The position numbers were made by a program, and so were the translations under genes. A stretch of DNA of 64,000 nt, from positions 10,299 to 74,298 of the forward strand of contig CAZFYQ010000005.1 of NCBI GenBank assembly GCA_964523905.1, read 5' to 3'. This document shows, one piece after another, positions 1 through 64,000 of the stretch. Positions within the stretch are counted from its first letter, which is position 1. Every line of letters starts with the position of its first letter. A model generated the notes under the pieces. The model saw nothing but the letters and a program-made list of their open reading frames with translations. It did not search any database and was not told the origin of the DNA. This DNA is from an uncultured Gammaproteobacteria bacterium. GTDB taxonomy: Bacteria; Patescibacteriota; Microgenomatia; Daviesbacterales; UBA10151.

Positions 1-801
1 ATTTGACAAAATAATCCGGGGTATCAATCATGCGCAGACGATCTACATCAGAGATAAAATTAGCAGTTTGGACACAAAGTAAGGCATCCTGCGCCTCAGC
101 ATCCTGCTTATCAATATAATGAAAGTCATTGGTGGCTACCAGAGGAATTCCTAGTTTTTGGGAAAATTCTTTTAGAGTTGCATGAGTTAAATCCTGTAAA
201 TCAGCTAGCCATTTGATGTCTCTTTTTATAGTGGGATCCTCAAACTTTTCCAGCTGAGCTCGATAAGGGTGAGATTGTACCTCCAGGTAAAAATTATCCG
301 GGCCAAATATATCCAGATAACTTTTTACTACTTCCTCGGCTTTTTCTTTACCAACAGTGTCCAAAGTTTTAATCAGCTCGCCAGAGGGACAGCCTGACAA
401 AGCAATTAAACCCTGGCCAAATTCTTTAAGCAAAGCTTTATCTACCCGCGGTTTGTAATAATAACCCTCGGTGTGAGCAATGGTCACCAGCTTCATCAGG
501 TTTAAATAACCCTGATAATCCTTGGCTAACACTGTTAAATGATAAGGCTCGTTGTCCAACTTGGCTTCTTTGTCTTTGTAAGAACGCTTGGCCACGTACA
601 TTTCTACTCCAATAATTGGTTTGATTCCCTCTGCCAAACAGGCTTTGTAAAATTCCATGGCCCCGTACATCACCCCGTGATCAGTAATAGCCATGGCCTC
701 CATACCAAGGTCTTTAGCTTTTTTAACCAGCTTTGGAATCTTAGATAAACCATCAAGAAGAGAATACTCAGTATGCGAATGAAGATGAACAAACTTACTC
801 A
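1..801 (-). CDS. dnaE: DNA polymerase III alpha subunit, N-terminal PHP domain (5' part; gene continues beyond window start)
   Basis: Minus-strand ORF starts with ATG at 799-801. Translation MSKFVHLHSHTEYSLLDGLSKIPKLVKKAKDLGMEAMAITDHGVMYGAMEFYKA...GIKPIIGVEMYVA matches the DnaE PHP-domain N-terminus. Reading frame is open to position 1. Confidence 0.8.
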
Positions 802-932
802 TGATCTGGACAAGATTCTTGCGGGGATAATTCTCACCGCGCCATCTCGAACGTATAGTTTACCACCGGTGTACAGAATCATTTCAAGAGGCAAATTTAA
901 TTTGTTGAACCCAAAATGGTATTATTAACATA

Positions 933-1514
933 ATGGAGCTTAAAAAAACTTTTTTAAAATCTATCTTGCCTATTATTTTGATTGGCATTTTAATCCTTGG
1001 TGGTTTATCTTTCTGGAAATATTTAAATGATGTTTGGAGTACTTACCAGGCTTTTAAGTACCCTTCACTTTTATCAGATAACTCCTCTTTAGGGATTAAT
1101 TTATCCGAAATAGACTCCATTCCTGCCATCTTCAATGCTATCCCAAAACAAGCATGCAGCAATATAAATGATAATAAAATTGCAGAATTAATTAGCACAA
1201 GTTCCAATTGGAAGGATTTTCCTTCTAAAGACTGCTTCGAGTGGAAAGTTTCTGATAAATTCAGCGTTTTAGATGTATGGTTATTTAATAAATCCACATT
1301 AATGGTAAAAGTATTTAATAGTAAGACAAATAGTTGGGACTATATTAAAGTTATAGAATCCAGATGGCCCGATTATCCTGGTTGGAGTTTTGCTGTTTCG
1401 TCGGTAGATAATAATGGCACTATATACCTGAAATATGGAGGTTATAAATATACCCTTTGGGGAGGCGATGGTACAAAAAATTATCGAATTACTTTTAGAA
1501 AATTAGAGGAGTAG
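933..1514 (+). CDS. hypothetical protein with N-terminal TM/signal anchor
   Basis: 193-aa ORF with a hydrophobic N-terminus (ILPIILIGILILGGLSFW). No recognisable family. Confidence 0.45.
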   Translation: MELKKTFLKSILPIILIGILILGGLSFWKYLNDVWSTYQAFKYPSLLSDNSSLGINLSEIDSIPAIFNAIPKQACSNINDNKIAELISTSSNWKDFPSKDCFEWKVSDKFSVLDVWLFNKSTLMVKVFNSKTNSWDYIKVIESRWPDYPGWSFAVSSVDNNGTIYLKYGGYKYTLWGGDGTKNYRITFRKLEE

Positions 1515-2837
1515 TTTTTCCAAGATTTCTTTAACTTTTCCAGCATCGGCTTTTCCCTGGGTTTTTTTCATTACTCCACCAATTAAGGCTTGAATCGCCG
1601 GAAGCTTTCCAGCCTTGTAATCTTGTACTGATTTATCATTTTCGGCGATCACTTCTTTGGCAATTTTTTCCAATTCCCCTTCGTCAGTAATAACATTTGA
1701 TTTTTCCTCCTTAATGATTCTAATTATTTCTTCTGGTTCTATTCCTGTAAGTTGTTTTTTAAGAACTTGCTGATAATAACGAATGGCCGACATAGGATTT
1801 ATTTCTTGTTCTCTTGCTAAACTCAATGTTCTTATCACATGATCTGCATACTCTCTATCTTCTGACAAAGTTTTAGCTATCATTTCTGGTACCCCTAATT
1901 CAATTAGCCTTTTCTCTTTATCTGCAGCTAGCTCTGGGATTTCTGATTTAATCTTTTCAATCTGATCTTTTGTAGTTCTAATTGGAGGAATGTCAGGCTC
2001 TGGAAAATACCGATAATCATGTGCTTCTTCTTTAGACCTTTGAGAAATAGTGGCATTTTTGGTTTCATTCCAGCCCCTGGTTTCCTGGGCCGGAGTTTCT
2101 CCTTTATCCAGAATCTCAGTTTGTCTTTTTATTTCAAACTCAATCGCATTCTTCACAAATCGAAATGAGTTTATATTCTTTACTTCAACTTTGTAATTTG
2201 GTAATTTGAATTTGTTTGTATCTTGGGATTTGTCATTTGGAATTTCTCGAAGAGATATATTTGGTTCGAGTCTCATATCCCCTTTTTCCATATCTGCATT
2301 GGAAACTTCCAAATACCGCACAATCTGCTGCAGTTTTTTAAGATATTCCACTACATCCTCTGCCGAGTCAAAGTCCGGCTCTGTTACTATCTCAACCAGT
2401 GGTACACCTGAGCGGTTAAAGTCAATTAAAGATTCATTACCAGAATGAGTTAATTTCCCAGTATCTTCTTCCATATGAACTCGGGTAATCCCGATTTTTT
2501 TGCCACTACTTAAAGTAATTTCGCCTTTATATCCAAACGGCTGATCATATTGAGAAATCTGATAGCCTTTAGATAAATCCGGATAAAAATAATTTTTACG
2601 ATCAAATTTGGAAAATTCATTGATCTGACAATTTAGCGCCAGGCCAATTTTAACGCACCATTCAATAGCCAGTTTATTAGGAACCGGCAAAGCACCTGGC
2701 AGCCCCAAACATACCGGGCAAGTATGACTATTAGGCGCTTTACCAAAATAATCTGCCGAGCAGGAACAAAACATTTTTGATTTTGTCTTAAGTTCTACAT
2801 GCACCTCTAGGCCAATAATTGGTTCGTATTTTTTCAT
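1503..2837 (-). CDS. gatB: Asp/Glu-tRNA(Asn/Gln) amidotransferase subunit B
   Basis: MKKYEPIIGLEVHVELKTKSKMFCSCS...CPVCLGLPGALPV matches the GatB N-terminus. Most likely start is the ATG at 2835-2837; the ORF track extends to 2930 through an upstream M. Confidence 0.9.
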   Translation of the reverse strand: MKKYEPIIGLEVHVELKTKSKMFCSCSADYFGKAPNSHTCPVCLGLPGALPVPNKLAIEWCVKIGLALNCQINEFSKFDRKNYFYPDLSKGYQISQYDQPFGYKGEITLSSGKKIGITRVHMEEDTGKLTHSGNESLIDFNRSGVPLVEIVTEPDFDSAEDVVEYLKKLQQIVRYLEVSNADMEKGDMRLEPNISLREIPNDKSQDTNKFKLPNYKVEVKNINSFRFVKNAIEFEIKRQTEILDKGETPAQETRGWNETKNATISQRSKEEAHDYRYFPEPDIPPIRTTKDQIEKIKSEIPELAADKEKRLIELGVPEMIAKTLSEDREYADHVIRTLSLAREQEINPMSAIRYYQQVLKKQLTGIEPEEIIRIIKEEKSNVITDEGELEKIAKEVIAENDKSVQDYKAGKLPAIQALIGGVMKKTQGKADAGKVKEILEKLLL

Positions 2838-2907
2838 AATGATGCTCCAGAACCAATTATAAGATACCCGAACGAAGTGAGGGGAGGTCTTATTACTGGT
2901 GTGTAAT

Positions 2908-3285
2908 TCATAAATTCCTCGCAAACTCATCTAAATAGTCTACAACTGTTGAAAATTCTTGACTCTTTTTCATATCTACTAAGTCTGAGTAAAATTTTCC
3001 TATTCTCTCTGCCTGTTCAGGTTCACTAAGGTCAGCTGTCCATGCTATCTCTCTAAAAGCACTAGCTCCTTCATCAGGAGTAATTCTGGTAAACACAGTG
3101 ACTATACCGCCTAGATTATCGTGTAATCTCCAAGCTCTCATTACTGACATCTTCGCTGCATCAAGCTGAATCCCAGGATCCTTTAAATCTATCTTCTCGT
3201 GCTTTGCTACTGGATTCTCAATTCTCCCAAAAAGTTCTCGCACAAAATCCTCTTCAAAGTAACCTCCATTTTCCTGGCTTCTCAT
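2908..3285 (-). CDS. hypothetical protein inserted between gatA and gatB
   Basis: 125-aa ORF with no recognisable motif. It overlaps gatA by 4 nt, which suggests co-transcription. Confidence 0.45.
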   Translation of the reverse strand: MRSQENGGYFEEDFVRELFGRIENPVAKHEKIDLKDPGIQLDAAKMSVMRAWRLHDNLGGIVTVFTRITPDEGASAFREIAWTADLSEPEQAERIGKFYSDLVDMKKSQEFSTVVDYLDEFARNL

Positions 3286-4706
3286 AATTTTGGCTTTTCC
3301 TTTCTCCAGCTAGTTTCTTTTTCATATTGATACCCCACATTCAAAATCAGAGCCTCGGAAAATTGTGGGCCAATAATTTGCATACCAACCGGCAATCCAA
3401 TTTCATCAAAACCACAAGGCATGTTAATAGCTGGAAGGCCTGCAATAGCGGAGGGCTCTACTAAAACATCAGACATCTCCCCGAACATTGGGCTACTATT
3501 GAAGGCACCTACTTGTAATGCCGTAGATGGGGATGCTGCAGCAATTATTAAATCAACCTCCTTAAAAGCCCGTTTAAAATCTTCTACTATTAAAGTTCTG
3601 ACTTGTTGAGCCTTATTGTAATACTGGTCATAATAACCTGCGGAAAGCGCATAAGTTCCTAGCATAATCCTTCGCTTAGCTTCAGAGCCAAAAAAGGATC
3701 GATCATTGCCAAAACGGATGCCGTCATACCTGGCTAAATTAGAAGAAACTTCTGCTCTTTGTAAAATTGTATAAACAGCTATTGAAAACTTAGGATGAAA
3801 TAAGCTAATTTTCTTTATCTTGGCGCCCATTTTTTCTAATTGCTTGATCCCCTCTTCTACTCTTTCTCTGACTTTAGGATCAACAATCATATTCATATAT
3901 TCGTCTGATACTCCAATAGTTAGACCAGCTATTTTATTTCCCAGATTCATTAAATAATCCTCCGGCTCTTTTGGAGAAGAAGTAGCATCTTTGGGATCCA
4001 TCCCGGCCAGCACCTGCAACATCAAAGCGGCATCTTCCACGGTTTTGGTAATTGGCCCGGGGCTATCCAAAGAAGAAGCCATGGCAATTACTCCATATCT
4101 ACTGACTCGCCCATAGGTCGGCTTCAGTCCCACTACTCCACACCAAGCCGCTGGCTGACGGATAGACCCGGCTGTTTCAGAGCCTATGGCAGCTACAGCC
4201 TCATCTGCAGCAATGGATGCAGCAGCTCCACCGGAAGACCCACCTGGCAAATGTTCAATGTTCCAGGGATTTTTAGTTGCTCCAAAATCTGATGTTTCAG
4301 TGGAAGAGCCATGTGCCCAGGCATCTAAATTTGTCTTACCAACCATTACCATCCCGGCTGCTTTTAATTTTGCCACAACGGTTGCATCATAGGGAGGGAT
4401 AAACCCCTCCAGGACTTTGCTGGAAGCAGTTGTCTGCACACCCTCGGTACAAAAATTATCTTTGATAGAAAGCGGAATTCCTAAGAGCGGTTGATCCTGC
4501 AAGGCGTTGCCTTGGGTGCGTAACTCATCAGCTTTTCCAGCTTGTTCTAGGGCTTTTTCTTTAGTAACAGTAACAAAGGCATTTATTTTCCCTTCAACTT
4601 CCTCAATTCGTTCCAAAACTGCGTTGGTTAAATCCACAGAAGTAAAATCTTTATTCTTTAAGCCTTCTTTGGCTTCTTTAATTGTTAATTCATTTAATTT
4701 ATTCAT
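3282..4706 (-). CDS. gatA: Glu-tRNA(Gln) amidotransferase subunit A (amidase signature family)
   Basis: Amidase signature GGSSGGAAASIAADEAVAAIGSETAGSIRQPAA is present. Length 474 aa. Lies between gatC and gatB. Confidence 0.9.
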   Translation of the reverse strand: MNKLNELTIKEAKEGLKNKDFTSVDLTNAVLERIEEVEGKINAFVTVTKEKALEQAGKADELRTQGNALQDQPLLGIPLSIKDNFCTEGVQTTASSKVLEGFIPPYDATVVAKLKAAGMVMVGKTNLDAWAHGSSTETSDFGATKNPWNIEHLPGGSSGGAAASIAADEAVAAIGSETAGSIRQPAAWCGVVGLKPTYGRVSRYGVIAMASSLDSPGPITKTVEDAALMLQVLAGMDPKDATSSPKEPEDYLMNLGNKIAGLTIGVSDEYMNMIVDPKVRERVEEGIKQLEKMGAKIKKISLFHPKFSIAVYTILQRAEVSSNLARYDGIRFGNDRSFFGSEAKRRIMLGTYALSAGYYDQYYNKAQQVRTLIVEDFKRAFKEVDLIIAAASPSTALQVGAFNSSPMFGEMSDVLVEPSAIAGLPAINMPCGFDEIGLPVGMQIIGPQFSEALILNVGYQYEKETSWRKEKPKL

Positions 4707-4737
4707 ATGGATCCCTGATCAAGTCCGGGATGACAGG

Positions 4738-5028
4738 CTACTGCTCAAGAATCACTTTCACTACGAAAAATCCGTCTTTTTTTGATTTAGCATTTGATAA
4801 AGCTTGATCTTGAGTTAAGGAATCCGCGGCTACATCTTCTCTTTCCACATTTTCCAAACCAGTTACCTGAGAGGTTGGCATAACTCCTTTGGTATCAATC
4901 TCATTTAGCTCCTGGACATAATTTAGGGTTTCGCTAAGCTCGCTTTCCAGTTTTGACGTTTCTTCATCAGTTAAGGGTAGGCTGGCTAATTTGGCAACAT
5001 GTTTAACATCATCTCCTGTTAATTTCAT
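4738..5028 (-). CDS. gatC: Glu-tRNA(Gln) amidotransferase subunit C
   Basis: MKLTGDDVKHVAKLASLPLTDEE... is a typical GatC N-terminus. Lies directly upstream of gatA. Start chosen at the internal ATG; the ORF track begins 6 codons earlier. Confidence 0.8.
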   Translation of the reverse strand: MKLTGDDVKHVAKLASLPLTDEETSKLESELSETLNYVQELNEIDTKGVMPTSQVTGLENVEREDVAADSLTQDQALSNAKSKKDGFFVVKVILEQ

Positions 5029-5035
5029 GGACTGA

Positions 5036-5368
5036 TTATATACCAAAACTTAACAAGTCAGAAAGCTTGGTTTTACTTTTTTGAATAGTGCCTTTAGGCA
5101 ACTCTAAAATCAGATTGTATTTGGGATTCCAGAAAAATACAGAGTTTGGTTTGACTACTGCCAGTTTTCTTACCTTATTTTGTTGATCTATTACTGTCAC
5201 ATCAATAGCCTCTTTCAATCCAAAAGTGTGGATACCGGAATTAATTTTAAACATCAGTGAGCGCGGATTGGTTTTTTTAAGCAGCCCCAAAGTTAAATCT
5301 TCCCAGGTTTTGGCTTCTTTTAAATCTTTGGCAATAATAGTTTTACGGGTGAGATTTTTAACAATCAC
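5036..5368 (-). CDS. DUF192 (COG1430) family protein
   Basis: The LGLL...GIHTFGLKEAIDVTVID...LAVVKPNSVF...LILELPKG pattern matches the DUF192 consensus (GLM..GMLF..IHT.GM..PLDV.F.D...KP......A..VLELP.G). Confidence 0.55.
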   Translation of the reverse strand: MIVKNLTRKTIIAKDLKEAKTWEDLTLGLLKKTNPRSLMFKINSGIHTFGLKEAIDVTVIDQQNKVRKLAVVKPNSVFFWNPKYNLILELPKGTIQKSKTKLSDLLSFGI

Positions 5369-5371
5369 TTT

Positions 5372-6301
5372 TTAAACTTTGCCTTCCATTTCCTGTAAGG
5401 CTTTTATCCTAACCGGAATTGGCGGATGGGTATTAAAAAGATTTGCCATAAAGCTAGCTGCATTCTGACCCTTGAATGGATTAACAATATATAAGTGCGC
5501 AGTCCCACGGTTGGCTACTTCCAAAGGCTCTTGATCAGCGGAAATTTTTTGTAAAGCTGAGATTAAACCTTGTGGATAACGGGTCAGTAACACTCCAGAG
5601 GCATCAGCTAAGAGTTCACGGCGCCGGGAAACTGCCAACTGGATTAAAGTAGCCACAATCGGGGCTAAGATGGCTGCAACTATAGCCAAAATCATAAATA
5701 GCTGATTCCCACCTTCTCTGTCATTATCACGACTACCTCCCCACCACATTGAACGCATAAAAAAATCAGACAACAGGGCAATAGTTCCCACCAAAACAGC
5801 CACCACTGCCATTAAAAGCGTGTCCCGGTTACCAACATGGGACAGTTCATGAGCAGCCACTCCTTCCAACTCCTGTTTATTTAATTTTTCTAAGATTCCA
5901 GAGGTAAAAGCAATTGAAGCATGTTTAGGATCTCTGCCTGTGGCAAAAGCATTCGGTGCAGAATCATTTATAACGTAGATCTTGGGAGTTGGCAGGCCTC
6001 CGGCAATGCCTAAGTTTTCCACAATTCTATATAATTCCTTGTTATCCTTTTCCGAAATTTGTTTGGCCTGAGAAACTCCTAACACAATTTTGTCTGACCA
6101 AAAATAGGAGACAAAATTCATGATGCCGGTAAAAATTAAAGCAAATCCAAAAATTCCCAACCCACCGACCTCTCCATAACCAAAACCACGGGCAATTATA
6201 TAAATTACTGCAATAGCAAAAACCGAGAATAAAAACATAATTACCCAAGTCTTGAAGATATTAGCTGAAACCTGATCCCAAGCAGTTTTAACAGTTGCCA
6301 T
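5372..6301 (-). CDS. htpX: HtpX-like M48 zinc metalloprotease
   Basis: HEXXH motif (HELSHVGNRD) sits between TM helices. N-terminal TM segments and overall length match HtpX. Confidence 0.85.
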   Translation of the reverse strand: MATVKTAWDQVSANIFKTWVIMFLFSVFAIAVIYIIARGFGYGEVGGLGIFGFALIFTGIMNFVSYFWSDKIVLGVSQAKQISEKDNKELYRIVENLGIAGGLPTPKIYVINDSAPNAFATGRDPKHASIAFTSGILEKLNKQELEGVAAHELSHVGNRDTLLMAVVAVLVGTIALLSDFFMRSMWWGGSRDNDREGGNQLFMILAIVAAILAPIVATLIQLAVSRRRELLADASGVLLTRYPQGLISALQKISADQEPLEVANRGTAHLYIVNPFKGQNAASFMANLFNTHPPIPVRIKALQEMEGKV

Positions 6302-6318
6302 ATTTGCCTATTTTAGCA

Positions 6319-6726
6319 CTATTTGCGTTCAAACCAAAGCGGAGCTTTGCTGCCGGAACTCCCCGAATAGTCAAACAAAATCTCCTGGTTCTTTTTAATC
6401 TTTTTTATTGCCGTAAAAGTGATTACTTGCTCTTTTTTATTAATCTCATATTTGACATTGGGATTTTTGGAGTGGTTATATAAAGAGCCATATCCCAAAG
6501 CTAAAACCACATAGTCATCCATCCAGAAGTAGTATTCAAATAACAGATTCCATTTAGTATCCACAAAATCTTTGAAATCCAGAACTAGAATCGGAGCTAT
6601 CTCAATTATTTCCCCACTCCTGATATTTTCTGCGGCAAAAACTCCTCTGCCAGACACAAATTCTTTGTTTTCCGGGTCAAGAACTTTGGATGAGGAAATA
6701 TATAACTTCTTCGGAGGGGAAATCAA
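6319..6726 (-). CDS. SET-domain protein (putative lysine methyltransferase)
   Basis: N-SET motif GRGVFAAENIRSGEIIEIAP, NHSKNPN (NHSxxPN) and EILFDYS (ELxFDY) are all present in 135 aa. Confidence 0.65.
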   Translation of the reverse strand: MISPPKKLYISSSKVLDPENKEFVSGRGVFAAENIRSGEIIEIAPILVLDFKDFVDTKWNLLFEYYFWMDDYVVLALGYGSLYNHSKNPNVKYEINKKEQVITFTAIKKIKKNQEILFDYSGSSGSKAPLWFERK

Positions 6727-7274
6727 AATTTTACTTGAATGTCTTTTTTCTCGTCATCACTAGCTGCAAAGAAAGCTTCTTTTTGGAAACCAAACCACTG
6801 ACCAATCATGGCTGAAGGGAATTGTTCCAAAGAATTATTTAAATCCAAAACATTGGTATTGTAAAATTGACGGGAAGCAGCCACTTTAGTTTCAGTGTCA
6901 GATAATTCATCTTGCAACTCTTTAAAATTATCCGAGGCTTTTAAATCAGGATAGGCTTCTGCCACTGCAAACAAGGACTTCAAAGCACCGGACAACTGGT
7001 CGTTAGCTTTGGCTTTGTCCTGTAAAGATCCGGCACTCATCAAAGCAGAGCGGGCTTTAGTGACATTTTCAAAAACGGATTTTTCATGTTTGGCATAACC
7101 TTTAACTGTTTCTACTAAATTAGGAATTAAAGAGGAGCGGCGTTTTAGTTGGACATCAATCTCAGACCAGGCTTCACGAACCCGGTTTCTCAGAGTAATC
7201 AGACCGTTATAAGTTAACAGCAACCAGCCGCCAATTAAAACTACCAAACCGATTACAATATATAGGGGATTCAT
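6723..7274 (-). CDS. LemA family protein
   Basis: N-terminal TM helix then LITLRNRVREAWSEIDVQLKRRSSLIPNLVETVKGYAKHE..., which matches the LemA family pattern. Confidence 0.85.
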   Translation of the reverse strand: MNPLYIVIGLVVLIGGWLLLTYNGLITLRNRVREAWSEIDVQLKRRSSLIPNLVETVKGYAKHEKSVFENVTKARSALMSAGSLQDKAKANDQLSGALKSLFAVAEAYPDLKASDNFKELQDELSDTETKVAASRQFYNTNVLDLNNSLEQFPSAMIGQWFGFQKEAFFAASDDEKKDIQVKF

Positions 7275-7277
7275 TAA

Positions 7278-9026
7278 CTACAGTTTAAACCATTTGGCAA
7301 AATCTGTCCAGTTCCAGGTATTTACAATGTCCTTTTTTTCAGCCCAGCCCCGGCGGGCAACAGATACTCCATAAGGCATATTTTCCATTTGCGAAACTTC
7401 ATGAGCATCTGTATTAATTACAAATTTAACTCCATAGCCAAGTGCCATTTTCACCAAATCATCCCGCAAATCCAAACGGTCTGGATGCGCATTAATTTCC
7501 ATTAGCTTGTGATTTTTAGCTGCTAATTTAAAAACTGCTTCCCAATCCGCTTCTGATGAAGGACGCTCATTTAGCAGCCGATTAGTGGGATGGGAAATGA
7601 TATCAACATGAGGATTTTCTAAAGCTGCCAAAAGTCTTTTGGTAATTACATCTTTGCCGCCATGGTGTCCGGAGTGAATGCCGGCAATACAATAATCTAA
7701 AGTTTCTAGAGCCTGATCAGGCACGCTTAAACTACCGTCTCCCAGGATATCTATTTCGAGTCCATTAAGTACTCGAATACTATTTGTTTTCTTTTTTACC
7801 TCCTGAATAACTTTTGTCCTCATCTCTATTGCTTTAATCATTTGCTCTTTGCCCATAATGCCATGTCCGGGTGGATGATCAGATATTCCAATGAACTCAT
7901 AACCAAGTTGTTTAGCTTTTTTAATCATCTCTTCAATAGAATCAACACCAGGTCCATGAGAGGGATTAGGGATTGGATAATTAGTATGAATATGTAAATC
8001 ACCTTTGATATCTTTAAGTTCTACCAAGTTCGGCAGTTTATGCGCCAAGGCCGCTTCAATCTCACCAGTATCTTCCCGAATTTCCGGTGCCGGAGTATCC
8101 ATTTTCAGTAATTTATAAAACTCCTCTTCAGTTTTTGTAGGCACGATTTTGCCTGTTTTGGTGTTTTTCACTCCTTGCTCACTCAAGGATAATCCCTTAC
8201 TTAGCGCATAATTTCTCAGCTTAATATTATGATTTTTGCCTCCTGTAAAGTGTTGCAACAAAGCTCCATAACTTTCTGGAGGTCCGACTAATAAATCAAC
8301 ATGCAAACCACTCCCTAAGACTACTGTCGCTCCATATGTGCCTTTTTCTACAATCTGGGAAACCCCTGGCATTTTGGTAAAATATTCCAAAACTGAGGCT
8401 GGTTTTTTAGTAGAAACAGAAAAATCCAGGTCTCCAATGGTCACTACCTGCCTGCGAAGTGAACCTAAGGGGTCTACTTCTAATACATCTGGAGAGATTT
8501 TTAAATACTCAATGATTTTATTAGCCTGAACAGCTGCATAAGGAAGTAACATCCGGTTAGTTTTTTCAGATACCTGCTCTAAAGACACTAATAGCTTCTC
8601 AGCAATCTTTTCTGAGAAGCCTTTTTTAGCCAAGTTGCCAGATTTAATTTGCTTTTTTAAATCACCCAGCGAGCGTATTCCCAGGCTAACTAACTCCTGA
8701 GCAGTCTTCGGACCGATTCCGGGTATATCCAGGAGCTCAAATAGCACCTTTGGAATGCCTTTCTTTGCCCACTGGAACTGTTTAGCCTTACCAGTTCTGA
8801 ATAATTCATCTAAATGACCCTGTATTCCCTTGCCTAAACCAGGCACTAAATCCATCTTTCCTTCCTGCCAGAGATCTTTTATTTCCGAAGTAGAATGTTC
8901 AATAGAATCTGCTGCGTTTTCATAAGCCCGAATCTCAAAAACTACACTGGGCCCTTTTTTCTTAATCGAATAAGCTGCCGCAATTTCACGAAGGAGTTTT
9001 GCAATATAAGCATTGCTTGTTTGCAT
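7278..9026 (-). CDS. polX: DNA polymerase/3'-5' exonuclease PolX (Pol beta-like domain + PHP domain)
   Basis: Helix-hairpin-helix motifs (GIGPKTAQEL) are followed by a C-terminal PHP domain (HIHTNYP...ISDHPPGHG...INTDAH). Start at 9024-9026; the ORF track allows 9059. Confidence 0.85.
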   Translation of the reverse strand: MQTSNAYIAKLLREIAAAYSIKKKGPSVVFEIRAYENAADSIEHSTSEIKDLWQEGKMDLVPGLGKGIQGHLDELFRTGKAKQFQWAKKGIPKVLFELLDIPGIGPKTAQELVSLGIRSLGDLKKQIKSGNLAKKGFSEKIAEKLLVSLEQVSEKTNRMLLPYAAVQANKIIEYLKISPDVLEVDPLGSLRRQVVTIGDLDFSVSTKKPASVLEYFTKMPGVSQIVEKGTYGATVVLGSGLHVDLLVGPPESYGALLQHFTGGKNHNIKLRNYALSKGLSLSEQGVKNTKTGKIVPTKTEEEFYKLLKMDTPAPEIREDTGEIEAALAHKLPNLVELKDIKGDLHIHTNYPIPNPSHGPGVDSIEEMIKKAKQLGYEFIGISDHPPGHGIMGKEQMIKAIEMRTKVIQEVKKKTNSIRVLNGLEIDILGDGSLSVPDQALETLDYCIAGIHSGHHGGKDVITKRLLAALENPHVDIISHPTNRLLNERPSSEADWEAVFKLAAKNHKLMEINAHPDRLDLRDDLVKMALGYGVKFVINTDAHEVSQMENMPYGVSVARRGWAEKKDIVNTWNWTDFAKWFKL

Positions 9027-9093
9027 GTAGTAAATATACCTTTTCGTTGAAATATACACAAGTATTATGTAAAATACTTTCTGGTGTTTATTA

Positions 9094-9167
9094 GGGGCCG
9101 TAACTCAACGGTTAGAGTGCCTCGTTGTCAACGAGGATGTTGCGGGTTCGAATCCCGTCGGTCCCGC
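9094..9167 (+). tRNA. tRNA-Asp (anticodon GTC)
   Basis: Cloverleaf folded by hand. Acceptor GGGGCCG/CGGTCCC with one G-U pair. D-arm ACTC/GAGT. Anticodon loop TTGTCAA gives GTC. T-arm GCGGG-TTCGAAT-CCCGT. Confidence 0.85.
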
Positions 9168-9242
9168 ATTTACCTATTGACAATCAAATTGATTTAGTCT
9201 AAAAAGAAAAAGTAAAACTCCTGCCTATCCTGCTCCCAACTA

Positions 9243-9911
9243 ATGGCTACTAGAGGAAGACCAAAAAAAACTAATACTAAATCCAGCCCTGATTTCTTGG
9301 AAAAAATTTCCCGAGAAACGCAGTCCAATCAATCAAGACTGAGTATGATCTTGGGTGGGTTAATTATTTTAGTAATTGTGGTTTTAATCTTTAATTACTT
9401 TAACAAACCAAAAGCAGAACTAGGTCCTGCTCAACAAACTCAAGCTAATGCTCAACATGATGTCACGCCGGACAATCTTCCCGGTAAATACACTGTTAAA
9501 GATGGTGACACCTTGTTTACCATTGCCGATGCCTATTATAAAGATGGTTATCAATATCCAGTGATTGCTCAGACTAACAACATTGCAAACCCGGATCTTT
9601 TGGAAGCCGGACAGGTTTTAACAATTCCTAAATTACCGGCCTCAGCCATGCAAGAAAATCCTGGTCAAGATCAATCCAGCTTACCCCAAGAACAGGTCAC
9701 CACTGACAATAGCAATACTCCCAATAATGCAACCACCTGGGGACCAACCATCCAAGGTGACAGCTACACAGTAACTGCTGGTGATTGGCTTTCTACAATT
9801 GCCGGCCGGGCTTACGGAGATGTGATGTCTTATCAAAAAATTGCCGATGCCAATGGCATTACTGATCCTAATGTGATTGAAGTTGGCACCGTCTTAAAAA
9901 TTCCCCGCTAA
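9243..9911 (+). CDS. LysM domain peptidoglycan-binding protein (two LysM repeats, N-terminal TM)
   Basis: Two LysM motifs: YTVKDGDTLFTIADAYY...LLEAGQVLTIP and YTVTAGDWLSTIAGRAYG...IEVGTVLKIP. A TM helix lies near the N-terminus. Confidence 0.8.
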   Translation: MATRGRPKKTNTKSSPDFLEKISRETQSNQSRLSMILGGLIILVIVVLIFNYFNKPKAELGPAQQTQANAQHDVTPDNLPGKYTVKDGDTLFTIADAYYKDGYQYPVIAQTNNIANPDLLEAGQVLTIPKLPASAMQENPGQDQSSLPQEQVTTDNSNTPNNATTWGPTIQGDSYTVTAGDWLSTIAGRAYGDVMSYQKIADANGITDPNVIEVGTVLKIPR

Positions 9912-9928
9912 TTTGCTATAGTAGTTAA

Positions 9929-11545
9929 GTGTCTACTCTTTTCAAAAAACCTTTTTATATCTTAATTCTCACCGCTTTGGTTTTTGTAACTTATGTCAAC
10001 TCTTTAAATAACGTCTTTTTATCAGATGATTTAGCAGAGATTGTTAATAATCCTCATGTGACCGACCTGAGTTATCAAATCACCACTCACCCAACTGGTT
10101 TTATCAGGCCACTGATTTATTGGCTCTCTATTAGTATTGCCGGATTAAATCCGTTTTTAATTAGACTAACCAATATTTTATTCCATCTAGGTTCAGTTTG
10201 GCTGATTTTTGCGATTATTACTAAACTGCATCAGTCGAAAAAGTTGGCCTTTTTTGTGGCATCTTTGTTTGCAGTACATCCCGCATATGCTGAAGCAGTG
10301 GTGTGGATTTCCGGTGGCATGTATGCCCAATATGCCTTCTTTTTCCTGTTATCTTTTTGGTTTTACATTTACTCCCCTGCAAAAAAATATTATCTATTAT
10401 CTATTACCAGTTATCTATTATCCTTCATGTCCCATCCGGTCATGCCAGAAGCGCTTTGGCTGGTGTTCCCATTGTATGAGTTGGCATATGGTAATTTTAA
10501 GAAAAATTGGTTAAAGGCTTTACCGTTTTTAATTCTGGCTGTTTGCTATGTGTTTGTAAATTTCTCTGTTTTACCTGAGCGCGAAACTACTTTGCAAACC
10601 GTACACTATCAGGAAAAAGGCATTGATAACCCGTTTATGCTAATTCCGGTGGCCATTGGCTCCTACTTTGAGCTGTTGGTTTTCCCTAAAGATTTAACTT
10701 TATATCATTCTGAGCTCAATTTTGGCCCATTTGTATTTTCTATAATTGTGGCAATCACTTTAGCCTTTATCGGGGCCCTTTTTTGGGCTTTTAAGAAAAA
10801 CAAGCCGATATTCTTCTGGCTGAGCTTTTTCTGGCTGGCTTTGGCTCCGACCTTGACGCCATTTCGGCTGAACTGGATTGTGGCAGAACGATATTTATAT
10901 TTATCATCCATTGGCATTTTTGTGGCTGTGGGACTGGCTTTAGGTCCTTTATTAAAGAAAAAACAGTACCAGACTATTGCAACTGCGATTTTAGTGTTTA
11001 TTTTAATTGCGCTTTCCGTCCGAACTATTTTCCGCAATATTGACTGGGCTACTGAAGATAACCTGTGGATTGCCACTGGTAAAACCTCTCCATCTTCTCC
11101 TAATACACATAATAATCTGGGAGATGTTTACGGTAGACATGGTGATAAACAAGCTGCTTTACGCGAATTTCAAACAGCCATTGATTTAAAGCCGGACTAT
11201 GGTGATGCTTATCATAATTTGGCTAATACCTATAGAGAACTGGGTCAAATGGATAAAGCCTTAGAAAATTACCAAAATGCCATTAAATATAACCCCGGCC
11301 TTTGGCAGTCTTATCAAAATATAGCGGCCATCTACTTCCAAGCTAAAATGTATGATAAAGCCTTAGCCAACATCCAGCAGGCCATTAAAATTAATCCCAA
11401 TAATCTGAATTTAGTAGATAATTTAGGCTTGATTTATTTAACCATGGGTCAAAAAGATCAGGCCAAACAAGTTTTCCAAGCTGTCTTAAACGCCGCACCG
11501 CAAAACCAATTCGCCCAACAAGGCCTAACAGCAGCTTCCAAATGA
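9929..11545 (+). CDS. polytopic membrane protein with C-terminal TPR repeats (TMTC/DUF1736-like putative glycosyltransferase)
   Basis: About 10 TM helices, then three or more TPR-like repeats (AYHNLANTYRELGQMDKALENYQNAIKYNP...). The stop codon abuts tRNA-Thr. Confidence 0.7.
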   Translation: MSTLFKKPFYILILTALVFVTYVNSLNNVFLSDDLAEIVNNPHVTDLSYQITTHPTGFIRPLIYWLSISIAGLNPFLIRLTNILFHLGSVWLIFAIITKLHQSKKLAFFVASLFAVHPAYAEAVVWISGGMYAQYAFFFLLSFWFYIYSPAKKYYLLSITSYLLSFMSHPVMPEALWLVFPLYELAYGNFKKNWLKALPFLILAVCYVFVNFSVLPERETTLQTVHYQEKGIDNPFMLIPVAIGSYFELLVFPKDLTLYHSELNFGPFVFSIIVAITLAFIGALFWAFKKNKPIFFWLSFFWLALAPTLTPFRLNWIVAERYLYLSSIGIFVAVGLALGPLLKKKQYQTIATAILVFILIALSVRTIFRNIDWATEDNLWIATGKTSPSSPNTHNNLGDVYGRHGDKQAALREFQTAIDLKPDYGDAYHNLANTYRELGQMDKALENYQNAIKYNPGLWQSYQNIAAIYFQAKMYDKALANIQQAIKINPNNLNLVDNLGLIYLTMGQKDQAKQVFQAVLNAAPQNQFAQQGLTAASK

Positions 11546-11617
11546 GCCAACGGTGGGATACGAGCCCACGACCTATCCCTTACGAAGGGAGTGCTCTACC
11601 AGCTGAGCTACGTTGGC
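11545..11617 (-). tRNA. tRNA-Thr (anticodon CGT)
   Basis: Reverse complement gives GCCAACG-TA-GCTC-AGCTGGTA-GAGC-A-CTCCC-TTCGTAA-GGGAT-AGGTC-GTGGG-CTCGTAT-CCCAC-CGTTGGC. The anticodon is CGT. Confidence 0.85.
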
Positions 11618-11646
11618 AAGTTACAGTATTATAGTATAATTAGGGC

Positions 11647-11994
11647 ATGAATGACCTCACAAAACAACATTGTGAACCTTGTGAAGGAGGTACCAAGCCT
11701 TTTACTAAGGCTGAGGCCAATAAATATTTAACAGCTGTGGAAAACTGGGAGCTTTTAGCCACGCAAGGCGTTGCCTTGGAGCCTATGAAAATTCAGCGCA
11801 AATTTTCCTTTAAAAATTTCCAGGAAGCATTGGATTTTATTAATAAAGTAGGAAAACTGGCCGAATCCGAAGACCACCATCCTGATATAAACTTACATAA
11901 CTATAGAAAAGTAGATATTACTTTATCTACTCACGCTATTGATGGACTGTCTATTAACGACTTTGTAATGGCTGCCAGAATTAATCAGATTTAA
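11647..11994 (+). CDS. phhB: pterin-4-alpha-carbinolamine dehydratase (PCD/DCoH)
   Basis: PCD signature E-x-x-x-H-H-P-D seen as SEDHHPDINLHNYRKVDITLSTHAIDGLS. Length 115 aa. Confidence 0.75.
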   Translation: MNDLTKQHCEPCEGGTKPFTKAEANKYLTAVENWELLATQGVALEPMKIQRKFSFKNFQEALDFINKVGKLAESEDHHPDINLHNYRKVDITLSTHAIDGLSINDFVMAARINQI

Positions 11995-11998
11995 ATTA

Positions 11999-12547
11999 CT
12001 AACCCTGTTCATACACCCATCGGCGATATCGGTTTAATCCAGTAATTGCTGCAGCCACAGCCATAGCGGCTGAAACTGCACCAGCTGCATCAACCTGGAA
12101 ACCTCTTGTGAAACCTAAACTAGTACGTTCGCCTCTTACATCATCCTGAATTTCATTCAGTGCTTTTATCCGCATATCAGTATTATTAACTATTTTAAAA
12201 GCTAATTTTTGCTGCATAACTTCCTCAGGAAATTGAATCGTTACTTTTGTCCCCTGAGCTGTAGCTACTTCCTGACGGACAATGGACCTCATTGCTCCAG
12301 TTTCCATAGTGGATACTATAGATCTTGATTGAGTTACTTCTTCTCCGCTATAGCCCTGAGGAATCATATGTAAGTTTTCTCTCACCATTAATCTTTGCTG
12401 TATCTCACTATCCATTGCATTTTTATCTTGTTCAACTAATATCATTCCACCAATACCTAACCCTGCAATTAAAGCTAAACGCCCGCCAACAGAAGAAGCC
12501 ACATTTGCTACCCTTTTTACATAATTAACAGAATTTTCTACTAACAT
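11999..12547 (-). CDS. hypothetical protein
   Basis: 182-aa ORF with Ala/Gly-rich hydrophobic ends. No recognisable family. Confidence 0.4.
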   Translation of the reverse strand: MLVENSVNYVKRVANVASSVGGRLALIAGLGIGGMILVEQDKNAMDSEIQQRLMVRENLHMIPQGYSGEEVTQSRSIVSTMETGAMRSIVRQEVATAQGTKVTIQFPEEVMQQKLAFKIVNNTDMRIKALNEIQDDVRGERTSLGFTRGFQVDAAGAVSAAMAVAAAITGLNRYRRWVYEQG

Positions 12548-12632
12548 ATGGGCCCAATATATTATTTATAGTGTTAATTGTCAATCATAAAGCTGATTTT
12601 GACGAACTAAGAAATAATAGTATAGTAGTTAT

Positions 12633-13526
12633 ATGGATGAGGGGGATATGGAACAAGAAAACTTGGTAGGAATACATCCTGATACATACCTTAGAGAACT
12701 TTACGGCAAAGCAGTTGATCCTGAAACCGGCGCTCACAATATGGGTATGGCCCATACCGCATTAGCAGAAGCCTACTTAGTAAAGCTCGAAGACTTTTGG
12801 AAAATACACCCTGAAGAAGCTCCTCAAATTGCCAAGGATCAGGTTAGCAAAGAATTGGAGGAATTGGTTAAACAAGGCAATGAGGAATCGTTTAAATTAG
12901 CCATATTTAAGGAGGGAGCCAGGGCCTTATTTGCGGAGTCAATTAAGGATGCTGATAACGTAATTATTGATACTGTTGGAAATGAGGAGCAGCAAGCACA
13001 GAAGCTTAAATATCTTAATCCGGCTGAACAGGCCACTCAAGAACTGATAGCCGGCGGGATGAGCCAAGAAGAGGCTACACTACTGGTACGTAAGAAGCTT
13101 GAGGTGCATATTCATGCCGCTAATAAACACCAGGTTATTGAGCAGGAAATCAAAATGTTTAAAGCATTAGGTTATCGAACTGTGTTACTAGCCGATGATA
13201 AAGGCGAAAATATTGCCAAATATCAGGAAATTGGCCGAGCCACCAATGATAATAACCCAGAACACCCATTTCAGGTGTTGGATTATTACGTTAATAACGA
13301 CCCTAAGCAAACAGAAGGAGATATTAATCATTTTGGACAGTTTATGCGGGATGAAATCAAAAGAACTCATGAACAAGGCGGTAAAGTAGCCGTGATCTGG
13401 GACTGGGATGATACGCTTTATGATGAGTCTAAGCGCGTCGCAATTGCCCACCAGATCACTGAAAGATTAATTAATCAAAGATACATCAAAATCGCCTCAG
13501 TTCCTTCCCTACCCGTAGCTGCTTAA
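12633..13526 (+). CDS. hypothetical protein with a C-terminal HAD-motif-I-like segment
   Basis: 297-aa ORF. Residues near the C-terminus read GGKVAVIWDWDDTLYD, which matches HAD motif I (hhhhDxDxTL). The rest has no recognisable family. Confidence 0.5.
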   Translation: MDEGDMEQENLVGIHPDTYLRELYGKAVDPETGAHNMGMAHTALAEAYLVKLEDFWKIHPEEAPQIAKDQVSKELEELVKQGNEESFKLAIFKEGARALFAESIKDADNVIIDTVGNEEQQAQKLKYLNPAEQATQELIAGGMSQEEATLLVRKKLEVHIHAANKHQVIEQEIKMFKALGYRTVLLADDKGENIAKYQEIGRATNDNNPEHPFQVLDYYVNNDPKQTEGDINHFGQFMRDEIKRTHEQGGKVAVIWDWDDTLYDESKRVAIAHQITERLINQRYIKIASVPSLPVAA

Positions 13527-13603
13527 TTTTTCTTAATATAACTGCTATAGTGAAATTGTGGCAGAAGCAACATCAACAGGCTAAGCATAACTAGCTAGCC
13601 AAC

Positions 13604-14323
13604 CTAGGGATGATAAGTTACTTTACGCTGGATGTCTGTAGAATTACCGGCTGCATCAGTGGCCTGGATATCAACCGTATTATCTCCTTCATTAATATCA
13701 ATGGTGGTAGAAAAACCACCATCACTACCAAGCACTACTTGGCTACCATTTACTAAGACTTGGATTCCTGGTTCGGTTTTTCCCGAAACCTGAACCTTTT
13801 TATCACCACCCTGGATAGTTTTATTATCTTCCGGTGAATCCACTGATAAATCCGGTTTTTGGTTATCATAAGTAACAGCATATGTTTTGGAAGGTAAACT
13901 GAGCTGGTTTTTATCATCAACAGTTTTAGCGAAAATATTATTAGTCCCTAAACTTAAAGAGATATCATTAAAAATAAACGAGCCGTCATCTCCGGCTTTT
14001 TCTGTGCCTTTTAGGTCATCATCAATATATAAATTAACTTTAGAATCCGCGGTGGCATAGCCGGAAATAGTAATCTGAGCTGTATTTGTAGCCTCAAAAG
14101 GAATACTTAAAATTGGTGGAGCTAAGGTCGGATTTTCCGCCGCTGATTGGACAGGAGCTGATTTGTGTCCAAAGTTTTTAAAAAAACCTACTCCGTTAAT
14201 TAAAAAGGGTAATACCCAGGTAAAAGCCACATATAATAAGACCAGAATTATTACAATGGTAGCAATAAAATTATAACGGGTTTTACGAGCCAATCTTCTG
14301 TTTGAACGCGTCTGATAAGCCAT
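13604..14323 (-). CDS. hypothetical membrane-anchored extracellular protein (Ig/Big-like beta-rich)
   Basis: Basic N-terminus plus a TM helix. The rest is Thr/Ser/Asp/Gly-rich with repeated VxxGxxD patterns. Confidence 0.5.
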   Translation of the reverse strand: MAYQTRSNRRLARKTRYNFIATIVIILVLLYVAFTWVLPFLINGVGFFKNFGHKSAPVQSAAENPTLAPPILSIPFEATNTAQITISGYATADSKVNLYIDDDLKGTEKAGDDGSFIFNDISLSLGTNNIFAKTVDDKNQLSLPSKTYAVTYDNQKPDLSVDSPEDNKTIQGGDKKVQVSGKTEPGIQVLVNGSQVVLGSDGGFSTTIDINEGDNTVDIQATDAAGNSTDIQRKVTYHP

Positions 14324-14506
14324 GCTTTGTTGTCACATCAAACCTATTCCTGTGACAAGAAATTGTTTTTGATACCTCGCAGCTCCTTTTCTGTGGGGTA
14401 TTTCAATACATTATATCCTAGTAGTAAAATAGATGTCGCTAGTTTACTTCTGGTGATTAGCGAGAAGCGGTGGTAATTTCCGACAAAAGCTAGACAATTT
14501 GCCGGA

Positions 14507-14657
14507 CCTGCCAAAATATAGAATTTTTGGCAGGCAGTGGTAGAATGCCTCCTTCCTCCACTAAAAGCCCGCCCATGGCGGGACATTTTAGTGGACCCAC
14601 CAAAATACCTGCCCGCAATTGCTATGCGTTGCAGGCGGGCGAAGTTTTTGGTGGGCA
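14507..14657. repeat. three consecutive long palindromes of form X-AAAA...GC-rich inner stem...TTTT-X'
   Basis: CCTGCCAAAA-tatagaat-TTTTTGGCAGG; CCACTAAAA-gcccgcc-cat-ggcggga-c-ATTTTAGTGG; CCCACCAAAA-...cctgcccgcaattgc...gcaggcgggcg...-TTTTTGGTGGG. Each outer arm pair is an exact reverse complement. Confidence 0.6.
14535..14556 (+). pseudogene. tRNA-Gly fragment (D-loop to anticodon loop), 21/22 nt identical to the intact tRNA-Gly 390 nt downstream
   Basis: cagtggtagaatgcctccttcc versus cagtggtagtatgcctccttcc in the tRNA at 14945-15016. No acceptor or T-arm is present. Confidence 0.55.
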
Positions 14658-14675
14658 AGGTGATAAGCTAAAAAT

Positions 14676-14954
14676 ATGATGTATTTTACTTATGTACTTT
14701 TGTGCGAAAATAGCAAAACTGGTAAAAAGAATTTTTATATTGGTTGGACAGAAAATCTCGAAGAGCGCTTAGAAGATCATCGATCAAAAAGCACGCCAAC
14801 TACAAAACAATTTGATAAAATAGCGCTGGTTTATTATGAAGCAAGTTTATCTAAAACAGATGCTATCAGCAGAGAGAGGCAGCTCAAGACAGGTTTTGGT
14901 AGAGGCTATATTAAGCGAAGAATCGAAAGTTATTTAAAAGATTTGCGGGTGTAG
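14676..14954 (+). CDS. GIY-YIG nuclease family protein (small, UPF0213/YhbQ-like)
   Basis: FYTYVLLCENSKTGKKNFYIGWTENLEERLEDH carries the GIY-YIG motifs (YVL...YIG...R..EH). The ORF's last 10 nt, including the stop, lie inside the tRNA-Gly 5' end. Confidence 0.8.
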   Translation: MMYFTYVLLCENSKTGKKNFYIGWTENLEERLEDHRSKSTPTTKQFDKIALVYYEASLSKTDAISRERQLKTGFGRGYIKRRIESYLKDLRV

Positions 14955-15016
14955 TACAGTGGTAGTATGCCTCCTTCCCAAGGAGGAGATCGCCGGTTCG
15001 AGCCCGGTCACCCGCT
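14945..15016 (+). tRNA. tRNA-Gly (anticodon CCC)
   Basis: GCGGGTG-TA-GTAC-AGTGGTA-GTAT-G-CCTCC-TTCCCAA-GGAGG-AGAT-CGCCG-GTTCGAG-CCCGG(T)-CACCCGC. Anticodon loop TTCCCAA gives CCC. Confidence 0.85.
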
Positions 15017-15030
15017 CTAAAGCCTATAGT

Positions 15031-15059
15031 TTGACAAGGAACGAGCTATTTAGTATAAT
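15031..15059 (+). promoter_or_regulatory. consensus sigma70-like promoter TTGACA-N17-TATAAT, 6 nt upstream of the 15066 ATG
   Basis: ttgaca (15031-15036), 17-nt spacer, tataat (15054-15059). Confidence 0.45.
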
Positions 15060-15065
15060 CTCTCC

Positions 15066-15860
15066 ATGACAAAAGAAGGATTTGAGCCTATATTTCATGG
15101 AAAAATGGAAGCTGTCGCGCAACTTTCTGATCTGGAATTCCAGGAATATGCCCTTGAGAAGAGTCTCTTACTCCCTAGTGCATTAAGGGAAAAAGCAGCA
15201 GCATTTATCCATAACCTAGGTTTGGGTTTACTAGTTTTACCATCCAGGGTGATTTACATTCCAATATCACACGGCCCATTAAATTCACCTGATGAGCATA
15301 AAACTAAAATTGCAGTAGCTAAAGTTTTGGGCAGAACCGTCGGAAATAGCTTGATTGCGAATGGAGAATCCGTAAGTAAAGTACAAAGCCAGCAAGGTAT
15401 TAGAAGAAGTCATCTACGTTTTTTTAGAGAAATGACTAAATGGGGGTTAACTACTAATATCAAAAGTCAACAAAAAACTTTAAGCGGCTTTGAGATGGCT
15501 ATTACTGAATATTTGGCAGAACATCAACACATAAAAGGTGTTGGGGTTGATTCTTTTGATGGAAATATTGTGAGTACTGCAGTCATGAGCCAAGCTTTAG
15601 AATCCGACAGATTTAATATGGAACAAAATTTGGACTTAATTGCTACCTTTGCTGCTGAAGCGAGAACGCGCAATGCGTTAAATAGAGCCACAGTTTATTT
15701 AGATACAAACCAAGAGCTTATTTTTTTCCAGGGATCACTACATCAAAATGGTGTTACTGAGTGGTGTAAGAGGCATACTGTACCATACCAGATACTTACA
15801 CCTGAAACAGAAGAGGTAGAGGATTCATCAATAATACCAGTTGAAAAGCCGGTAGTTTAG
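15066..15860 (+). CDS. hypothetical protein
   Basis: 264-aa ORF directly after tRNA-Gly, carrying the consensus promoter above. No recognisable family. Confidence 0.5.
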   Translation: MTKEGFEPIFHGKMEAVAQLSDLEFQEYALEKSLLLPSALREKAAAFIHNLGLGLLVLPSRVIYIPISHGPLNSPDEHKTKIAVAKVLGRTVGNSLIANGESVSKVQSQQGIRRSHLRFFREMTKWGLTTNIKSQQKTLSGFEMAITEYLAEHQHIKGVGVDSFDGNIVSTAVMSQALESDRFNMEQNLDLIATFAAEARTRNALNRATVYLDTNQELIFFQGSLHQNGVTEWCKRHTVPYQILTPETEEVEDSSIIPVEKPVV

Positions 15861-15864
15861 GTTT

Positions 15865-16920
15865 TTAAGAAACCCAGTAGCCGTTGGTAAATAATATGGT
15901 AAATGCTGACAGAAGCATTAAACTGATCATCTGATAAAAGAAATTTATTTTCTCGTTTTTGATTTGGGCCAGCAGGATAAAAATTGGAAAGACCGGTAAG
16001 ATAAACCGTGGCATTGATATCAAAGAAGTTGTCAGAAGTGGAATAAGCAGGGTTCCTAAACTATAAATACTTAAAAATCCCGGCAAAAAGCGAAAACTGC
16101 GAATGGCAAATCCCAGCCCAAAAATTGCAAAAAGCAGATCCAGTAAAACATTAAAATCAATGTTAACTCCGCTACTGGTTAAGCTTTTAATACTGTCCCA
16201 AAAGCTAAGACCCGGAATAGTTAAGGCTCTTTGCCAATGCTGTTCAGCAGTAAAAAAATAAAACGGGTCCCCTGTTTGATGAAATAAATAAACACAGTAA
16301 ATTACCAGCCCGATTGGCGATAGCAATACTACCCAATTTTTGCGATTAACTCCGGTTATTAAAACTTCCACAATCAAACTAATTGCTACAATAATTCCGA
16401 CCAATCTGGTAGCAGAAGCTAAGGCAGCAAAAATAGTAGCCCAACCAAATTTTTTATTTTGCCAAAAAGAAAAGGTTAAAACTGCCAACAAAAAAAATAA
16501 GCCCTCAGAATATGCAGTTAAAAAGAAAAAAGAAGTTGGAAAAAAAAGCAATGCCAGTATAGTTTTCTCGGCAATTTTTTTGTCAAACAATTTATTAACT
16601 AAACCGTATAAAAAATGCAATCCCAGAAAAAAAGATCCTCCGCTAATTAAAATTGCTGACAATAGATAATTATTTGTTACTAATGATAAGAATCTGATTA
16701 ACAAAGGATACAAAGGAAAAAAAGCATACTGAAAATTCTGTGAATAACCATTTTTTGCTATCCCTAAAAAATGGCCGCCGTCCCAATTTCCTAGATTGGT
16801 TAAAAAGTCTGTAGAAAATTTACCGGAATGAGGAAATTGCATAAACCCAAAATACGAGATAAAAAAAATCGATATTGCCCATATGCAAAAATAGAAGGTG
16901 ATACTAGAATATAATTTCAT
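15865..16920 (-). CDS. polytopic membrane protein, GT-C-like (PIG-V/DUF2029-type mannosyltransferase-like)
   Basis: At least 9 TM helices. The N-terminal region WDGGHFLGIAKNGY...FFPLYPLLIR resembles GT-C mannosyltransferase family proteins. Start is ambiguous: ATG at 16918-16920 or GTG/ATG at 16951-16953. Confidence 0.5.
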   Translation of the reverse strand: MKLYSSITFYFCIWAISIFFISYFGFMQFPHSGKFSTDFLTNLGNWDGGHFLGIAKNGYSQNFQYAFFPLYPLLIRFLSLVTNNYLLSAILISGGSFFLGLHFLYGLVNKLFDKKIAEKTILALLFFPTSFFFLTAYSEGLFFLLAVLTFSFWQNKKFGWATIFAALASATRLVGIIVAISLIVEVLITGVNRKNWVVLLSPIGLVIYCVYLFHQTGDPFYFFTAEQHWQRALTIPGLSFWDSIKSLTSSGVNIDFNVLLDLLFAIFGLGFAIRSFRFLPGFLSIYSLGTLLIPLLTTSLISMPRFILPVFPIFILLAQIKNEKINFFYQMISLMLLSAFTILFTNGYWVS

Positions 16921-18064
16921 GAACTTTTCTGTTTTGATTCTAACACTGGCCATAATTTGCGGTCAATTAATTAGGGTTCCACTTGGACAATCCGGTTACT
17001 TAAATCTGCTGGATGTGACAGTTGGCATACTGGACCTTTGGGCTTTATTTCAAATCAAATTTAAGTTTAAAAAGCCACCGCTTTTTTTAAATTTTGCTTT
17101 TTTGTTTATTGCTGTCGCCGTTATTTCTTTAATATTTACTCCATTACACTTACAATCTAATCAGTATTTAACCAGCTTTTTTTATACTGTTAGATTTTCT
17201 ATCTATATTTTACTTGCTTGGCTACTGTTATTAGGTGCTTTACCGGATTTAAGAAAAAATATTAGTCCCCTGCTTACTGTTAGCGGAATTATCTTGGCAG
17301 TTTTGGGCTTGCTGCAATTTATTTTTATACCGGATTTAAGATTTTTGCAGAACTTTAGCTGGGATCCACATTACTTCCGGACTGTGTCCACATTTTTAGA
17401 TCCCAACTTTATCGGCGCCTTTTTTGTCTTAACCCTTTTGTCATTACAGAGATTGCCGCGTCCTCGCCGATGGCTCGTCCTCGCAATGACGATTACCTAT
17501 CTGGCTTTACTAACTACTTTTTCCCGCTCCAGTTATTTAATGTTTTTAGTTTCCGGTATTACTTTAGCTTTTTTAAACCGCTCCAAAACTCTACTTTTTA
17601 AAACTCTGACTGGATTTATCATTTTACTGTTGGGATTTTGGTTCTATGTCCAGCTGGTAACCCAGCCACATAATATTGATAGGACTCAATCTGCGGCTTT
17701 TCGTTTAACCACCTGGCAACAAGGTCTAGATTTATTTAGCAAAAATCCCTTTTTGGGAGTTGGCTATAATGCATATCGTTTTGGCATTGAACAATATAAT
17801 TTGGGTAATGAGCAGTTTGTGGAAAGTCATGGTTCTACTTCCAATGATTCATCTTTACTGTCAGTACTGTCCACTACTGGTATCCTTGGACTGATTGCTT
17901 TTGGAGCCTGGTTGTTTTTCTCAGTTAAATATTCACGGGGGGGGAATTTAATTCTGATTTCCGGTATTGTCGGATTATTAATCCACAGTTTTTTTGCTAA
18001 TAGCTTATTTTATCCACCAATATTACTTTGGATAATTCTTAATTCCGTAATCCCCAAAACGTAA
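16919..18064 (+). CDS. O-antigen ligase/polymerase (Wzy_C) family membrane protein
   Basis: Multi-TM protein with the LTTFSRSSYLMFLVSGITLAF segment typical of the O-antigen ligase domain, then a periplasmic loop and further TMs. Confidence 0.6.
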   Translation: MNFSVLILTLAIICGQLIRVPLGQSGYLNLLDVTVGILDLWALFQIKFKFKKPPLFLNFAFLFIAVAVISLIFTPLHLQSNQYLTSFFYTVRFSIYILLAWLLLLGALPDLRKNISPLLTVSGIILAVLGLLQFIFIPDLRFLQNFSWDPHYFRTVSTFLDPNFIGAFFVLTLLSLQRLPRPRRWLVLAMTITYLALLTTFSRSSYLMFLVSGITLAFLNRSKTLLFKTLTGFIILLLGFWFYVQLVTQPHNIDRTQSAAFRLTTWQQGLDLFSKNPFLGVGYNAYRFGIEQYNLGNEQFVESHGSTSNDSSLLSVLSTTGILGLIAFGAWLFFSVKYSRGGNLILISGIVGLLIHSFFANSLFYPPILLWIILNSVIPKT

Positions 18065-19046
18065 TTGGCTTTGGTTTTAGAAAGCTTTCCAGATATTCAT
18101 TACTAACCCGTCGGCTTCTTTGTATTTGAGATCTTTTACTTAGCAACCTGGGTAAATTCCAAAGCAACCACAGTTTGGTTAAAATAGGTGGCCAAATAAA
18201 ACCGTTTTTTAATTGATAAAAAACAGTATTGTAATAAACCAAGATAATTTTTAGCCAGCGCCAGTCTTTCAGTAAAACTCCGGATGGAAAATCTTTAATA
18301 ATTGTTGCCATCATATTGCGAAACTGCCAGTACTCAACATGTTGCGGCAATTTTTTAGACGTAGCTTTATGTTTATGAAAAACAACTGCCTTGGGACAGT
18401 ATATTGATTTCCACTCGGCAAACTGCGCCCGAAAAGCTAAATCAACTTCCTCAGAATACATAAAAAAACTGGCGTCAAACATACCAAGTTCAATAAACTC
18501 TTCTCGTCTAAATAATGAGGCTCCCCCTGTGGCTCCGAATATGTATGCTTCTTTTTCATAAAGACCAGTGTCTTTTTCATTCCAACCAATTGAACGAGCT
18601 TGTCCAACCTCATTGATTTGTATTCCTACCCCATCAATTAGCTTTTTATCATAAAAATTTAACAGCTTTGGGTTAACTGAAAAAACTTCAGGGTGTTTAT
18701 CAGCACATTCAACAAGACATTTCAGCCAGTTTTTATCAACCGCTGTATCATTATTTAAAAACACCACATAATTGGCGCGAGATTTTTTAACTCCAGAATT
18801 AATTCCCCCGGCAAAGCCGAGGTTTTTTTTATTTTCAACTATTTTAATCGCCACGTCATTACGAGGCCACAAAGTGGCCGTGGCAATCTTTCTTACATAA
18901 TCCACTGACCCATCCGTCGAAGCATTATCGACTAGAATTATTTCGAAATCTTTAAAAGTTTGTTTAGACAGGGAATCAAAACAGTCTGGCAAAAGTTCTT
19001 TACCATTCCAGTTAGGAATAATTACTGAGGCCTTAACGACTGCCAT
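18039..19046 (-). CDS. glycosyltransferase family 2
   Basis: VIIPNWNGKELLPDCFDSLSKQTFKDFEIILVDNASTDGS is a classic GT2 N-terminus with the DxD region. Confidence 0.85.
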   Translation of the reverse strand: MAVVKASVIIPNWNGKELLPDCFDSLSKQTFKDFEIILVDNASTDGSVDYVRKIATATLWPRNDVAIKIVENKKNLGFAGGINSGVKKSRANYVVFLNNDTAVDKNWLKCLVECADKHPEVFSVNPKLLNFYDKKLIDGVGIQINEVGQARSIGWNEKDTGLYEKEAYIFGATGGASLFRREEFIELGMFDASFFMYSEEVDLAFRAQFAEWKSIYCPKAVVFHKHKATSKKLPQHVEYWQFRNMMATIIKDFPSGVLLKDWRWLKIILVYYNTVFYQLKNGFIWPPILTKLWLLWNLPRLLSKRSQIQRSRRVSNEYLESFLKPKPITFWGLRN

Positions 19047-20271
19047 GAAAAATCTTTCTATTGATCAAGCTATAAAAAACCACAAAAGATAAAATATCAG
19101 ATGCCACAGTCACCCAAGCTGCTCCAATAAAACCCATGCCAGGAATTAATAACAGATTTAAAACCACATTAAATGCTACGGTTAATAGCGAGTAGTAAAT
19201 TACCTGCTTTAAATATTTATCGGAGGATAAAAGCACCTGTACCCCCGGGGTGGCCATAAAGATAAATGGTAAAGATAAAGCAAGTATTTGGATGGCAGAA
19301 ATTGCCGGTAAAAACTGTGGCAGGAAAAAATGAATTAATGGGGGTAATATAAAAACATATCCCACATAAGCTAAAACCCCAAGCATTGCCATTAACTTTA
19401 AACTTTTAAAATAGAGTTTTTTCATCTCCTCAGTGCCACTGTCATGCAATTTAGCCAAACTGGGGAAAAGTGCAGAGGCAAAAGCGCTGGGTACAAAAAT
19501 AATTGCTTCTAGAAATCGGTAGGAGATACCATATATTCCAGTTTCAAAACTACCCCGCAAATAAGACAGGATTATGGTATCAATCCGAAAATATAACAAG
19601 CCCAATATCCCTAATATTCCATAGGGCAAGGATCCTTTTAAAGCTTTTTTTAAAATACTTAGACTAATATTGGTTAAAGATAACACCCGACGCTTTTGTA
19701 AGAATAGGAAAAGCACTAAAACCAGTGTTAATTGTCCAATAATTAAGGCAGAGACTACTCCAGTTGGTCCAAATCCTAAGGTCACCAAATATACACCAAA
19801 CAAAGCATTAACTAAGCTAGAAATAAATAAAGCCAAGGCAGATAATTTAAAACCCTGAGTGGCTAAGAATATGCCATCAAAAGTTAATGCCACTGATTGC
19901 GGCAAAATTGCCAACACTGCCAGCAAAGTTAAATCTACCCGAGTTTTATCCGGATCCAGTAAATATAAACCAAGAGCAAACAGGCCAAAGGTGATGGAAG
20001 TTAGAGTTAAACGAAGCATTAAGACGTTACAAGTTAACTCTGATATTTTTAATTGGTCGCGGGAAATTTCTCGAATTAAAAAACGGTTAAATCCCAAATC
20101 AGCTACTGCAGAAACAATGGAAAAATAAGCTAAAGCCACAGTATATAAACCATAATCAGCTACCCCTAAATTCTTGGCCAGGAAAATCGTATAAAAAAAA
20201 CCGATTAATTTAGTTAAAACCTGAGCTGAAACAAGCCACGAAGCTTGCCTTAAAATCTGCCTCATATCCAA
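19033..20271 (-). CDS. polysaccharide biosynthesis protein / oligosaccharide flippase (MOP/Wzx-like)
   Basis: 412 aa with about 12 TM helices. The N-terminus (LVSAQVLTKLIGFFYTIFLAKNLGVADYGLY) matches the polysaccharide biosynthesis protein (PF01943-type) pattern. Confidence 0.8.
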   Translation of the reverse strand: MDMRQILRQASWLVSAQVLTKLIGFFYTIFLAKNLGVADYGLYTVALAYFSIVSAVADLGFNRFLIREISRDQLKISELTCNVLMLRLTLTSITFGLFALGLYLLDPDKTRVDLTLLAVLAILPQSVALTFDGIFLATQGFKLSALALFISSLVNALFGVYLVTLGFGPTGVVSALIIGQLTLVLVLFLFLQKRRVLSLTNISLSILKKALKGSLPYGILGILGLLYFRIDTIILSYLRGSFETGIYGISYRFLEAIIFVPSAFASALFPSLAKLHDSGTEEMKKLYFKSLKLMAMLGVLAYVGYVFILPPLIHFFLPQFLPAISAIQILALSLPFIFMATPGVQVLLSSDKYLKQVIYYSLLTVAFNVVLNLLLIPGMGFIGAAWVTVASDILSFVVFYSLINRKIFHGSR

Positions 20272-20334
20272 ATTGTACCATCCTTGTCACTATGCTTGAC
20301 TTTGCATCATTAGGATCTATAATCTACAGGTAAT

Positions 20335-20781
20335 ATGGCTGCAACTCCAGAAACATATCAAGAAACACGTGCACATGATTTGGGCTTCAAGGATGAAAAG
20401 GGACAGCCGGTGCTGGGCGTGGGTAAAAGATATACAGAAGATAGTCTTTATCGTTTTATGTATTTGGCTGAAGAGGCTCTCAAACCCGCAAGAATCGTAG
20501 TTACCCTAGGTCTCAAAGAAATAGACACCCCACATGGTGAAGATAAATTACAGTTTACTACTATTACTAAAATTGAGGGCATTTCAATAGAAGAAGCGGC
20601 TTCAAGATTAATGGTGCTAAGAGAAAGTGGACCAAGTTGGGCATTTAAACCAATTCGAAGGACTGGTGACCAAATTGATTATGCGTCTACTACAATTGGT
20701 CCCAATGATACATTAGCTCTATTTAACTTCGATACTGAAGAATTTACACACCTTGTGCCAGCAGCAACAACTCTAAAATAG
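20335..20781 (+). CDS. hypothetical protein
   Basis: 148-aa ORF. GC is noticeably higher than its neighbours. A REP-like element follows immediately. Confidence 0.45.
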   Translation: MAATPETYQETRAHDLGFKDEKGQPVLGVGKRYTEDSLYRFMYLAEEALKPARIVVTLGLKEIDTPHGEDKLQFTTITKIEGISIEEAASRLMVLRESGPSWAFKPIRRTGDQIDYASTTIGPNDTLALFNFDTEEFTHLVPAATTLK

Positions 20782-20820
20782 CTTCCAATCCCAGGGGTTG
20801 AATACGTTCAAACCTCAGGA
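20780..20820 (+). repeat. REP-like 41-nt element, copy A
   Basis: agcttccaatcccaggggttgaatacgttcaaacctcagga, with central palindrome TTGAA-TACG-TTCAA. It is 40/41 identical to copy C. Confidence 0.65.
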
Positions 20821-20874
20821 TTTTTATTAGCCAAACTTTTATGATGATTTTCACCGGACTTAGGCGCTAAATAT

Positions 20875-20903
20875 TTGACAGTTATCCTATAAGCTGATAG
20901 AAT
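20875..20903 (+). promoter_or_regulatory. sigma70-like promoter TTGACA-N17-TAGAAT upstream of the 20913 ORF
   Basis: ttgaca (20875-20880), 17-nt spacer, tagaat (20898-20903). Confidence 0.4.
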
Positions 20904-20912
20904 CGGGGCAAT

Positions 20913-21338
20913 ATGGCAGAACGTGAGCGAACAGGTTCAAAATTATCTCAGGACACAAACCCGGCAGCTGAATTAAGACAGAGGATTAAAGAGGCTGCTT
21001 TAGCTAACCCGGAAATTGTGGCCTTGGCTGCTGATGCTTGGTTTGAAGGAGAATCTACAATTGAGGTAGGGAACGGAGGAGATAGATTAACTATTGATTC
21101 AGAACCACACCCTTTTGGTATTGGTCGAGTACTAAGAGTGACCAATGTAATTGACACCATGAATGGGTATAGACAGATGGAGCTTTTCGTGGCCACAAAC
21201 AACCGACCAAACAGTACATATGATTCAGTAATATTTAGCAAACCCGGACTTCCAGATGAAACTGATAATCCAGCTGCAATAGAAGGTGGGAATGATATAT
21301 TATTTGAAATGGAACGATTCCAACCTCGCGAACAGTAA
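20913..21338 (+). CDS. hypothetical protein
   Basis: 141-aa ORF bracketed by REP-like copies A and B in direct orientation. Confidence 0.45.
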   Translation: MAERERTGSKLSQDTNPAAELRQRIKEAALANPEIVALAADAWFEGESTIEVGNGGDRLTIDSEPHPFGIGRVLRVTNVIDTMNGYRQMELFVATNNRPNSTYDSVIFSKPGLPDETDNPAAIEGGNDILFEMERFQPREQ

Positions 21339-21343
21339 ATAGC

Positions 21344-21384
21344 AGCTTCCAACCCCGGGTGTTGAATACGTTCAAACCCCAGGA
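21344..21384 (+). repeat. REP-like 41-nt element, copy B
   Basis: agcttccaaccccgggtgttgaatacgttcaaaccccagga. It is 37/41 identical to copy A and sits 2 nt from the tRNA-Val 3' end. Confidence 0.65.
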
Positions 21385-21386
21385 TG

Positions 21387-21458
21387 TGGATACTGTAGGG
21401 ATTGGACCTACGACCTCCTCGATGTGAACGAGGCGCTCTACCACTGAGCTAAGTATCC
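21387..21458 (-). tRNA. tRNA-Val (anticodon CAC)
   Basis: Reverse complement gives GGATACT-TA-GCTC-AGTGGTA-GAGC-G-CCTCG-TTCACAT-CGAGG-AGGTC-GTAGG-TCCAATC-CCTAC-AGTATCC-A. Confidence 0.85.
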
Positions 21459-21482
21459 TTATTGCGTAACTGCGCTCTTCCT

Positions 21483-21523
21483 GGGAGTCATTTAGACTCC
21501 CGTCACGATTTTCAATCGTGACC
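21483..21523 (-). other. two abutting hairpins in the tRNA-Val leader
   Basis: gggagtc-attta-gactccc (7-bp stem) directly followed by gtcacgatt-ttca-atcgtgac (9-bp stem, exact palindrome). Confidence 0.5.
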
Positions 21524-21604
21524 CGCTGAGCTATCCGTCCGTTTTCCAATTCTAGCATCCTCTCTCTTGCATCACAACCTAAGTTTTTGCGATAATAGAT
21601 TACT

Positions 21605-22189
21605 GTGGATCCTACAATTTATCAACCCGCCTCTAACAAGGGCTTTTTAGAAAACGCCGGCTCACAAATCATTGATTTTATTCAAACTCTGGTAGTTTTT
21701 GGAGCTATTTTTGCTTTAATTTATATCTTTGTTGCCCAGTTCCACAAAGTCTCCGGCCAATCAATGTTCCCCACCATCCATGATGGAGATTTTTTAGTCA
21801 CAGAAAAAATTAGTTATCGTGTTGGCCAACCAAAACATGGCCAAATCATTGTTTTAAAAGACCCGCGTGATGAATCCCAGGATTTTATTAAACGAATTAT
21901 TGGCTTACCCGGAGATAAAATCAAAATTGATCAAGGCAAATTTTTTCTAAACGGCGGGGTTTTAACTGAGCCATATCTTGCACCCACTGTCCAAGTACAT
22001 GGAGAAAATTTTCTACATGAAGGTCAGGAAATTACTTTAGGACCGGATGAGTACTTTGTAGCAGGAGATAATCGCGAAAACTCTTCTGATTCCAGGGACT
22101 TTGGTCCAATTGCTAAGGAAAAAATGATTGGACGAGCTTTTTTTAGATACTGGCCACCTTCTGCAATCGGCCTGTTAACCAATAAATAA
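21605..22189 (+). CDS. lepB: signal peptidase I
   Basis: SGQSMFPTI (catalytic Ser box), GDNRENSSDSR box and an N-terminal TM helix. GTG start at 21605. Confidence 0.85.
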   Translation: MDPTIYQPASNKGFLENAGSQIIDFIQTLVVFGAIFALIYIFVAQFHKVSGQSMFPTIHDGDFLVTEKISYRVGQPKHGQIIVLKDPRDESQDFIKRIIGLPGDKIKIDQGKFFLNGGVLTEPYLAPTVQVHGENFLHEGQEITLGPDEYFVAGDNRENSSDSRDFGPIAKEKMIGRAFFRYWPPSAIGLLTNK

Positions 22190-22190
22190 T

Positions 22191-23036
22191 TTAGGAGAGA
22201 TTAAAATAACCCACAATAGCTTGACGGATATCTTCTAAAATTGGGGTAGTTTTTCCCGGATCACCTTCAATGGTCATTTCCAATTTCATTTTTTGTCCGG
22301 TTTGCATTAGTTTAACCTGAGTTTTCTCAGCTTTGCGAGAAATAGCAGCTGATAAATCACTTTGCACCTTATCCAACTCATCAGAAACAATATGCATGGT
22401 TTCAGTAACAGCATTTTTCCTAGGCCCAGCTCCTATTCTGGCCCTAAATCTTCGAACCAGTTCTTCAGTACCCCGCACCGATAGGTTTCTTTTTAACACT
22501 TCTTTATATGCTTCAATAATTAAATGCGGATCTTCCAAAGCAGTTAAAGCTCTGGCATGACCTTCAGTGGTGGCACCGGACATTAGAGCGTCTTTTAAAG
22601 CATCCGGCAGGGTCAGGAGTCTAATGGTATTAGAAATATAAGAAGGACTCTTGGAAACTCTTTGGGAAATTTCAGCATTGGTTAAATTAAAATCATCCAT
22701 TAATTTTTTGTAAGCTTGAGCCCGCTCCAAAGGATTTAAATCAATTCTTTGAACATTTTCCACAATGGCCATTTCTAGCATTCCCTGAGGAGTAGTTTCT
22801 CTGATAATTACCGGGACTTTTGGTAAGCCGACTAGTTTGGAGGCTCTCCATCTCCTTTCACCTGCAATAATTTGATATCCAGCCGGAGTTTTGGCCACGA
22901 CAATTGGTTCTAATATGCCATGTGCCCTTAAAGATTCTGCCAGTTCTGAAAGGGATTCAGGGGTAATTAAGCCTCGGGGCTGCAGCGGGTTGGGCTGTAA
23001 CATATCTGTTTCCAGCTCGTAAATTTGTTCATCCAT
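22191..23036 (-). CDS. parB: ParB/Spo0J-like partition protein (no adjacent parA)
   Basis: ParB box GERRWRASKLVGL, N-terminal LQPNPLQPR and a central HTH region. Confidence 0.75.
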   Translation of the reverse strand: MDEQIYELETDMLQPNPLQPRGLITPESLSELAESLRAHGILEPIVVAKTPAGYQIIAGERRWRASKLVGLPKVPVIIRETTPQGMLEMAIVENVQRIDLNPLERAQAYKKLMDDFNLTNAEISQRVSKSPSYISNTIRLLTLPDALKDALMSGATTEGHARALTALEDPHLIIEAYKEVLKRNLSVRGTEELVRRFRARIGAGPRKNAVTETMHIVSDELDKVQSDLSAAISRKAEKTQVKLMQTGQKMKLEMTIEGDPGKTTPILEDIRQAIVGYFNLS

Positions 23037-23038
23037 AT

Positions 23039-23284
23039 TTATACTAAATTAATCACGGTTTTAGACAATTTCTTGGTAAATTTAACTTTACCTTCGGTAA
23101 TTGCAAAAATAGTGTAATCATTACCTTGTTTTGTTCCGACTCCTGGGAAAAATTTATTACCTTTTTGTCTAACAATAATATTTCCGGAAATCACTTTTTC
23201 TCCACCATATTTTTTAACACCCAAGCGCTTGGAAATTGAATCTCTATTTTTCTTGACTGTACCGCCACCTTTTTTATGTGCCAT
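23039..23284 (-). CDS. rpmA: 50S ribosomal protein L27
   Basis: [29 protein letters not shown] is the L27 signature. Confidence 0.9.
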
Positions 23285-23296
23285 AGTATTATGAGT

Positions 23297-23602
23297 TTAT
23301 CCTTTTTTGCCTACGCTTGCAACGACTTTAGTCATCTTGGATCTAAAACCGGTATGCTTTCTAAAATTGGCCTTGGCGTGAAACTTATAGACATGGATTT
23401 TAGGCCCTCTGGTTTCCTCCATCACAGTCAGGGCAATAGTATCTTTAACATACGGTTTACCCAAGGTCACTTTTCCGGCTTCGGAAATTAACAGTACCTT
23501 AGCCTCTGGTTTGTCACCAGTTTTAATCTTGACCTCAAAAGGCACATTTGGTAACACTTTAAATTGTTTTCCACCGATTTCAAAAATCGCAAAATCAAAC
23601 AT
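23297..23602 (-). CDS. rplU: 50S ribosomal protein L21
   Basis: MFDFAIFEIGGKQFKV... is an L21-type N-terminus. Lies immediately upstream of rpmA. Confidence 0.85.
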   Translation of the reverse strand: MFDFAIFEIGGKQFKVLPNVPFEVKIKTGDKPEAKVLLISEAGKVTLGKPYVKDTIALTVMEETRGPKIHVYKFHAKANFRKHTGFRSKMTKVVASVGKKG

Positions 23603-23612
23603 GGTTGTGATT

Positions 23613-24668
23613 TTATCTTACTTTGAGGTTGTTTGCAACAGATGAGAGTAATCCTAAAGACATCAGCGTTGCAATCAAAGAGCTACCGCCATAGGAAATT
23701 AAGGGCAAAGTGATCCCAGTGATGGGCAAAATCCCAATATTCATGCCAATATTAACAAAGATCTGACAAATCAGCATTGAAAAAATTCCAATCACCAGTA
23801 AGAAATTAAAGCTATCATTAACCAGGGACGCCACCCTTAAGCAATAGCCCAGCAAAAAAAGGTAAATTACCAAAATAATTAAAGCGCCGGTAAAACCCAG
23901 CTCCTCAACAGTTGAGGCAAAAATAAAATCAGTCCGGTATTCTGGCAGGAATTGTAAACGTGATTGTGTGCCTCTTCCCAAACCCCGACCAAACAATTGC
24001 CCAGAACCAACAGCAATCGTTGACTGAATTTGATTATAACCTCTACCTAAAGGATCAGACTGCGGTGCAAAAAAACCAATGATTCGGTCTCTTTGATAAG
24101 ACCGCAGAAAAAACCAACCAGCAGGGATAATTAAACTAGCCACTAGTATTAATACGGCAATTTTTTTAACTGAAACTCTGGAGGCAAATAGCATCCCTAA
24201 CCAGATTGCCATCAGTGTTAAGGCTGATCCTAAATCCGGTTGGATAAAAATTAACAGAGCCAAAGGGACGGTAATTAACAAGCTCTTAAAAACATTAGCC
24301 CAGCTTGGTGCCATCCTTGACCAAAAATAAGCTAAGCATAAAATCAGTACAGGCTTGGCAAACTCTGAAGCCTGTACATTAAAAAATCCCAGTGGAATCC
24401 AGCGGATTGCTCCCCGACTTTCAAATCCCCAGAAAAATACTACCAGAAGCAAAAAAATAATGAAAATATACAAGGGTTTTACAAAGCGGGTTAAAACATG
24501 CATATCCAGTTGTGACAAAAAAAAGAAAAACACCAAACCAACCACAGCAAACAGTATTTGTTGAAAAGCAAGAGTTTTGGAAGATGAATAAATTACTAAT
24601 ATTCCAATTGACACTAAGAAAATACTGGATAGAATAGTTGGCAGGCTAAAAAACTTAAGGCTACTCAT
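23613..24668 (-). CDS. SEDS family protein (RodA/FtsW/SpoVE-like peptidoglycan glycosyltransferase)
   Basis: 351 aa with about 10 TM helices. The C-terminal conserved block PITGITLPLISYGGSSL is typical of SEDS proteins. Confidence 0.8.
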   Translation of the reverse strand: MSSLKFFSLPTILSSIFLVSIGILVIYSSSKTLAFQQILFAVVGLVFFFFLSQLDMHVLTRFVKPLYIFIIFLLLVVFFWGFESRGAIRWIPLGFFNVQASEFAKPVLILCLAYFWSRMAPSWANVFKSLLITVPLALLIFIQPDLGSALTLMAIWLGMLFASRVSVKKIAVLILVASLIIPAGWFFLRSYQRDRIIGFFAPQSDPLGRGYNQIQSTIAVGSGQLFGRGLGRGTQSRLQFLPEYRTDFIFASTVEELGFTGALIILVIYLFLLGYCLRVASLVNDSFNFLLVIGIFSMLICQIFVNIGMNIGILPITGITLPLISYGGSSLIATLMSLGLLSSVANNLKVR

Positions 24669-27531
24669 GTTCCTTTATAACTGATAAAACATCACCTTTG
24701 GCAATAGCAACCGAGGCAGTACTTTTTAAAATTTGTTCTTCAAAATCTGCAGGCCAAGAAGGAGCAATGATTTTGGTTTTATCTGCCAAGGTTAAATTCG
24801 AATCTTTTCGTAGTTGCTGGATTTGACGGATCAGATCACGAGCCTGTCCTTCCTCTGCTAGCTCTGGAGTAATATTTGTATCCAATTCGACTTTGAGGCT
24901 ATCCGAGGTAGATATATACTCAACAACTTTAACATTTAATTCATCCGCCAGAATTTTTTCCAATTGCTCGCTTGATTTTTCCTCAGCTTGATACATAATC
25001 TTAGCCAAAGGTTGACGTAATTTAACTGCTGCTTCTTTTCGCAGAGCATGTCCTTTTTCCGCAGCTTCCCGAACTATCTTCATTTGTTCAATTAACTCCT
25101 TATTAACCAAAGATGAATCTGCAACTGGATAATCAGTTAGGTGTACAGACTCTTCTGCGGTTAAATTGCGGTATATTTCTTCACTAATAAATGGTATTAA
25201 AGGTGCTCCCAGCTTGGTAACAGTTACCAAAACCTGATACATCACCGACAAACAAGTATTCTGATCTTTAGTATCAGCTTGAGGGCCCACCCGATCACGA
25301 GATCGTCTAATATACCAAGTTGAAAAGTCATTCACCACAAAATCCTCAATTGCGCGCGAAGCCACATACGGATTAAATTTAGAAAGTCCCTCATCTGCAA
25401 TTGTGATAACCTGTGTCAGTCTTGCTAAAATCCACTGATCTAATACTGATAAATTCTGGGTTTCCTCAACACCATCCCAATAAAGTCCAGCGTAGTCGGT
25501 AAAGAACTTGTAGCTGTTCCATAAAATTAGATAAAACCGCCTTTTGACTTCTGATACTGTGTTACGACCAAATAATAAATTGCTCTCCGGATCCTGGGTA
25601 ACAAACATCCATCTCATTACGTCAGAACCCATTTCATCAGCTGCTTCATTAAATTCAATCGAGTTACCCTTAGATTTATGCATTTCTTGACCTTTTTCAT
25701 CTCTGACTAAGGCATAACCATACAGATTTTTAAAGGGGATGGTATTTTTTAAAGCCGTACTCATAGCAATCATGGCATAAAACCAGTTTTTGAACTGTCC
25801 GGGAAACGATTCAGAAACCAAATCAGCCGGAAACCAACCTTCCGGTAAAGTAGAATATGGCACTATCCCAGCATCCAGCCAGGGATTACCAACGTCGGGA
25901 ATTCGAGAGCTTATTTCACCACATTTTGAACATTTAATTTTTACTTGATCAATCCAGGGCCTGTGAGGTGAATTACCATTAAACTGATCCCAACCATCAA
26001 AAGCTTTTTCTTTTAGCTCCTCTTTGCTTCCTAAAACATCAAAATTATGGCAGTTTCTACATTCCCAAATCGGCAAGGCCAACCCCCAGAATCTTTTTTT
26101 GGAAATTAGCCAATCATGCATATTTTTTAACCAATCTAGTTCACGGTCTAAGGCCCATCCGGGAATCCAGTTAATTTTTTTAGCTACTTCTACCATCTGT
26201 TCGCGGTAAGTTTTACCACTCTCATCTGCTTTATCCATTGCGATATACCATTCGTCTACCACTCTCCAAACTAATTCTGTTTTACACCTCCAACAAGTCG
26301 GATAACGATGCTTATACTTTTCTATTTTAAATACCCATTTATTGCCCTGATTTAATAAATAGTCTAAAATTATGCGAGGGTCTTTTTTGGCATTGGTTCC
26401 GGAAAATTCCCCTAAACCTTCTAAATAGTTGGCTCCTTCATCAATAATATCTACCATCGGCAGCCCCAGTTTTTGACCTAATTTAAAATCCTCCACTCCG
26501 GCTGAAACTGCAGTATGAACTAAACCAGTTCCTTCTTCTAAATTAATGGGCATAATCAACTCATCAGTAGCAATCACAGTATGAAAATCCTTGGATTTTT
26601 CAGCAGCTTTTTTAACTGCTGAGAGGTTATCAAAAGCCCACTCATATTTAAGTCCAACCAGTTCTTTACCTTTAACGGTTTTTACAATTTTTGCATTATC
26701 ACCAAAGATTTTTTTAACTAATTCCTTCACTAACCATAATTTATCACCCTCACTTTCAACTAGAGAATAATCAAATTTCACGTCAACTGCTACTGCCACA
26801 TTTCCTGGTAAAGTCCACGGAGTAGTAGTCCAAACTAATAAATTTTCATTATCTCTACCCTCAATCGGCAGTTTAAAATAAATTGATTCATGAGTCACTT
26901 CCTGGTAACCATCTGATTCAATTTCATGTTGAGAAATAGCAGTTCCACACCTGGGACACCAGGGCACACTGTCATGACCTTTATATAACCAGCCTTTTTC
27001 ATTAATTACTTTAATAAAATTCCAAATGGCATAATTATTTTCATCAGATGAGGTGTGATATGAATTATCCCAATCCATAAAATATCCCAGTCTTTTACTT
27101 TGTTCTGTTTGAATTGCAGAATATTTTTTAACCCGGGCCTTACAAAGATTGACAAACTTCTCCAAAGAAGCAAATTCATTTCCGGGAACAAGATTTAAAA
27201 TATCCTTTTTATTTTTAAGACCTAATTCTTTTTCTACTTCTACCTCTACCCAAAGACCTTGTTCATCAAAACCATTTTGAAAACGTTCAGAGTAACCTTT
27301 CATATTATGAAATCTTTGCCAGACATCTTTTAAAGTTCTTCCCCAAGCATGATGCACTCCCATTGGATTATTAGCCGTAATCGGCCCATCTAAATAGGAG
27401 AATTTTTTATCAGAATTTTTGTTCTTATCTAAATATTTCTTAACTATTCCCTCCTTGTACCAGAAATCTAGTAGTGATCTTTCCATTTCCGGAAAATCCA
27501 TTTGAGAAGAAACAGTTCTAAATTTACGCAT
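24661..27531 (-). CDS. ileS: isoleucine--tRNA ligase
   Basis: 956 aa. HHAWG (HIGH-type), KMSKS-type HKSKGNSIE, a CP1 editing region and a C-terminal Zn-finger CxxC...CxxC. Confidence 0.9.
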   Translation of the reverse strand: MRKFRTVSSQMDFPEMERSLLDFWYKEGIVKKYLDKNKNSDKKFSYLDGPITANNPMGVHHAWGRTLKDVWQRFHNMKGYSERFQNGFDEQGLWVEVEVEKELGLKNKKDILNLVPGNEFASLEKFVNLCKARVKKYSAIQTEQSKRLGYFMDWDNSYHTSSDENNYAIWNFIKVINEKGWLYKGHDSVPWCPRCGTAISQHEIESDGYQEVTHESIYFKLPIEGRDNENLLVWTTTPWTLPGNVAVAVDVKFDYSLVESEGDKLWLVKELVKKIFGDNAKIVKTVKGKELVGLKYEWAFDNLSAVKKAAEKSKDFHTVIATDELIMPINLEEGTGLVHTAVSAGVEDFKLGQKLGLPMVDIIDEGANYLEGLGEFSGTNAKKDPRIILDYLLNQGNKWVFKIEKYKHRYPTCWRCKTELVWRVVDEWYIAMDKADESGKTYREQMVEVAKKINWIPGWALDRELDWLKNMHDWLISKKRFWGLALPIWECRNCHNFDVLGSKEELKEKAFDGWDQFNGNSPHRPWIDQVKIKCSKCGEISSRIPDVGNPWLDAGIVPYSTLPEGWFPADLVSESFPGQFKNWFYAMIAMSTALKNTIPFKNLYGYALVRDEKGQEMHKSKGNSIEFNEAADEMGSDVMRWMFVTQDPESNLLFGRNTVSEVKRRFYLILWNSYKFFTDYAGLYWDGVEETQNLSVLDQWILARLTQVITIADEGLSKFNPYVASRAIEDFVVNDFSTWYIRRSRDRVGPQADTKDQNTCLSVMYQVLVTVTKLGAPLIPFISEEIYRNLTAEESVHLTDYPVADSSLVNKELIEQMKIVREAAEKGHALRKEAAVKLRQPLAKIMYQAEEKSSEQLEKILADELNVKVVEYISTSDSLKVELDTNITPELAEEGQARDLIRQIQQLRKDSNLTLADKTKIIAPSWPADFEEQILKSTASVAIAKGDVLSVIKEHE

Positions 27532-27556
27532 AGGGAAATTTTAACAGATAACTAAC

Positions 27557-27847
27557 CTAGACACTAGCAGTTTCTAGAGGAACAGAGGGCAATGGAAGTC
27601 TCAATCTCCCAACCACAAAATTGCATTGCTGCCGTACACCACTCTCCATTATTCGAGATAATCTGGCATCAGCTGTTGCAAGTTGCGCCTTTTTCCAGAT
27701 TAAATTTCCGAGTGGTGTAAATATATCATTATCTGCTGCTCTCCAACCCATATAGCGATAATTGCGCTCAATCTGAGCACTGGAAACTTCATGTTGATAT
27801 CTCTTCAAAGAAGCAGGCACAGTCTCACTTTCTATACCAATTTTCAT
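27557..27847 (-). CDS. hypothetical small protein (low confidence)
   Basis: 96-aa ORF between ileS and ftsZ. GC is higher than the surrounding sequence. No motif recognised. Confidence 0.3.
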   Translation of the reverse strand: MKIGIESETVPASLKRYQHEVSSAQIERNYRYMGWRAADNDIFTPLGNLIWKKAQLATADARLSRIMESGVRQQCNFVVGRLRLPLPSVPLETASV

Positions 27848-27849
27848 TT

Positions 27850-29016
27850 CTATCTGTTACTCCGTAAAAATGCGGGAATTTCCAAATCTTCGTCTTCTTC
27901 CTGGTGCTCTTTTTCTTCCTCTACTACATCCTGTGAAGAGGTGGTTTGAACAATTGGGTCATCCTGAACTGGAGGAGTACCAGTGGAAAATCCGCTGGAT
28001 TGTTGCTGACCTAAAGAAGCAGAACCCATGCCAGTGCCAATATATTCGCGCAGTCTTCTTCTGGTTTCATCAAAACCGGTAGCAATCACAGAAATCTTGA
28101 TTTGATCCAACTGGTCTTCTTTAATGGTCGCGCCAAAGATAATGTTAGCATCAGGATCTGCTGCCTGGGCAATAATTTGTGCTGCTTCATTAACCTCTGT
28201 CATGGAAAGATCTGCACCACCCACAATGTTAAACAACACTCCTTTGGCTCCTTCTATGGATACTTCAAGTAAAGGTGAGGCAATGGCCATCCTAGCGGCC
28301 GCAGCAGCTCTGTTTTCTCCGCCAGCCATACCAATACCCATCAAGGCTGATCCGGCATTAGACATGATGGTTTTAACATCAGCAAAATCTACATTAATTA
28401 ATCCCGGCATGGTGATTAAATCAGAAATTCCCTGCACTCCTTGACCAAGTACTGAATCTGCCAACTTAAATGCTTCCTGCAAAGTCATATTTTTTTCAAC
28501 GGATTCTAATAGCCTTTGGTTTGGGATAATAATTAAAGCATCAACCTTATCTTTTAGAGCTTCAACACCTTCTTCAGCCACCACCATTCTTCTTGTCCCC
28601 TCAAAAGAAAATGGCTTGGTCACCACAGCCACAGTCAAAGCACCGATTTGTTTGGCAATTTGGGCTACTATCGGAATAGAACCAGTGCCGGTTCCTCCAC
28701 CCATACCGGCTGTTAAAAAAATCATGTCTGCATCTTGTAAAACGTCTTCCAGCTTTTGAGTCGATTCCTCTGCTGCTTGTTTTCCTACATCAGGGTTACC
28801 ACCAGAACCAAGTCCACGGGTTAAAGTTTCACCAATTTGTACTTTGGTCGGAGACTGGTTATTTAACAAGGCCTGAGCATCGGTATTAACAGCTACAAAT
28901 TCCACACCCTGGATCTGTTGCAATGAAATCATCGAGTTTAAAGAATTTGAACCACCACCACCAAGTCCTACAACTTTAATCTTGGCAAATCTTTGAACAT
29001 CAGGTTTGATCAGCAT
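27850..29016 (-). CDS. ftsZ: cell division GTPase FtsZ
   Basis: Tubulin signature GGGTGTG at residues 106-112, with T4/T7 loops and an acidic C-terminal tail. Confidence 0.95.
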
Positions 29017-29108
29017 ATTTTATGAATAGGCAGAATATAACAAAACTTCATGGGAGTAGCAAGCCCCAATCAGTTCACATGATTGGGGCAAGTCCCAATC
29101 CCAAACAA

Positions 29109-30401
29109 CTATGGCAGTAGTGATTTCACTAAACTAATTCCTTTTTGAATCATGCCTTTAATTGGTAAACTACCGGATAAAACAGGCATTCTCATTTGCG
29201 GCGATGAGCCTTGCTGCGCCCCATATAAAATTAAGCCGGCACCGGTCGCAAAGGAGGGTGAATCAATCTCATCCACCATACCGGATAAACCTTCAGCTTG
29301 ACCAAGTCTGGCTGGAAAACCTAACACATATTTAGCTTGCTCCATGGCCCCAATAGTTTGTCCACCACCCCCACAAATAACCAGTCCTGAGGGAATTTGA
29401 GTACCAAACCCACTTCTTTTAATTTCTTTACCCACATATTTAAAGATTTCCTGCAAACGGGGCCTAATAATTCCATCCACCACTGATTTGGTAGAGATTT
29501 TCTGTACAGATTCTTCTATTCCTAAAGCTTTGGTATCTAAAAATCCTTCTTCTTTTTTCTTGGTCTTTTCCTCAATTGGTTCTAACCCTTCTGCCAAAGC
29601 CGGACTTTTTTGAATTTTACCCAGAGATAATTTAATTTTTTCAGCTGATTCCAGAGAAATCCGAAGACCCACTGCCATGTCTGAGGTTATATGCCTGGCA
29701 CCAATTGGTACTACTGAAGAATAAGCCACTGATCCATCAATAAAGATCACCACACTAGTGGTTTCTCCACCAATATCCACCACCACCACTCCCAATTCTT
29801 TTTCAGTATCAGTTAATACGGCCAAAGATGAGGCAACTCCGGAAAACACCAGCTCCGAGACATCAATGCCGACCTGGGACACACATTTAACCAGGTTTTT
29901 CATGGATGTAGTTGAACCGGTAATAATGTGCGTTTCAGTTTCTAGCCTGACTCCAGTCATACCAATCGGATCTTTAATACCTTCTTGGCCATCAACTGTA
30001 AAAGTTCGAGGGATCACATGTAGAATTTCACGGGATGTTGAAAGAGGTAAAGCTCTGGCCGCATCATTAACTCTTTGAATATCACTTTCTTTGATTTCAC
30101 CTTCTGGTTCAGAAACTGCTACCACTGCATGTTGATTAACACTCTCAATTTGGGGACCACCTAAAGAGATATAAGCTGATGAAATAGAATACCCGGCCAT
30201 CCGCTCAGATGCTTCAACTGATTCGGTAATGGCCCGGACAGCCTCATCAATATCAACCACCTGGTCTTTTCTCACACCCCGTGAGGGAGTACTGGAAACT
30301 CCAATTAAATTAATTTTACCGTTTTCATCAATTGAGGCAATCAGGGTAGCAATTTTTGATGAGCCAACATCGATTCCACAAATTATTCTGTCCTTTGGCA
30401 T
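29109..30401 (-). CDS. ftsA: cell division protein FtsA
   Basis: Actin-like ATPase. CGIDVGSSKIATLI N-terminus, GGG box, 430 aa. Lies immediately upstream of ftsZ. Confidence 0.9.
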   Translation of the reverse strand: MPKDRIICGIDVGSSKIATLIASIDENGKINLIGVSSTPSRGVRKDQVVDIDEAVRAITESVEASERMAGYSISSAYISLGGPQIESVNQHAVVAVSEPEGEIKESDIQRVNDAARALPLSTSREILHVIPRTFTVDGQEGIKDPIGMTGVRLETETHIITGSTTSMKNLVKCVSQVGIDVSELVFSGVASSLAVLTDTEKELGVVVVDIGGETTSVVIFIDGSVAYSSVVPIGARHITSDMAVGLRISLESAEKIKLSLGKIQKSPALAEGLEPIEEKTKKKEEGFLDTKALGIEESVQKISTKSVVDGIIRPRLQEIFKYVGKEIKRSGFGTQIPSGLVICGGGGQTIGAMEQAKYVLGFPARLGQAEGLSGMVDEIDSPSFATGAGLILYGAQQGSSPQMRMPVLSGSLPIKGMIQKGISLVKSLLP

Positions 30402-30404
30402 ATG

Positions 30405-31256
30405 TTATTTTTTTGGAGCAAATTTAACCACGGGTTTATCAAACCGCAGATCGATAAACTCAAGGGTCTTATGATCTATTTTAGCCTGACCGTAAATGAG
30501 TTGTAAAGATGCAATTTGTTCGTTAATTTTATCATCAAGTAAAAAGATCATTTTTGGCGTACTACTTATCAAAAGTATGCTTTTTGAGTAGATTTGAGAT
30601 TCCTTTGGATCAATGCCTAAATTCTTGACTGCAGAAAGAATTTTTAAAGTACTAATAATCAGACTTCCGCTTAAAGTTTGACCTAAACTTAAACTAATGT
30701 CACTAATATATACTCGAGGCGCAACAATTTGTTCAATTTTATTGGAATAGATTACTCCATCTACATCAACCAAAAAACTAGGGCCGGATAAATCATTAAC
30801 TTGCGCCGAGCCAGAAGCCTCAGCACTATCTGTTGCCTCGGCTTGACTAAACTGATCCACTAAATTTGCTGATGCTGTAGCACCTTTTTCACCAACCTTG
30901 GTTAAAATTGCAGCGGCAGTCCGGCCACTAATATTTAATATCACTGTACTTGGAAAATTGCGCGAGATCTCAACCATGCCAACGCATAAAAACTTTGTTT
31001 TTAAATTATTAGCGACTGCAGATTTATTCAGCAAGAAAAAGTTTTGCCCGATGAGTCCTGCTTGATCCATGATTTGCTGCTTACTTGCACAGTCAACTTG
31101 ATGAAGATTTACATTAACTGATTTAATATTTAAAAGTCCAATTCGGTAGATAAAAAATCCTAATCCTAAGATTAAAAGAATAAACAGAAAAAATAAAACT
31201 TTAAATAAACTAAAACGCAAAAATCTTTTTGAATTTGGGCGGCGGTTTCTTCTCAT
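30405..31256 (-). CDS. ftsQ: cell division protein FtsQ/DivIB-like (POTRA)
   Basis: Basic N-terminus and a single TM helix. Call rests mainly on its position between murG and ftsA. Confidence 0.6.
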   Translation of the reverse strand: MRRNRRPNSKRFLRFSLFKVLFFLFILLILGLGFFIYRIGLLNIKSVNVNLHQVDCASKQQIMDQAGLIGQNFFLLNKSAVANNLKTKFLCVGMVEISRNFPSTVILNISGRTAAAILTKVGEKGATASANLVDQFSQAEATDSAEASGSAQVNDLSGPSFLVDVDGVIYSNKIEQIVAPRVYISDISLSLGQTLSGSLIISTLKILSAVKNLGIDPKESQIYSKSILLISSTPKMIFLLDDKINEQIASLQLIYGQAKIDHKTLEFIDLRFDKPVVKFAPKK

Positions 31257-31262
31257 CTAATT

Positions 31263-32345
31263 TTATCCCCCGGCCAATATCACTGTTTCCAAAGCAAGTC
31301 TTTTGGCAGCATCGGGAATAATACTTTTTTTAGCCAGCTTGGCCTGTTTGGTAATTTGCGGTAACTGACCTAGTATTTGTTTAATTTTATCGGTTAAGCT
31401 ACTACCGGATAATTTTGATTGGGGCAAAATTTCTACTAGTCCTAACTCTTTAAAATATCTGGCATTTTTATTTTGCTCATCACCATATAAATAACCAATT
31501 GGAATTACCAAAGCCGGCTTACCAGTATAAGCTAGTTCAGTTAAAGTATTAATACCGGCCCGAGATACCACTAAATCAACTTGACCTAAAACATCTCCCC
31601 ACTCTTTGCCGATCCATTTTTTAACTTGATAACGATCATTAAAGTTTCCCAGCTTTTCTAATCTTTCAAAATCTTGGAATTTACTATCTCCGGTGACATG
31701 AATTACTGATGCTATTTTGGTAAGTTCTTTTAAACCCTCTTCCACAGCCAGATTAATGGCATGCGAACCTTGGTTACCCCCGGTAATTAAAATGACCGGC
31801 ACTTTATTCTTTCTTGGAGTTTGTTTCCATTCCAAAATTTCTTTACGGATAGGATTACCCGAGAAAAAAACTTTCTTTTTATCAAAATGATTTTCTCCGG
31901 GAAAAGACAAGGCAATTTTATCTGCAAAAAAAGCGCTGATTTTATTAGCCAGTCCGGATACTAAAGTTTGTTCATGCACTAAAATTGGAATGGAAAATAA
32001 CCAACCAGCCAAAACAGTTGGCACTGCCACATATCCTCCAAAAGATAAAATCACATCCGGTTGTTCCTTAATAATAAAAAACAGTGCCATCAAAAATCCA
32101 ATTGGAATTTTCAAAAGTGAAGGAATTGTATAAATAGTAAAAGACCGTTGCAAACGACCAGTAACTATAGGCAAAAACTTTACACCCATTCCCGGTAAAA
32201 TTTGCGACTCAGCAGATTTGGCAGAGTCACCCTCCATAGTGGTTTTTCTTCCCACATAAACAATTTCAACATCCGGATATTTTTTAAGTTCTGCAATCAC
32301 TGCCGCAGCTGGCGTAAAATGAGCTCCGGTAATAAGGACCTTCAT
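31263..32345 (-). CDS. murG: undecaprenyldiphospho-muramoylpentapeptide beta-N-acetylglucosaminyltransferase
   Basis: MKVLITGAHFTPAAAVIAEL N-terminus, GT28 fold, ITGGNQGS-type and GYVAVPTVLA motifs. Confidence 0.85.
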   Translation of the reverse strand: MKVLITGAHFTPAAAVIAELKKYPDVEIVYVGRKTTMEGDSAKSAESQILPGMGVKFLPIVTGRLQRSFTIYTIPSLLKIPIGFLMALFFIIKEQPDVILSFGGYVAVPTVLAGWLFSIPILVHEQTLVSGLANKISAFFADKIALSFPGENHFDKKKVFFSGNPIRKEILEWKQTPRKNKVPVILITGGNQGSHAINLAVEEGLKELTKIASVIHVTGDSKFQDFERLEKLGNFNDRYQVKKWIGKEWGDVLGQVDLVVSRAGINTLTELAYTGKPALVIPIGYLYGDEQNKNARYFKELGLVEILPQSKLSGSSLTDKIKQILGQLPQITKQAKLAKKSIIPDAAKRLALETVILAGG

Positions 32346-32382
32346 GTATTAATTATAACAAGATTGAATCTGGATTATTGGA

Positions 32383-32733
32383 TTATACAAACAATTTACT
32401 GATGCTTTGTAAAATCTTGTGCTTAATTGCTGGATTTAGTTGACCAACAGCATTTTTAATAATAGTTGTATCAGCGGTGAATAATTTATCCGGTCTAACA
32501 AAACTTGTAACTGGTAATTTACCCTTAGAAAAATCGTCAGACTCAATACGAATAGCGGTCTTACTTGTATAGGATTTTGAGGTAATTTGGCATAAAATAA
32601 GATTACCAAATTCAACTTTAGCCAGGACTAGCGCTGGACGAACTTTTTGGCCCTTTAAATTTGAAAAGGGAAATGTGACTAAAACAACCGTACCTACTCG
32701 TAGAGTAGCTTTGCTCACTGTAGACTGGCCCAT
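32383..32733 (-). CDS. mazF: type II toxin-antitoxin toxin, PemK/MazF family (mRNA interferase)
   Basis: RVGTVVLVTFPFSNLKGQKVRPALVL matches the PemK/MazF consensus (G.V..V.F.P..G.E...RPA.V). Length 116 aa. Confidence 0.75.
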   Translation of the reverse strand: MGQSTVSKATLRVGTVVLVTFPFSNLKGQKVRPALVLAKVEFGNLILCQITSKSYTSKTAIRIESDDFSKGKLPVTSFVRPDKLFTADTTIIKNAVGQLNPAIKHKILQSISKLFV

Positions 32734-32951
32734 GCTTCATCCTCTTCAGGTCGATTCCAATCGGCAGCAAGTGCTTTTTCTGATAGTAAAGCACTGGCTT
32801 CAGTAATGCTCTTAACAGGTGCTGAAACAATTCTTATTTCTCCTTTTTTTACCTGCAACTCAACTTGTTCACCTAGACCACTTTCGCTAAGAACAGGCTT
32901 TGGTATACGTATGCCTCGGGAATTTCCTATCTCGATAATTGTAGTAATCAT
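32715..32951 (-). CDS. mazE: type II antitoxin, AbrB/MazE/SpoVT family
   Basis: MITTIIEIGNSRGIRIPKPVL is the swapped-hairpin AbrB/MazE motif. Overlaps mazF by 19 nt. The ORF track allows an earlier start at 33008, but the promoter geometry favours 32951. Confidence 0.65.
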   Translation of the reverse strand: MITTIIEIGNSRGIRIPKPVLSESGLGEQVELQVKKGEIRIVSAPVKSITEASALLSEKALAADWNRPEEDEAWASLQ

Positions 32952-32989
32952 TGTAGTCACATTGTAGTCACATATAATATAATTGTCAA
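32950..32989 (-). promoter_or_regulatory. putative mazE promoter/operator: -35 TTGACA, 17-nt spacer, -10 TACAAT, overlapping an 11-nt tandem direct repeat
   Basis: Minus strand reads TTGACA (plus 32984-32989), 17 nt, TACAAT (plus 32961-32966). The repeat attgtagtcac occurs twice (32950-32960 and 32961-32971); the second unit holds the -10 and the first overlaps the ATG. Confidence 0.4.
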
Positions 32990-33211
32990 GCCACTTGACG
33001 GCTGACATATAATCTTATACGCTAATTGTATGGACAATAATTCACCTCAGGATCAAAATACTGATTATTCATCTAGCAACTCAGTTACAATCCCTAGCGA
33101 TCCTCAAGCAAATATTCCTACATCTGTTCCTGTGACATCCGGGCCGACCAGTACTCCCGAAACATTCCGTAAGAAAAAACCAACTGTAGTATATGCGGGA
33201 TATTAACTCTT

Positions 33212-33820
33212 ATGCCTGAAAAACAAGGTCCGGAATTAAGTAAACAATATGGTACTGATGTTATTAGTCTCACCAGATCTGAATATTTGGACAGTTTTAT
33301 TCATAATTTAACTACCCCAAAAGAACAGGAAGGCGTTCAGGAAGCTCTAGATCTTGCAATCAAAGAAGCACCGGCTGATGCCGATTTCTGTGTGATTAGT
33401 GACCAGGTAGGAGACCGGCTATCCGCCCGCCATTTATTCCGAGCGGCTGCAGAAGCTTACGAATTTTCGTATGTGCAGGAGGCGGGTTATACTGATGCTC
33501 AAGTCCAACACGCAGAAAAATATGCCAAAGCAGTTGATAGTTTCATTAAAGATGATAGTGATTTGATACCAAAGGCCGAAAAAGAAGGATGGCTGTTAGC
33601 AAAACAATCGACGATCGATGCGGTCAATTTGTGTTTGATTAAGGATCATGACTATCGATGGAGCATGGAGTTTCGTAGACAAGTTAATGAAAAATTTCCT
33701 GATTTCCAGCCTGAACCAAGTGCAGCTTTTGTTCGTACCAATGCTTTAGCAGAATCAAGAGACATGGCTACCGAAGCTACTAAGTTTGTTCAAGCATTAG
33801 CAGAAAGACAAACCAACTAG
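33212..33820 (+). CDS. hypothetical protein (higher GC, opposite strand, inside the dcw cluster)
   Basis: 202-aa ORF with GC visibly around 45-48% against the local background. No recognisable family. Confidence 0.45.
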   Translation: MPEKQGPELSKQYGTDVISLTRSEYLDSFIHNLTTPKEQEGVQEALDLAIKEAPADADFCVISDQVGDRLSARHLFRAAAEAYEFSYVQEAGYTDAQVQHAEKYAKAVDSFIKDDSDLIPKAEKEGWLLAKQSTIDAVNLCLIKDHDYRWSMEFRRQVNEKFPDFQPEPSAAFVRTNALAESRDMATEATKFVQALAERQTN

Positions 33821-34918
33821 CTATCCTTGGTGACGCGAAATATTTAGTAAAATTCCCACGGCTGTTAGATTGGCAACCAGAGCTGAGCCGCCATAGGAAA
33901 TAAAAGGCAGCGGAACTCCGGTTAAAGGAAGCAGCGCTGTCATAGAGGATAAGTTAATCACCACCTGAATCCCCAACCAGCAGGTCAATCCCAAAGCCAG
34001 AATTTTTCCAAAAGGATCACTACAATTTTGAGCAATCTTAAAACCACGGAGGATCAATATTGCAAATAAACAAATTAGAAAAAAAGATCCTAAAAAACCC
34101 AGCTCTTCCCCCACAATGGCAAAAATAGAATCAGTAGAAACTTCCGGAATATATTCAAACTTTTGTCTGGAGTGTCCCAATCCCAACCCTAACCACCCAC
34201 CTGACCCTAAAGCAATTAATACCTGCAGTATATGATAAGTAGAACCTTGCGGATCGGAAAAAGGATCTAAAAACGCTAAAATTCTCTTACTTCTGTAGCT
34301 GGAGGTAAAAATTAATACCGCTAAAGCACTTAACCCAGTGGGTATACTTACTAAAATTTGCCAAAGTGGTGCCCCTGATGCAAAATACAATAAAGAAGCA
34401 GTTGCTACAAAGACAATAGCGGACCCCAAATCCCTTTGTAAAACTCCAGTAATAAGTGTTACTCCTAAAACGACTACTAAAAAAGGCGTAAGTCTGGCTT
34501 TTTTTTCAAACATAGCAGCTAAAAAAATTACTCCGGTTAACTTAATAATTTCGGTTGGTTGAATAGTAATCGGCCCGAATTTTAGCCAACGGTGAGCACC
34601 TCCGCCAGAAATCCCAAATCCGGGAATAAATACCGCCAGTAACATTAAAAAAGAGACTAAAATTAAAGGCAGGGCAAAGGTGCGAAACTTTTTGTAATCA
34701 AATCCAATAAAAAAAATCATTGAAGCAAAACCCAAACCCACCCAAATTACTTGCTGTCTAATATAATAGTAGCTGTCATTATAATCTTTTAAGCCCTGGA
34801 CTACGGAAGAGTCATAAACCATGATTAGCCCAAAAACAACTAACCCCAGCACCACTGTTAAAAGTGGTAGATCTAAGGTTCTTTTTTGTGAGTGGAAGGC
34901 AGTGTTGATACGCTTCAT
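33821..34918 (-). CDS. ftsW: cell division protein FtsW (SEDS)
   Basis: 365 aa, 10 TM. C-terminal LPLTGVPLPFISYGGSAL block. Sits between mraY and murG. Confidence 0.85.
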   Translation of the reverse strand: MKRINTAFHSQKRTLDLPLLTVVLGLVVFGLIMVYDSSVVQGLKDYNDSYYYIRQQVIWVGLGFASMIFFIGFDYKKFRTFALPLILVSFLMLLAVFIPGFGISGGGAHRWLKFGPITIQPTEIIKLTGVIFLAAMFEKKARLTPFLVVVLGVTLITGVLQRDLGSAIVFVATASLLYFASGAPLWQILVSIPTGLSALAVLIFTSSYRSKRILAFLDPFSDPQGSTYHILQVLIALGSGGWLGLGLGHSRQKFEYIPEVSTDSIFAIVGEELGFLGSFFLICLFAILILRGFKIAQNCSDPFGKILALGLTCWLGIQVVINLSSMTALLPLTGVPLPFISYGGSALVANLTAVGILLNISRHQG

Positions 34919-35925
34919 CTGGCGCTAGATAAAAGAGCAATCCAAAGACCAATCATCGCAAACAGTCCCTGAGCTAACCAAAATCTGGTGACGATTTTTG
35001 GCTCTTCCCAGCCCATGTATTTAAAATACATATGAATTGGGGCCACTGGGAAAAGTTTTTTATGCAAAAATCTCTTTGATAAAATCTGAAGTAAAGATGA
35101 TCCGCTAATAATCACAAACATTCCACCAATTATTGCCAGTGCTAAAATTTTACCGGTTAATAGTCCCACCACCCCAAGAGTTGCACCAAAGGCAAATGAC
35201 CCGGCATCTCCTAGAAAAATCCGCGCCGGCCAAATATTAAAATACAAAAAGGCAAATAGCGTTCCAATCCAAATCCCAATAAATGAAGCCAAAGTTAAGT
35301 CCAAAGACCGAGATGCTAGCGCCAAAAGCGCAAATAAACAAATTAACAAAAGTCCTCCGGACAAGCCATCAAGACCATCAGAAATATTGTAAGCATTGGC
35401 AAAAGAAATAATGACAAAAGCCGCTAAAGGAATATACCAGCCGTGAATTACAAAATTGCCAATACCGGAAATGTAGATATTATTTAGTCCCACTGTAAAA
35501 TACAAAGCCCCTCCAATTGCTAAAGCCAACAGAGTTTGAATAACTAACATTCTTGTGCGACTTAGCCCAAACATTTTACCGGTTCGCTTAGTTAAAATAA
35601 ACTTCACATCATCCATTAAACCAAGTAGCCCAAATGAAGATAGGGTCAACAGCAAAATTCGAAGACTGATGCTAAGTCCACCGTTAAAAATACCATATCC
35701 TGCACTGATCAAAAGTAACATAATAATTAACAAGATTCCTCCGCCAGAAGGAGTTGTTAAGTCAGATTTCATTAAACGGTCATGAATCGGGGTCTCTGAT
35801 TTTGTCAAATCTGTTGACTGCCTTTGAAAGCGGTTTTTTAAATAATAAAGCAAATCAATAAACGGCACCATGCAAACAGCAGTGGCAGCAAATGATAATA
35901 AAACCAGTCCTAACAGTTGGGTCAT
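34915..35925 (-). CDS. mraY: phospho-N-acetylmuramoyl-pentapeptide transferase
   Basis: Polytopic membrane protein with NAYNISDGLDGL and FLGDAGS motifs of the MraY/WecA family. Confidence 0.9.
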   Translation of the reverse strand: MTQLLGLVLLSFAATAVCMVPFIDLLYYLKNRFQRQSTDLTKSETPIHDRLMKSDLTTPSGGGILLIIMLLLISAGYGIFNGGLSISLRILLLTLSSFGLLGLMDDVKFILTKRTGKMFGLSRTRMLVIQTLLALAIGGALYFTVGLNNIYISGIGNFVIHGWYIPLAAFVIISFANAYNISDGLDGLSGGLLLICLFALLALASRSLDLTLASFIGIWIGTLFAFLYFNIWPARIFLGDAGSFAFGATLGVVGLLTGKILALAIIGGMFVIISGSSLLQILSKRFLHKKLFPVAPIHMYFKYMGWEEPKIVTRFWLAQGLFAMIGLWIALLSSAR

Positions 35926-35942
35926 CTTTACTCGAAAGTCAT

Positions 35943-37076
35943 TTAGACTTTCTCCTCCTTTTTCTTGGCAATTCTTTTAACTACCTCATCTAATCTTACA
36001 GCATGTTGACCCTTAACTAAAACAACGTCGCCTTTTCCTAAGGTTTTCAAAAGCTTACTGACAATTTGAGAATTTTGTAAATTCGTTTCCACCTTCTCCT
36101 CCCAAAAACCCAATCTTTTTAATTCATCGGCAATGAAAATCGTATCCCCCTGGCCTAGAAAACATAGATCAATTTTTTCTTTATAAATTTTTTGTGCCAA
36201 ATGACGGTGGATTTCTTCTGAAAAGCTGCCTAAATCTCGTAATTCCCCTAGCACTAAAATCCGTCTTCTGGCGCTAATTTGTAATAATGTATCAATCGAG
36301 GCTTCCACATCAGCCGGCGAAAAAGCATGCGTGTCATCCAAGATCACTGAGCCGTTTGGTCCATAAAAAGGCTCCATTTGATGCTCAACCGGCTCCAGCT
36401 CCTCCAAGGCAATTTTGATCCTAGTTAATGGAATTTGGTTAAGGATCCCCAAAGCAGCTGCTGCTAAGGCTGAGTAAACATATTGCATGCCCAACAATTT
36501 GAAATTTACCCTGACTCTTTCCACTCCATAATTTAGTTCAAAAGTAGTTCGAAAATTCTCGATTAAAATATTGCCTGCCCAGACCAAACAATTATCAGGA
36601 TCAGTACCAAAAAATACCACCTGCCCTTGACCTTCTTTAACTAACTTTTTACTAGCCGGATCATCAAAATTTAAAATCGCCACCCCTTTTTCACCAATTC
36701 CGGCAATTAATTTTTGCTCTTCCTCAATAATTTCTTCCAACCCACCTAAATGATCACTATGTGCATAGGCAATTTTAGTAACAATCACTGTTTGCGGCTT
36801 GATTAAGCGAAGATATGAGTCGATTTCCCCTTTTTTATGAATACCCATTTCCAAAATTACTTTTTTTATCGAAGGATTAAGATTTAATAAGGCCTGCGGC
36901 AGTGCCGAGTGCGGACTGGCATTTAATTTAGTGGTTAAAGTTTTGTATTTTTTTCTTAAAATAGCCTCACAAGCCTGTACACAGACGGTTTTGCCAATTG
37001 ATCCGGTAACACCGATAAATAGCTCAGGAGAATAAAACTTGGCATATTGTCTGGCCATGAAAGAGAAAACACCCAT
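35943..37076 (-). CDS. Mur ligase family protein (MurF-like by motif and position), short form
   Basis: P-loop IGVTGSIGKTV, a Mur ligase central domain and a C-terminal domain. It is 377 aa and lacks the usual N-terminal domain. Lies upstream of mraY. Confidence 0.6.
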   Translation of the reverse strand: MGVFSFMARQYAKFYSPELFIGVTGSIGKTVCVQACEAILRKKYKTLTTKLNASPHSALPQALLNLNPSIKKVILEMGIHKKGEIDSYLRLIKPQTVIVTKIAYAHSDHLGGLEEIIEEEQKLIAGIGEKGVAILNFDDPASKKLVKEGQGQVVFFGTDPDNCLVWAGNILIENFRTTFELNYGVERVRVNFKLLGMQYVYSALAAAALGILNQIPLTRIKIALEELEPVEHQMEPFYGPNGSVILDDTHAFSPADVEASIDTLLQISARRRILVLGELRDLGSFSEEIHRHLAQKIYKEKIDLCFLGQGDTIFIADELKRLGFWEEKVETNLQNSQIVSKLLKTLGKGDVVLVKGQHAVRLDEVVKRIAKKKEEKV

Positions 37077-37079
37077 TGA

Positions 37080-38336
37080 CTAATTTCCTCTTTCAATCTG
37101 GGCCCCTAAACTCTGCAGTTTTTCAACAACTTCATCATAACCGCGTTCAATTAACTCTGCCTGATTGATCACACTCTCGCCTTTAGCTATTAAAGCAGCT
37201 AAAACCAAAGCCATGCCAGCCCGAATATCCGGAGTTTCCAGGTTCCTACCATGTAGCTTAGTTGGGCCGGAAACTAACACCCGATGAATATCTGCCAGGG
37301 TAATCGCAGCTCCCATGGAAATTAATTTATCAACAAAAAACATCCGTGATTCATACATCCAGTCATGACATAAAGTTACACCCTTAGACTGCGTTGCCAA
37401 AACAATAGCCACACTCATTAAATCAGTGGGGAATCCCGGCCACAAATTGGTTACTAGTTTATGGGGAGCTTTTAATCTTTCAGCATCAACCACCACTTTA
37501 TCCCCATCTGGTTTAATGCGCACACCAAATCGCTTTAAAGGTTCTAACACCGGTTCTAGATCGGTGCCATCCAGTCCGGAAATTGTAATCTGACCTCCAG
37601 TGATGGCCGCTGCCACAGCATAAGTCCCTACTTCCACATAGTCCACCCCGATTTTAAATTTAGTACCATTTAGCTTTTTTACTCCTTGAATTTTTAAGCT
37701 GTCAGTACCAATGCCCTCAATTTGAGCCCCCATTTGTTGTAACATCCGACATAAATCAACAATATGCGGTTCTTTGGGGCAATTTTTCAAACTAACAGAT
37801 TTTTCCCCAAGAACTGAGGCTAATATTAAGTTTTCCGTAGCAGTAACTGATGCCTCTGATAAAAAAATGTGGTGTTTACTGGAAGTATTTTCATTAAACT
37901 TTAAAGTATATTTTAGATCTTCTTTTTTTAGCTCTGCTCCTAAGGCCTTAAAGCCTTCTAAATGAGATCCGATACTCCTTTGCCCGATCACATCTCCACC
38001 TGGATGATAAAAACAAACTTTTCCCATTCTGGCTAAAATACTACCGACCAACACCATTGACCCGCGTAGTTTAGTCATTAACTCTTTGGGCAAAGTGGTC
38101 TGGCGAATCGAAGAGGCTTCTATTTTCAAAGTAGTCTTATCCTTGGTTACTTTCACTCCTAGCTTATTAAGGATTTCCAAATAAACCTGGGTATCTTTTA
38201 GATTAGAGATATTTTCCAGAATTACCTCCTCTTCCGTTAGCAAGGCAGCAGAAACACAGGGAAAAACCGAGTTTTTGTTGCCGGACATGATTACTTCTCC
38301 TTTTAACTGATTCCCACCTTTTATTGTATATTTCAT
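37080..38336 (-). CDS. murA: UDP-N-acetylglucosamine 1-carboxyvinyltransferase
   Basis: 418 aa with an EPSP-synthase fold. MKYTIKGGNQLKGEVIMSGNKNS...CPKEPHIVDL matches MurA. Confidence 0.9.
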   Translation of the reverse strand: MKYTIKGGNQLKGEVIMSGNKNSVFPCVSAALLTEEEVILENISNLKDTQVYLEILNKLGVKVTKDKTTLKIEASSIRQTTLPKELMTKLRGSMVLVGSILARMGKVCFYHPGGDVIGQRSIGSHLEGFKALGAELKKEDLKYTLKFNENTSSKHHIFLSEASVTATENLILASVLGEKSVSLKNCPKEPHIVDLCRMLQQMGAQIEGIGTDSLKIQGVKKLNGTKFKIGVDYVEVGTYAVAAAITGGQITISGLDGTDLEPVLEPLKRFGVRIKPDGDKVVVDAERLKAPHKLVTNLWPGFPTDLMSVAIVLATQSKGVTLCHDWMYESRMFFVDKLISMGAAITLADIHRVLVSGPTKLHGRNLETPDIRAGMALVLAALIAKGESVINQAELIERGYDEVVEKLQSLGAQIERGN

Positions 38337-38935
38337 TACTGTTTTGCTTTAACCCGAAAAACTGCTGATAAAACAATGTGTTTTTTCGGATTTAGGCCGT
38401 CAGCATCAATTTCTTCAATTTCTGAGGCCTGATCCAATACTTTAATACTTTTTGCCCTTGATTGCAAAAATTTTGATAAAAAAAGATTCCCCCCAATGCT
38501 ACCCGGGATTCCAATAAACTCTGCTGTTGATAATCCTGTTACATCAAGATATTCACAGAATTTGCCAATACTAACTCCGGATTCTACCTCTACCATGGCC
38601 TCTTCTACTCCGATGCCAAACTTTGACACTTTACCCTTGACTGAGACTGTTTTAATATTTTTAGTACGGTTTTTAATCACCAATCCTTTAAATCCAAAAT
38701 CAGAGATTAAAATTTTACTGCCAGTGCCAAAAACAAAAATTGGCAAATTTAATTCCCTAGACATGGTTATAATTTTTACCAGTTCTGAGGTAGTAAAACT
38801 AATAAAAAATAAATCCGCCGGCCCCCCGGCTCTTAAAGCTGTATACTCTTTTAAAGGCTCGTTAAATTTAAACCGATCCTTCCCGAAATAATCAACTATC
38901 AATTTGTATTTGTTATCCACGCCCCACCCTCTCAA
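38336..38935 (-). CDS. murB: UDP-N-acetylmuramate dehydrogenase (MurB)-like, unusually short (199 aa)
   Basis: FAD-binding domain motifs YTALRAGGPADLFF, LPIFVFGTGSKILISD and GIPGSIGGN. The ORF then ends after a MurB-like C-terminal tail (IVLSAVFRVK) with no central substrate-binding domain. Confidence 0.55.
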   Translation of the reverse strand: MRGWGVDNKYKLIVDYFGKDRFKFNEPLKEYTALRAGGPADLFFISFTTSELVKIITMSRELNLPIFVFGTGSKILISDFGFKGLVIKNRTKNIKTVSVKGKVSKFGIGVEEAMVEVESGVSIGKFCEYLDVTGLSTAEFIGIPGSIGGNLFLSKFLQSRAKSIKVLDQASEIEEIDADGLNPKKHIVLSAVFRVKAKQ

Positions 38936-40109
38936 TTACCTCCTTATCCGACCAGGGAATTTCCTTTTTCCCATCCAAATTCATAGATTTTTCATGCCCC
39001 TTACCAAATACACCCACAATATCACCTTTTTTTGCCAATTTATTGATGGCCAGATCAATTGCCCCTTCCCTGTCTTCAATCACAAAGAAATTAATTCCAT
39101 CTTTGGCTCCGGCTTTTTTAGCTCCTTGGGTGATTTGTTGGTTAATTTCTTTGATCTGACCACGCGGATCCACAGCGGTTACTATTACGACATTAGCCAG
39201 CTTCATCGCAATTTCCCCCATCGGGATTCTTTTTCCCGGATCTCTGTCTCCTTCAGCACCAATAATGGCAATCACTCTACCGGAAGTCTGAGTACGCAGT
39301 GTTTTTAAAGCATTTTCCAAAGCATTGGGAGTATGAGCAAAATCCACTATTACTTTAACTCCTTTTTTGGCTTTTACTTCTTCCATCCGGCCGGTTAAAC
39401 CACTAAAGTTTTCCAAAGCTTTTTGGGCAATCTGACGATTTATTCCTAATACAAAACTAACTGCCATGGTGGCCAAAGCATTTTCCAAATTATAATCTCC
39501 GGAAATTTTTAGGTTTAATTTCAAATCTTTTTGATTAAAATCTCCTTTATCTAAACTAAAAGTAATGATTTTTCCCTTAATTTGGGCAATTTCTTTAATA
39601 GAATAATTGACTACCGCAGTTTTAGCATTTTCCGTAAGTTTCAATTTGGTTTTAACATAATTTTCAAAGGTTTTATGATAATCCAAGTGTTCTTGAGTAA
39701 TATTAGTAATTACCCCCACTTCGAACTTAATTCCGGCAAAACGGTGTTGGTCCAATCCATGAGAAGTCACTTCCAAAACCATATATTCATCACCATTTTT
39801 CACTGCAGCATTTAGAAACTGCTGGATCATAAACGGGCTGGGTGAAGTCACATGAAACCCGGTGTCATATTCTTTTCCGGCAATTACAGCATTAATCGTA
39901 GACACCATTGACACCTTTTTCCCAGCCGCCTTAAGCACTTGGTAAATCATGTTGGTCGTAGTAGTCTTACCATCAGTGCCAGTAACCCCAATAATCTTGA
40001 TCTTACTAGCTGGGCTCCCATATCGCAGATTAGCAATTGCAGCCTTAGGCCGATGATACAAATCATTAATAACCTCCTGAGACAAAAACGAACGTATTGT
40101 TTTCTTCAT
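38913..40109 (-). CDS. Mur ligase family protein (MurE-like), short form
   Basis: IIGVTGTDGKTTTTNMI P-loop, VLEVTSHGL and NITQEHLDYH motifs. It is 398 aa and follows ftsI in dcw order. Confidence 0.6.
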   Translation of the reverse strand: MKKTIRSFLSQEVINDLYHRPKAAIANLRYGSPASKIKIIGVTGTDGKTTTTNMIYQVLKAAGKKVSMVSTINAVIAGKEYDTGFHVTSPSPFMIQQFLNAAVKNGDEYMVLEVTSHGLDQHRFAGIKFEVGVITNITQEHLDYHKTFENYVKTKLKLTENAKTAVVNYSIKEIAQIKGKIITFSLDKGDFNQKDLKLNLKISGDYNLENALATMAVSFVLGINRQIAQKALENFSGLTGRMEEVKAKKGVKVIVDFAHTPNALENALKTLRTQTSGRVIAIIGAEGDRDPGKRIPMGEIAMKLANVVIVTAVDPRGQIKEINQQITQGAKKAGAKDGINFFVIEDREGAIDLAINKLAKKGDIVGVFGKGHEKSMNLDGKKEIPWSDKEVIERVGRG

Positions 40110-40171
40110 TGAAGCTAAATTATATCAGAATCTATTGTTTTAATCTGCATCGTGTGAAATAATTTTATTGA

Positions 40172-40762
40172 ATGAAAAATACTGAAAGATTGATAGAGAT
40201 ATTAGGCCTGATTGGTATTCCACTACTGGGATCGACGTTACTAATAAATCTCCTTGCTCTTAATATCGCTCCATATGTAGGCTTATCAATCCTTTTTGGG
40301 ATCAGTACAATTATTAAAACAAAGAAATGGTCAACATATACAAAATTACTTGTAATAATCTTGGCACTATTTATATTCAATATAACCCCCTATTTCCGAC
40401 CAGGGGACTATACAATCTTTGCTGGTGGGGCTGTGCTATTTGGATGCATCAATCAGTCTCCTAACTCTTTAGGATTAGGATGGCCAGCAGCATATGTAAA
40501 ATATTCACTTGAAAGAGGAACCATTTTAGTTGGTTCATCTAGTCTTAAATCTAACTGTGAATATAAAAAAATTGATACAGGGACATTTTTTCCACAAAAT
40601 CCCCAATGGTTAATTTTTGATGTTCTTTTCTCACTTTCATGGTTACCTTTATTCTATAGTATTTTTAAAGGGGGTTCTAACACCAAACTTATTTACTTTC
40701 TGTTAAGTCCTTTGTTTATAATTGTTTTAATAAAAACAATATTCCTCTTCCATATATTATAA
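40172..40762 (+). CDS. hypothetical polytopic membrane protein
   Basis: 196 aa with about 5 TM helices. It is on the opposite strand inside the dcw cluster. Confidence 0.4.
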   Translation: MKNTERLIEILGLIGIPLLGSTLLINLLALNIAPYVGLSILFGISTIIKTKKWSTYTKLLVIILALFIFNITPYFRPGDYTIFAGGAVLFGCINQSPNSLGLGWPAAYVKYSLERGTILVGSSSLKSNCEYKKIDTGTFFPQNPQWLIFDVLFSLSWLPLFYSIFKGGSNTKLIYFLLSPLFIIVLIKTIFLFHIL

Positions 40763-40793
40763 TTTTCGCGCCAATAAGTGGCTAACCTAATAA

Positions 40794-40835
40794 TTTATTC
40801 TGTGGGGGCGATTTTGTAGTAGTTAAATAGTTGTC
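40794..40835 (+). repeat. 42-nt direct repeat copy 1: duplicate of the ftsI 3' terminus (copy 2 at 42574-42615 is the actual ftsI 3' end)
   Basis: tttattctgtgggggcgattttgtagtagttaaatagttgtc versus tttattctgtgggggcgattttgtagtagttaaataattgtc, 41/42 identical. Copy 2 encodes ...QLFNYYKIAPTE* on the minus strand. Confidence 0.75.
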
Positions 40836-40876
40836 AGCTTCCAACCCCAGGGGTTGAATACGTTCAAACCTCAGGA
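40836..40876 (+). repeat. REP-like 41-nt element, copy C, 20 nt downstream of the transposase stop
   Basis: agcttccaaccccaggggttgaatacgttcaaacctcagga. Confidence 0.65.
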
Positions 40877-40895
40877 AATAAGCCTAAAAGAATTC

Positions 40896-41567
40896 TTAAA
40901 TCAAATGCCTGATTTGCGCTAAAGTTCTCTGGTATTCAGCCTGATCGAAAACAAACTCCTTATATTTATCCTCGTTTCCTATTAAACCTAAGATTAAATC
41001 ACTATTAATGAACTGGTAAACTCCTGAGCTCTTTTTTATGTAGTTTTTATATGAAGACCAAATATAATCTTCTAAACTATCTATCTTTACAAGGTAGTCG
41101 GTGGATGGATTCAAATGTATATACCTACTAACATGTAGCAGTTGTTCATCCGTAACAATTCTGACTCCCTTAAACATTGGTTGAAATAATGGGCCGCTCC
41201 TTTCAGATTTAATATTGAAATATTTGGCATATCCATTTTGTAAATTACTGATAAATTTAGCTATACCCTTTTCACTTATTTGTTTTAGGAGAAAATGAAA
41301 ATGATTATTCATTAAGCAGAAAGCCAAAATTTTTATATGAATATCACCTTCCTTCTGTAGACCAGCAAAAATCTTTTCCCTATCCTCTCTGGGAATTTTT
41401 TTAAAATGCGAAAAACTAACCGGGGTATTTTGAAAACGATAATAATCTATTAACTCAATAAAGCGTTGGAAATCTCTTGGTGTCGAAAAAATGGGTAAAC
41501 GAGCAACTCCTCTATTAAATACATGATAAATTTGATCCTGAGCTAGCGGTGTGCTCCTGTAAGGCAT
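40896..41567 (-). CDS. IS200/IS605-like Y1 (HUH) transposase, RAYT/COG1943-like
   Basis: N-terminal YHVFNRGVARLPIFSTPRDFQRFIELI, HUH motif NNHFHFLL and catalytic-Tyr region SRYIHLNPS (RAYT Y-I-H-x-N-P). Start chosen at the ATG at 41565-41567; the ORF track extends to 41690 through REP-related sequence. Confidence 0.65.
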   Translation of the reverse strand: MPYRSTPLAQDQIYHVFNRGVARLPIFSTPRDFQRFIELIDYYRFQNTPVSFSHFKKIPREDREKIFAGLQKEGDIHIKILAFCLMNNHFHFLLKQISEKGIAKFISNLQNGYAKYFNIKSERSGPLFQPMFKGVRIVTDEQLLHVSRYIHLNPSTDYLVKIDSLEDYIWSSYKNYIKKSSGVYQFINSDLILGLIGNEDKYKEFVFDQAEYQRTLAQIRHLI

Positions 41568-41588
41568 TAATTCAATCTTATCCTTAGG

Positions 41589-41621
41589 TTGGAAGCTAGT
41601 CAACACCGGGTGTTGGAAGCC
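41589..41621 (-). repeat. inverted partial REP copies in the transposase 5' flank
   Basis: ttggaagct (41589-41597) and caacaccgggtgttggaagcc (41601-41621) are the reverse complement of the REP 5' half (agcttccaaccccgggtgttg) with 3 changes. They are inverted relative to copy C. Confidence 0.5.
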
Positions 41622-41679
41622 AAAATAATTCTCTGTAATTTGTAAGATTATAGGTTTTTGAGTATAATTTGCCCTTAAT

Positions 41680-42573
41680 ATGATTGACAATTTAGCAGAC
41701 CTTCCAAGAACTGAAAGAGACGGTATCTTTATTGATTACACAATCAGTGATCAAAAAGTAGTAACTCTAGTAAGAAGCTCTATAAATGAAACCGTTATGC
41801 ACGGGTATAACCAACTCCGAGATTGGGAACCTGAAGATAGAATAGAATCAAATTGTCCTTTATATCGTGTAGTAAATGCAGAGCAATCAACAGGTAGTTT
41901 AGACCAAATGATCCGCGTTGGTACGGAATCACAGAGAATTGCACTAGCTGTCTTAGAATCTTATGGACTTAATTTAGATTCACCTGATAATCTAAGCGAT
42001 TACAATGAGGCCAGAGGTCGAGAAAAATTGACTTTTCGCTCTCAATTAGTTGTGGGATTATCTTTTACTCGTCTAGCATTCTACGAAAATCACCCACCAA
42101 CTGCAAAATATGCAGAATGGATGGCTAATTTCTGGGTGCCATTGAGCGACACTGAAACTAAGAAGAGCACCGACGAAAAAGCATATCAAACTCTGCACCA
42201 GATTGCCTCCATTGTTCCTCCTGAGCTAATACAAATGGCTAATGAAGCTGATTTAGCTTTACCTGAAGGACTTCTTAAACATAGGTTCGGTCCTGATTTA
42301 AGCAATGACGAAAGAATTCAATTTGCCAAGTTCCTTTTTGATAGATATCTTTGGTGGGAAGACTCTAGAGGCTCTAGTGAAAGAAAAAGAATTTTTATCA
42401 AAGAAATAGGTATTCCAGCAGCAATAACCGGTAATATCCCCCAAGATCGAAAAAAAGATGAATTAATCAGCAGATTTGGTGGACTAATTGAGGTAGCAAA
42501 AATGTTTAATACACATTTTATTATATTTAGAGAGCGTCACGGATATTCTGTTTCTGAGAATATTTCTACCTAA
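41680..42573 (+). CDS. hypothetical protein (cargo of the transposase island)
   Basis: 297-aa ORF divergent from the transposase. Its stop is 1 nt from the ftsI stop on the opposite strand. No recognisable family. Confidence 0.5.
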   Translation: MIDNLADLPRTERDGIFIDYTISDQKVVTLVRSSINETVMHGYNQLRDWEPEDRIESNCPLYRVVNAEQSTGSLDQMIRVGTESQRIALAVLESYGLNLDSPDNLSDYNEARGREKLTFRSQLVVGLSFTRLAFYENHPPTAKYAEWMANFWVPLSDTETKKSTDEKAYQTLHQIASIVPPELIQMANEADLALPEGLLKHRFGPDLSNDERIQFAKFLFDRYLWWEDSRGSSERKRIFIKEIGIPAAITGNIPQDRKKDELISRFGGLIEVAKMFNTHFIIFRERHGYSVSENIST

Positions 42574-42574
42574 T

Positions 42575-44284
42575 TTATTCTGTGGGGGCGATTTTGTAGT
42601 AGTTAAATAATTGTCTGGCGATTTCAAAGAAGGTTGGAGCGGCTGTGTCAGCTCCAAAGATTGAGGCTGTGGGCTGATCATAGCGAACTAGGATGACAAA
42701 TTTCGGATCATCAGCCGGGGCAAATCCCACAAATGAGGCAATGGTTTTAGTGGGATCATAATGGCCAGCCACTGGAATTTGCGCAGTCCCAGTTTTTCCG
42801 GCAATCTTAAAGTTTCCTACTCCACCATGTGTTTTATACCAACTAGCTTCTCCCTTATCAACTGCTTGCACCATCATTTCTGTGACCACTTTGGCAGTGT
42901 CTGGAGTGACCACTGAGCGGATTACCTTGGGTTTAATTACAAAAGTACTACCATCGCCTTTGATTTCTTTAACAATATGCGGCTCCATTAAATTACCGCC
43001 ATTGGCAAGCGTGGATATCGCGGTAACCATTTGGATCGGAGTAACGGCAATTCCCTGGCCAAAAGTAGCAGTGGCTAAGTCAATTTCATGCCAATCTGCT
43101 TTGGGTCGAATACTGGTATCAGCCCCGTCTTGCAAATCAATATTAGAGGGTTGGCCAAAACCATAATTTTGAATATAACTATATAATTTATCCACACCCA
43201 GTTTTTTGCCGGTAAACACCATTCCGGTGTTATCCGAATGAATAATTACATCAGTCATCGTAGTATCTGGGAAATATTTATTATCCCAGGTTCGGATATC
43301 ATAATCAGCCACACGGACCGGTCCGGCACAATTATCACAAATAGTATCTGGAGTGACTAATTTCTCATTTAATGCCGCCGCCATCACCAGTACCTTAAAA
43401 GTAGAACCAGGCTCATAAGTATCTGCAACTACAGAATCTTTAAAATATTCTTTGGGATATTCAGTATAATTTCCAGGATCATAGTTAGGATAGGCTGCCA
43501 AAGCCAAAACTGCCCCGGTTTTAGGATTCATTACCACAGCTGAGGCTGATTTTGCTCCATATTTTTCAATACCAGCTTTTAAATTCTGCTCAACAATAAA
43601 CTGCACAGAGCGGTCAATATTAAGCTGTAAATCTTTTCCGTTTTTAGCATCGTTACTTAAGAAATTGCCAATTAAAATCGGTAACCCAGAGGCATCAATC
43701 TCATGCCTAAGCAGTCCCGAGCTGCCCTTAAGCTCGCCGTCATAGTACCCTTCCACTCCAAAATAACCCTTGCTTACGCTTTTGGCATCTGCCCCGACAA
43801 ACCCTAATATATGAGCTGAAGAAGATCCTTCCGGATAAAATCTACTGCTGCCTTGTTCAAAACCAATGCCTGGCAGTTTTAGAACTTCAATGGCTTTTTT
43901 CTGATCCGGAGTAATTTGTCTCATCAATACCACCCAGAATAGATCTTGAGACAATTTATTAATTAAGTCCTTGGCGAGACTATCCTGATCCTGATCCGCA
44001 GTAGCCAGTAGTTTAGCCAAAGCATAACCGGTATTAACGGTTTGTGCTTTAGTTAATACTTTTGGCTGGCCAAAAAGTAAATAGGAGGGGTTGGAAGATG
44101 CCAAAATAGAACCATCACTAAAATAAATCCGGCCTCTTAAAGCCTCTACTTTGGTGTCCGAAAAATGTTGCCCTTCGGCCTGAACCTGCAAAAAATCAGC
44201 ATTAACAATTTGCCAAAAATATAATCTGGCTAATATAGCAAGAAAAAAGACTAGAAAAAACGCTTTAATCCAAAATATCCGCAT
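42575..44284 (-). CDS. ftsI: peptidoglycan D,D-transpeptidase FtsI / PBP2-like class B penicillin-binding protein
   Basis: SxxK (GSTFKVLVMAAAL), SxN (HSDNTG) and KTG (AGKTGTAQ) motifs, plus an N-terminal TM anchor. Confidence 0.9.
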   Translation of the reverse strand: MRIFWIKAFFLVFFLAILARLYFWQIVNADFLQVQAEGQHFSDTKVEALRGRIYFSDGSILASSNPSYLLFGQPKVLTKAQTVNTGYALAKLLATADQDQDSLAKDLINKLSQDLFWVVLMRQITPDQKKAIEVLKLPGIGFEQGSSRFYPEGSSSAHILGFVGADAKSVSKGYFGVEGYYDGELKGSSGLLRHEIDASGLPILIGNFLSNDAKNGKDLQLNIDRSVQFIVEQNLKAGIEKYGAKSASAVVMNPKTGAVLALAAYPNYDPGNYTEYPKEYFKDSVVADTYEPGSTFKVLVMAAALNEKLVTPDTICDNCAGPVRVADYDIRTWDNKYFPDTTMTDVIIHSDNTGMVFTGKKLGVDKLYSYIQNYGFGQPSNIDLQDGADTSIRPKADWHEIDLATATFGQGIAVTPIQMVTAISTLANGGNLMEPHIVKEIKGDGSTFVIKPKVIRSVVTPDTAKVVTEMMVQAVDKGEASWYKTHGGVGNFKIAGKTGTAQIPVAGHYDPTKTIASFVGFAPADDPKFVILVRYDQPTASIFGADTAAPTFFEIARQLFNYYKIAPTE

Positions 44285-44288
44285 TAGC

Positions 44289-44585
44289 TTAGCGAATATA
44301 TTCTATACTTAAGTTACTGGAAAAACCAAGTTCTGCCGACTTTGAGGAGATGTTGCTTAATGATGCTTGTCTGGCGATTTCATTTTCCAGAATTTGATTT
44401 TGGGTTAATAAATTGGCTTGCAAGCTTTCCAGTTGATCAAACTTTGCTCCATACATTATTACCGCATTACTAACCCAGATTTGGGTCAGAGCCAGCACAA
44501 ACAAAATTGCTACGATTAATACTAAATATTTCCTCGGAGAGCTGTTCCTTGGTTCTTCTGGTTCAAATTTTTTGATGATAGTCAT
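44289..44585 (-). CDS. ftsL: cell division protein FtsL-like (bitopic, coiled coil)
   Basis: 98 aa with one TM helix then a coiled-coil-like region. It sits between rsmH and ftsI. Confidence 0.55.
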   Translation of the reverse strand: MTIIKKFEPEEPRNSSPRKYLVLIVAILFVLALTQIWVSNAVIMYGAKFDQLESLQANLLTQNQILENEIARQASLSNISSKSAELGFSSNLSIEYIR

Positions 44586-45556
44586 AGTATTTTAAATATC
44601 CGCATTTTGGCTGAACGCGACCTGGGGTTTTGCCTTATTTCATCCTCTGATGGAATAATTGGTTTTTTAGTTACCACTTCCCCAATCCCTTGTTCTTGCC
44701 AGTCTCTAAAAGTATTTTTAACGATCCGGTCCTCAAGTGAATGAAAACTAATGATAATAACATGACCATTTTTAAATATTTTCTCCTTTACCTGCTCTAA
44801 ACCATCTATTAACGCACCTAACTCATCATTTACTGCTATCCGCAAGGCCTGAAAAGCCTTCGTTGCTGGATGTATTCTCCCTTGACGCTCTCCAGCTTTT
44901 CTATAAACTTCCTCTATCAACTCCACTAAATCTCTTGTACTTTGTATTACTGTCCCCTGTTGCCTGTTACCTGTACCCTTTCCTATTTCACGGGAGCTGA
45001 CCAAAGCGTCAGCCAAACGTTTAGAATATTTTTCTTCACCCAGTTTTGAAAATAATTCATATAACTCCTTTCTATCTAATACATTAATTAAATCTAGAGC
45101 CGAAACTCCCAGTGTCGGATCCATTCTCATATCAAGTGGGCCATCTTTTGCGAAAGAAAAACCCCGGTTCGGGGTTAGTAGTTGCAAACTAGAAACCCCT
45201 AAATCAAAAATAGCTCCGCTAAACTTTTGATCCGCAATTTCCGTCTGCAATATTAAATTTTTTAAATCTCTAAAATTACCTTGTACTAATTTGTAATCCT
45301 GTTCCCTAATGCCTGTGGCCTGTAACCTTGCCTTGGTTCTATCCAGTGCCTCTGGATCCACATCCAATCCCAAAACTTTACCCCCCAGCTGCAAAATCTC
45401 TAAGGTGTACCCCCCGTCACCAAGTGTTGCATCCAGATACCATTTATCAGGAGCAACACTTAAGTGCTGCATTACCTCTTTACGAAGAACGCTAGTATGA
45501 TACCCTTCCATTATTTGAGCAGTTCCTGTTGCCTGATCCACGATTTCTGATCCCAA
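44582..45556 (-). CDS. rsmH: 16S rRNA (cytosine1402-N4)-methyltransferase RsmH (MraW)
   Basis: YHTSVLRKEV...DATLGDGGYTLEIL...FDLGVSSLQL...ISFHSLEDRIVK are RsmH hallmarks. An alternative start at 45511 would overlap the mraZ stop by 1 nt. Confidence 0.9.
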   Translation of the reverse strand: MGSEIVDQATGTAQIMEGYHTSVLRKEVMQHLSVAPDKWYLDATLGDGGYTLEILQLGGKVLGLDVDPEALDRTKARLQATGIREQDYKLVQGNFRDLKNLILQTEIADQKFSGAIFDLGVSSLQLLTPNRGFSFAKDGPLDMRMDPTLGVSALDLINVLDRKELYELFSKLGEEKYSKRLADALVSSREIGKGTGNRQQGTVIQSTRDLVELIEEVYRKAGERQGRIHPATKAFQALRIAVNDELGALIDGLEQVKEKIFKNGHVIIISFHSLEDRIVKNTFRDWQEQGIGEVVTKKPIIPSEDEIRQNPRSRSAKMRIFKIL

Positions 45557-45903
45557 ACCTCAAAATGATCTCCTGCTCCAATAATTTGTACTTTTTCACT
45601 AAAGTTTAAATTATCCATAAACTCTTGCGGCAAAATAAATCTTCCCTGGCTATCTAAACTACACTCCTCAGCTTTGGGAAAAAGTTTTAACCTTTTTCTT
45701 CTGCCTTCCTCTGTGGAAAGCGCTGACTGCAATATATCTTCTGCTAATTTATGCCAATTTATTGTGTCAAATCCCCAAATCTCTCCATTTCCCCCCAAAA
45801 GTATATAAAACTTATCCTCATTTCCCAATTCTTTCCTAAATCTCTTAGGTAAAATTAGCCTATTCTTGCCACTAAAGTCGGTTGTATAACTGCCCAAAAA
45901 CAT
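45511..45903 (-). CDS. mraZ: transcriptional regulator MraZ
   Basis: MFLGSYTTDFSGKNRLILPKRFRKELG... shows a duplicated MraZ/SpoVT-AbrB fold. It is the first gene of the dcw operon. Confidence 0.9.
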   Translation of the reverse strand: MFLGSYTTDFSGKNRLILPKRFRKELGNEDKFYILLGGNGEIWGFDTINWHKLAEDILQSALSTEEGRRKRLKLFPKAEECSLDSQGRFILPQEFMDNLNFSEKVQIIGAGDHFEVWDQKSWIRQQELLK

Positions 45904-45978
45904 ATTTTCTGGGCAGAATCACCATCTGTTTCTATTTTCCGCCATTTTAATCATCCTTGTCAATAGGGTATTTATATT

Positions 45979-46014
45979 TGACAAACTGTGTACAATTTTA
46001 AACACAGTTTGTCA
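45979..46014. promoter_or_regulatory. perfect 13-bp inverted repeat with 10-bp spacer upstream of mraZ (candidate operator); each arm contains TTGACA-like hexamer
   Basis: TGACAAACTGTGT-acaattttaa-ACACAGTTTGTCA, 75 to 110 nt upstream of the mraZ ATG. Confidence 0.5.
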
Positions 46015-46137
46015 TCCTGAGGAGCGATTAACGACGAAGGATCTCCTACATGAGTCCGCTGACTTCATTAATTAGATTCTTCGCTTCGCTCAGAATGACA
46101 AAAGTGGTACTTTTTGGTGTGACGAGGTGCGACGGTA

Positions 46138-47031
46138 CTATTTAGCAGTTAAGACTGCAAATATTCCAGCTCCATCAGCTTTCCCGGAGAATTTTGAGCC
46201 GGATAATTTGGCATTTAGATCAACCCAGCTACCTTTGGAATCATCATAGCGCATCAGTTTAGCGTCTGCCGGAGGATTATCAGCCAGTTCCAGGCTGACA
46301 TCTCCACCAGGTAAGGTTTTGGCAATCGGCACGTTTAAGGCATACACTTTTCCTAATACTTTTTTACCATCCGGCAGCTTTGGTACACCGGTTAAATCAT
46401 TTATAATAGTAAAACCAACATTAGATAAAGCTTGCCTATCGGCATTAACTTTATAAACCAAATGCCCATCCCCGGAAGTTAAATTACCTAAAGCCACATC
46501 AGGAGCCTGAATATGCCACTGAGTAGCCATTTTGTAGGCAGTATTACCTTTTTTAATATGCAAAGTTAAAGTACCATTTTCAACTCCTGTATCATATTTA
46601 CAAACGTTCTTGCTACAAGTGCCAAATAAAATTTCTTGGCTGTATTCACCCTTTTTCTCTTTGGTATCGATTTCTCCTACCACACCCCGATCAATAGTAC
46701 CAGATCCTGAACCTTCTTCATCCCCGGAATTATTTCCCTGCACCACTGTTTGATCCTGCTTGGAAGTATAGGCCAGTTCATAGGAAATACTATCATAAGA
46801 GGCAGTCCGTTTAAGATTTAACAGTAAGGCATTACCATCTCTTCTGGGAGATAACAGGGCATAAGGACCTTCTGCATCAAATGGTAAGTCAACCTCAGTC
46901 ACTGGTCCCTGACTGGGTGCAAAGAATTTCGAAGCTCCAATAATTCCACCAGCCCCCAGTACTATCAGTGCCACAATAAGTCCGGCAGTTATTTTGTTGG
47001 CGATTAGCCAATTTCTGAGATTATCCATCAC
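46138..47031 (-). CDS. hypothetical secreted/membrane-anchored protein
   Basis: N-terminal TM/signal (ITAGLIVALIVLGAGGIIG) then a beta-rich region. No recognisable family. Confidence 0.5.
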   Translation of the reverse strand: MMDNLRNWLIANKITAGLIVALIVLGAGGIIGASKFFAPSQGPVTEVDLPFDAEGPYALLSPRRDGNALLLNLKRTASYDSISYELAYTSKQDQTVVQGNNSGDEEGSGSGTIDRGVVGEIDTKEKKGEYSQEILFGTCSKNVCKYDTGVENGTLTLHIKKGNTAYKMATQWHIQAPDVALGNLTSGDGHLVYKVNADRQALSNVGFTIINDLTGVPKLPDGKKVLGKVYALNVPIAKTLPGGDVSLELADNPPADAKLMRYDDSKGSWVDLNAKLSGSKFSGKADGAGIFAVLTAK

Positions 47032-48335
47032 TTTATCTTATCACTGAGGTAAGTATTCAAGTCAACTATCTTTACCCGTTCCTGCTTGGCCGTGTCCCGT
47101 TCTCGAACTGTGACCGCCTGATCTTCTAAGCTATCAAAATCTACTGTAATACAAAACGGAGTCCCAATTTCATCTTGAGCCGCATATCTTTTCCCTATAT
47201 TCCCCCTAGCGTCCCAAGCCACCATAAAATCTTGTTTTAAATTGTCATAAATTTGTTTAGCTTTTTCAACCAGTTCTGGTTTATTAGCCAAAAGTGGAAA
47301 CACTGCGGCTTTATAAGGTGCAATTTTAGGAGAAAGCTTTAAAAATACCCGACCTTCCTGCTCTGTATAAGCATCAATGAGTAAAAACAACGTTGAGCGG
47401 TCCACACCGGCGGAAGTTTCAATATCCCATGGTAAATATTCCTCATTAGTTTCCGGGTCCCGATACATCATGCTTTGTCCGCTATACTGTTGATGCCTGG
47501 ATAAATCCCAATCTCCCCGGTGATGAATTCCCATAAATTCAGACCATCCAAACGGCGCGTTATATTCAATATCACAGGCAGCTTTAGCATAATGGGCTCT
47601 TTCAGACTCGGCATGATCCCGGAAACGCAAATTTTCCTTTTTCATTCCCAAAGACAAATAAAAATCCATCCGATTTTGTTTCCAATACTCAAACCACTTC
47701 TCTCCCTCTTTAATTTCCGGCTTAATGTAAAACTGCACTTCCATTTGTTCAAATTCACGGGAGCGGAAAGTAAAATTCCCCGGGGTTATTTCATTTCGAA
47801 AAGCTTTACCAATTTGTGCAATTCCGAAAGGAATCCGCACTCTGGTAGAATCCAATACATTTTTAAAATTAACCTGCACTCCGTTGGTAATTTCTCCCCG
47901 CAAATAAATTTCTGACTGCTTACCTTCTAAAACTCCCAGGTATGCTTTTACCAATAAATTAAATTGCTTAGGCTCAGTCCACTCCACCTTTTTGTCTTTG
48001 TGAGTGGCAGCGTGTTCTTCAATCTCATCTATCTTGTCAGCGCGAAACCGCTGATTACAGATTTTACATTCAATTAACGGATCAGTAAAAGCCTCTACAT
48101 GCCCAGATGCTTCCCAGGCCTTAGGGTTCATCATAATGGCCGCATCAACTCCCACAATATCATCCCGCAGTTGCACCATTTCTTTCCACCACAAATCCTT
48201 TAGATTCTTTTTTAATAATGCTCCAGCTGGACCATAATCCCAGGTCCCTGCTAAACCACCGTATATCTCAGATCCGGGATATATAAATCCCCGTCTTTTA
48301 CATAAAGCTACAATTTTGTCCATTAAGTTATCCAT
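47028..48335 (-). CDS. glyQS: glycine--tRNA ligase (alpha2 dimeric type)
   Basis: MDKIVALCKRRGFIYPGSEIYGGLAGTWDYGPAG is the hallmark GlyRS N-terminus. Class II motifs and a C-terminal anticodon-binding domain are present. Confidence 0.9.
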   Translation of the reverse strand: MDNLMDKIVALCKRRGFIYPGSEIYGGLAGTWDYGPAGALLKKNLKDLWWKEMVQLRDDIVGVDAAIMMNPKAWEASGHVEAFTDPLIECKICNQRFRADKIDEIEEHAATHKDKKVEWTEPKQFNLLVKAYLGVLEGKQSEIYLRGEITNGVQVNFKNVLDSTRVRIPFGIAQIGKAFRNEITPGNFTFRSREFEQMEVQFYIKPEIKEGEKWFEYWKQNRMDFYLSLGMKKENLRFRDHAESERAHYAKAACDIEYNAPFGWSEFMGIHHRGDWDLSRHQQYSGQSMMYRDPETNEEYLPWDIETSAGVDRSTLFLLIDAYTEQEGRVFLKLSPKIAPYKAAVFPLLANKPELVEKAKQIYDNLKQDFMVAWDARGNIGKRYAAQDEIGTPFCITVDFDSLEDQAVTVRERDTAKQERVKIVDLNTYLSDKIK

Positions 48336-48975
48336 ACTTTAAAAATCCTCTACTCTTCAACTTCCCTTCAATTACTCTTTCTAAATGATAACGCAGAACC
48401 CTCTCCAGTTCCATAGCCTCTTTTTGATTAACCGGGATCTTCTCAATTTGATCCCAAGATAAAGTTTCCAGTTTTTTAAGTAAATCCCCTGCTTCTCCCA
48501 CCAGTCCACCCACTCCAGCACCTTCTTCTTTAAAACCAATAAATCCTAAATCAGCTAAAACTTTAGCCTCAAAAGCCCTAATTAAAATCTGCCGCGGTTT
48601 AATAGACAGTCTTCTTAAAACTTGCAGAAGGTGTTCATATAAGATCCGGTTTTCCTGATTTTCTACTGTCAGTTTGTTAACCAGTTCAATAATATGGAAA
48701 GCATAGGTAGATAGGGTTAAATCCTCCTTTAGCTTGGAAAAAGTTTCTAAACTTTCTGCCTCGGTCAGAATTGGCATGCCCTTTCCCACATATAAATACA
48801 TCTGTACGCGGTTTAGCAGCTCAACATTCCCGGCGCGCCGGGAAGTTACTCTTCTAACCCCCTTAGCCACTATGGAAATTTTCCCTTTTTGAAGTGTAAA
48901 AACAGTTAAAACGCGATCCGCCTCCCCAAAATCTTTTCTTTTTAACACAATCCCTTCACACTTAAATGATGGCAT
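48328..48975 (-). CDS. recO: DNA repair protein RecO
   Basis: GIVLKRKDFGEADRVLTVFTLQKGKISIVAKGVRR is a RecO N-terminal OB-fold signature. Length 215 aa. Confidence 0.8.
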   Translation of the reverse strand: MPSFKCEGIVLKRKDFGEADRVLTVFTLQKGKISIVAKGVRRVTSRRAGNVELLNRVQMYLYVGKGMPILTEAESLETFSKLKEDLTLSTYAFHIIELVNKLTVENQENRILYEHLLQVLRRLSIKPRQILIRAFEAKVLADLGFIGFKEEGAGVGGLVGEAGDLLKKLETLSWDQIEKIPVNQKEAMELERVLRYHLERVIEGKLKSRGFLKYG

Positions 48976-48981
48976 GAGTAG

Positions 48982-49047
48982 GACTATATCACGAAGTCAT
49001 ACAGGAAGCGAAGCGACTATATCACGAAGTCATACAGGAAGCGAAGC
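48982..49047. repeat. perfect tandem direct repeat, 2 x 33 nt, plus a 9-nt third partial unit
   Basis: gactatatcacgaagtcatacaggaagcgaagc occurs at 48982-49014 and 49015-49047, followed by gactagatc. It lies between the recO start and the stop of the DUF4012 gene. Confidence 0.85.
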
Positions 49048-49049
49048 GA

Positions 49050-50921
49050 CTAGATCCCAAATTTAATTTCTTCATCACTGGTTAGGTTTAAATCAGCTTT
49101 GGTAAAAGCGCCGTTTTTGATGATGTAATGAAAGTCTTTGGCGCCGGGCTGTTTTTGGATTAACAGCTGATATTGGCCTTTTGGCTGGTAGGGAATTTGG
49201 TATTCAAATTCCAGTTTTCTGGTATTGCCCGGCCTCACTTGGATAAAGGCATCAAAGACAGTTTTCCCCAGCTCATCAAAAGTGTGCACTGCATCTTCCG
49301 AGCCTTTGGAGGAAATTAGTTTACTACCGGCTGGAACATAGACTCTGACATAATCACGATTAATTCCATTTAACCAGGTGGCAAAGGCTTTGGCATTTTT
49401 ATATTCAATAGTGATTTTTTTAGTCACTTTACCACCAGAAATATTAATTTCCTGAGTGACTGTTTGATCAACATATAAATTAGACTTCCCCCCAGCAAAA
49501 TTAGAATCATTAATCGCCAGATAATCTCCATTATAATTTTGAATTTGACCAGTCCAGTTTAGTTTGGACAATGCCGCTTCTAAATTAGCATCATGCATAT
49601 AAAACAGCACATGCTTTTCATTGGCTAAGGTAGCTAAAGTTTCGATCAGGGCTGGTAGTTTAGCAACATCACTGCCTAATGAATGAGATAGAATTTGTTG
49701 CATCAAAACGCCCAGCACAGCCTTGCGATCTGCCTGACCCTTGGCAGCAATTTCCGCATAGGATTCCAACTCATAAATTACGTTAGGACAACTACATCTT
49801 TGATCAATTTTATCCGAATAAGTAGTACCATTAACATCAATCGGTCCGGTAATACCGATTAGCTCCTCCACTACCTGGGTATCAATATAAATAATTCCAT
49901 CAAATGGTAAGCCTTGACCAAGCAAACTATACATTGTTTCAAATTCTTTGGCCGAAGTTGGTACATCCGGAGATAAATTAGAATCGCGCATACTCCAAGC
50001 CGAACGTGTCTTACCATCAGCTTCCGGCAAGTATTTTACAATCGGAGCCGGAGGAGTTAGGGGACAAATTTTCTTTTGACATACTTGCAGCAATTTTTCA
50101 TCCAAACGGTAAATATCATCGGATGATGTAGCGCTAACCTGGCCGTTACTTAGCTGCATGGTAGCATAGGCTGTCATAAACCCACCAGTGGCCCTAATTT
50201 CTTTGTCATTTTGGAAAAGCAGTAAATAATTTTTACTGGAAGGAATTCCTAGCGCTCCCGGAGCCAATCTTAAAGCATCTTTACCCTGTCCAACTGCCAC
50301 TCCAGCTCCCAAAATAAAGTTTTTGGCTACTTCAATATTTTGACGGACATTTTTGCCCCCAATTTTATCAGGATACTTTGTCGTATCAATTCCTTTGACA
50401 TCATCAGCCCCTTTTTGGAAATTAGCCGCCACTTTATCCAAAATCGGCACTGTTTTATCCAAAATCTTTAGTCCTTGTGAAATACGATCCGGTCCGGATT
50501 TAGGATGCCCATCAAATCCTAGCTCGGCCTTACTAGGAGCTAAATTGTCGAAGATAGTAGTTAAACCAGTTAAATCCGCCACCCCACCAGACACCAACCC
50601 TTGGACATCAGAATAATATCCACCGGCAATTGGTACAATTTTTAGCCAAATTAGAAAAGTTAAGGCAAAATTTACTTGTTGCAATCCACCTTTGGTAGCA
50701 TTAGCTTCATTTCTGATCTGATCAAAATTTTGAGCCTTATAAGCTTCTACCAAACTTTTTCCATGAGCAGATACTTGCTTAAAACCTAAGTAAATAAATA
50801 TTGAAGGAATAATCAAGGCAATTAGTAAAACCACCAGCACTCTCACTAAATTCTTTTTAAAAGCTGAGGGCTTTTTTTTACTAAAACTTTGTTTTTCTAG
50901 TCTTTTGTTTAAATTAATCAT
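49050..50921 (-). CDS. DUF4012 domain-containing protein (secreted, polysaccharide-locus associated)
   Basis: N-terminal TM helix. FQNDKEIRATGGFMTAYATMQLSNGQ matches the DUF4012 core (FQNNAEIRxTGGF). It overlaps the downstream sugar transferase by 4 nt. Confidence 0.7.
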   Translation of the reverse strand: MINLNKRLEKQSFSKKKPSAFKKNLVRVLVVLLIALIIPSIFIYLGFKQVSAHGKSLVEAYKAQNFDQIRNEANATKGGLQQVNFALTFLIWLKIVPIAGGYYSDVQGLVSGGVADLTGLTTIFDNLAPSKAELGFDGHPKSGPDRISQGLKILDKTVPILDKVAANFQKGADDVKGIDTTKYPDKIGGKNVRQNIEVAKNFILGAGVAVGQGKDALRLAPGALGIPSSKNYLLLFQNDKEIRATGGFMTAYATMQLSNGQVSATSSDDIYRLDEKLLQVCQKKICPLTPPAPIVKYLPEADGKTRSAWSMRDSNLSPDVPTSAKEFETMYSLLGQGLPFDGIIYIDTQVVEELIGITGPIDVNGTTYSDKIDQRCSCPNVIYELESYAEIAAKGQADRKAVLGVLMQQILSHSLGSDVAKLPALIETLATLANEKHVLFYMHDANLEAALSKLNWTGQIQNYNGDYLAINDSNFAGGKSNLYVDQTVTQEINISGGKVTKKITIEYKNAKAFATWLNGINRDYVRVYVPAGSKLISSKGSEDAVHTFDELGKTVFDAFIQVRPGNTRKLEFEYQIPYQPKGQYQLLIQKQPGAKDFHYIIKNGAFTKADLNLTSDEEIKFGI

Positions 50922-51553
50922 ACCGCTCCCTTACCCGACAGCACTGCCGGGATAGTTTTTAAAAGTAGCCACAGATCGTAAAAAACTGATCTTTTTTCTA
51001 CATACGAGGCATCCATTTGCACTCTTTTATCAAAGTTAATTTCCGATCTTCCTGATACCTGCCAGATCCCGGTTATTCCTGGTTTACCGGATAAAATAAT
51101 CTTAACATATTTTCTAGATGCCGGATATTCTGCTTGCTGGTGTTCCAACTCATCCGGATAATAAGCTCTTGGACCAACTAAACTCATCTCCCCCCGAGCT
51201 ACGTTAATTAGTTGAGGCAACTCATCTAGGGAATACTTTCTGATAAATTTACCAACCTGGGTAATACGAGGATCATTATATAGCTTGTAACTGCCTTTTT
51301 TGTATTCCTGGTAAAGTTCTTGAAATTTTGGATCAGTCCGCAGTAAATCATGAGCATTGGAAATCATAGATCTAAATTTAAACATCCTAAATTGTTTACC
51401 CTCTTTGCCTACTCTCATTGGAGTATCAGCAAATACCGGTCCCACTGAATCCATTTTTATCGCGATCGCGACCAGTAAAAAGATGGGGGATAAAATAATT
51501 AACCCAATAGCTGCTCCAATTAAATCAATCAGTCTTTTAATTAAACTATACAT
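50918..51553 (-). CDS. sugar transferase (undecaprenyl-phosphate hexose-1-phosphate transferase, WbaP/EpsL C-terminal-domain type)
   Basis: IKRLIDLIGAAIGLIILSPIFLLVAIAIK...GKEGKQFRMFKFRSM...DELPQLINVARGEMSLVGPR are bacterial sugar transferase (PF02397) hallmarks. Confidence 0.85.
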   Translation of the reverse strand: MYSLIKRLIDLIGAAIGLIILSPIFLLVAIAIKMDSVGPVFADTPMRVGKEGKQFRMFKFRSMISNAHDLLRTDPKFQELYQEYKKGSYKLYNDPRITQVGKFIRKYSLDELPQLINVARGEMSLVGPRAYYPDELEHQQAEYPASRKYVKIILSGKPGITGIWQVSGRSEINFDKRVQMDASYVEKRSVFYDLWLLLKTIPAVLSGKGAV

Positions 51554-51564
51554 GCTTTTATATA

Positions 51565-52572
51565 CTACACTAAAGCTACCACTGCTTTCTTAAAATTATC
51601 TTTAAATATCTCTTTACTAAAGTTTGCCGCATTTTCCCGGCATTTTTGAGGATCAAATTTAAGATGCTCCAATTTTTTAATGGCTGCTACTAAACTTTCA
51701 ACCGTTTGATCTTCAAAAAAAATTCCGGTTTCATCTTTAATGACAGTTTCTAAAGCCCCACCTTTAGCAAAGGCGATCACCGGTTTACCTAAAGCCTGCG
51801 CCTCCAAAGCTGATAACCCAAAATCTTCAATCCCAGCAATTACCAAGGCTTTACAACCAGACATTATTTTTACTACTATTTCATCTGATAAACCGCCTTG
51901 GATAACTTTTAATTCAATATCTAAACTGCGACAAGCAGCTTTTACTAAATCCACTTTTTTGTAATTATTTGGTCTGGCCACAACCACAAGATACCCGCCA
52001 TCAAATGTTTCAATATTTTTAAATCTGTCCAGATCTATAAACGGATAAACCACTTTAGACTGTTGATGATAAATTTTGGCAATCCTTTTTTGGGCATTGA
52101 TAGACCCGGCTAAGAAATGGTCCACCCGACTGGCGCTAACCTGATCATAAATCCGCAGTTTACTAAGCAAGACTTCCCCCCAGCCAAAATGCGGTAATCC
52201 GGAAAAATGCCATAGAAATCTCGGCGGAGTATGACAATAACAAATATGCACTGTTTCTGGTTTAGTAACTATCGCTTTAGCAAACCGGGTGGTATGAGAA
52301 ATTACCAAATCAAAACCATCAAAATTAAACTGTTCAAAAGCAATTGGATACAAAGGCAGTAAGGTTTTATATAAGCTGATGGCCCCGGGAATTTTCTGCA
52401 AAAAGGATGTAATAATTTTTTTCTTACCAAATTTCTGTTTTAAAATTGGATTATTTTGATTAAATAAGGAAGTAAAAATTGGCGCTTCCGGATATATTTC
52501 ACATAAACCCTCTAAGACTCTTTCTGCCCCACCCCATTGCACTAAATCATCATGAACTATTGCAACTCGCAT
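51565..52572 (-). CDS. glycosyltransferase family 4
   Basis: GT-B fold. MRVAIVHDDLVQWGGAERVL N-terminus and a C-terminal E..G...LEAQALGKPVIA motif. Confidence 0.8.
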   Translation of the reverse strand: MRVAIVHDDLVQWGGAERVLEGLCEIYPEAPIFTSLFNQNNPILKQKFGKKKIITSFLQKIPGAISLYKTLLPLYPIAFEQFNFDGFDLVISHTTRFAKAIVTKPETVHICYCHTPPRFLWHFSGLPHFGWGEVLLSKLRIYDQVSASRVDHFLAGSINAQKRIAKIYHQQSKVVYPFIDLDRFKNIETFDGGYLVVVARPNNYKKVDLVKAACRSLDIELKVIQGGLSDEIVVKIMSGCKALVIAGIEDFGLSALEAQALGKPVIAFAKGGALETVIKDETGIFFEDQTVESLVAAIKKLEHLKFDPQKCRENAANFSKEIFKDNFKKAVVALV

Positions 52573-53648
52573 TTTTCGTATACCTCCAAAGTTTGCTGTG
52601 CAAGATGTTTCCAGCTAAATAATTTTACTCGCGTTTGTCCTTTTTTAATCAATTCCTTTCTTAAACTTGCTGATTCAATAACTGAGGATATTTTATTCGC
52701 CATTTCTGGGATATTTTTCGGGTTAAAATAAATCGCCGCCTCCCCTCCCACTTCTGGTAAACTCCCAGCACTAGAGGAAACTACTGGCGCACCCAAAGCC
52801 ATTGCTTCCAGTATTGGTATACCAAATCCCTCCTCAAACGACGGTTCAATATAGGCTACTGCGTTTTGATACAAAGCAGTCAGCTGAATATCTGTTACAA
52901 AACCTGTATAAATAATATCCGGGTCTCGATATTTTTCCTGAAGTCTTTGCCAAAAATAACTACTTTTACCAACCAAAACTAATTTCAATGAAGCATTAGT
53001 TTTTTTCAATATTTGAAAGGCCTTTAATAAACCTTCCACATTTTTGTGTGGATGCGCATTACCGACAAATAAAATATATTTGCCATTAATTTCTGTCTTA
53101 GTTTTTGATTGATTTAATAATCGATCATCAGCAGCCTCATTAGTGATGGTAATTTTTTGTCCCTGCAAATTAGTTTCATTAATTAATTGTTCCTTAACAT
53201 GTTTGGAGGGTACTAAAATATGAACAGATTTTTTAATAGCATGATTAAACACTTTAGAATATCCAATTTGCTTTAGCTGATAAACTAGTGGTCCATGAGT
53301 TGTCGAATGTTGCAGATTAAAATGCCTGTGAATCAAGTCATGAATTGTTACCACAAATTTGCCTTTATAAAAAACCGGCACATTAAAATGTGGAAAATGC
53401 ATCAGATCTAAATTATATTTATTTAGCAGTGCTGGAAATTTAAATTGTTCAGCCATTCCATACCAGGGAAAATCAGCCGCAACTGCTTTAAAATTGGCAC
53501 TGATTTTAAAATCAGCTAAATCCTTGGATAACATAAAAACCACATACTGATTTTCTTTATCCAATAGCTGCAGATTAGAAATTAAATTCCGGATATAACG
53601 GCCAACGCCGGATTCATTATAAAAACGCGCGTCAATGCCAATGATCAT
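52557..53648 (-). CDS. glycosyltransferase family 4
   Basis: C-terminal EGFGIPILEAMALGAPVVSSSAGSLPEVGG is the GT4 EX7E region. Confidence 0.85.
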   Translation of the reverse strand: MIIGIDARFYNESGVGRYIRNLISNLQLLDKENQYVVFMLSKDLADFKISANFKAVAADFPWYGMAEQFKFPALLNKYNLDLMHFPHFNVPVFYKGKFVVTIHDLIHRHFNLQHSTTHGPLVYQLKQIGYSKVFNHAIKKSVHILVPSKHVKEQLINETNLQGQKITITNEAADDRLLNQSKTKTEINGKYILFVGNAHPHKNVEGLLKAFQILKKTNASLKLVLVGKSSYFWQRLQEKYRDPDIIYTGFVTDIQLTALYQNAVAYIEPSFEEGFGIPILEAMALGAPVVSSSAGSLPEVGGEAAIYFNPKNIPEMANKISSVIESASLRKELIKKGQTRVKLFSWKHLAQQTLEVYEKCELQ

Positions 53649-54832
53649 TTTTTGGCCAGGCCCTCATAAATCTGGCTTAGATTTTTGGCAATCTGGTCCC
53701 AGTTATTTTTTTGCTCAACTAATTTTTTAGCATTTTGGGCAATTTTTTTAGCTAACACAGGATCATTAATTACCTCAATTGCTGCTTTGGCAAGTTCACC
53801 GGGATTATCTCGCAAAATCACTTCAAGTCCATCTTTGGCATCAATTCCTCCAATACCAATCGAGGTAGTTACAACCGGCAGACCTGAAGCAAATGCTTCA
53901 AAGTTTTTATATCTGGTTCCTCCTCCACCATAAATTGGTGCAACGAGTACCCAAGCCTGTTGATAAACCTCACGAACATCAGCAACTTCATCTACTCTAA
54001 TATTTGATCCTTCTAAATGATGGAAAAAGTTTTTAGCATCCTTACCAATAATCCAAAGTTTGGCACTTGGAATACTTTGGCTAATAGTTGGCCAGACTTT
54101 GCTTATTAAAATCTTGACTGCTTCTCTATTTTGTAACCAGGTAAAGTTTCCTAAGTATAAAACTACCGGTTCTTTAAACCTCTTACTTACTACCTTACTA
54201 AAATAAGCTGTATCCACCCCATTTGGCACAATTTCTGAGCGCAGTCCAGGCAACTGAAACTTCATTGTTTTCTCATCCTCATCTGACATGGCAGCTACCA
54301 CTGTAGCTTTCTCCCAAAATCTTTTCTCCCAAAGTTTTAGCTTTTCGACATCTATGTACAGAAAAGGCTTCAAGAAAAGCAAAGAAAATTCATCGACAAA
54401 ATGTTTATAAACTAAATATTCAATAGTTTGTTCTACAAGCAAAACTGGTATGTTAGTTTCCGGCAAATGAGGCATTACATAAAAAGTTTCCGCATGAATT
54501 AAATCAAATTGCTCTTTTTTTAATTTTTCCTCAATCGCCGCTTTTTCTCCCTTAGCCCAATTTCTAATTACCAAAAAGGGATAGACTGAAAAGCCGGTTC
54601 TTAAAATATTGGTAAATGTCCACGGTTTTTCCGGACGATTAAATACTCGAACTTCCTGACAATATTTTTCCAGCTCCGAGACATATTGTTTTTCTTTTTC
54701 ACTTTTTACTAGACAAAACAATGTAATTTGATGACCGAGGGAAGATAATCTTTTAATTAAGTTGTATGAACGGGTCTGACCACCTGTTAGTAATGGATAC
54801 GGCAGATATGGAGTCAGCATTAGCACTTTCAT
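53645..54832 (-). CDS. glycosyltransferase family 4
   Basis: GT-B fold with GGGTRYKNFEAFASGLPVVTT motif. Confidence 0.8.
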   Translation of the reverse strand: MKVLMLTPYLPYPLLTGGQTRSYNLIKRLSSLGHQITLFCLVKSEKEKQYVSELEKYCQEVRVFNRPEKPWTFTNILRTGFSVYPFLVIRNWAKGEKAAIEEKLKKEQFDLIHAETFYVMPHLPETNIPVLLVEQTIEYLVYKHFVDEFSLLFLKPFLYIDVEKLKLWEKRFWEKATVVAAMSDEDEKTMKFQLPGLRSEIVPNGVDTAYFSKVVSKRFKEPVVLYLGNFTWLQNREAVKILISKVWPTISQSIPSAKLWIIGKDAKNFFHHLEGSNIRVDEVADVREVYQQAWVLVAPIYGGGGTRYKNFEAFASGLPVVTTSIGIGGIDAKDGLEVILRDNPGELAKAAIEVINDPVLAKKIAQNAKKLVEQKNNWDQIAKNLSQIYEGLAKK

Positions 54833-54840
54833 GTTTATGT

Positions 54841-56301
54841 TTATGGTTCCGGGTCAGTAGCAGTTAACGGATGTTCAATTACAGTTAGATCAGCAATTAC
54901 AAATCCCGGAGTATTTTCCAGGATTTTGAAATGCCGAATTACCCAGTTAGTCTTATCATCTTTGCTTACTGAAACAAAACTCGTCACACCATAATCTGCC
55001 ACTAAATCAGTTAGTGGCAACGGCGTAAACGGGAAACCAACCCGATTGGTTTGATACAAAAAAGCCGTGTCTCCGTTATACGGGGCCACAACGACCGCAT
55101 CCGTTGGTAAAATTTTATCAGCCTCTTTTCCAGCATCCACAATCACTCCATTATTAATCTGATAAAAACCCTTCACCTGAGTATAGGTGAAGTAAAAAGC
55201 TAAAGGCAGAAAAAGTAAGGCTAAAATAATAGTCCAAAATCTTGGTAGAAATTCCTTGATCCCTTTGATTAAATAAACAAAACCTAAGGTTAAAAAAACC
55301 GCGGCAATCGGCACAAAAATATATTGATAATAATTATGTTGCACGTTGCCGGTTGCAAAAATTACAAAATATCCAAAAAAAGATAGCAGCCAAACATGAA
55401 AAAAGTAATTACGGTCTTTTGGCTTAATAATTACACCAATTACAAAAAGCACTAAACCGGTTGCACCAAGTATCTCCTGTCCCAGTCTTTCACCAATAAT
55501 CCACCACCAAAAAGCCGGACGGAAACGAATGCCATTAGAATTTAGCAGCCAACTGGATGCCGGAATTCCCTCTGGATGATTTAAAATCCAAAGCCGCCAA
55601 ATAATAAATGGCAAAACAGCTAAAACAAATGGCCAAATATATTTTAAACTTTTTTTAAAACTGCCTTCTTTTCTTAACACCGAATACAGCAAAGGTGGCA
55701 CGAAAAAAATCGCCCAAGGCTTTATTAAAAATGCTACCATTGTAAAAATAAAACCCCATCCTCCCCATTGTCTTTTGTCCGTGATCCAGGAATCGACAAA
55801 GTAAATCATTCCTAAAGAAAAAAATAAAAAGGTCGGTTCGGGTAAGGTAGTTCTGGAAAAGTAAATATTAAACGGCAATAGTCCATAAATTAATGCAATT
55901 AAAAGTCCTTTTAAAACTCCCAAATATTTCCGGGAAATTAAATACAAAAAGATAATACTGCCTAAAGAAAAAAGCACCGAGACCAACCGGGAATATTTAT
56001 CCATTGCTCCAAAAAATAAAAAAATAAGATAAACCGCCATGTTGTAAATAGGAAACTCCACAAAGCGATAGTGATTAAAATTAATAATTGGATGCTCAGA
56101 AATACCTGACATATCATCAAATTTGGGTAAAAATGGATTGAACCCATATTTTAGGAAGTTTCTGGTCACTCCTGCTGTGTCTGCTTGTCTCCAGGAATGC
56201 CAATCAGCAATTGGTGAATCAATTTTATAAAGCCTAACTATCAAGGAGACCAGTAAAATTAAAAGTAGCCAAAAATATTGGTTTTTAAAAACTTTTATCA
56301 T
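54841..56301 (-). CDS. GT-C family membrane glycosyltransferase (GT39/ArnT/PMT-like)
   Basis: About 12 TM helices. N-terminal RLYKIDSPIADWHSWRQADTAGVTRNF resembles the ArnT/PMT_2 loop motif. The ORF track allows a start at 56340. Confidence 0.65.
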   Translation of the reverse strand: MIKVFKNQYFWLLLILLVSLIVRLYKIDSPIADWHSWRQADTAGVTRNFLKYGFNPFLPKFDDMSGISEHPIINFNHYRFVEFPIYNMAVYLIFLFFGAMDKYSRLVSVLFSLGSIIFLYLISRKYLGVLKGLLIALIYGLLPFNIYFSRTTLPEPTFLFFSLGMIYFVDSWITDKRQWGGWGFIFTMVAFLIKPWAIFFVPPLLYSVLRKEGSFKKSLKYIWPFVLAVLPFIIWRLWILNHPEGIPASSWLLNSNGIRFRPAFWWWIIGERLGQEILGATGLVLFVIGVIIKPKDRNYFFHVWLLSFFGYFVIFATGNVQHNYYQYIFVPIAAVFLTLGFVYLIKGIKEFLPRFWTIILALLFLPLAFYFTYTQVKGFYQINNGVIVDAGKEADKILPTDAVVVAPYNGDTAFLYQTNRVGFPFTPLPLTDLVADYGVTSFVSVSKDDKTNWVIRHFKILENTPGFVIADLTVIEHPLTATDPEP

Positions 56302-57713
56302 AATTCTCTTCCAGCCAATCCCAATCCTAGCATTAACCAAAACAAAGAGGCCACTTTTGATGCTTCCAAAACATCAATAAACATCCCGTTAATAATAAAG
56401 GCAATCATCATTGCAAATACCCCGACAGAAAAATAACGAATTAATTTACTTTCACTTTTAATATCATTTAATAATCTTTTTCCAACGGCAATAAGAACCA
56501 GTAACAGCGCCCAAGTCCCCAAAATTCCCACCTCCCCCAAAGACCTTAAAAAATCATTATCTGTGGCGATATCAATTGATGAATAACCAGTTCCCAAAAA
56601 TGGGTTTTTGGTAAAAGCTGCAATCGCCCTTGGCCATTCAATATTTAACCGAATTTCAAATGAACGAAAAACTCCCAGTTGAGTTGTATCAATTGGTTCA
56701 CCTGGTGCAATATCTGTTGCTACACCAGCAGAATGAGTGGCAAAAGTAGCAGTATTGGCCGAAGTACTGGATGTTTTTACAGCCAACGTTGGAATGTTTA
56801 ATTTACTGCGAATTTGTTGATCCTGAGTTTTTCCAGTATACCTTTGCCCTAAGTTAAACAAATTAACAGTCACAGTAGAGACTAGTCTATCCCGCAACTG
56901 GGAAGGATATAACAAGATTACTACTGCTGCGACAACAAATAATAGAATATATTTTTTCTGTTTTCCTAAGATAAGTACCAAAATCATCCCTGCCAAAGCC
57001 GCAAAAAAGGATTGCCTAGCAGCAGTCATAATCAACAAAAATAATGACAAACCGCCCAAAAGAATTACCGGGAACCTAAATCGTTTTTTGAGAACAAAAA
57101 AAAGCGCTGTTAAAACCGTAATTGCCATGGCCAAAAAGATTGCCAAATCATAATGTCCGGCAAAAGTAGAATTAACTCTGGCATCCGGTGTTAGCCGTAA
57201 AATTTGTCCTTTTGAAAATTCAGAATTAGTTGTAGAAATAACTGGCCAGTCCAGATATATTTGTCCCAGTCCATATACATTAACTGCCAAAATTGTCGCA
57301 GCTAAAACCAAAAGGATAATCACCACATCTTTTTTCTTTCGCACCACTGAAACCACCACAGGCAAAAGTATCATAAATTCTACTCTTCTTAAAAAATGTA
57401 AAAAGCCCAGATGTGGCACGACTGTATGAGTTAAAAAAATTGCCGAGAAAGTCGACACCAGTCCTACAAAAAAGAACAGCAAAATTGTTTGGTTAAGTCG
57501 GTCTTTAAATAAACTGACTAAAGTACCTGTTAACAACACATTAATCCCCCACAGTAAAATAGCAATTGCAATTAAAATATCCTCCAAACGAATTGCCACA
57601 AAAGTTCCTGAGACATTAAATAAAGGAAATTTAGGATATAGCGGAATAAAAGCAAAAATAAAAGTAACAAACCAGTAAAGAAATTTGTTTAAAAAATTAT
57701 TGAATTTATTCAT
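56298..57713 (-). CDS. O-antigen ligase/polymerase (Wzy-like) family membrane protein
   Basis: 471 aa and polytopic. The LIMTAARQSFFAALAGMILV segment resembles the O-antigen ligase domain. Confidence 0.6.
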   Translation of the reverse strand: MNKFNNFLNKFLYWFVTFIFAFIPLYPKFPLFNVSGTFVAIRLEDILIAIAILLWGINVLLTGTLVSLFKDRLNQTILLFFFVGLVSTFSAIFLTHTVVPHLGFLHFLRRVEFMILLPVVVSVVRKKKDVVIILLVLAATILAVNVYGLGQIYLDWPVISTTNSEFSKGQILRLTPDARVNSTFAGHYDLAIFLAMAITVLTALFFVLKKRFRFPVILLGGLSLFLLIMTAARQSFFAALAGMILVLILGKQKKYILLFVVAAVVILLYPSQLRDRLVSTVTVNLFNLGQRYTGKTQDQQIRSKLNIPTLAVKTSSTSANTATFATHSAGVATDIAPGEPIDTTQLGVFRSFEIRLNIEWPRAIAAFTKNPFLGTGYSSIDIATDNDFLRSLGEVGILGTWALLLVLIAVGKRLLNDIKSESKLIRYFSVGVFAMMIAFIINGMFIDVLEASKVASLFWLMLGLGLAGREL

Positions 57714-58257
57714 GTTTAAAAATCACTATCTTGCTTAAAACATACAGTAAAAAAACCGATGCCGTAATTCCCAGCCAAACCAAAAGTCTTATTAACAGGC
57801 TCGAGGGATAGAATCGCATTGTTACTTTAGTTGACCAGTGGTCACCATTTTGCACAAAATCAGTTGCCCCCCAAAATTTTGGAGTACCGTCCTGATAAAA
57901 AGGTTCAAAACCATTAACATAAATTGAGTCCCTAAGAGGATAAACAAACTCTTCAATATAGGTACTATCAGTATACTTTTTTATCGCAATCCAGGCATAT
58001 TCCGGAGGGCGATTAATCACAATTGGTGGAAATGGCAAGCCGGTTCTTGTTTGATAAAAGTGCTCATAAAAAGGAATGACAAAATCACGGTAGTTATTGG
58101 AAAAATACCCAGCCACATTAGGTATCTGTATGGTGTCCCCCTCTAATGTTGATTTATCAGACTTGGGTAAAGCCGGAAAATCGGAAATTCTGCCCGGGCC
58201 TGACCAGATCATATAAACCAATAAAACTATTGAAAATGTAATAAAAATATATTTCAT
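57706..58257 (-). CDS. hypothetical protein with N- and C-terminal TM helices
   Basis: 183 aa with no recognisable family. Flanking overlaps indicate it is co-transcribed within the polysaccharide cluster. Confidence 0.45.
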
Positions 58258-58856
58258 TGAAACCAGCGAGCCCTACCCAACTTGTAATGCGGATCTTTTA
58301 ATTTTCTCTCCCCTATGACTTTGGCAGGCACCCCACCAACAATAGCAAATTCTGCCACATCTTCCACTACTACAGCAGCAGCAGCTACAATAGCGCCCTT
58401 TCCAATAGTCACACCTGGTAAAATAATCGCCCTTGGCCCAATGAATACGTAATCATCAATCACTACTGGTGCCAAAACTGCTTTAAAATCCTCCGCGCTA
58501 ATGTCATGCTCGGAATTATAAATTAACACATCTGAGGCAATATCCACATGATTTCCAATAATTAAACTGTCCCGACCATCTAAAAAGACATTTTTGCCAA
58601 TTAAAGTATCTGTCCCAATACGAACTTTTTTTAAAGAAAAAAAACTGCCACCCATATGAATACTGGTTCCTGAACCAATTTTGGCTCCGGCCAGTCTATA
58701 AAGTAGCCGACGCAGGTGATGTAAGGGCAAATAGCTAAGGATATTTATCACAAACAAAGCTAAATCAGCTAAATAATTATAAAGTCGGTTAGCAATCTTA
58801 CCTGAAGCCTCCTCAGAAGATAATTCCCTACCATTACGATCATAAAAAACAGCCAT
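58254..58856 (-). CDS. hexapeptide-repeat (LbH) sugar O-acetyltransferase
   Basis: Repeated [LIV]GxxxxI hexapeptides ([29 protein letters not shown]...[26 protein letters not shown]). Confidence 0.8.
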
Positions 58857-58960
58857 ACCTACTAATTATATGGAGAATCCACACCATAAGCAAACCCTAC
58901 CATAGCTCTCGATCCTATAGTTTCTGGTAATCTCCCTAATTTTTTGTATAATACTCCTCT

Positions 58961-59374
58961 ATGGTTAGCGAATCTTTATTTAGTAAGCTAGAAACTGATG
59001 CTCAAGAAGCTGCAGATCTTGCATACCGGGCAGTCTCAAAAGGTTATGGTGTTCCTGTAGACCTAATATTTCGTCAAGCAGGATTCTGCTTCTCAGTAAG
59101 TAAAGATATGGTGGAAACTCTGCATAAAATGAATCGTAATGCTTATCTCTTAGAAGCAAACGGAAGAGGTCACTTTAATGTTGAACTTGAGGCTTTGTTT
59201 CTTACTGATGCTACATGGCAACAATTTTTGGGATTGAACCCTTCCGATCCAAGCCCTGCACTCGCACCTAAAGTTTTAATAGGACTTCGATCCGAAATCC
59301 CTGTAATACTTAGACGATTTAGTACTCCTGATTATGCAATATCTCTAATAACTAAAACACATATATTTCGTTAG
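58961..59374 (+). CDS. hypothetical protein
   Basis: 137-aa plus-strand ORF embedded in the minus-strand polysaccharide cluster. No recognisable family. Confidence 0.4.
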   Translation: MVSESLFSKLETDAQEAADLAYRAVSKGYGVPVDLIFRQAGFCFSVSKDMVETLHKMNRNAYLLEANGRGHFNVELEALFLTDATWQQFLGLNPSDPSPALAPKVLIGLRSEIPVILRRFSTPDYAISLITKTHIFR

Positions 59375-59404
59375 GCGCAGTTTAAGTAAGAGTATAATGA
59401 GGTT

Positions 59405-59770
59405 ATGAGAAACCTCGAACCTAAAATATATAGGCAAAGGCTTATTATTGAGGGTCACTACACACGAAAAGTCGTCGATGGTGAAATAATCAGAGATTAC
59501 TTGGCAGAATTGTCAAAAGTTTTAGAAATGAGGATATTTTCTGGCCCCTTTTCCTGGCCTCCTGACAAATGGGATCACCCAGAAGTTCCACTATTCGAGC
59601 TAAATGGATTTGTTGCCTGGACAGAATCAGGGGCACACGTTTATGCCTGGAGAAAAGTTAAATTTTTTACCTCCGATATTTATAGTTGCAAACCTTTTAA
59701 TTCTAAAAAAGTTATTAAGTTTACTAAAGATTTTTTTATGTCTGAAGATTTGGTTCAACAAGAGATATAA
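59405..59770 (+). CDS. possible S-adenosylmethionine decarboxylase-like (SpeH/SpeD pyruvoyl family) small protein
   Basis: The WTESGAHVYAW segment resembles the SpeH/SpeD self-cleavage and active-site region (ES|H...H.W.E). Length 121 aa is typical of the bacterial small form. Tentative. Confidence 0.35.
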   Translation: MRNLEPKIYRQRLIIEGHYTRKVVDGEIIRDYLAELSKVLEMRIFSGPFSWPPDKWDHPEVPLFELNGFVAWTESGAHVYAWRKVKFFTSDIYSCKPFNSKKVIKFTKDFFMSEDLVQQEI

Positions 59771-59784
59771 ATATTAGCCACTGG

Positions 59785-60933
59785 CTAAACTAACAGCACC
59801 TTTAATAATTCCTTGGCAGCTTTTTCCCAAGAAAATTTTTGGGCTTGAATTAGTCCCAGTTTTGAATATTTTTGTCGGAGTTTATGATCTGTTACCATAA
59901 CCCTGATGGCTTGTTCAATTTGATCAATTGAATAAGGATTAATTAAGATCCCGGCATTGCCTACTACTTCCGGCAATGATGACACATTGGAGACTATCAC
60001 TGGAGTACCTGTTGCCATTGCCTCTGCAACTGGGATACCAAATCCTTCATACAAAGAAGGTAGAATAAAAGCTTCTGCACCAGATAGCAAATGCACTAAA
60101 TCATAAGTTTCCACAAAACCCGGAAACTTGACCCGATCTTCAACCTGAAGTCTTTTAGGAGTTGCCAGAATTTCTTCAAATTTCCACCCCTGTTGACCTT
60201 CTCCGGTAGTCTTACCAGCTATTACCAACTGCAAATTCCCTTCAATCCTAGCAAATGCTTCAGTTAATCTCACCAGATTTTTCCTAGGCTGAATTGTTCC
60301 TATATATATAATGTAGTTATTTTTTATTTGATATTTTTTCTTAGCTTCTTCAATTTTAACTTTTTCATTCTCGCTGGAAAAAGAACCATTCTTTTTTTTC
60401 ATTTTAAACTTTGTTTGATCAAAACCCGGATAAATTACAGTAACTTTTTCTTTAGCCAAATGATAATCTTGCAAAATATCCTTTTTGGAGGAGTTGGAAA
60501 TAGTTACTATCTGATCTGCATTTTCCGCTGTAAATTTAGTGCCATTAGTTAACTGCCATAAATCTTTTTTTTCAAACATTTCGGGAAAATGTAAAAAAGA
60601 CATATCAAAAATAGTGGCGATTTTCTTTACCGAACTTGGTGCAAATCGAGGAATATAATGTGTTGGTGAGAAAAAAACATCCGGTTTATCTTTACTTAAA
60701 AATAATTCCTTAGGCAAAGCAATTTTGGTCCACAATTTTTTGGGTTTTAAAATTTTATACTGCCAATTAGTCCGGGGCTTTGGTAAATCACCCAAAGGAT
60801 CTGATGGCAATAAAATTGTGTAGCTGTTTTTCCGGTCCAGTTTTTCTAAATGATTAATCAATTCATAAGCCCACTGGGAAGATCCTAAGCGTTGTTTTAC
60901 ATTAGCCTCATATCCATCAATCCAAATTTTCAT
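59785..60933 (-). CDS. glycosyltransferase family 4
   Basis: [30 protein letters not shown] is the GT4 signature. Confidence 0.85.
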
Positions 60934-61946
60934 CGCATTAATTCCTTATATACCTCAAAGGTTTCCTTAGCATTTTTCTCCCAGGAGAATTTTTTCACCT
61001 GCTCTAAACCTTTCTTGACTAAATCTGTTCTTAGATTTTGATCATTCATTATTTCAGTTAACTTTTCTTTGATATCATCGATATTCCTTGGATTAACATA
61101 CAATGCTGCATTCCCACCCACCTCTGGCATTGAAGAAATGTTAGAAGTAATCACCGGTACTCCACAAGCCATGGAATCGACTATCGGCAAACCAAAGCCC
61201 TCATACAACGAACAGTAAACTAAAACCGTGGCTGATCCAAATAATAATTCTAGCTCTTCAATAGTTAACCAAGGAATAGTTTGTCCGGCAATCACCAAAT
61301 GATAATCTTTGGCTGCTTCTTTAATGCGGTCCAAATTTCTTCTTTCTCCAATGCCACCAATTGCCAACACGAAGTTTTCCGGTAAATTATATTTTTCCTT
61401 AAATTGTTTAATTTTTACATCAGTCGATGGTTTAAAATCTGCAGTCGCTCCTTCATAAATTACTTTAATTTTATCCTCTGGAATAGATGAAACTTCCATT
61501 AAATCTTTTTTCGTAGACTCTGAAACCGCAATTACCATATCAATTTCCTCTTGTACTAATTGCAGTCTTCTCTTATGCACTGCCACAATTTTAGGATGAG
61601 ACCACTCAGGATATTTTATCGGCACTAAATCATGATAAGTAGTTACCTTCTTGGCCTTGGAAGGAGGCTGAATCCAATCGCTAGAATGAAATACATCAAT
61701 TGGTCCAATAAACTTTTCAATTGGGACATTTCTCCAGCGATTAAACAGCATTTCAAACAAAGATGGCGGTAGTTTGTATTTCTTGACATGTTTTAAGGAT
61801 CCTTTGTAGGGTTTTCTAAGTGATGAATAAAAATATGCCATTTCTAAATCATTAAGTTTTGACAATTGTTCCGTTAGATTCCGGGTATAGGTATTCACTC
61901 CCCCTAGATGAGCTAATTGTGAGATATCCATCCCAACGCGTAACAT
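60930..61946 (-). CDS. glycosyltransferase family 4
   Basis: EGFGLPIVDSMACGVPVITSNISSMPEVGG is the GT4 signature. Confidence 0.85.
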   Translation of the reverse strand: MLRVGMDISQLAHLGGVNTYTRNLTEQLSKLNDLEMAYFYSSLRKPYKGSLKHVKKYKLPPSLFEMLFNRWRNVPIEKFIGPIDVFHSSDWIQPPSKAKKVTTYHDLVPIKYPEWSHPKIVAVHKRRLQLVQEEIDMVIAVSESTKKDLMEVSSIPEDKIKVIYEGATADFKPSTDVKIKQFKEKYNLPENFVLAIGGIGERRNLDRIKEAAKDYHLVIAGQTIPWLTIEELELLFGSATVLVYCSLYEGFGLPIVDSMACGVPVITSNISSMPEVGGNAALYVNPRNIDDIKEKLTEIMNDQNLRTDLVKKGLEQVKKFSWEKNAKETFEVYKELMR

Positions 61947-61963
61947 GAATTAATTGTAGCAGA

Positions 61964-63328
61964 TTAAGGGACTTTGCGGCGCATAATTTGCGTTGTCCCA
62001 ACCTGATCTATTAGCTGATAATTTTCATTAATGTATTGATCAATTTCTTTACCGAATTCAGTAATTGGTTGATCCTCAATTTTTACAGTTCGATCAGACA
62101 CAATAATATTTGGCTTATCTTGCTTGATGCCATTTAGTATGCGACCTTCTGCTACTTTAAAAAACCAAGGAAATTGAAATACAAATATATTTCCGGCCGG
62201 CCTGGTTTTAGTCATTTGGTACAGGCCAGGTGAAGCTCCGAAGATAAATATAGTTTGCCCATAATCTGCATAGGAATGAATTTTACTGGCTAATAATTTG
62301 GTTTGTGGGTCAAAAAATAAAACTTGATTACTAATATGGCCTTTGTAAAAAATACCCAACCACCAAACTGCAATTAGCGAATAGGTCAGCAATAAGATTT
62401 TCAGCAACTTTTGATTAAACAACTGATAAATTCCTAAAGTACTGGCCAACAATACGAAAGGAAGCGACGGCTGAAAATGCACAAAATCAGCGCGGTCAAA
62501 AATTCCAGCCATAGACCCCAACAAAAATAACAGCAAAACAATGGCCATTTTTCTGTCCTTTAGGAAAAAAAGTAATAAGCCACCGCTATAAACCAGTAAT
62601 GGTCTGGCAATTAAACCAAAAGTCGTAGGGGCAGTAGTGCCATATTTGGCAAACACCGTTAGATTAAAAACTACAGTCCAATACCAAAAATCCGCTAAAA
62701 CACCAATACTAAATAGATAAAGCAACATTAATCCCACTGGTAAAACCAATCCAGTAATATACCTAAGGACCATCCTTATATCCCTAACCTCCCAAATCAT
62801 CCAAACTAACACTAGTCCTCCCAAAGGAATAAGAGTCTGCTTAAACACTATTCCTAACCCAAGAAATATACCCGTTAAAAAATACTTTTTCCTTAGGTGA
62901 AAATAAAAAGCCGGCAAGAGTAACAATGGTAAAAAGCTATCAATCCATAAAACCCAGCCTTCAAAAAATGGCTGCCATATTAGATATAAAACATTTACCA
63001 GCAGTGCTTTTTTTCTGCTTTTTAAAATTGAGGCAGCAATGAAAAAGAGCAGTAAATGAACAAGGATAATAATTCCCATCGACCAGTATCTGGCAATAAC
63101 TTCATTATTCATTCCTAAATTATCCAAATTTACTGGTAGAAACATCAGCCCTGGGAAATGCTGATCCAAAATCTGAGAATACGGTTTTAATCCATGATTA
63201 GTTAGATAGGGATAAACAAATAATTCCGGGTATGGAAAATAGATTAATTTAGTCAGTATAAAAACATGACCTAAAATAATTATTAAAAGTATGGGTATAG
63301 CAAATTTACCTAACATAATGATAAACAA
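61964..63328 (-). CDS. polytopic membrane protein (GT-C-like, polysaccharide cluster)
   Basis: 454 aa with 10 or more TM helices. No clear signature. Confidence 0.5.
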   Translation of the reverse strand: MFIIMLGKFAIPILLIIILGHVFILTKLIYFPYPELFVYPYLTNHGLKPYSQILDQHFPGLMFLPVNLDNLGMNNEVIARYWSMGIIILVHLLLFFIAASILKSRKKALLVNVLYLIWQPFFEGWVLWIDSFLPLLLLPAFYFHLRKKYFLTGIFLGLGIVFKQTLIPLGGLVLVWMIWEVRDIRMVLRYITGLVLPVGLMLLYLFSIGVLADFWYWTVVFNLTVFAKYGTTAPTTFGLIARPLLVYSGGLLLFFLKDRKMAIVLLLFLLGSMAGIFDRADFVHFQPSLPFVLLASTLGIYQLFNQKLLKILLLTYSLIAVWWLGIFYKGHISNQVLFFDPQTKLLASKIHSYADYGQTIFIFGASPGLYQMTKTRPAGNIFVFQFPWFFKVAEGRILNGIKQDKPNIIVSDRTVKIEDQPITEFGKEIDQYINENYQLIDQVGTTQIMRRKVP

Positions 63329-64000
63329 ATCCTAAACCGTTAAAATCCCGGGTTTCTTTAATTTTATACCCTAATTCATTCAGATTCTGGGCAACTAATC
63401 GATTTGGGTCACTGATTTGCACTAAATAATCTACTAAAAATACATTGCTTGATCCATTGATCATTGCATTTAAATCCTCTATCTCATTACTGTTACGAGC
63501 AGGGAAGGTTTTTAGGGCACCATAAGCCTTGATTCGATTCTTTGCATAGTAATCAAATGGCGGAAAGGTTCCCGAACTTTCAAATAACACTACTGATTGA
63601 TTCTGTATATTTAGAAAATTCACCAGGCCTTTCCAGTTTTCTCTTTGGTAGCTGGGATTAAACAAATAAATTAAACTGGAAAATATTTCTACTGCTGTTA
63701 TCACAACAAAAAAAGTATTCCGCAGATTTCTTTGATAAGAAAAAATTCCCAAGGCAACCAGAATAATAAAAGCTGGCAATATATAAAGCAGTCGAAAGTA
63801 TTCATAAATTGGTATTACCAAAGAAATAAGAGAAGCTAAAATAATTGGTACTACCAGCCAAGAAGATAATAAGTTTTTATAGAAAGTCATGGCTTTTTTA
63901 TAACCCCTTAACAGCAGCCATATAAACAATAGACAAACCGGTATTAGAGCTGAATAATAGATCAGTTTATCCGGATAGCTTATTCTGCCAATAATGAATT
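63306..64000 (-). CDS. polytopic membrane protein, 3' part (ORF continues upstream beyond window end)
   Basis: The reading frame stays open from 63929 to 64000 with no stop (by hand: ...FIIGRISYPDKLIYYSALIPVCLLFIWLLL...), so the listed Met is probably internal. Confidence 0.5.
   Translation of the reverse strand, partial: FIIGRISYPDKLIYYSALIPVCLLFIWLLLRGYKKAMTFYKNLLSSWLVVPIILASLISLVIPIYEYFRLLYILPAFIILVALGIFSYQRNLRNTFFVVITAVEIFSSLIYLFNPSYQRENWKGLVNFLNIQNQSVVLFESSGTFPPFDYYAKNRIKAYGALKTFPARNSNEIEDLNAMINGSSNVFLVDYLVQISDPNRLVAQNLNELGYKIKETRDFNGLGFVYHYVR

Follow-up and report, generated by a model that had tools for sequence, protein, structure and literature searches.

The 41-nt element that recurs in the stretch of DNA analysed here (the window, 64 kb from a Patescibacteria host) is best explained as the cognate terminal repeat of a domesticated HUH/Y1 transposase, with gene and repeats together forming a unit of the REPtron or TIRtron type. 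We give this reading, which includes the proposed transposition of the repeat, a probability of roughly 0.7. The system would then be low-copy, domesticated mobile DNA of the REP/RAYT type, a known kind of system in a host group for which it is undescribed. An association of REP-like elements with a RAYT-like gene, and their inverted arrangement around it, had been proposed in the first-pass annotation, and it holds both in the window and in the orthologous loci, with the protein motifs intact and a predicted fold closest to TnpA-REP. The label itself needs narrowing: the protein falls into the RAYT superfamily, as had been suggested, but on the TIRYT / Group 1 / subclass 2.1 branch, and the element lacks a GTAG tag.

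Repeat copies, the gene they bracket and the palindrome

The degenerate 41-mer occurs in exactly three places in the window, all on the plus strand: copy A at 20780-20820, copy B at 21344-21384 and copy C at 40836-40876. It was found in none of 100 dinucleotide-preserving shuffles, and no occurrence is expected by chance. The positions, the strand and the range of identities given in the first-pass annotation are thereby confirmed (A and C agree at 40 of 41 positions, B and C at 38, A and B at 37). An 18-nt core, GTTGAATACGTTCAAACC, is identical in all three copies and contains the TTGAA-TACG-TTCAA palindrome that had been noticed in each of them. Beyond copies A, B and C, this core is not found in the window, even with 3 mismatches allowed.

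All three full copies lie just past gene 3' ends, as had also been noted. Copy A overlaps the TAG stop of the ORF at 20335-20781, its first two bases being the AG of that codon, and is followed by TTTTT and then by the promoter-like site of the next ORF. Copies of the element can supply or replace stop codons. Copy B fills the space between the ORF at 20913-21338, past whose stop it starts after 5 nt, and the tRNA-Val(cac) gene on the minus strand (21386-21458), from whose 3' end its own end is 1 nt away; this is one of four tRNA genes with a copy just downstream. Copy C starts 73 nt past the stop of the plus-strand ORF at 40172-40762 and is the 3'-flank repeat of the transposase-like gene (the Y1 gene), whose stop codon it follows at a distance of 19 nt; read along the Y1 gene it is a reverse complement, TCCTGAGG...TTGGAAGCT. 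The flanks of the three copies share no sequence outside the 41 nt, and the ORFs beside copies A and B are unrelated to each other, which speaks for discrete units rather than segmental duplication. An Rfam scan gave no family match apart from tRNAs. GC skew is negative over the whole window, which puts the three full copies on the same replication strand, an observation that with n=3 proves nothing.

The 5' flank of the Y1 gene carries a further copy, on the minus strand at 41581-41621, which runs forward in the direction of the gene, ends 13 nt before its ATG and matches the consensus at 32 of 41 positions. This flank had been described as holding two inverted partial copies. The observation behind that description is correct, in that GCTTCCAAC occurs twice on the minus strand (41588-41596 and 41612-41620), but both nhmmer (E 1.3e-4, model positions 2-41) and the ungapped 41-column alignment recover one full-length, diverged copy. 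The impression of two partial copies arises from a direct half-repeat inside the element, GCTTCCAACCCCAGG / CGTTCAAACCTCAGG.

The bracketed gene itself (40896-41567, minus strand) encodes a RAYT/TIRYT-like HUH/Y1 tyrosine-transposase-like protein of 223 aa with intact HUH and Tyr motifs. Its start is the ATG at 41567, the same ATG at which all of 30 orthologues (58-72% identity) begin with MPYR; the database call P0001 begins 13 codons upstream, at a TTG. Exact look-ups of the protein in its ATG-start form, and of one neighbouring gene, gave no record. Pfam Y1_Tnp is matched with 31.8 bits (cutoff 23), and the sole NCBIfam match, REP_Tyr_transpos, scores 41.5 bits, under the equivalog cutoff of 80. 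The protein has both an HUH motif and a single catalytic tyrosine within the class-2 signature Y---NP listed by Quentin et al. (2018). H89 and H91 (NHFHF) as well as Y149 (SRYIHLNP; N153, P154) are invariant in 30 of 30 orthologues. An LFQ motif and a WSS motif in the C-terminal tail are invariant or nearly so across the same orthologues.

In an AF2 model of the protein (pLDDT 85.6), residues 155-222 form a helical tail, a C-terminal extension of roughly 70 aa in which Pfam detects no Bac_DnaA_C, HTH_23 or HTH_28 domain at E<=0.01. The best PDB match of the model in Foldseek is 4ER8_A, TnpA-REP in complex with a REP hairpin (E 1e-5, target-normalised TM 0.71), followed by the ISDra2 and IS608 TnpA proteins at about 0.6. 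By sequence, a single-sequence search of the PDB gave nothing relevant, and a profile search gave weak ISDra2 matches only. At E<=1e-30 the protein family comprises 983 representatives of 50%-identity clusters. A promoter-like TTGACT-17-TAAGAT on the minus strand (41603-41575) overlaps the 5'-flank repeat: TTGACT corresponds to element positions 19-24 of the upstream copy, and TAAGAT ends 8 nt before the ATG. This layout would suit a leaderless mRNA and autoregulation of the Y1 gene via the upstream copy.

For comparison, seven orthologous loci were fetched (L018 from JACPKL01, L019, L021, L023/L024, L026 and L034, plus L017, a 1.7-kb contig of the source itself). In the window and in every orthologous locus, a forward copy precedes the Y1 gene and a reverse-complement copy follows its stop. 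The spacing in the orthologous loci is about 13-60 nt before the ATG and 0-16 nt past the stop, and both the position and the orientation of copy C are matched in L018, L019, L021, L023/24, L026 and L034. The bracket is thus conserved across orthologues that are only 60-70% identical; conservation this strong could reflect a regulatory role rather than transposition. The neighbourhood of the gene is the same in L018, L019 and L034 (UvrA...SecG-SBP-gene-riboflavin genes), and the neighbourhoods in the window, L021, L023 and L026 differ. By eye, a good -10 box lies 6-8 nt before the Y1 ATG in L018 and L019. The Y1 gene is present once in the window, and its paralogues from related loci show 36-50% identity: one in L028 (50%) has a variant bracket of its own, CACACACC-N-GGTGTGTG, and L019 holds a third paralogue (36%). 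In L034, the 3' flank of the Y1 gene carries a head-to-head dimer, the central palindrome of which is shared by both units.

The ungapped 41-column alignment covers 20 copies from 9 sources, namely the window and 8 related loci. Its invariant columns are A8 A9 C12 C13 G15 G16 G18 T19 T20 T24 T28 T29 A32 A33 C34, and within 233 kb of related DNA the motif AAC[AC]CCNGG[GT]GTT is confined to copies of the 41-nt type. The conserved feature of the element is the 5' palindrome, in which columns 7-12 pair with 16-21; it reads GGGGTTGA, GGTGTTGA or GGGGTTAG among the aligned copies. Over the 20 copies, 91.7% of these positions are paired, as against 24-60% in slid controls, and C-G to A-T exchanges at 11/17 and 7/21 exceed those in all shuffles; the covariation is also higher than in the slid controls. 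All four pair combinations are present at 11/17, and four copies are mixed there; given this, and the relatedness of the sequences, a hairpin on a single strand and a dimer site on double-stranded DNA are not separable. The TTGAA-TACG-TTCAA hairpin is part of a longer stem of 9 bp that has a single bulged A (GGGGTTGAA/TTCAAACCCC), and it is found in Daviesbacteria-type copies only, not being conserved in the gene-flanking copies of other genomes. As a conserved structure of the element it was rejected, with 81.7% pairing over the 20 copies and covariation not beyond that of shuffles. Folding does predict hairpins in the DNA, a point the first-pass annotation had raised, though these are of only modest stability (-5.9 to -9.7 kcal/mol, z -1.1 to -2.8). 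A GTAG or GTGG tetranucleotide is present in neither strand of the consensus.

Dispersed copies and tRNA trailers

Apart from the brackets, nine dispersed copies were found: copies A and B of the window, L012, L013 and L014 (the same MAG as L018), L016, a diverged copy at L018:15070, L019:20026 and L028:3544. The 64-kb window accounts for 2 of them and JACPKL01 for at least 4; a single one comes from each of L019, L028 and L016. All nine are singlets with sharp 41-nt borders, and the sole head-to-head dimer is the one at the gene 3' flank in L034. They are single units and not the inverted doublets of REPINs, an arrangement that had been considered for the element, and their copy number is low. 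A scan of a genome collection (596 Gb) with the 18-nt core gave 12 single matches scattered over unrelated phyla, roughly what chance predicts for an 18-mer. The full element was matched in that scan three times only, in Daviesbacteria and in one genome, JACPKL01, a MAG that has just 3 exact-core copies. The names of homologues likewise point to Candidatus Daviesbacteria (Microgenomates, Patescibacteria) as the host group. A metagenome collection yielded one true copy (L016). Two core matches in a viral scan were discarded as chance, since they lie inside phage coding sequence and show no likeness past the core.

Comparison of relatives suggests that the units move. The tRNA-Val-LepB locus is kept in L028/L029 (LepB 82% identical) and in L030 (78%), and at the orthologous tRNA-Val sites of L028, L029 and L030 there is no copy behind the tRNA. 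The tRNA-Gly(ccc) gene is followed by a copy in L028 and by none in the window or L030. It is from such presence and absence at orthologous sites, and from this only, that we infer mobility of the 41-nt units. Once inserted, copies seem to drift: L033 (ORF141 87% identical) has copy B at the same place with 5 substitutions in 41 positions, among them T19 and C34, which are invariant elsewhere.

In each genome the dispersed copies resemble the 3'-flank copy found there (window, 33/34 and 31/34, the former value being that of copy A versus copy C over columns 8-41; JACPKL01, 33/34), as compared with just 25-28/34 for the 5'-flank copy. Column 36 is T in copies A and C of the window and C in all JACPKL01 copies, and such genome-specific variants point to copying or homogenisation inside each genome. 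Contigs end inside a copy in L012 and L017, as is expected of multi-copy DNA. Given the similarity within genomes and the presence and absence between relatives, the system may be active or may have been so recently.

Of the nine dispersed copies, four start 1-21 nt downstream of a tRNA gene 3' end: tRNA-Val in the window, tRNA-Arg in L013, tRNA-Lys in L019 and tRNA-Gly in L028. The orientation is the same in all four cases, the tRNA being followed by TCCTGGGG...TTGGAAGCT, and it is also that of the copy after the Y1 gene. For a further count we considered only loci that had not been chosen through the repeat (210 kb with 20 tRNA genes). Three of the 5 copies in these loci lie at most 25 nt downstream of a tRNA gene, a placement with a probability of about 1e-4 even on the assumption that no more than 10% of the DNA can receive insertions; 16 of the 20 tRNA genes in the sampled loci have no copy. 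The sample is small and the genomes are related, which makes the bias towards tRNA trailers a strong lead and not an established rule.

Other explanations of the element

The element could be a regulatory or protein-binding site, or a signal at the RNA level, instead of mobile DNA, with the Y1 protein or a host factor merely binding to it. It might act as a palindromic operator, as a site of termination or insulation, or as a hairpin for 3'-end processing or stabilisation that was recruited after tRNAs, small ORFs and the Y1 gene. We consider this unlikely. The copies do sit at gene 3' ends, four of them behind tRNA genes in one orientation, but the element is missing from the orthologous tRNA-Val and tRNA-Gly sites of relatives and from 16 of the 20 sampled tRNA genes, and both orientations occur relative to the upstream protein gene. 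The placement of copy A between a stop codon and a near-consensus promoter, with TTTTT behind it, would suit this reading; no terminator-like site was called at any of the copies, however, and copy A is the only one with a T run behind it. The suggestion in the first-pass annotation that the copies may double as terminators gains no support, the less so as orthologous tRNA sites do without the element and copy B has decayed in L033. The bracket, kept over orthologues just 60-70% identical, the overlap of the upstream copy with a promoter-like site, and the four combinations at columns 11/17, which fit the degenerate half-sites of a double-stranded palindrome, would all suit a binding site, whereas the loss of otherwise invariant positions in the L033 copy B would not.

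Repeat, gene and repeat might also make up an ordinary IS200-type insertion sequence, autonomous and with inverted ends, in which case the solo 41-mers would be deletion scars. The bracketed gene is indeed found in differing neighbourhoods (in the window, in L018/19/34, in L021, in L023 and in L026), yet its placement is syntenic in L018, L019 and L034. In a relative, a paralogue occupies the space between IleRS and FtsZ, a place that is without one in the window; still, there is one gene per locus without near-identical duplicates, and paralogues of the same genome are 36-50% identical. Group 1 is the most IS-like of the RAYT groups (Bertels et al., PMC5581495), but the protein reads Y---NP in place of the Y---Q of IS200, and Pfam searches of the genes neighbouring the Y1 gene gave no match and no tnpB. 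The solo copies, finally, have sharp 41-nt borders, carry no adjacent gene remnants and all resemble one end of the unit. This reading is distinctly improbable. With its Y---NP signature, without tnpB or identical duplicates in the loci compared, and with ends that are inverted copies of each other, the system is not an IS200-type insertion sequence.

Least convincing, and very improbable in our view, is that the copies are remnants of attachment sites left by tRNA-targeting integrative elements, or that they arose by segmental duplication on a local scale. In favour of this, copy B and three further copies lie against the 3' ends of tRNA genes, the stretch from the flippase gene to tRNA-Val varies among relatives (it contains two orphan ORFs in the window and a Bro-N gene in L028, and is empty in L030), and in L033 the tRNA-Val sequence stops after 7 nt. 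The tRNAs, however, are of four kinds (Val, Arg, Lys, Gly), the copies lie at varying distances from them (1-21 nt), element and tRNAs share no sequence, an integrase was not found nearby, similarity stops at the 41-nt borders with two unrelated flanking ORFs, and the same element brackets the Y1 gene everywhere. Integron-like cassettes, with ORF148 plus copy A and ORF141 plus copy B each read as an ORF and its recombination site, were likewise rejected: there is no integrase, both ORFs have near-consensus promoters of their own, and for ORF141 just one homologue turned up among 5.8 billion proteins, without any family match.

A probable TIRtron-like system in Patescibacteria

Of transposases that persist vertically in bacterial genomes together with their miniature repeats, REP/RAYT systems are the best-studied example. 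They are known mainly from Proteobacteria and Cyanobacteria, and repeated DNA is scarce in the ultrasmall genomes of Patescibacteria. No relevant paper came up in literature searches that paired REP, RAYT or TIRYT with Patescibacteria or CPR.

According to Quentin et al. (2018, PMC6006769), subclass 2.1 of the TnpA-Y1 proteins is equivalent to the Group 1 RAYTs of Bertels et al. (2017, PMC5581495) and to the TIRYTs of Di Nocera et al. (2013, PMC3733652). The key motifs of the subclass are NH[YF]H, FQ instead of W[EQ], Y[IV]HLNP and an SS tail, with a median length of 238 aa (Quentin et al., 2018, Table 1), and that large survey reported no REP-like sequences for it. TIRtrons, as described by Di Nocera et al. 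(2013), consist of RAYT-like genes with a long tail and of inverted repeats without GTAG, which form "moderately abundant" families in some genomes; GGGGWSAS occurs in TIRs, and other TIRs do not share this motif.

Judged by its sequence motifs, the Y1 protein belongs to this TIRYT / Group 1 / subclass 2.1 branch and not to the canonical GTAG-REP branches: it has NHFH, LFQ, YIHLNP and WSS, and at 223 aa it is close to the median of 238. The likeness to TIRtrons extends to the inverted repeats at fixed short distances, with self-complementary tracts, and to an apparently low number of gene copies per genome, with paralogues about 36-50% identical. The system differs from TIRtrons in its Patescibacteria host, in a 41-nt repeat that has the palindrome variants given above in place of GGGGWSAS, in a tail where Pfam detects no DnaA-C or HTH domain, and in the bias of its dispersed copies to tRNA trailers.

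With the canonical REP/RAYT and REPIN systems (E. coli TnpA-REP, PDB 4ER8; Pseudomonas REPINs; subclasses 2.2, 2.4 and 2.5) it has in common an HUH/Y1 fold that is closest to 4ER8, an apparently single gene bracketed by inverted palindromic repeats, repeats that are also dispersed at gene 3' ends and are more alike within than between genomes, and a separate repeat variant for each paralogue. In contrast to these systems, the element has no 5' GT[AG]G tag, the dispersed units are singlets and not inverted doublets, there is a handful of copies as against tens to hundreds, and the protein has its helical C-terminal extension of roughly 70 aa and misses the NCBIfam equivalog cutoff. The IS200/IS605 transposases (IS608 and ISDra2 TnpA) have the same catalytic fold and motifs and likely act on single-strand hairpins as well, and by GC skew the window copies all lie on one strand; the differences are Y---NP versus Y---Q, the absence of tnpB and of multiple identical gene copies, and ends that are inverted repeats of each other rather than distinct left and right hairpins. 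By analogy, then, the system would work like the REPtrons of E. coli and Pseudomonas or, more precisely, like the TIRtrons of Di Nocera et al.

These comparisons suggest a model for the 41-nt element as the cognate repeat of the domesticated transposase. The protein would bind the 5' palindrome, (C)AAC[C/A]CC-N-GG[G/T]GTT(G), probably folded into a hairpin of 6 bp on single-stranded DNA, and would nick and rejoin the DNA by means of Tyr149 and the HUH metal site, in the manner of E. coli TnpA-REP and IS608 TnpA. A single 41-nt unit would occasionally be copied into a new intergenic site, with the 3'-flank copy as template, after which the inserted copy would drift neutrally. When bound to the upstream copy, the protein may also repress its own promoter. 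The low copy number, the lack of a GT[AG]G guide tetranucleotide, the missed NCBIfam cutoff and the negative result of Quentin et al. (2018) for REP-like sequences in subclass 2.1 weaken the domesticated-transposase reading as a whole. The hairpin in particular is weakened by the modest folding energies and by the combinations at 11/17, which fit a double-stranded palindromic site with degenerate half-sites as well.

If the reading is right, the REP/RAYT phenomenon extends to the ultrasmall genomes of Patescibacteria, and a Y1 subclass that came out of a large survey without a cognate repeat can be given one. For the biochemistry of an uncharacterised HUH enzyme it would also provide a compact substrate, 41 nt long, that is strongly conserved and has a clear palindrome. 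Since the repeat breaks assemblies (L012, L017) and supplies or replaces stop codons, it matters for the annotation of such metagenome-assembled genomes.

The preference for tRNA trailers would be the most novel point of the system if it is confirmed in complete genomes; upheld there, it would be a new target preference for this class of enzymes. A more general version, in which a Patescibacteria-wide Y1 family (about 1,000 clusters at 50% identity) maintains single 41-nt units preferentially, and in one orientation, in tRNA trailers, is doubtful. If it were true, subclass 2.1 proteins, reported to be REP-less, would have cognate dispersed repeats after all, and bacteria with reduced genomes would possess a tRNA-gene-directed system of single-strand-DNA transposition. 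Targeting might then make use of the single-stranded DNA exposed at heavily transcribed genes or, alternatively, the host might have co-opted the tRNA-trailer copies for handling the 3' ends of its tRNA transcripts.

Repeat copies at tRNA genes and stop codons

Nine copies of the 41-nt repeat lie outside the brackets of the transposase (Y1) genes, and four of these begin 1-21 nt past the 3' end of a tRNA gene: tRNA-Val in the window (gene and copy together at 21344-21458), tRNA-Arg in L013 (663-790), tRNA-Lys in L019 (19931-20066) and tRNA-Gly in L028 (3544-3671), the last three being loci from related genomes. All four are in the same orientation, which is also that of the copy behind the stop codon of the Y1 gene.

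Repeat copies can also supply or displace stop codons. Copy A provides the AG of a TAG stop (window 20779-20781), a copy at 15070 in L018 holds the TAA of the upstream gene (15076-15078), and in the related locus L016 (1987-2042) a copy lies within the final 18 codons of the called ORF. Two independent assemblies, at the contig ends of L012 (a related locus) and L017 (a 1.7-kb contig), are broken within a repeat copy, the kind of break that multi-copy DNA is expected to cause when short reads are assembled.

Throughout the window (1-64000), GC skew is negative (-0.03 to -0.20) and genes lie mostly on the minus strand, so that the plus strand is probably the lagging strand over the full length.

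A 12-mer, TTGGAAGCTGCT, is found 2 nt downstream of tRNA-Thr(cgt) (window 11530-11541, minus strand). It is an exact match to the outermost 9 nt of copy B together with the 3 flanking bases beyond it, and the orthologous trailer in L030 differs in sequence precisely where the window has the 12-mer. With one mismatch permitted, two matches were reached in 8 of 100 shuffles. The 12-mer could be what is left of a copy that has since disappeared, or could have arisen by chance.

The segment between the flippase gene and tRNA-Val

The segment that separates a polysaccharide flippase gene from tRNA-Val differs between relatives. In the window (20272-21385) it contains two orphan ORFs of 148 and 141 aa, neither of which found a match in a family search; each has a near-consensus promoter (11/12 matches) and a repeat copy behind it. 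The segment holds a gene with a Bro-N domain in L028 (8980-9860) and is empty in L030 (9823-9862). In L033 (505-1111), which carries the closest relative of the 141-aa ORF (87% identical), the tRNA-Val sequence past copy B is cut down to only about 7 nt of its 3' end; the DNA beyond is unrelated, looks non-coding and contains several G+C-rich hairpins, and an Rfam search returned no match.

Flanks, paralogues and putative promoter of the Y1 gene

The 3' flank of the orthologous Y1 gene in L034 (10686-10740) is a head-to-head dimer of the element, an imperfect palindrome of about 55 nt in which both units share the central palindrome; it is the sole REPIN-like doublet observed. Paralogous Y1 genes occur in L019 (429-1106, 36% identical) and L028 (16108-16782, 50% identical). 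The latter, bracketed by a repeat variant specific to it, CACACACC-N-GGTGTGTG, lies between the IleRS and FtsZ genes, where the window has a 318-nt gap (27532-27849) and no Y1 paralogue.

The repeat copy upstream of the Y1 gene contributes a -35-like hexamer (element positions 19-24), and a -10-like box past the element ends just 6-8 nt ahead of the ATG (window 41575-41603, minus strand; about 9960-10000 in both L018 and L019). This arrangement suggests that the Y1 mRNA is leaderless and that the gene may be autoregulated.

Follow-up and report, generated by a model that had tools for sequence, protein, structure and literature searches.

Background

The described systems closest to the locus presented here are the MazE-MazF (chpA) and ChpBI/ChpBK pairs of E. 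coli, and Kid/Kis (PemI/PemK). In these systems the antitoxin gene comes first, the toxin gene follows, and the two genes overlap. The proteins are around 80 and 115 amino acids long. The antitoxin is acidic and has an AbrB-type N-terminal DNA-binding domain, and the toxin is basic and belongs to the PemK family. Repeated operator sequences overlie the promoter of the operon. The catalytic residues of MazF are R29 and T52 in E. coli, and R25 and T48 in B. subtilis. The arginine is located in a loop of the form (K/H)-x-R-P-x-(L/V)-V-L, and a threonine or serine in a second loop, (I/T)-T-(S/A/Q).

The window, which is the whole stretch of 64,000 nucleotides that was analysed, contains a pair with the same layout, sizes, families and charges, and with putative operator repeats in the same place. 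Unlike the E. coli systems, this pair lies inside a cluster of division and cell-wall (dcw) genes, in a host that is Candidatus Daviesbacteria-like (CPR, Microgenomates). Its toxin has diverged so far in sequence that HMMER finds no link to a solved MazF: there was no true match in the PDB, either with the single sequence or with a HMMER profile. The spacing from promoter to ATG suggests a leaderless mRNA, and among the sequences sampled the family occurs only in Microgenomates and other Patescibacteria. Literature on toxin-antitoxin systems in Patescibacteria, or on dcw interruptions in CPR bacteria, yielded nothing directly relevant.

The pair is part of an insert of about 1.46 kb (32361-33820), delimited by comparison with empty junctions in relatives. 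On one side it is bounded by the stop codon of ftsW (33821-34918, minus strand; PF01098, 2.7e-103), and on the other by the -10 box of murG (31263-32345, minus strand; PF03033 and PF04101). Both flanking genes had been named correctly in the initial annotation of this DNA. The reading preferred here, with a probability of roughly 70%, is that this lineage-specific DNA consists of two unrelated parts. One is a canonical type II MazEF cassette, the other is the gene orf202, perhaps together with a small ORF called orf58.

The MazEF cassette

The toxin gene mazF (32383-32733, minus strand; 116 amino acids) was recognised as PemK/MazF-like from the outset, and this holds up. It scores 44.3 bits (E 2.3e-11) against PF02452 (PemK_toxin), where the curated threshold is 23.1, and the match covers the full domain (profile positions 2-109 of 109). 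PHROG 1936, 'MazF-like growth inhibitor', matches at 4.3e-15. There are 822 homologues. The best 120 of the 822 have 69-86% identity, and the named taxa among these 120 are Daviesbacteria, Levybacteria or Patescibacteria. Across 28 family members R32, P33, T51 and S52 are invariant. Using hhalign, KVRPALVL was placed onto GHRPAVVL of E. coli MazF at only 8% probability. Against E. coli and B. subtilis MazF together, the probabilities are just 8-11%. An AF2 model from the 28-sequence alignment has a pLDDT of 39.8 and is unusable for judging the SH3-like barrel (CcdB/MazF) fold or the catalytic geometry, because the alignment is too shallow, its members all being 68-84% identical to the query.

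The antitoxin gene mazE (32715-32951, minus strand) encodes 78 amino acids with a predicted AbrB/SpoVT fold. Its overlap with mazF of 19 nt (32715-32733) had been noted before, but the start had then been put at 33008. The resulting 97-aa ORF is rejected: it contains the -35 box, and upstream of that box the DNA is not conserved. The start is the ATG at 32951, and every orthologue opens with MITTIIEIGNSRG.

Against PF04014 (MazE_antitoxin) the score is 22.6 bits (E 1e-4), just under the gathering cutoff of 24.7. A profile of seven MazE orthologues does reach the solved AbrB/MazE/SpoVT antitoxin 7d2n (also 7d2p and 7d2q) at 2e-5, over residues 2-61. This is the best solved relative, and it has the GNS-x-x-(I/L)RIPK swapped-hairpin motif in common with the window's MazE. 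The N-terminal domain alone aligns; the toxin-binding tail does not. An orthologue in L086 has a weak precomputed PF04014 match. Taken together, these matches favour membership of the MazE / AbrB-SpoVT group.

Taken singly, the MazE sequence can be aligned with that of E. coli MazE (1mvf, 1ub4) from one end to the other, although weakly (E 0.6). Within this weak alignment the acidic C-terminal DWxxPxxxExW tail is shared and collinear, with ADWNRPEEDEAW aligned with IDWGEPKDKEVW of the E. coli C-terminus. The tail reads DWNRPEEDEAW, and D64, W65, P68, E69 and W74 are invariant in the seven orthologues. MazE thus has an acidic C-terminal tail of the toxin-binding type, with conserved Trp residues. 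The charges follow the toxin-antitoxin pattern, with a pI of 4.88 for the acidic MazE and 10.25 for the basic MazF.

The promoter of the pair (32961-32989, minus strand) consists of TTGACA (32989-32984), a spacer of 17 nt, and TACAAT (32966-32961). At 11/12 positions it is the best match in a promoter scan of 31000-35500, and both boxes are invariant across six cassettes from different genomes. The -10 box is 9 nt from the mazE ATG, with no Shine-Dalgarno motif, and the mazE mRNA may therefore be leaderless or nearly so, leaderless transcription in CPR bacteria being deduced here from spacing alone.

Two exact tandem 11-nt repeats (32949-32970; repeat family D13) make up a putative MazE operator. 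They read CATTGTAGTCA on the plus strand and TGACTACAATG on the minus strand, and span both the start codon and the -10 box. TGT...ACA dyad ends are present in each repeat, and the homologous positions in other cassettes are kept as ATGTnnnTACA-ATGTAATTAC. Where the cassette ends on its upstream side there is a 6-bp hairpin, GTCAAG-CCA-CTTGAC (32985-32999), which is a terminator-like match on the minus strand. It overlaps the -35 box, is specific to the window, and is not conserved in other cassettes.

With its antitoxin first, the overlap, its own promoter and a repeated putative operator, the pair is organised as a type II toxin-antitoxin operon. It would work as follows. A ribosome-binding motif for mazF, GAGGA, sits within the 3' end of mazE, and together with the 19-nt overlap this suggests that mazF is translationally coupled to mazE. 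Acidic MazE dimers would bind the operator repeats through the AbrB-type N-terminal domain, and the Trp-containing tail would neutralise the basic MazF. Degradation of MazE would free MazF, a predicted endoribonuclease on account of the conserved Arg32 and Thr51/Ser52. The freed toxin would then cleave RNA, leading to growth arrest.

The complete cassette of promoter, two operator repeats, mazE and mazF measures about 607 nt (32383-32989). When six cassettes are aligned, conservation extends from the -35 box of mazE to the mazF stop codon, and outside these limits the sequences cannot be aligned. Other Microgenomates genomes have the same cassette on its own in at least seven unrelated contexts, with no orf202 homologue adjacent. 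These contexts are upstream of ychF-rpsF-ssb-rpsR, between ATP synthase genes and leuS, adjoining a PBP gene, within rpsL-rpsG/fusA, near a ParE/YafQ-family toxin gene, and two more besides. On the preferred reading the family moves as a unit among Microgenomates genomes, bringing along a strong sigma-70-type promoter of its own.

orf202 and orf58

On the plus strand, orf202 (33212-33820) encodes an acidic soluble protein of 202 amino acids with a pI of 4.75. The ORF was already part of the initial annotation, and it is a real, coding, host-like gene. Its codon score is 0.320 versus a host mean of 0.337 (z -0.18), and the five other frames are negative. Chance does not explain it, since only about 0.02 ORFs of at least 202 codons are expected in the window.

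orf202 had also been thought to stand out by a visibly higher GC content, as foreign DNA might. The numbers do not bear this out. Its GC is 0.417 versus a mean of 0.380 (sd 0.027, 58 window genes), or z +1.3, which is below ftsZ (0.432) and ftsA (0.421). GC3 is average at 0.305 (z -0.27). The GC excess comes from the first positions of codons, which means that it reflects amino-acid composition. For mazF and mazE the GC z-scores are -0.9 and +1.4. A test for a compositionally foreign islet, using GC, GC3 and codon usage for orf202 and GC for mazF and mazE, found no deviation.

Calling the gene an orphan was nearly right. Three distant homologues do exist (P0122, P0123 and P0125), with 24-28% identity and E values of 2e-12 to 3e-6, so the family amounts to four clusters among 1.84 billion representatives. 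None of the three has mazEF alongside. Searches with orf202 found no match in Pfam, NCBIfam, PADLOC, PHROG or, with a profile, the PDB, and a profile of the four-member alignment retrieved no further members. Residues D58, C60, S63, C141 and K144 are invariant in the family. The single-sequence AF2 model has a pLDDT of 37 and is unusable. Viral contigs were searched for the MazF and orf202 families and contained no relatives of either, and thus nothing points to a phage as the carrier.

Directly upstream lies orf58 (33030-33206, plus strand), a doubtful low-complexity ORF of 58 amino acids. Its codon-usage score is 0.017, or z -3.4 versus host genes, and no Pfam, NCBIfam, PADLOC or PHROG family matches it. 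A 59-aa ORF in L091 occupies the same position before P0122. BLASTP between the two is not significant (E 0.98), and the analogy is positional only.

Two parts or one module

The initial annotation regarded the insert as one small module, perhaps stabilised by its toxin-antitoxin pair. In such a scenario a single small island brought in mazEF, orf58 and orf202 at once, and the pair maintains it by post-segregational killing or addiction. The genes are indeed contiguous and fill the junction exactly, and no relative shows an intermediate with just one part. Back to back with the mazE promoter there is a promoter-like site on the plus strand, TAGTCA-18-TATAAT (32954-32983), which means that MazE could co-regulate both. 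The conservation of the cassettes, however, ends at the -35 box. The cassette is autonomous: in all seven other contexts it comes without an orf202 homologue, and orf202 homologues in turn occur without mazEF. Addiction logic fits elements that are lost as a unit, like plasmids, and there is no sign of excision here. The compositional signature of an island is also absent. Joint arrival is therefore unlikely.

What is favoured instead is a combination of two unrelated parts, in which mazEF and orf202 would have been acquired independently. orf202, divergent from mazEF, would be a host-adapted gene of a very rare family.

Transcription of the late dcw genes

What appears to be the ancestral spacer between ftsW and murG is retained at 32346-32360 (minus strand), judging from its sequence and from relatives. 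It consists of TGT-TATAAT (32360-32352) and TAATAC, followed by the murG ATG. With an extended -10 box 6 nt ahead of its start codon, murG is probably transcribed from a leaderless promoter of its own. In 13 of the relatives inspected a spacer keeps the two genes from overlapping, and six of these 13 have TATAAT at 6-7 nt before the murG ATG (L002, L003, L005, L013, L029 and L039). That murG keeps its own -10 box is probably also why the insertion is tolerated.

A different possibility is that the mazEF promoter has been co-opted and drives murG-ftsQ-ftsA-ftsZ by read-through. Transcription of ftsW would meet the convergent orf202 head-on, and the late division genes would become coupled to an autoregulated toxin-antitoxin promoter. 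The geometry allows for this. From the mazF stop codon to the murG start is 37 nt on the same strand, and no terminator-like site was found there (32346-32382 scanned). orf202 and ftsW are convergent with zero spacing, their stop codons abutting (TAG/CTA, 33818-33823). The gene 3' of mazF is co-directional in 6/8 contexts, this window counted. Such co-directionality is expected anyway, though, CPR genomes being strand-biased, and with its own conserved -10 box murG does not need the toxin-antitoxin promoter. Read-through control of these genes is quite improbable.

The ftsW-murG junction in relatives

The gap between ftsW and murG is at most 161 nt in 50 of 65 Daviesbacteria-like relatives, and in 9 of 22 inspected junctions the two genes share an ATGA overlap. 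The other 15 relatives have inserts of more than 300 nt, with sizes of 0.35-1.8 kb. For mraY-ftsW this number is 2/66, and for murG-ftsQ it is 0/62. Such insertions are thus not the rarity that the initial annotation implied: in this lineage, the ftsW-murG junction is a recurrent insertion hotspot. Given the separate -10 box of murG, transcription of the dcw cluster may already have been divisible at this point, which would make the junction a recurrent target.

Ten of the 15 inserts carry a gene for an IS200-like Y1 transposase. These IS200/IS605-type Y1 (HUH) islets of other Daviesbacteria occupy the same site and are of similar size (0.8-1.8 kb). Adjoining ftsW they have variable passengers, which are a HAD hydrolase, an epimerase, a YbaK-like editing domain, an AAA kinase and LysE. 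In contrast, the window's junction has no Y1 gene or remnant, and its cargo of mazEF and orf202 is present in no Y1 islet. A 33%-identical Y1 paralogue is located in the window at 40896-41690, 7 kb away in a second dcw islet. When the Y1 proteins from the junctions were compared to the window with tblastn, the only match was at 40950-41567, with none in 32346-33820. PF01797, the Y1 HUH transposase family, was not found in the insert, and orf202 and orf58 have no Pfam match.

More generally, 32361-33820 has no flanking repeats, recombinase or transposase. Direct and inverted repeats that could mark insertion ends were at chance level in the flanks scanned, and an Rfam search of 32200-34000 at E <= 1 gave no match. 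The relatives L016 (empty) and L017 (Y1 islet) were considered as a near-isogenic pair for finding element ends. Their identity is 74% on the murG side and 97% on the ftsW side, which indicates that recombination set the boundary there, as opposed to a clean insertion, and the pair was rejected.

It is conceivable that dcw junctions of Daviesbacteria, both ftsW-murG and ftsI-Mur ligase, are dedicated sites at which small variable islets land with the help of an IS200/RAYT-like Y1 recombinase specific to the lineage, and that the mazEF promoter was co-opted for murG-ftsQAZ as well. This combined scenario is improbable.

A neighbour-joining tree of MraY, FtsW and MurG places the window next to L003, and this sister and the whole subclade have empty junctions. 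In L003 the intergenic region is 21 nt. The closest relative has an FtsW identity of only 80%. Since the sister and its clade are empty and the junction is compact in 50 of 65 relatives, the insert in the window is a derived acquisition. The initial annotation had likewise proposed acquisition, unless the same three genes turned up here across related lineages; among the 80 loci compared there is no homologue of mazE, mazF or orf202. That these genes were instead present in an ancestor and lost elsewhere is effectively refuted. All that speaks for it is the absence of recognisable insertion scars, and it requires many independent precise losses, which would have had to restore the ATGA overlap in the 9 of 22 junctions and leave the window's own subclade entirely empty.

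An assembly artefact, with a chimera of foreign DNA and the dcw cluster arising during metagenome assembly, is hardly credible, even if the sequence comes from a metagenome-assembled genome and only the window shows the mazF-murG junction, because two independent Logan assemblies are 100% identical from mazF through mazE, orf58, orf202 and ftsW to mraY (SRR9179562 reproduces 32489-36127 and SRR9179560 reproduces 33076-35071, spanning the ftsW-orf202 and orf58-mazE junctions), codon usage is host-like, and the ends of the flanking genes are intact.

Implications

As one more MazEF pair, the direct gain from this locus is small. The cassette is nevertheless a compact and portable one, at 607 nt including promoter and putative operator, and it is widespread in Microgenomates. 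The four-member orf202 family and the Y1 transposase family associated with the junction are candidates for follow-up in organisms with very small genomes, where accessory genes that have been retained probably matter.

If the promoter was co-opted after all, an ultra-small episymbiont would have a division operon gated by a toxin-antitoxin pair, with murG-ftsQAZ following the state of the switch. On the preferred reading of two unrelated parts, the locus is of interest for where it sits. The link between ftsW and murG is tight, down to an ATGA overlap in many relatives, and it has been repeatedly broken within one CPR lineage. The -10 box that murG appears to have for itself offers a concrete reason why this may happen.

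Host and gene order

The minus strand of the window encodes a dcw (division and cell-wall) gene cluster. It runs from an ftsI-type PBP gene (42575-44284) through a Mur ligase gene (38913-40109), a gene for a murB-like FAD-binding protein (38336-38935), murA (37080-38336), a murF-like ligase gene (35943-37076), mraY (34915-35925), ftsW (33821-34918) and murG (31263-32345) to ftsQ, ftsA and ftsZ (27850-31256). In species-representative genomes, relatives of FtsW are nearly all from MAGs of Candidatus Daviesbacteria or other Microgenomates/Patescibacteria (best identity 80%); this makes the host a CPR bacterium. A second gene of the FtsW/RodA/SpoVE family (23613-24668; PF01098, 2.8e-90), downstream of ileS and about 3 kb beyond ftsZ, is presumably rodA.

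The stretch from the ftsW stop to the murG start measures 1,475 nt. It holds mazF (32383-32733) and mazE on the minus strand, and orf58 (58 aa, 33030-33206) and orf202 (202 aa, 33212-33820) on the plus strand. The convergent ftsW and orf202 have abutting stop codons (TAGCTA). Two independent per-run assemblies reproduce the order mazF-mazE-orf58-orf202-ftsW-mraY: SRR9179562 is 100% identical to 32489-36127 and SRR9179560 to 33076-35071, with the mazF-murG junction outside both.

An insertion hotspot

The ftsW|murG junction is an insertion hotspot across this lineage. Among 65 Daviesbacteria-like loci having both genes, the gap is at most 161 nt in 50, and the genes overlap as ATGA in 9 of 22 inspected junctions. 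Inserts of 354-1,778 nt are found in 15 of the 65, compared with 2/66 at mraY|ftsW and 0/62 at murG|ftsQ.

In a neighbour-joining (NJ) tree of concatenated MraY, FtsW and MurG, the window's sister locus, L003, has a 21-nt spacer, and neither it nor any of the surrounding subclade has an insert. The window's insert is thus a gain specific to its lineage. The initial annotation had proposed a single acquired module, possibly stabilised by its toxin-antitoxin (TA) pair. That reading is partly right: the comparison of relatives shows gain, not an ancestral arrangement; no evidence was found that the insert is one module.

An IS200-like Y1 (HUH) transposase gene (225-247 aa; PF01797, 2.6e-12), divergent from murG, is present in 10 of the 15 inserts (L009, L010, L011, L017, L021, L022, L025, L028, L034 and L053; for example in the gap L017:9090-10867). 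These copies are 65-79% identical to that of L017. The cargo adjoins ftsW and is variable: a HAD hydrolase, an NAD epimerase, a YbaK-type editing domain, an AAA kinase or LysE. Because the carriers are scattered over the host tree, site-specific gain and loss is suggested. A Y1 remnant in the 161-nt gap of L024 (5276-5374; 56% identity over residues 172-205) is evidence for decay after insertion. In the window's own ftsW-murG insert, neither a Y1 gene nor a remnant of one is present.

Between the Y1 gene and murG, L017 has a strong hairpin (10745-10790, AAGGTGTATCCTT ... AAGGATACACCTT), which recalls the subterminal hairpins of IS200/IS605 or REP elements. Over 8900-11200, the very close genomes L016 and L017 are 97% identical to the end of ftsW, then 74% in murG. 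One has a Y1 and HAD islet and the other's junction is empty; a recombination breakpoint thus falls at the junction.

The window also has a second dcw islet, at 40172-42573, between the ftsI-type PBP and Mur ligase genes. Its Y1 gene (40896-41690, minus strand; IS200-like, PF01797 2.6e-7) is accompanied on the opposite strand by ORFs of 196 aa (40172-40762) and 297 aa (41680-42573), neither with a family match. Most relatives have ftsI next to the ligase gene; about nine carry inserts of 0.8-1.9 kb, and L033 has a Y1 gene there.

The murG start may explain why insertion is tolerated. The window retains TGT-TATAAT-TAATAC-ATG directly upstream of murG (32346-32360), and of 13 inspected relatives with a non-overlapping spacer, 6 have the same TATAAT 6-7 nt upstream of the murG ATG. 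With this element conserved, murG, and ftsQAZ with it, are probably under their own promoter. Insertion upstream of the -10 box would leave the downstream division genes transcribed. The mazEF genes are co-directional with murG, 37 nt away and without a terminator-like site, which makes read-through from the TA promoter possible.

The mazEF cassette

The toxin-antitoxin pair is real. It is a further example of a well-known kind, itself newly found. MazF matches Pfam PemK_toxin across the whole domain (2.3e-11, above the curated cutoff) and PHROG 1936 'MazF-like growth inhibitor' (4.3e-15), which bears out the initial annotation. MazE by itself scores 22.6 bits against Pfam MazE_antitoxin, just below the 24.7 cutoff (E 1e-4); a profile of seven orthologues matches the solved AbrB/MazE/SpoVT protein 7d2n at 2e-5. 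E. coli MazE aligns end to end, though weakly, with the single window sequence, including the C-terminal DWxxPxxxExW tail. The 19-nt mazE/mazF overlap is as first described, and the acidic MazE (pI 4.88) is paired with a basic MazF (pI 10.25). R32-P33 and T51-S52 are invariant in the MazF family, and a low-probability hhalign match to reference sequences places them at the catalytic Arg/Thr of characterised MazF. The AF2 model of MazF is too poor to confirm the fold, and sequence searches with MazF reached no solved MazF.

The 97-aa mazE ORF first proposed is too long. Orthologues all begin MITTIIEIGNSRG, and mazE is therefore 32715-32951 (78 aa). Just upstream, within the spurious 5' extension, is the region's best promoter match, TTGACA-17-TACAAT (32989-32961). 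Two exact 11-nt tandem repeats (32949-32970) span the -10 box and end in the mazE start codon; from this architecture, MazE would autoregulate there. With 9 nt from -10 box to ATG and no Shine-Dalgarno motif, the mazE mRNA is probably leaderless or nearly so. For mazF, a GAGGA motif lies inside mazE.

In an alignment of the window with five cassettes taken from other genomes, the conserved stretch opens exactly at the -35 box, takes in both genes and closes with the mazF stop codon; outside it, the flanks cannot be aligned. These bounds define a self-contained cassette of ~607 nt. An 8-nt sequence is duplicated in tandem, TAATCCAA-TAATCCAG (32346-32382, minus strand), directly following the mazF stop codon, which the first copy includes. 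A junction scar or slippage could account for it, and neither the other end of the cassette nor that of the insert showed a matching copy.

Of 822 MazF homologues, the best 120 show 69-86% identity; the ones named by source are Daviesbacteria, Levybacteria or Patescibacteria. No relatives were found on viral contigs. Genomic context was retrieved for seven homologues, and all seven differ: upstream of ychF-rpsF-ssb-rpsR, between ATP synthase genes and leuS, after a bifunctional PBP, in the str operon between rpsG and fusA, near a ParE/YafQ-family toxin gene, and two more. All seven have a 79-aa antitoxin gene with the same 19-nt overlap. The cassette is thus mobile within the Microgenomates. 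None of the seven is at ftsW|murG or adjoins an orf202 homologue, and no evidence was found that the pair stabilises its neighbour.

At L086/L087:3957-5672, a cassette of this mazEF family splits rpsG from fusA in the str operon, along with a 67-aa ORF, a gene for a GNAT acetyltransferase and a small GreA-N-like ORF. Here too, in a related genome, a small islet breaks a highly conserved linkage.

The orf202 family

Two results mark orf202 as a genuine gene: chance alone would give about 0.02 ORFs of its length in the window, and its in-frame codon-usage score is 0.320 (host mean 0.337), with the five other frames strongly negative. Otherwise largely right in what it observed, the initial annotation erred on the mazE start and on a visibly higher GC here: orf202 GC is 0.417 (z +1.3), lower than in ftsZ and ftsA, and GC3 is 0.305 (z -0.27). 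orf58 is doubtful as a gene, with a non-coding-like codon score (z -3.4). A 59-aa ORF holds the same position before P0122, a distant orf202 homologue; the similarity is not significant.

A word-indexed search returned only the orf202 protein itself. When 1.84 billion representatives were searched exhaustively with HMMER, three distant but true homologues, similar in length, were recovered: P0122, P0123 and P0125 (E 2e-12 to 3e-6); a fourth match was repetitive and spurious. Profile search with the family added zero members, and Pfam, NCBIfam, PADLOC, PHROGs and PDB gave no match. D58, C60, S63, G67, E81, K131, C141, K144 and Y148 are invariant. Of the product, acidic and soluble, we can only say that it is a cytoplasmic protein.

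The homologues' contexts are unrelated. One homologue has a VTT-domain gene on one side and, on the other, a gene for a methyltransferase DNA-binding domain protein; another is on a contig made up of small ORFs of unassigned family. The P0122 contig (L091:1-3785) has eight co-directional ORFs, none of them matching Pfam and one ending in a low-complexity tail rich in Thr and Ser, and resembles a mobile or phage-like segment; no viral-contig relatives of its orf202 family were found.

More interesting than the TA pair are three by-products of this analysis: the lineage-wide hotspot at the junction, the Y1 islets and the orf202 family of four members.

What the first reader, a model, noticed from the sequence alone, without database searches (positions are those of the whole stretch)
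40794..42615. HUH (IS200/RAYT-like) transposase island inserted between murE and ftsI, bounded by a 42-nt duplication of the ftsI 3' end
Seen in sequence: the last 42 nt of ftsI including its stop (42574-42615, minus-strand coding ...QLFNYYKIAPTE*) recur 41/42 identical at 40794-40835, 1.74 kb away and outside any gene. Between the two copies lie a REP-like 41-nt palindrome-containing element (40836-40876), a minus-strand ORF with HUH motif NHFHFLL plus YIHLNP catalytic-Tyr region (IS200/IS605 Y1, RAYT/COG1943-like), and a divergent 297-aa ORF of unknown function. Inference: this is a relatively recent insertion into the otherwise syntenic dcw cluster. The long flanking direct repeat is unusual for IS200-type elements, which make no target duplication, so an att-like or recombination-mediated capture is suggested. 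REP/RAYT systems are best known from Proteobacteria, so one in this AT-rich, CPR-like background would be noteworthy.
Basis: partly seen in the sequence, partly recalled or inferred. Interest (0 to 1): 0.8.

Follow-up and report, generated by a model that had tools for sequence, protein, structure and literature searches.

The report
RAYT-type transposase unit beside ftsI
A single-strand-DNA (HUH) transposase gene with hairpin repeats on both sides sits between the cell-division genes ftsI and murE of a Microgenomates (candidate phyla radiation) bacterium; the element type is already known, two other genomes carry it at the same place, and a 45-base copy of the ftsI end marks a recombination joint at the edge of one hairpin repeat.

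Summary
It is 45 nt, 44/45 identical (40791-40835 vs 42571-42615). The right copy is the true ftsI 3' end.

The minus-strand ORF (40896-41567, 223 aa) is a Y1 HUH enzyme:
- Pfam Y1_Tnp scores above the gathering cut-off.
- Its motifs are NHFH, FQ and YIHLNP.
- The best structural match is E. coli TnpA-REP (4er8).

Two more REP-A copies lie at 20.8 and 21.3 kb. This is the known REPtron/TIRtron layout (subclass 2.1, also called Group-1 RAYT or TIRYT). Homologues are abundant in Microgenomates.

The "recent insertion of a transposase island" reading is only partly supported. The two closest RAYT relatives with context (L094, L095) carry the same unit directly after ftsI, without ORF297, ORF196 or any duplication. 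Three closer relatives keep only REP-like hairpins there.

The 45-nt relic touches the outer boundary of REP-A to within 1 nt. I read it as the scar of an illegitimate joint, probably HUH-catalysed, between two versions of the ftsI-murE spacer. Verdict: a new member of a known kind, of moderate interest.

The parts
40896..41567 (-). Y1 HUH enzyme of RAYT/TIRYT type (223 aa). HuH motif NHFHFL, FQ motif, catalytic-Tyr motif YIHLNP, C-terminal WSS tail.
   Evidence: Pfam PF01797 31.3 bits against cut-off 23. NCBIfam REP_Tyr_transpos 40.9 bits, below its cut-off of 80. Alignment A2 fixes the start and shows the motifs invariant. AlphaFold model pLDDT 84; best PDB match 4er8_A, E=5e-5, TM 0.71.
40837..40876 (+). 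REP-A, the repeat downstream of the gene, pointing inward. Hairpin CAACCCC-A-GGGGTTG, spacer AATACG, half-site TTCAAACC, then TCAGGA.
   Evidence: Inverted-repeat pair I1. nhmmer E=4.6e-10. Nearly identical in L094 and L095.
41581..41620 (-). REP-B, the repeat upstream of the gene, pointing inward. Hairpin CAACACC-C-GGTGTTG, spacer ACTAGC, half-site TTCCAACC, then TAAGGA.
   Evidence: Its stem differs from REP-A by a change on both arms (C-G to A-T). The same variant sits upstream of the gene in L094 and L095.
40791..40835 (.). Relic copy of the ftsI 3' end (antisense on the + strand). It ends ...GTTGTC directly against REP-A.
   Evidence: It keeps the ancestral CTA Leu codon seen in relatives.
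42571..42615 (.). Functional copy: the last 41 coding nt of ftsI including the stop, plus 4 nt. The first 3 nt are the ORF297 stop codon.
41680..42573 (+). ORF297, an orphan protein of unknown function, transcribed away from the RAYT gene and converging on ftsI (stop codons 1 nt apart).
   Evidence: No Pfam, NCBIfam, PHROG or PADLOC hit. One homologue at 37% identity among 1.8 billion representatives. The AlphaFold model is unusable at pLDDT 40. A promoter-like site lies at 41640-41668.
40172..40762 (+). ORF196, a hydrophobic orphan ORF. It is lineage-specific and lies outside the direct repeat.
   Evidence: No family hits. Absent from all related loci.
42575..44284 (-). ftsI (class B penicillin-binding protein).
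   Evidence: Pfam Transpeptidase and PBP_dimer. Relatives at 82-53% identity.
38913..40109 (-). murE.
   Evidence: Pfam Mur_ligase_M and Mur_ligase_C.
20780..20821 (+). Dispersed REP-A copy that overlaps the TAG stop of ORF148.
21344..21385 (+). Dispersed REP-A copy, 5 nt after the ORF141 stop and abutting tRNA-Val.

Best explanation
What it is. The region holds a REPtron/TIRtron. This is a single gene for a RAYT-type Y1 HUH single-strand DNA endonuclease/ligase (subclass 2.1 of the TnpA-Y1 family, also called Group-1 RAYT or TIRYT). It is bracketed by two inward-facing 40-nt cognate sites, REP-B and REP-A, and each site is a short GC-rich hairpin followed by a half-site that resembles the hairpin's 5' arm.

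How it works (inferred from family knowledge). The enzyme binds these hairpins on single-stranded DNA. It cuts beside them, forming a 5'-phosphotyrosine link, and rejoins the cut end to another 3'-OH. That activity would explain the two extra REP-A copies elsewhere in the window.

Where it sits. The unit is a long-standing, or site-preferring, occupant of the ftsI-murE gap in part of the Microgenomates. It is not a fresh insertion.

What is recent. One illegitimate joint lies exactly at the outer edge of REP-A. DNA ending 41 nt inside ftsI (...GTTGTC-3') was joined to the 5' end of REP-A. This fused two alternative versions of the spacer: ftsI, ORF297, REP-B, RAYT, REP-A on one side, and ftsI-end, 28 nt, ORF196, murE on the other. 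The 45 nt shared by both parents are therefore present twice. The copy attached to ftsI stays functional and the other is a relic.

Most likely mechanism (inferred). HUH strand transfer, combined with homologous recombination in a flanking conserved gene, that is, homology-facilitated illegitimate recombination.
For: Enzyme identity. The motifs match Table 1 of PMC6006769 for subclass 2.1.

Cognate flanking repeats:
- The inverted pair in the window.
- The same hairpin-plus-half-site layout on both sides of homologues down to about 37% identity, with stems that differ yet stay complementary.
- 39 of 61 gene flanks carry a perfect GC-rich hairpin of at least 6 bp, against 9% of control windows.
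- REP-A is nearly identical over about 35 nt in the window, L094 and L095, although their FtsI proteins are only 54-70% identical.

Dispersal: two more copies in the window.

Residence at this locus:
- L094 reads ftsI, REP-B, RAYT, REP-A, murE.
- L095 reads ftsI, REP-B, RAYT, REP-A.
- REP-like hairpins follow the ftsI stop in L086, L089 and L092.

The joint:
- The relic ends within 1 nt of the conserved REP-A 5' end.
- The other repeat boundary falls 4 nt after the ftsI stop, exactly where related genomes start to differ. Two parental versions would predict that.
- The one mismatch fits an allelic difference.
- E. coli TnpA-REP joins any single-stranded 3'-OH ending in C to a cleaved REP in vitro (PMC8266576), and the relic ends in C.
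- Homology-facilitated illegitimate recombination is an established route (PMC3240628 abstract).
Against: - No close relative (above 90% identity) was available, so neither parental version has been seen directly.
- The cleavage site of this enzyme class is unknown. The 3'-C rule comes from a distant Group-2 enzyme.
- RAYT identities do not track FtsI identities. Shared position may therefore reflect repeated targeting rather than inheritance.
- The REP-like hairpins in the nearest relatives belong to other sequence classes.
- REP copy number is low: 4 in 64 kb, and mostly only the two flanking copies in other loci. Active REP spreading is therefore weakly supported.
- The left junction (relic against REP-A) is not covered by the independent Logan contig.
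Confidence: 0.5

Rival explanations
1. A 1.74-1.78 kb mobile island (REP-A, RAYT, REP-B, ORF297) recently inserted as one unit into the last 41 nt of ftsI. Either a 45-bp target duplication arose from widely staggered cuts, or the island used an att-like site that restores the gene end.
For: - The repeat brackets exactly these genes and is 44/45 identical, so it is young.
- The nearest FtsI relatives (79-82%) lack RAYT and ORF297 in this gap.
- Non-congruent RAYT and FtsI identities hint at horizontal movement, with repeated landing behind ftsI.
Against: - Y1 enzymes are not known to make target duplications (family knowledge).
- The island carries no integrase.
- ORF297 lies outside the inverted repeats and is never linked to RAYT elsewhere.
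- L094 and L095 carry the unit at the same place with no duplication.
- None of about 80 other RAYT loci shows a comparable host-gene duplication.
Confidence: 0.2
2. Campbell-type integration. A 1,780-bp circle carrying one copy of the 45 nt, perhaps excised from a sibling chromosome, recombined with the resident ftsI end by homologous recombination. The element is then flanked by the homology and remains excisable.
For: - The geometry is exactly what a single crossover gives.
- The relic/REP-A junction has the form of a circle junction.
- A circle plus an empty site could also produce the Logan contig, which spans almost exactly one unit and breaks in the repeats.
Against: - 45 bp is near the lower limit for RecA-dependent exchange (general knowledge).
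- The circle would first need an illegitimate excision.
- No circular junction reads are available.
Confidence: 0.12
3. Patch model. All genes were already in place, and a 45-nt copy of nearby sequence was captured as filler DNA at a RAYT nick on the outer edge of REP-A, through template switching or capture of a short nascent strand.
For: - The junction is precise at the REP-A boundary.
- HUH enzymes accept foreign 3'-OH ends (PMC8266576).
- A 6-nt ACCTAA microhomology lies near the other junction.
Against: - The microhomology is out of register by 3 nt and is not significant.
- The model does not explain why the patch starts 4 nt after the ftsI stop.
- It does not explain the mismatch.
Confidence: 0.1
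4. Assembly artefact. The island, or a separate small molecule, was threaded into the chromosome through a shared 39-mer.
For: The source is a metagenome-assembled contig. The longest exact shared stretch is only 39 nt.
Against: - The two copies differ at one base, and each has unique junction sequence that must exist in reads.
- A second assembly of raw reads reproduces 40847-42600 exactly and breaks where a real repeat predicts.
- Common assemblers use final k-mers longer than 45 (general knowledge).
Confidence: 0.05

Closest known systems
TIRtron / TIRYT (Di Nocera et al. 2013, PMC3733652) = TnpA-Y1 subclass 2.1 (Quentin et al. 2018, PMC6006769) = Group 1 RAYT (Bertels et al. 2017, PMC5581495)
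   Same: - Motifs NH[YF]H, FQ and Y[IV]HLNP.
- Length of about 220-240 aa with a C-terminal tail carrying a conserved serine motif (WSS here).
- One gene copy flanked by inverted repeats, some of them partly self-complementary.
- The repeats form only small families elsewhere in the genome.
- Signs of horizontal movement.
   Different: - The repeats lack the GGGGWSAS motif reported for many TIRYT repeats.
- They have a conserved hairpin-plus-half-site design.
- The host is a candidate-phyla-radiation lineage that those surveys did not cover.
- The position behind ftsI recurs.
- Quentin et al. found no REP-like structures beside subclass 2.1 genes.
E. coli REPtron (TnpA-REP with REP/BIME; PDB 4er8; PMC3333891, PMC8266576)
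   Same: - Best structural match.
- An HUH/Tyr enzyme flanked by inverted hairpin repeats that also occur elsewhere.
- Cleavage beside the hairpin and strand transfer to foreign 3'-OH ends offer a mechanism for the joint seen here.
   Different: - Only 13% sequence identity.
- No 5' GT[AG]G foot on the repeats.
- Hundreds of REPs in E. coli against 4 in this 64-kb window.
- NCBIfam equivalog score below its cut-off.
IS200/IS605 insertion sequences (IS608, ISDra2)
   Same: - Y1 HUH fold.
- Hairpins near the ends.
- No target duplication expected.
   Different: - The Y motif is Y---NP rather than Y---Q.
- The HuH middle residue is F.
- The end hairpins are inverted relative to each other.
- There is no tnpB.
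- Only a single copy is present.
Integrative islands that duplicate the 3' end of their target gene (tRNA- or gene-end att sites)
   Same: A direct repeat of a gene's 3' end flanks accessory DNA and keeps the gene intact.
   Different: - No tyrosine or serine recombinase is present.
- Only one instance is seen.
- One repeat copy abuts an HUH recognition site.

Membership tests
Y1 HUH transposase superfamily (Pfam PF01797) | HuH motif and catalytic Tyr, with a score above the Pfam gathering threshold | tested here: met
   NHFHFL and YIHLNP are invariant in 24 sequences. The score is 31.3 bits against a cut-off of 23.
Y1 HUH transposase superfamily (Pfam PF01797) | TnpA-like fold | tested here: met
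   The model has pLDDT 84. The top PDB hits are 4er8, ISDra2 TnpA and IS608 TnpA.
TnpA-Y1 class 2 / subclass 2.1 (TIRYT, Group 1 RAYT) | Signature Y---NP, with NH[YF]H, FQ and Y[IV]HLNP; about 238 aa; C-terminal tail with a conserved serine motif | tested here: met
   Motifs read from alignment A2 and compared with Table 1 of PMC6006769. The comparison was by motif only; the authors' profiles were not run.
TIRtron | Gene flanked by terminal inverted repeats | tested here: met
   The two 40-nt arms are 80% complementary. The feature recurs in homologous loci.
TIRtron | GGGGWSAS motif in the repeats (seen in many but not all TIRYT repeats) | tested here: not met
   The repeats read GGGGTTGA and GGTGTTGA.
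REPtron / RAYT in the strict sense | Flanking REPs with a 5' GT[AG]G foot | tested here: not met
   No GTAG or GTGG lies at either end of the element.
REPtron / RAYT in the strict sense | Cognate REPs dispersed through the genome in many copies | tested here: inconclusive
   Two extra copies occur in 64 kb. The rest of the genome was not available. Other loci mostly show only the flanking pair.
REPtron / RAYT in the strict sense | NCBIfam NF047646 equivalog cut-off | tested here: not met
   40.9 bits against a cut-off of 80.
REPtron / RAYT in the strict sense | Enzyme binds, cleaves and rejoins its REP as single-stranded DNA | not testable with these tools
   This needs biochemistry. The only support here is conservation of the sites.
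IS200/IS605 insertion sequence | Y---Q motif, HuH with V or I, several near-identical copies, often a tnpB gene | tested here: not met
   The motif is YIHLNP and the HuH is HFH. The window holds one copy. ORF297 has no OrfB or TnpB hit.
Integrase-driven integrative element | A tyrosine or serine recombinase inside the repeat-bounded segment | tested here: not met
   The segment holds only RAYT and ORF297, and neither has a recombinase domain.

The most novel reading that the evidence does not exclude
The RAYT unit is an autonomous element with a preference for the 3' flank of ftsI. It would move between distantly related Microgenomates, land behind ftsI each time, and be able to carry cargo (ORF297). 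The 45-nt duplication would then be the footprint of a previously undescribed HUH-mediated integration that restores the end of an essential gene.
Probability: 0.12. Interest if true: 0.7.

Novelty: new member of a known kind. Interest (0 to 1): 0.4.

Why it matters
How RAYT-type enzymes move DNA in vivo is still unknown. [quoted passage not shown]

This locus is a natural junction in which foreign DNA meets the exact outer edge of a cognate hairpin site. It resembles a fossil of a strand-transfer event. It would give a concrete substrate for testing cleavage-site choice in the largest and least studied RAYT subclass.

The work also shows three further things:
- This subclass is common in small candidate-phyla-radiation genomes.
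- Its flanking sites are more conserved than neighbouring essential proteins.
- It repeatedly accompanies ftsI.

Otherwise the element is of a known type, and the cargo genes have no assignable function.

Tried and rejected
- ORF297 as a TnpB-like partner: rejected. It has no domain hits and a single cysteine, it lies outside the inverted repeats, and its only homologue sits in an unrelated context.
- ORF297 function from structure: the model has pLDDT 40 and was not searched.
- Extending the repeat with gaps or microhomology: not significant.
- Similar host-gene duplications beside other RAYT genes: none among about 80 loci. A 31-nt repeat in L014 looks unrelated, and L094 has no relic.
- REP motif in viral contigs: one partial match inside a coding region, judged to be chance.
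- REPs as intrinsic terminators: no terminator-like sites at 40000-42900.
- Exact-protein look-ups for ftsI, murE and ORF196 to recover the flanks in the same sample: not on record.
- The genome-collection scan with FtsI returned only one locus, at 66% identity.
- Rfam: only tRNAs in the window.
- Base composition: the island is only mildly AT-richer than its surroundings, which is not diagnostic.


Full report
**1. Observation**

The window carries a direct repeat of 45 nt, at 40791-40835 and 42571-42615, 44/45 identical. There is no third copy and no match in 100 shuffles. Gapped alignment of the flanks does not extend it.

The right copy is the genuine 3' end of ftsI (42575-44284, minus strand). 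It covers the last 13 codons and the stop, plus 4 nt. Those 4 nt include the TAA stop of the converging ORF297.

The only mismatch is a synonymous Leu codon, CTA in the left copy and TTA in ftsI. Relatives carry CTA, so the non-coding left copy has the ancestral state.

An independent assembly of raw reads (Logan, SRR9179562) reproduces 40847-42600 exactly. It stops 30 nt into the right repeat and inside the REP element, which is the behaviour expected of a k=31 graph if both repeats exist in two contexts.

**2. The HUH gene**

Alignment with 23 homologues places the start at the ATG at 41567 (MPYRS...), giving 223 aa.
- Pfam Y1_Tnp is significant: 31.3 bits against a cut-off of 23.
- The NCBIfam RAYT equivalog is hit but below its cut-off: 40.9 against 80.
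- The motifs NHFH, FQ and YIHLNP, plus a C-terminal WSS tail, are invariant in the alignment. They match subclass 2.1 in Table 1 of Quentin et al. 2018 (PMC6006769).
- That paper equates subclass 2.1 with Bertels' Group 1 RAYTs and probably with Di Nocera's TIRYTs.
- An AlphaFold model (pLDDT 84) finds E. coli TnpA-REP bound to a REP hairpin (4er8) as its best solved match: E=5e-5, TM 0.71. ISDra2 and IS608 TnpA follow.

**3. The flanking repeats**

The gene lies between two 40-nt elements in inverted orientation, REP-A (40837-40876) and REP-B (41581-41620).

Two more REP-A copies lie at 20780-20821 and 21344-21385. Each sits at or just after the stop codon of a small orphan ORF, and the second abuts tRNA-Val. 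A profile search finds exactly four copies in the window.

Each element is a 7-bp GC-rich hairpin, a short spacer, and a half-site that resembles the hairpin's 5' arm. REP-A and REP-B differ in the stem by a change on both arms.

The same design faces the gene from both sides in homologous loci down to about 37% protein identity. The stems differ in sequence but remain complementary. Of 61 gene flanks, 39 hold a perfect GC-rich hairpin of at least 6 bp, against 9% of control windows from the same loci.

Between the window, L094 and L095, REP-A is almost identical over about 35 nt, although their FtsI proteins are 54-70% identical. These are therefore conserved recognition sites.

They lack the GT[AG]G foot of canonical REPs and the GGGGWSAS motif of many TIRYT repeats. 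In other loci, few copies occur beyond the flanking pair.

**4. Taxon and abundance**

FtsI relatives that carry a source name are Daviesbacteria or other Microgenomates. The RAYT search gave 5,616 significant homologues. The best 120 are 55-72% identical, apart from the window's own protein at 100%, and those that carry a source name are Patescibacteria, Daviesbacteria or Levybacteria.

The REP/RAYT papers I could search do not mention these phyla.

**5. The locus in relatives**

The surrounding dcw cluster is syntenic, but the ftsI-murE gap varies:

| Locus | FtsI identity to window | Content of the ftsI-murE gap |
|---|---|---|
| L092 | 79% | 87 nt holding one REP-like hairpin plus half-site |
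| L086, L089 | 82%, 81% | REP-like hairpins, then fragments of a short-chain dehydrogenase gene |
| L005 | 66% | Intact dehydrogenase gene plus a 163-aa ORF |
| L094 | 69% (RAYT 68%) | REP-B (overlapping the ftsI stop), RAYT, REP-A, then murE |
| L095 | about 54% (RAYT 72%, the closest RAYT found) | REP-B, RAYT, REP-A, then the contig ends |

The decisive loci are L094 and L095, the two closest RAYT relatives whose context could be fetched. In both, all genes lie on one strand. Neither has ORF297, ORF196 or a duplicated ftsI end. L003 (RAYT 66%) has the unit elsewhere in the genome.

So the unit's place behind ftsI is shared by three divergent genomes. RAYT identities do not follow FtsI identities. 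The shared place may therefore be old residence with a slow RAYT clock, or repeated landing at a preferred or permissive site.

**6. The 45-nt repeat**

Relative to L094, the window has extra DNA at both outer edges of the unit. ORF297 lies between ftsI and REP-B. The relic, a 28-nt spacer and ORF196 lie between REP-A and murE.

Three details constrain the origin:
- The relic ends (...GTTGTC) within 1 nt of the conserved 5' end of REP-A.
- The other end of the repeat lies 4 nt after the ftsI stop, which is where related genomes begin to differ.
- The single difference looks like an allelic difference.

Together these fit a joint between two versions of the locus that share ftsI but differ downstream. 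One version carried ORF297 and the RAYT unit. The other carried ORF196.

The illegitimate junction would sit at the REP-A edge, with a homologous crossover in a flanking core gene. Homology-facilitated illegitimate recombination of this kind is established (PMC3240628).

HUH chemistry offers the joining step. E. coli TnpA-REP, covalently bound to a cleaved REP, is resolved by any single-stranded 3'-OH ending in C (PMC8266576). The enzyme-catalysed step and the two parental versions are inferred and have not been observed.

**7. Rivals**

- Unit insertion with a long target duplication or att-like site: about 0.2.
- Campbell-type integration of a 1.78-kb circle: about 0.12.
- A 45-nt filler patch at a RAYT nick: about 0.1.
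- Assembly artefact: about 0.05.

None can be excluded without reads or close relatives.

**8. Cargo**

ORF297 is full length. It is an orphan, with one homologue in 1.8 billion representatives. It has no domain hit in four libraries and no usable structure model. ORF196 is a hydrophobic orphan.

**9. Verdict**

The element is a known kind (REPtron/TIRtron) in a lineage where it has not been described in the papers searched. The "recent island insertion" reading is only partly right.

The junction at the REP edge and the recurrent ftsI association are the points worth following up. Interest is 0.4.

Noticed in passing
window 20335-21458: Two orphan ORFs (148 and 141 aa, with no hits in Pfam, PHROGs or PADLOC) are each followed by a same-orientation REP-A copy. 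The first REP overlaps a TAG stop and the second abuts tRNA-Val. The layout looks cassette-like.
   Followed up: partly
window 48982-49056: An intergenic tandem repeat with a 33-nt unit, 2.3 copies and 97% matches, lying between two minus-strand genes.
   Followed up: no
L003 5921-5958 and 6685-6718: The two REP variants are swapped relative to the gene: A-type upstream and B-type downstream, the opposite of the window, L094 and L095. This suggests the gene was inverted by recombination between its inverted repeats.
   Followed up: no
L037 2341-7801: A 43%-identical RAYT homologue sits directly after mreC, mreD and a PBP2-type penicillin-binding protein gene, and before a 370-aa ORF that looks DprA-like by eye (no domain search was run). 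This is another class B PBP gene immediately upstream of a RAYT.
   Followed up: partly
L086 8838-9629; L089 8825-9628; L005 9717-10457: The short-chain dehydrogenase gene between ftsI and murE is intact in L005 but broken into two pieces in L086 and L089, which looks like a decaying gene in the same variable gap.
   Followed up: no
L005 (CAZJNI010000002.1): The record is titled 'uncultured Gammaproteobacteria', yet it carries a Microgenomates-like dcw cluster whose FtsI is 66% identical to the window's. The taxonomic label is probably wrong.
   Followed up: no
window 42571-42577: The stop codons of the converging ORF297 and ftsI are 1 nt apart. ORF297's stop lies inside the duplicated 45 nt, which suggests a TAA microhomology at that junction.
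   Followed up: partly
L094, L095 versus window: RAYT identities (72%, 68%, 72%) do not track FtsI identities (54-70%). The 35-nt REP-A core is better conserved than either protein.
   Followed up: partly
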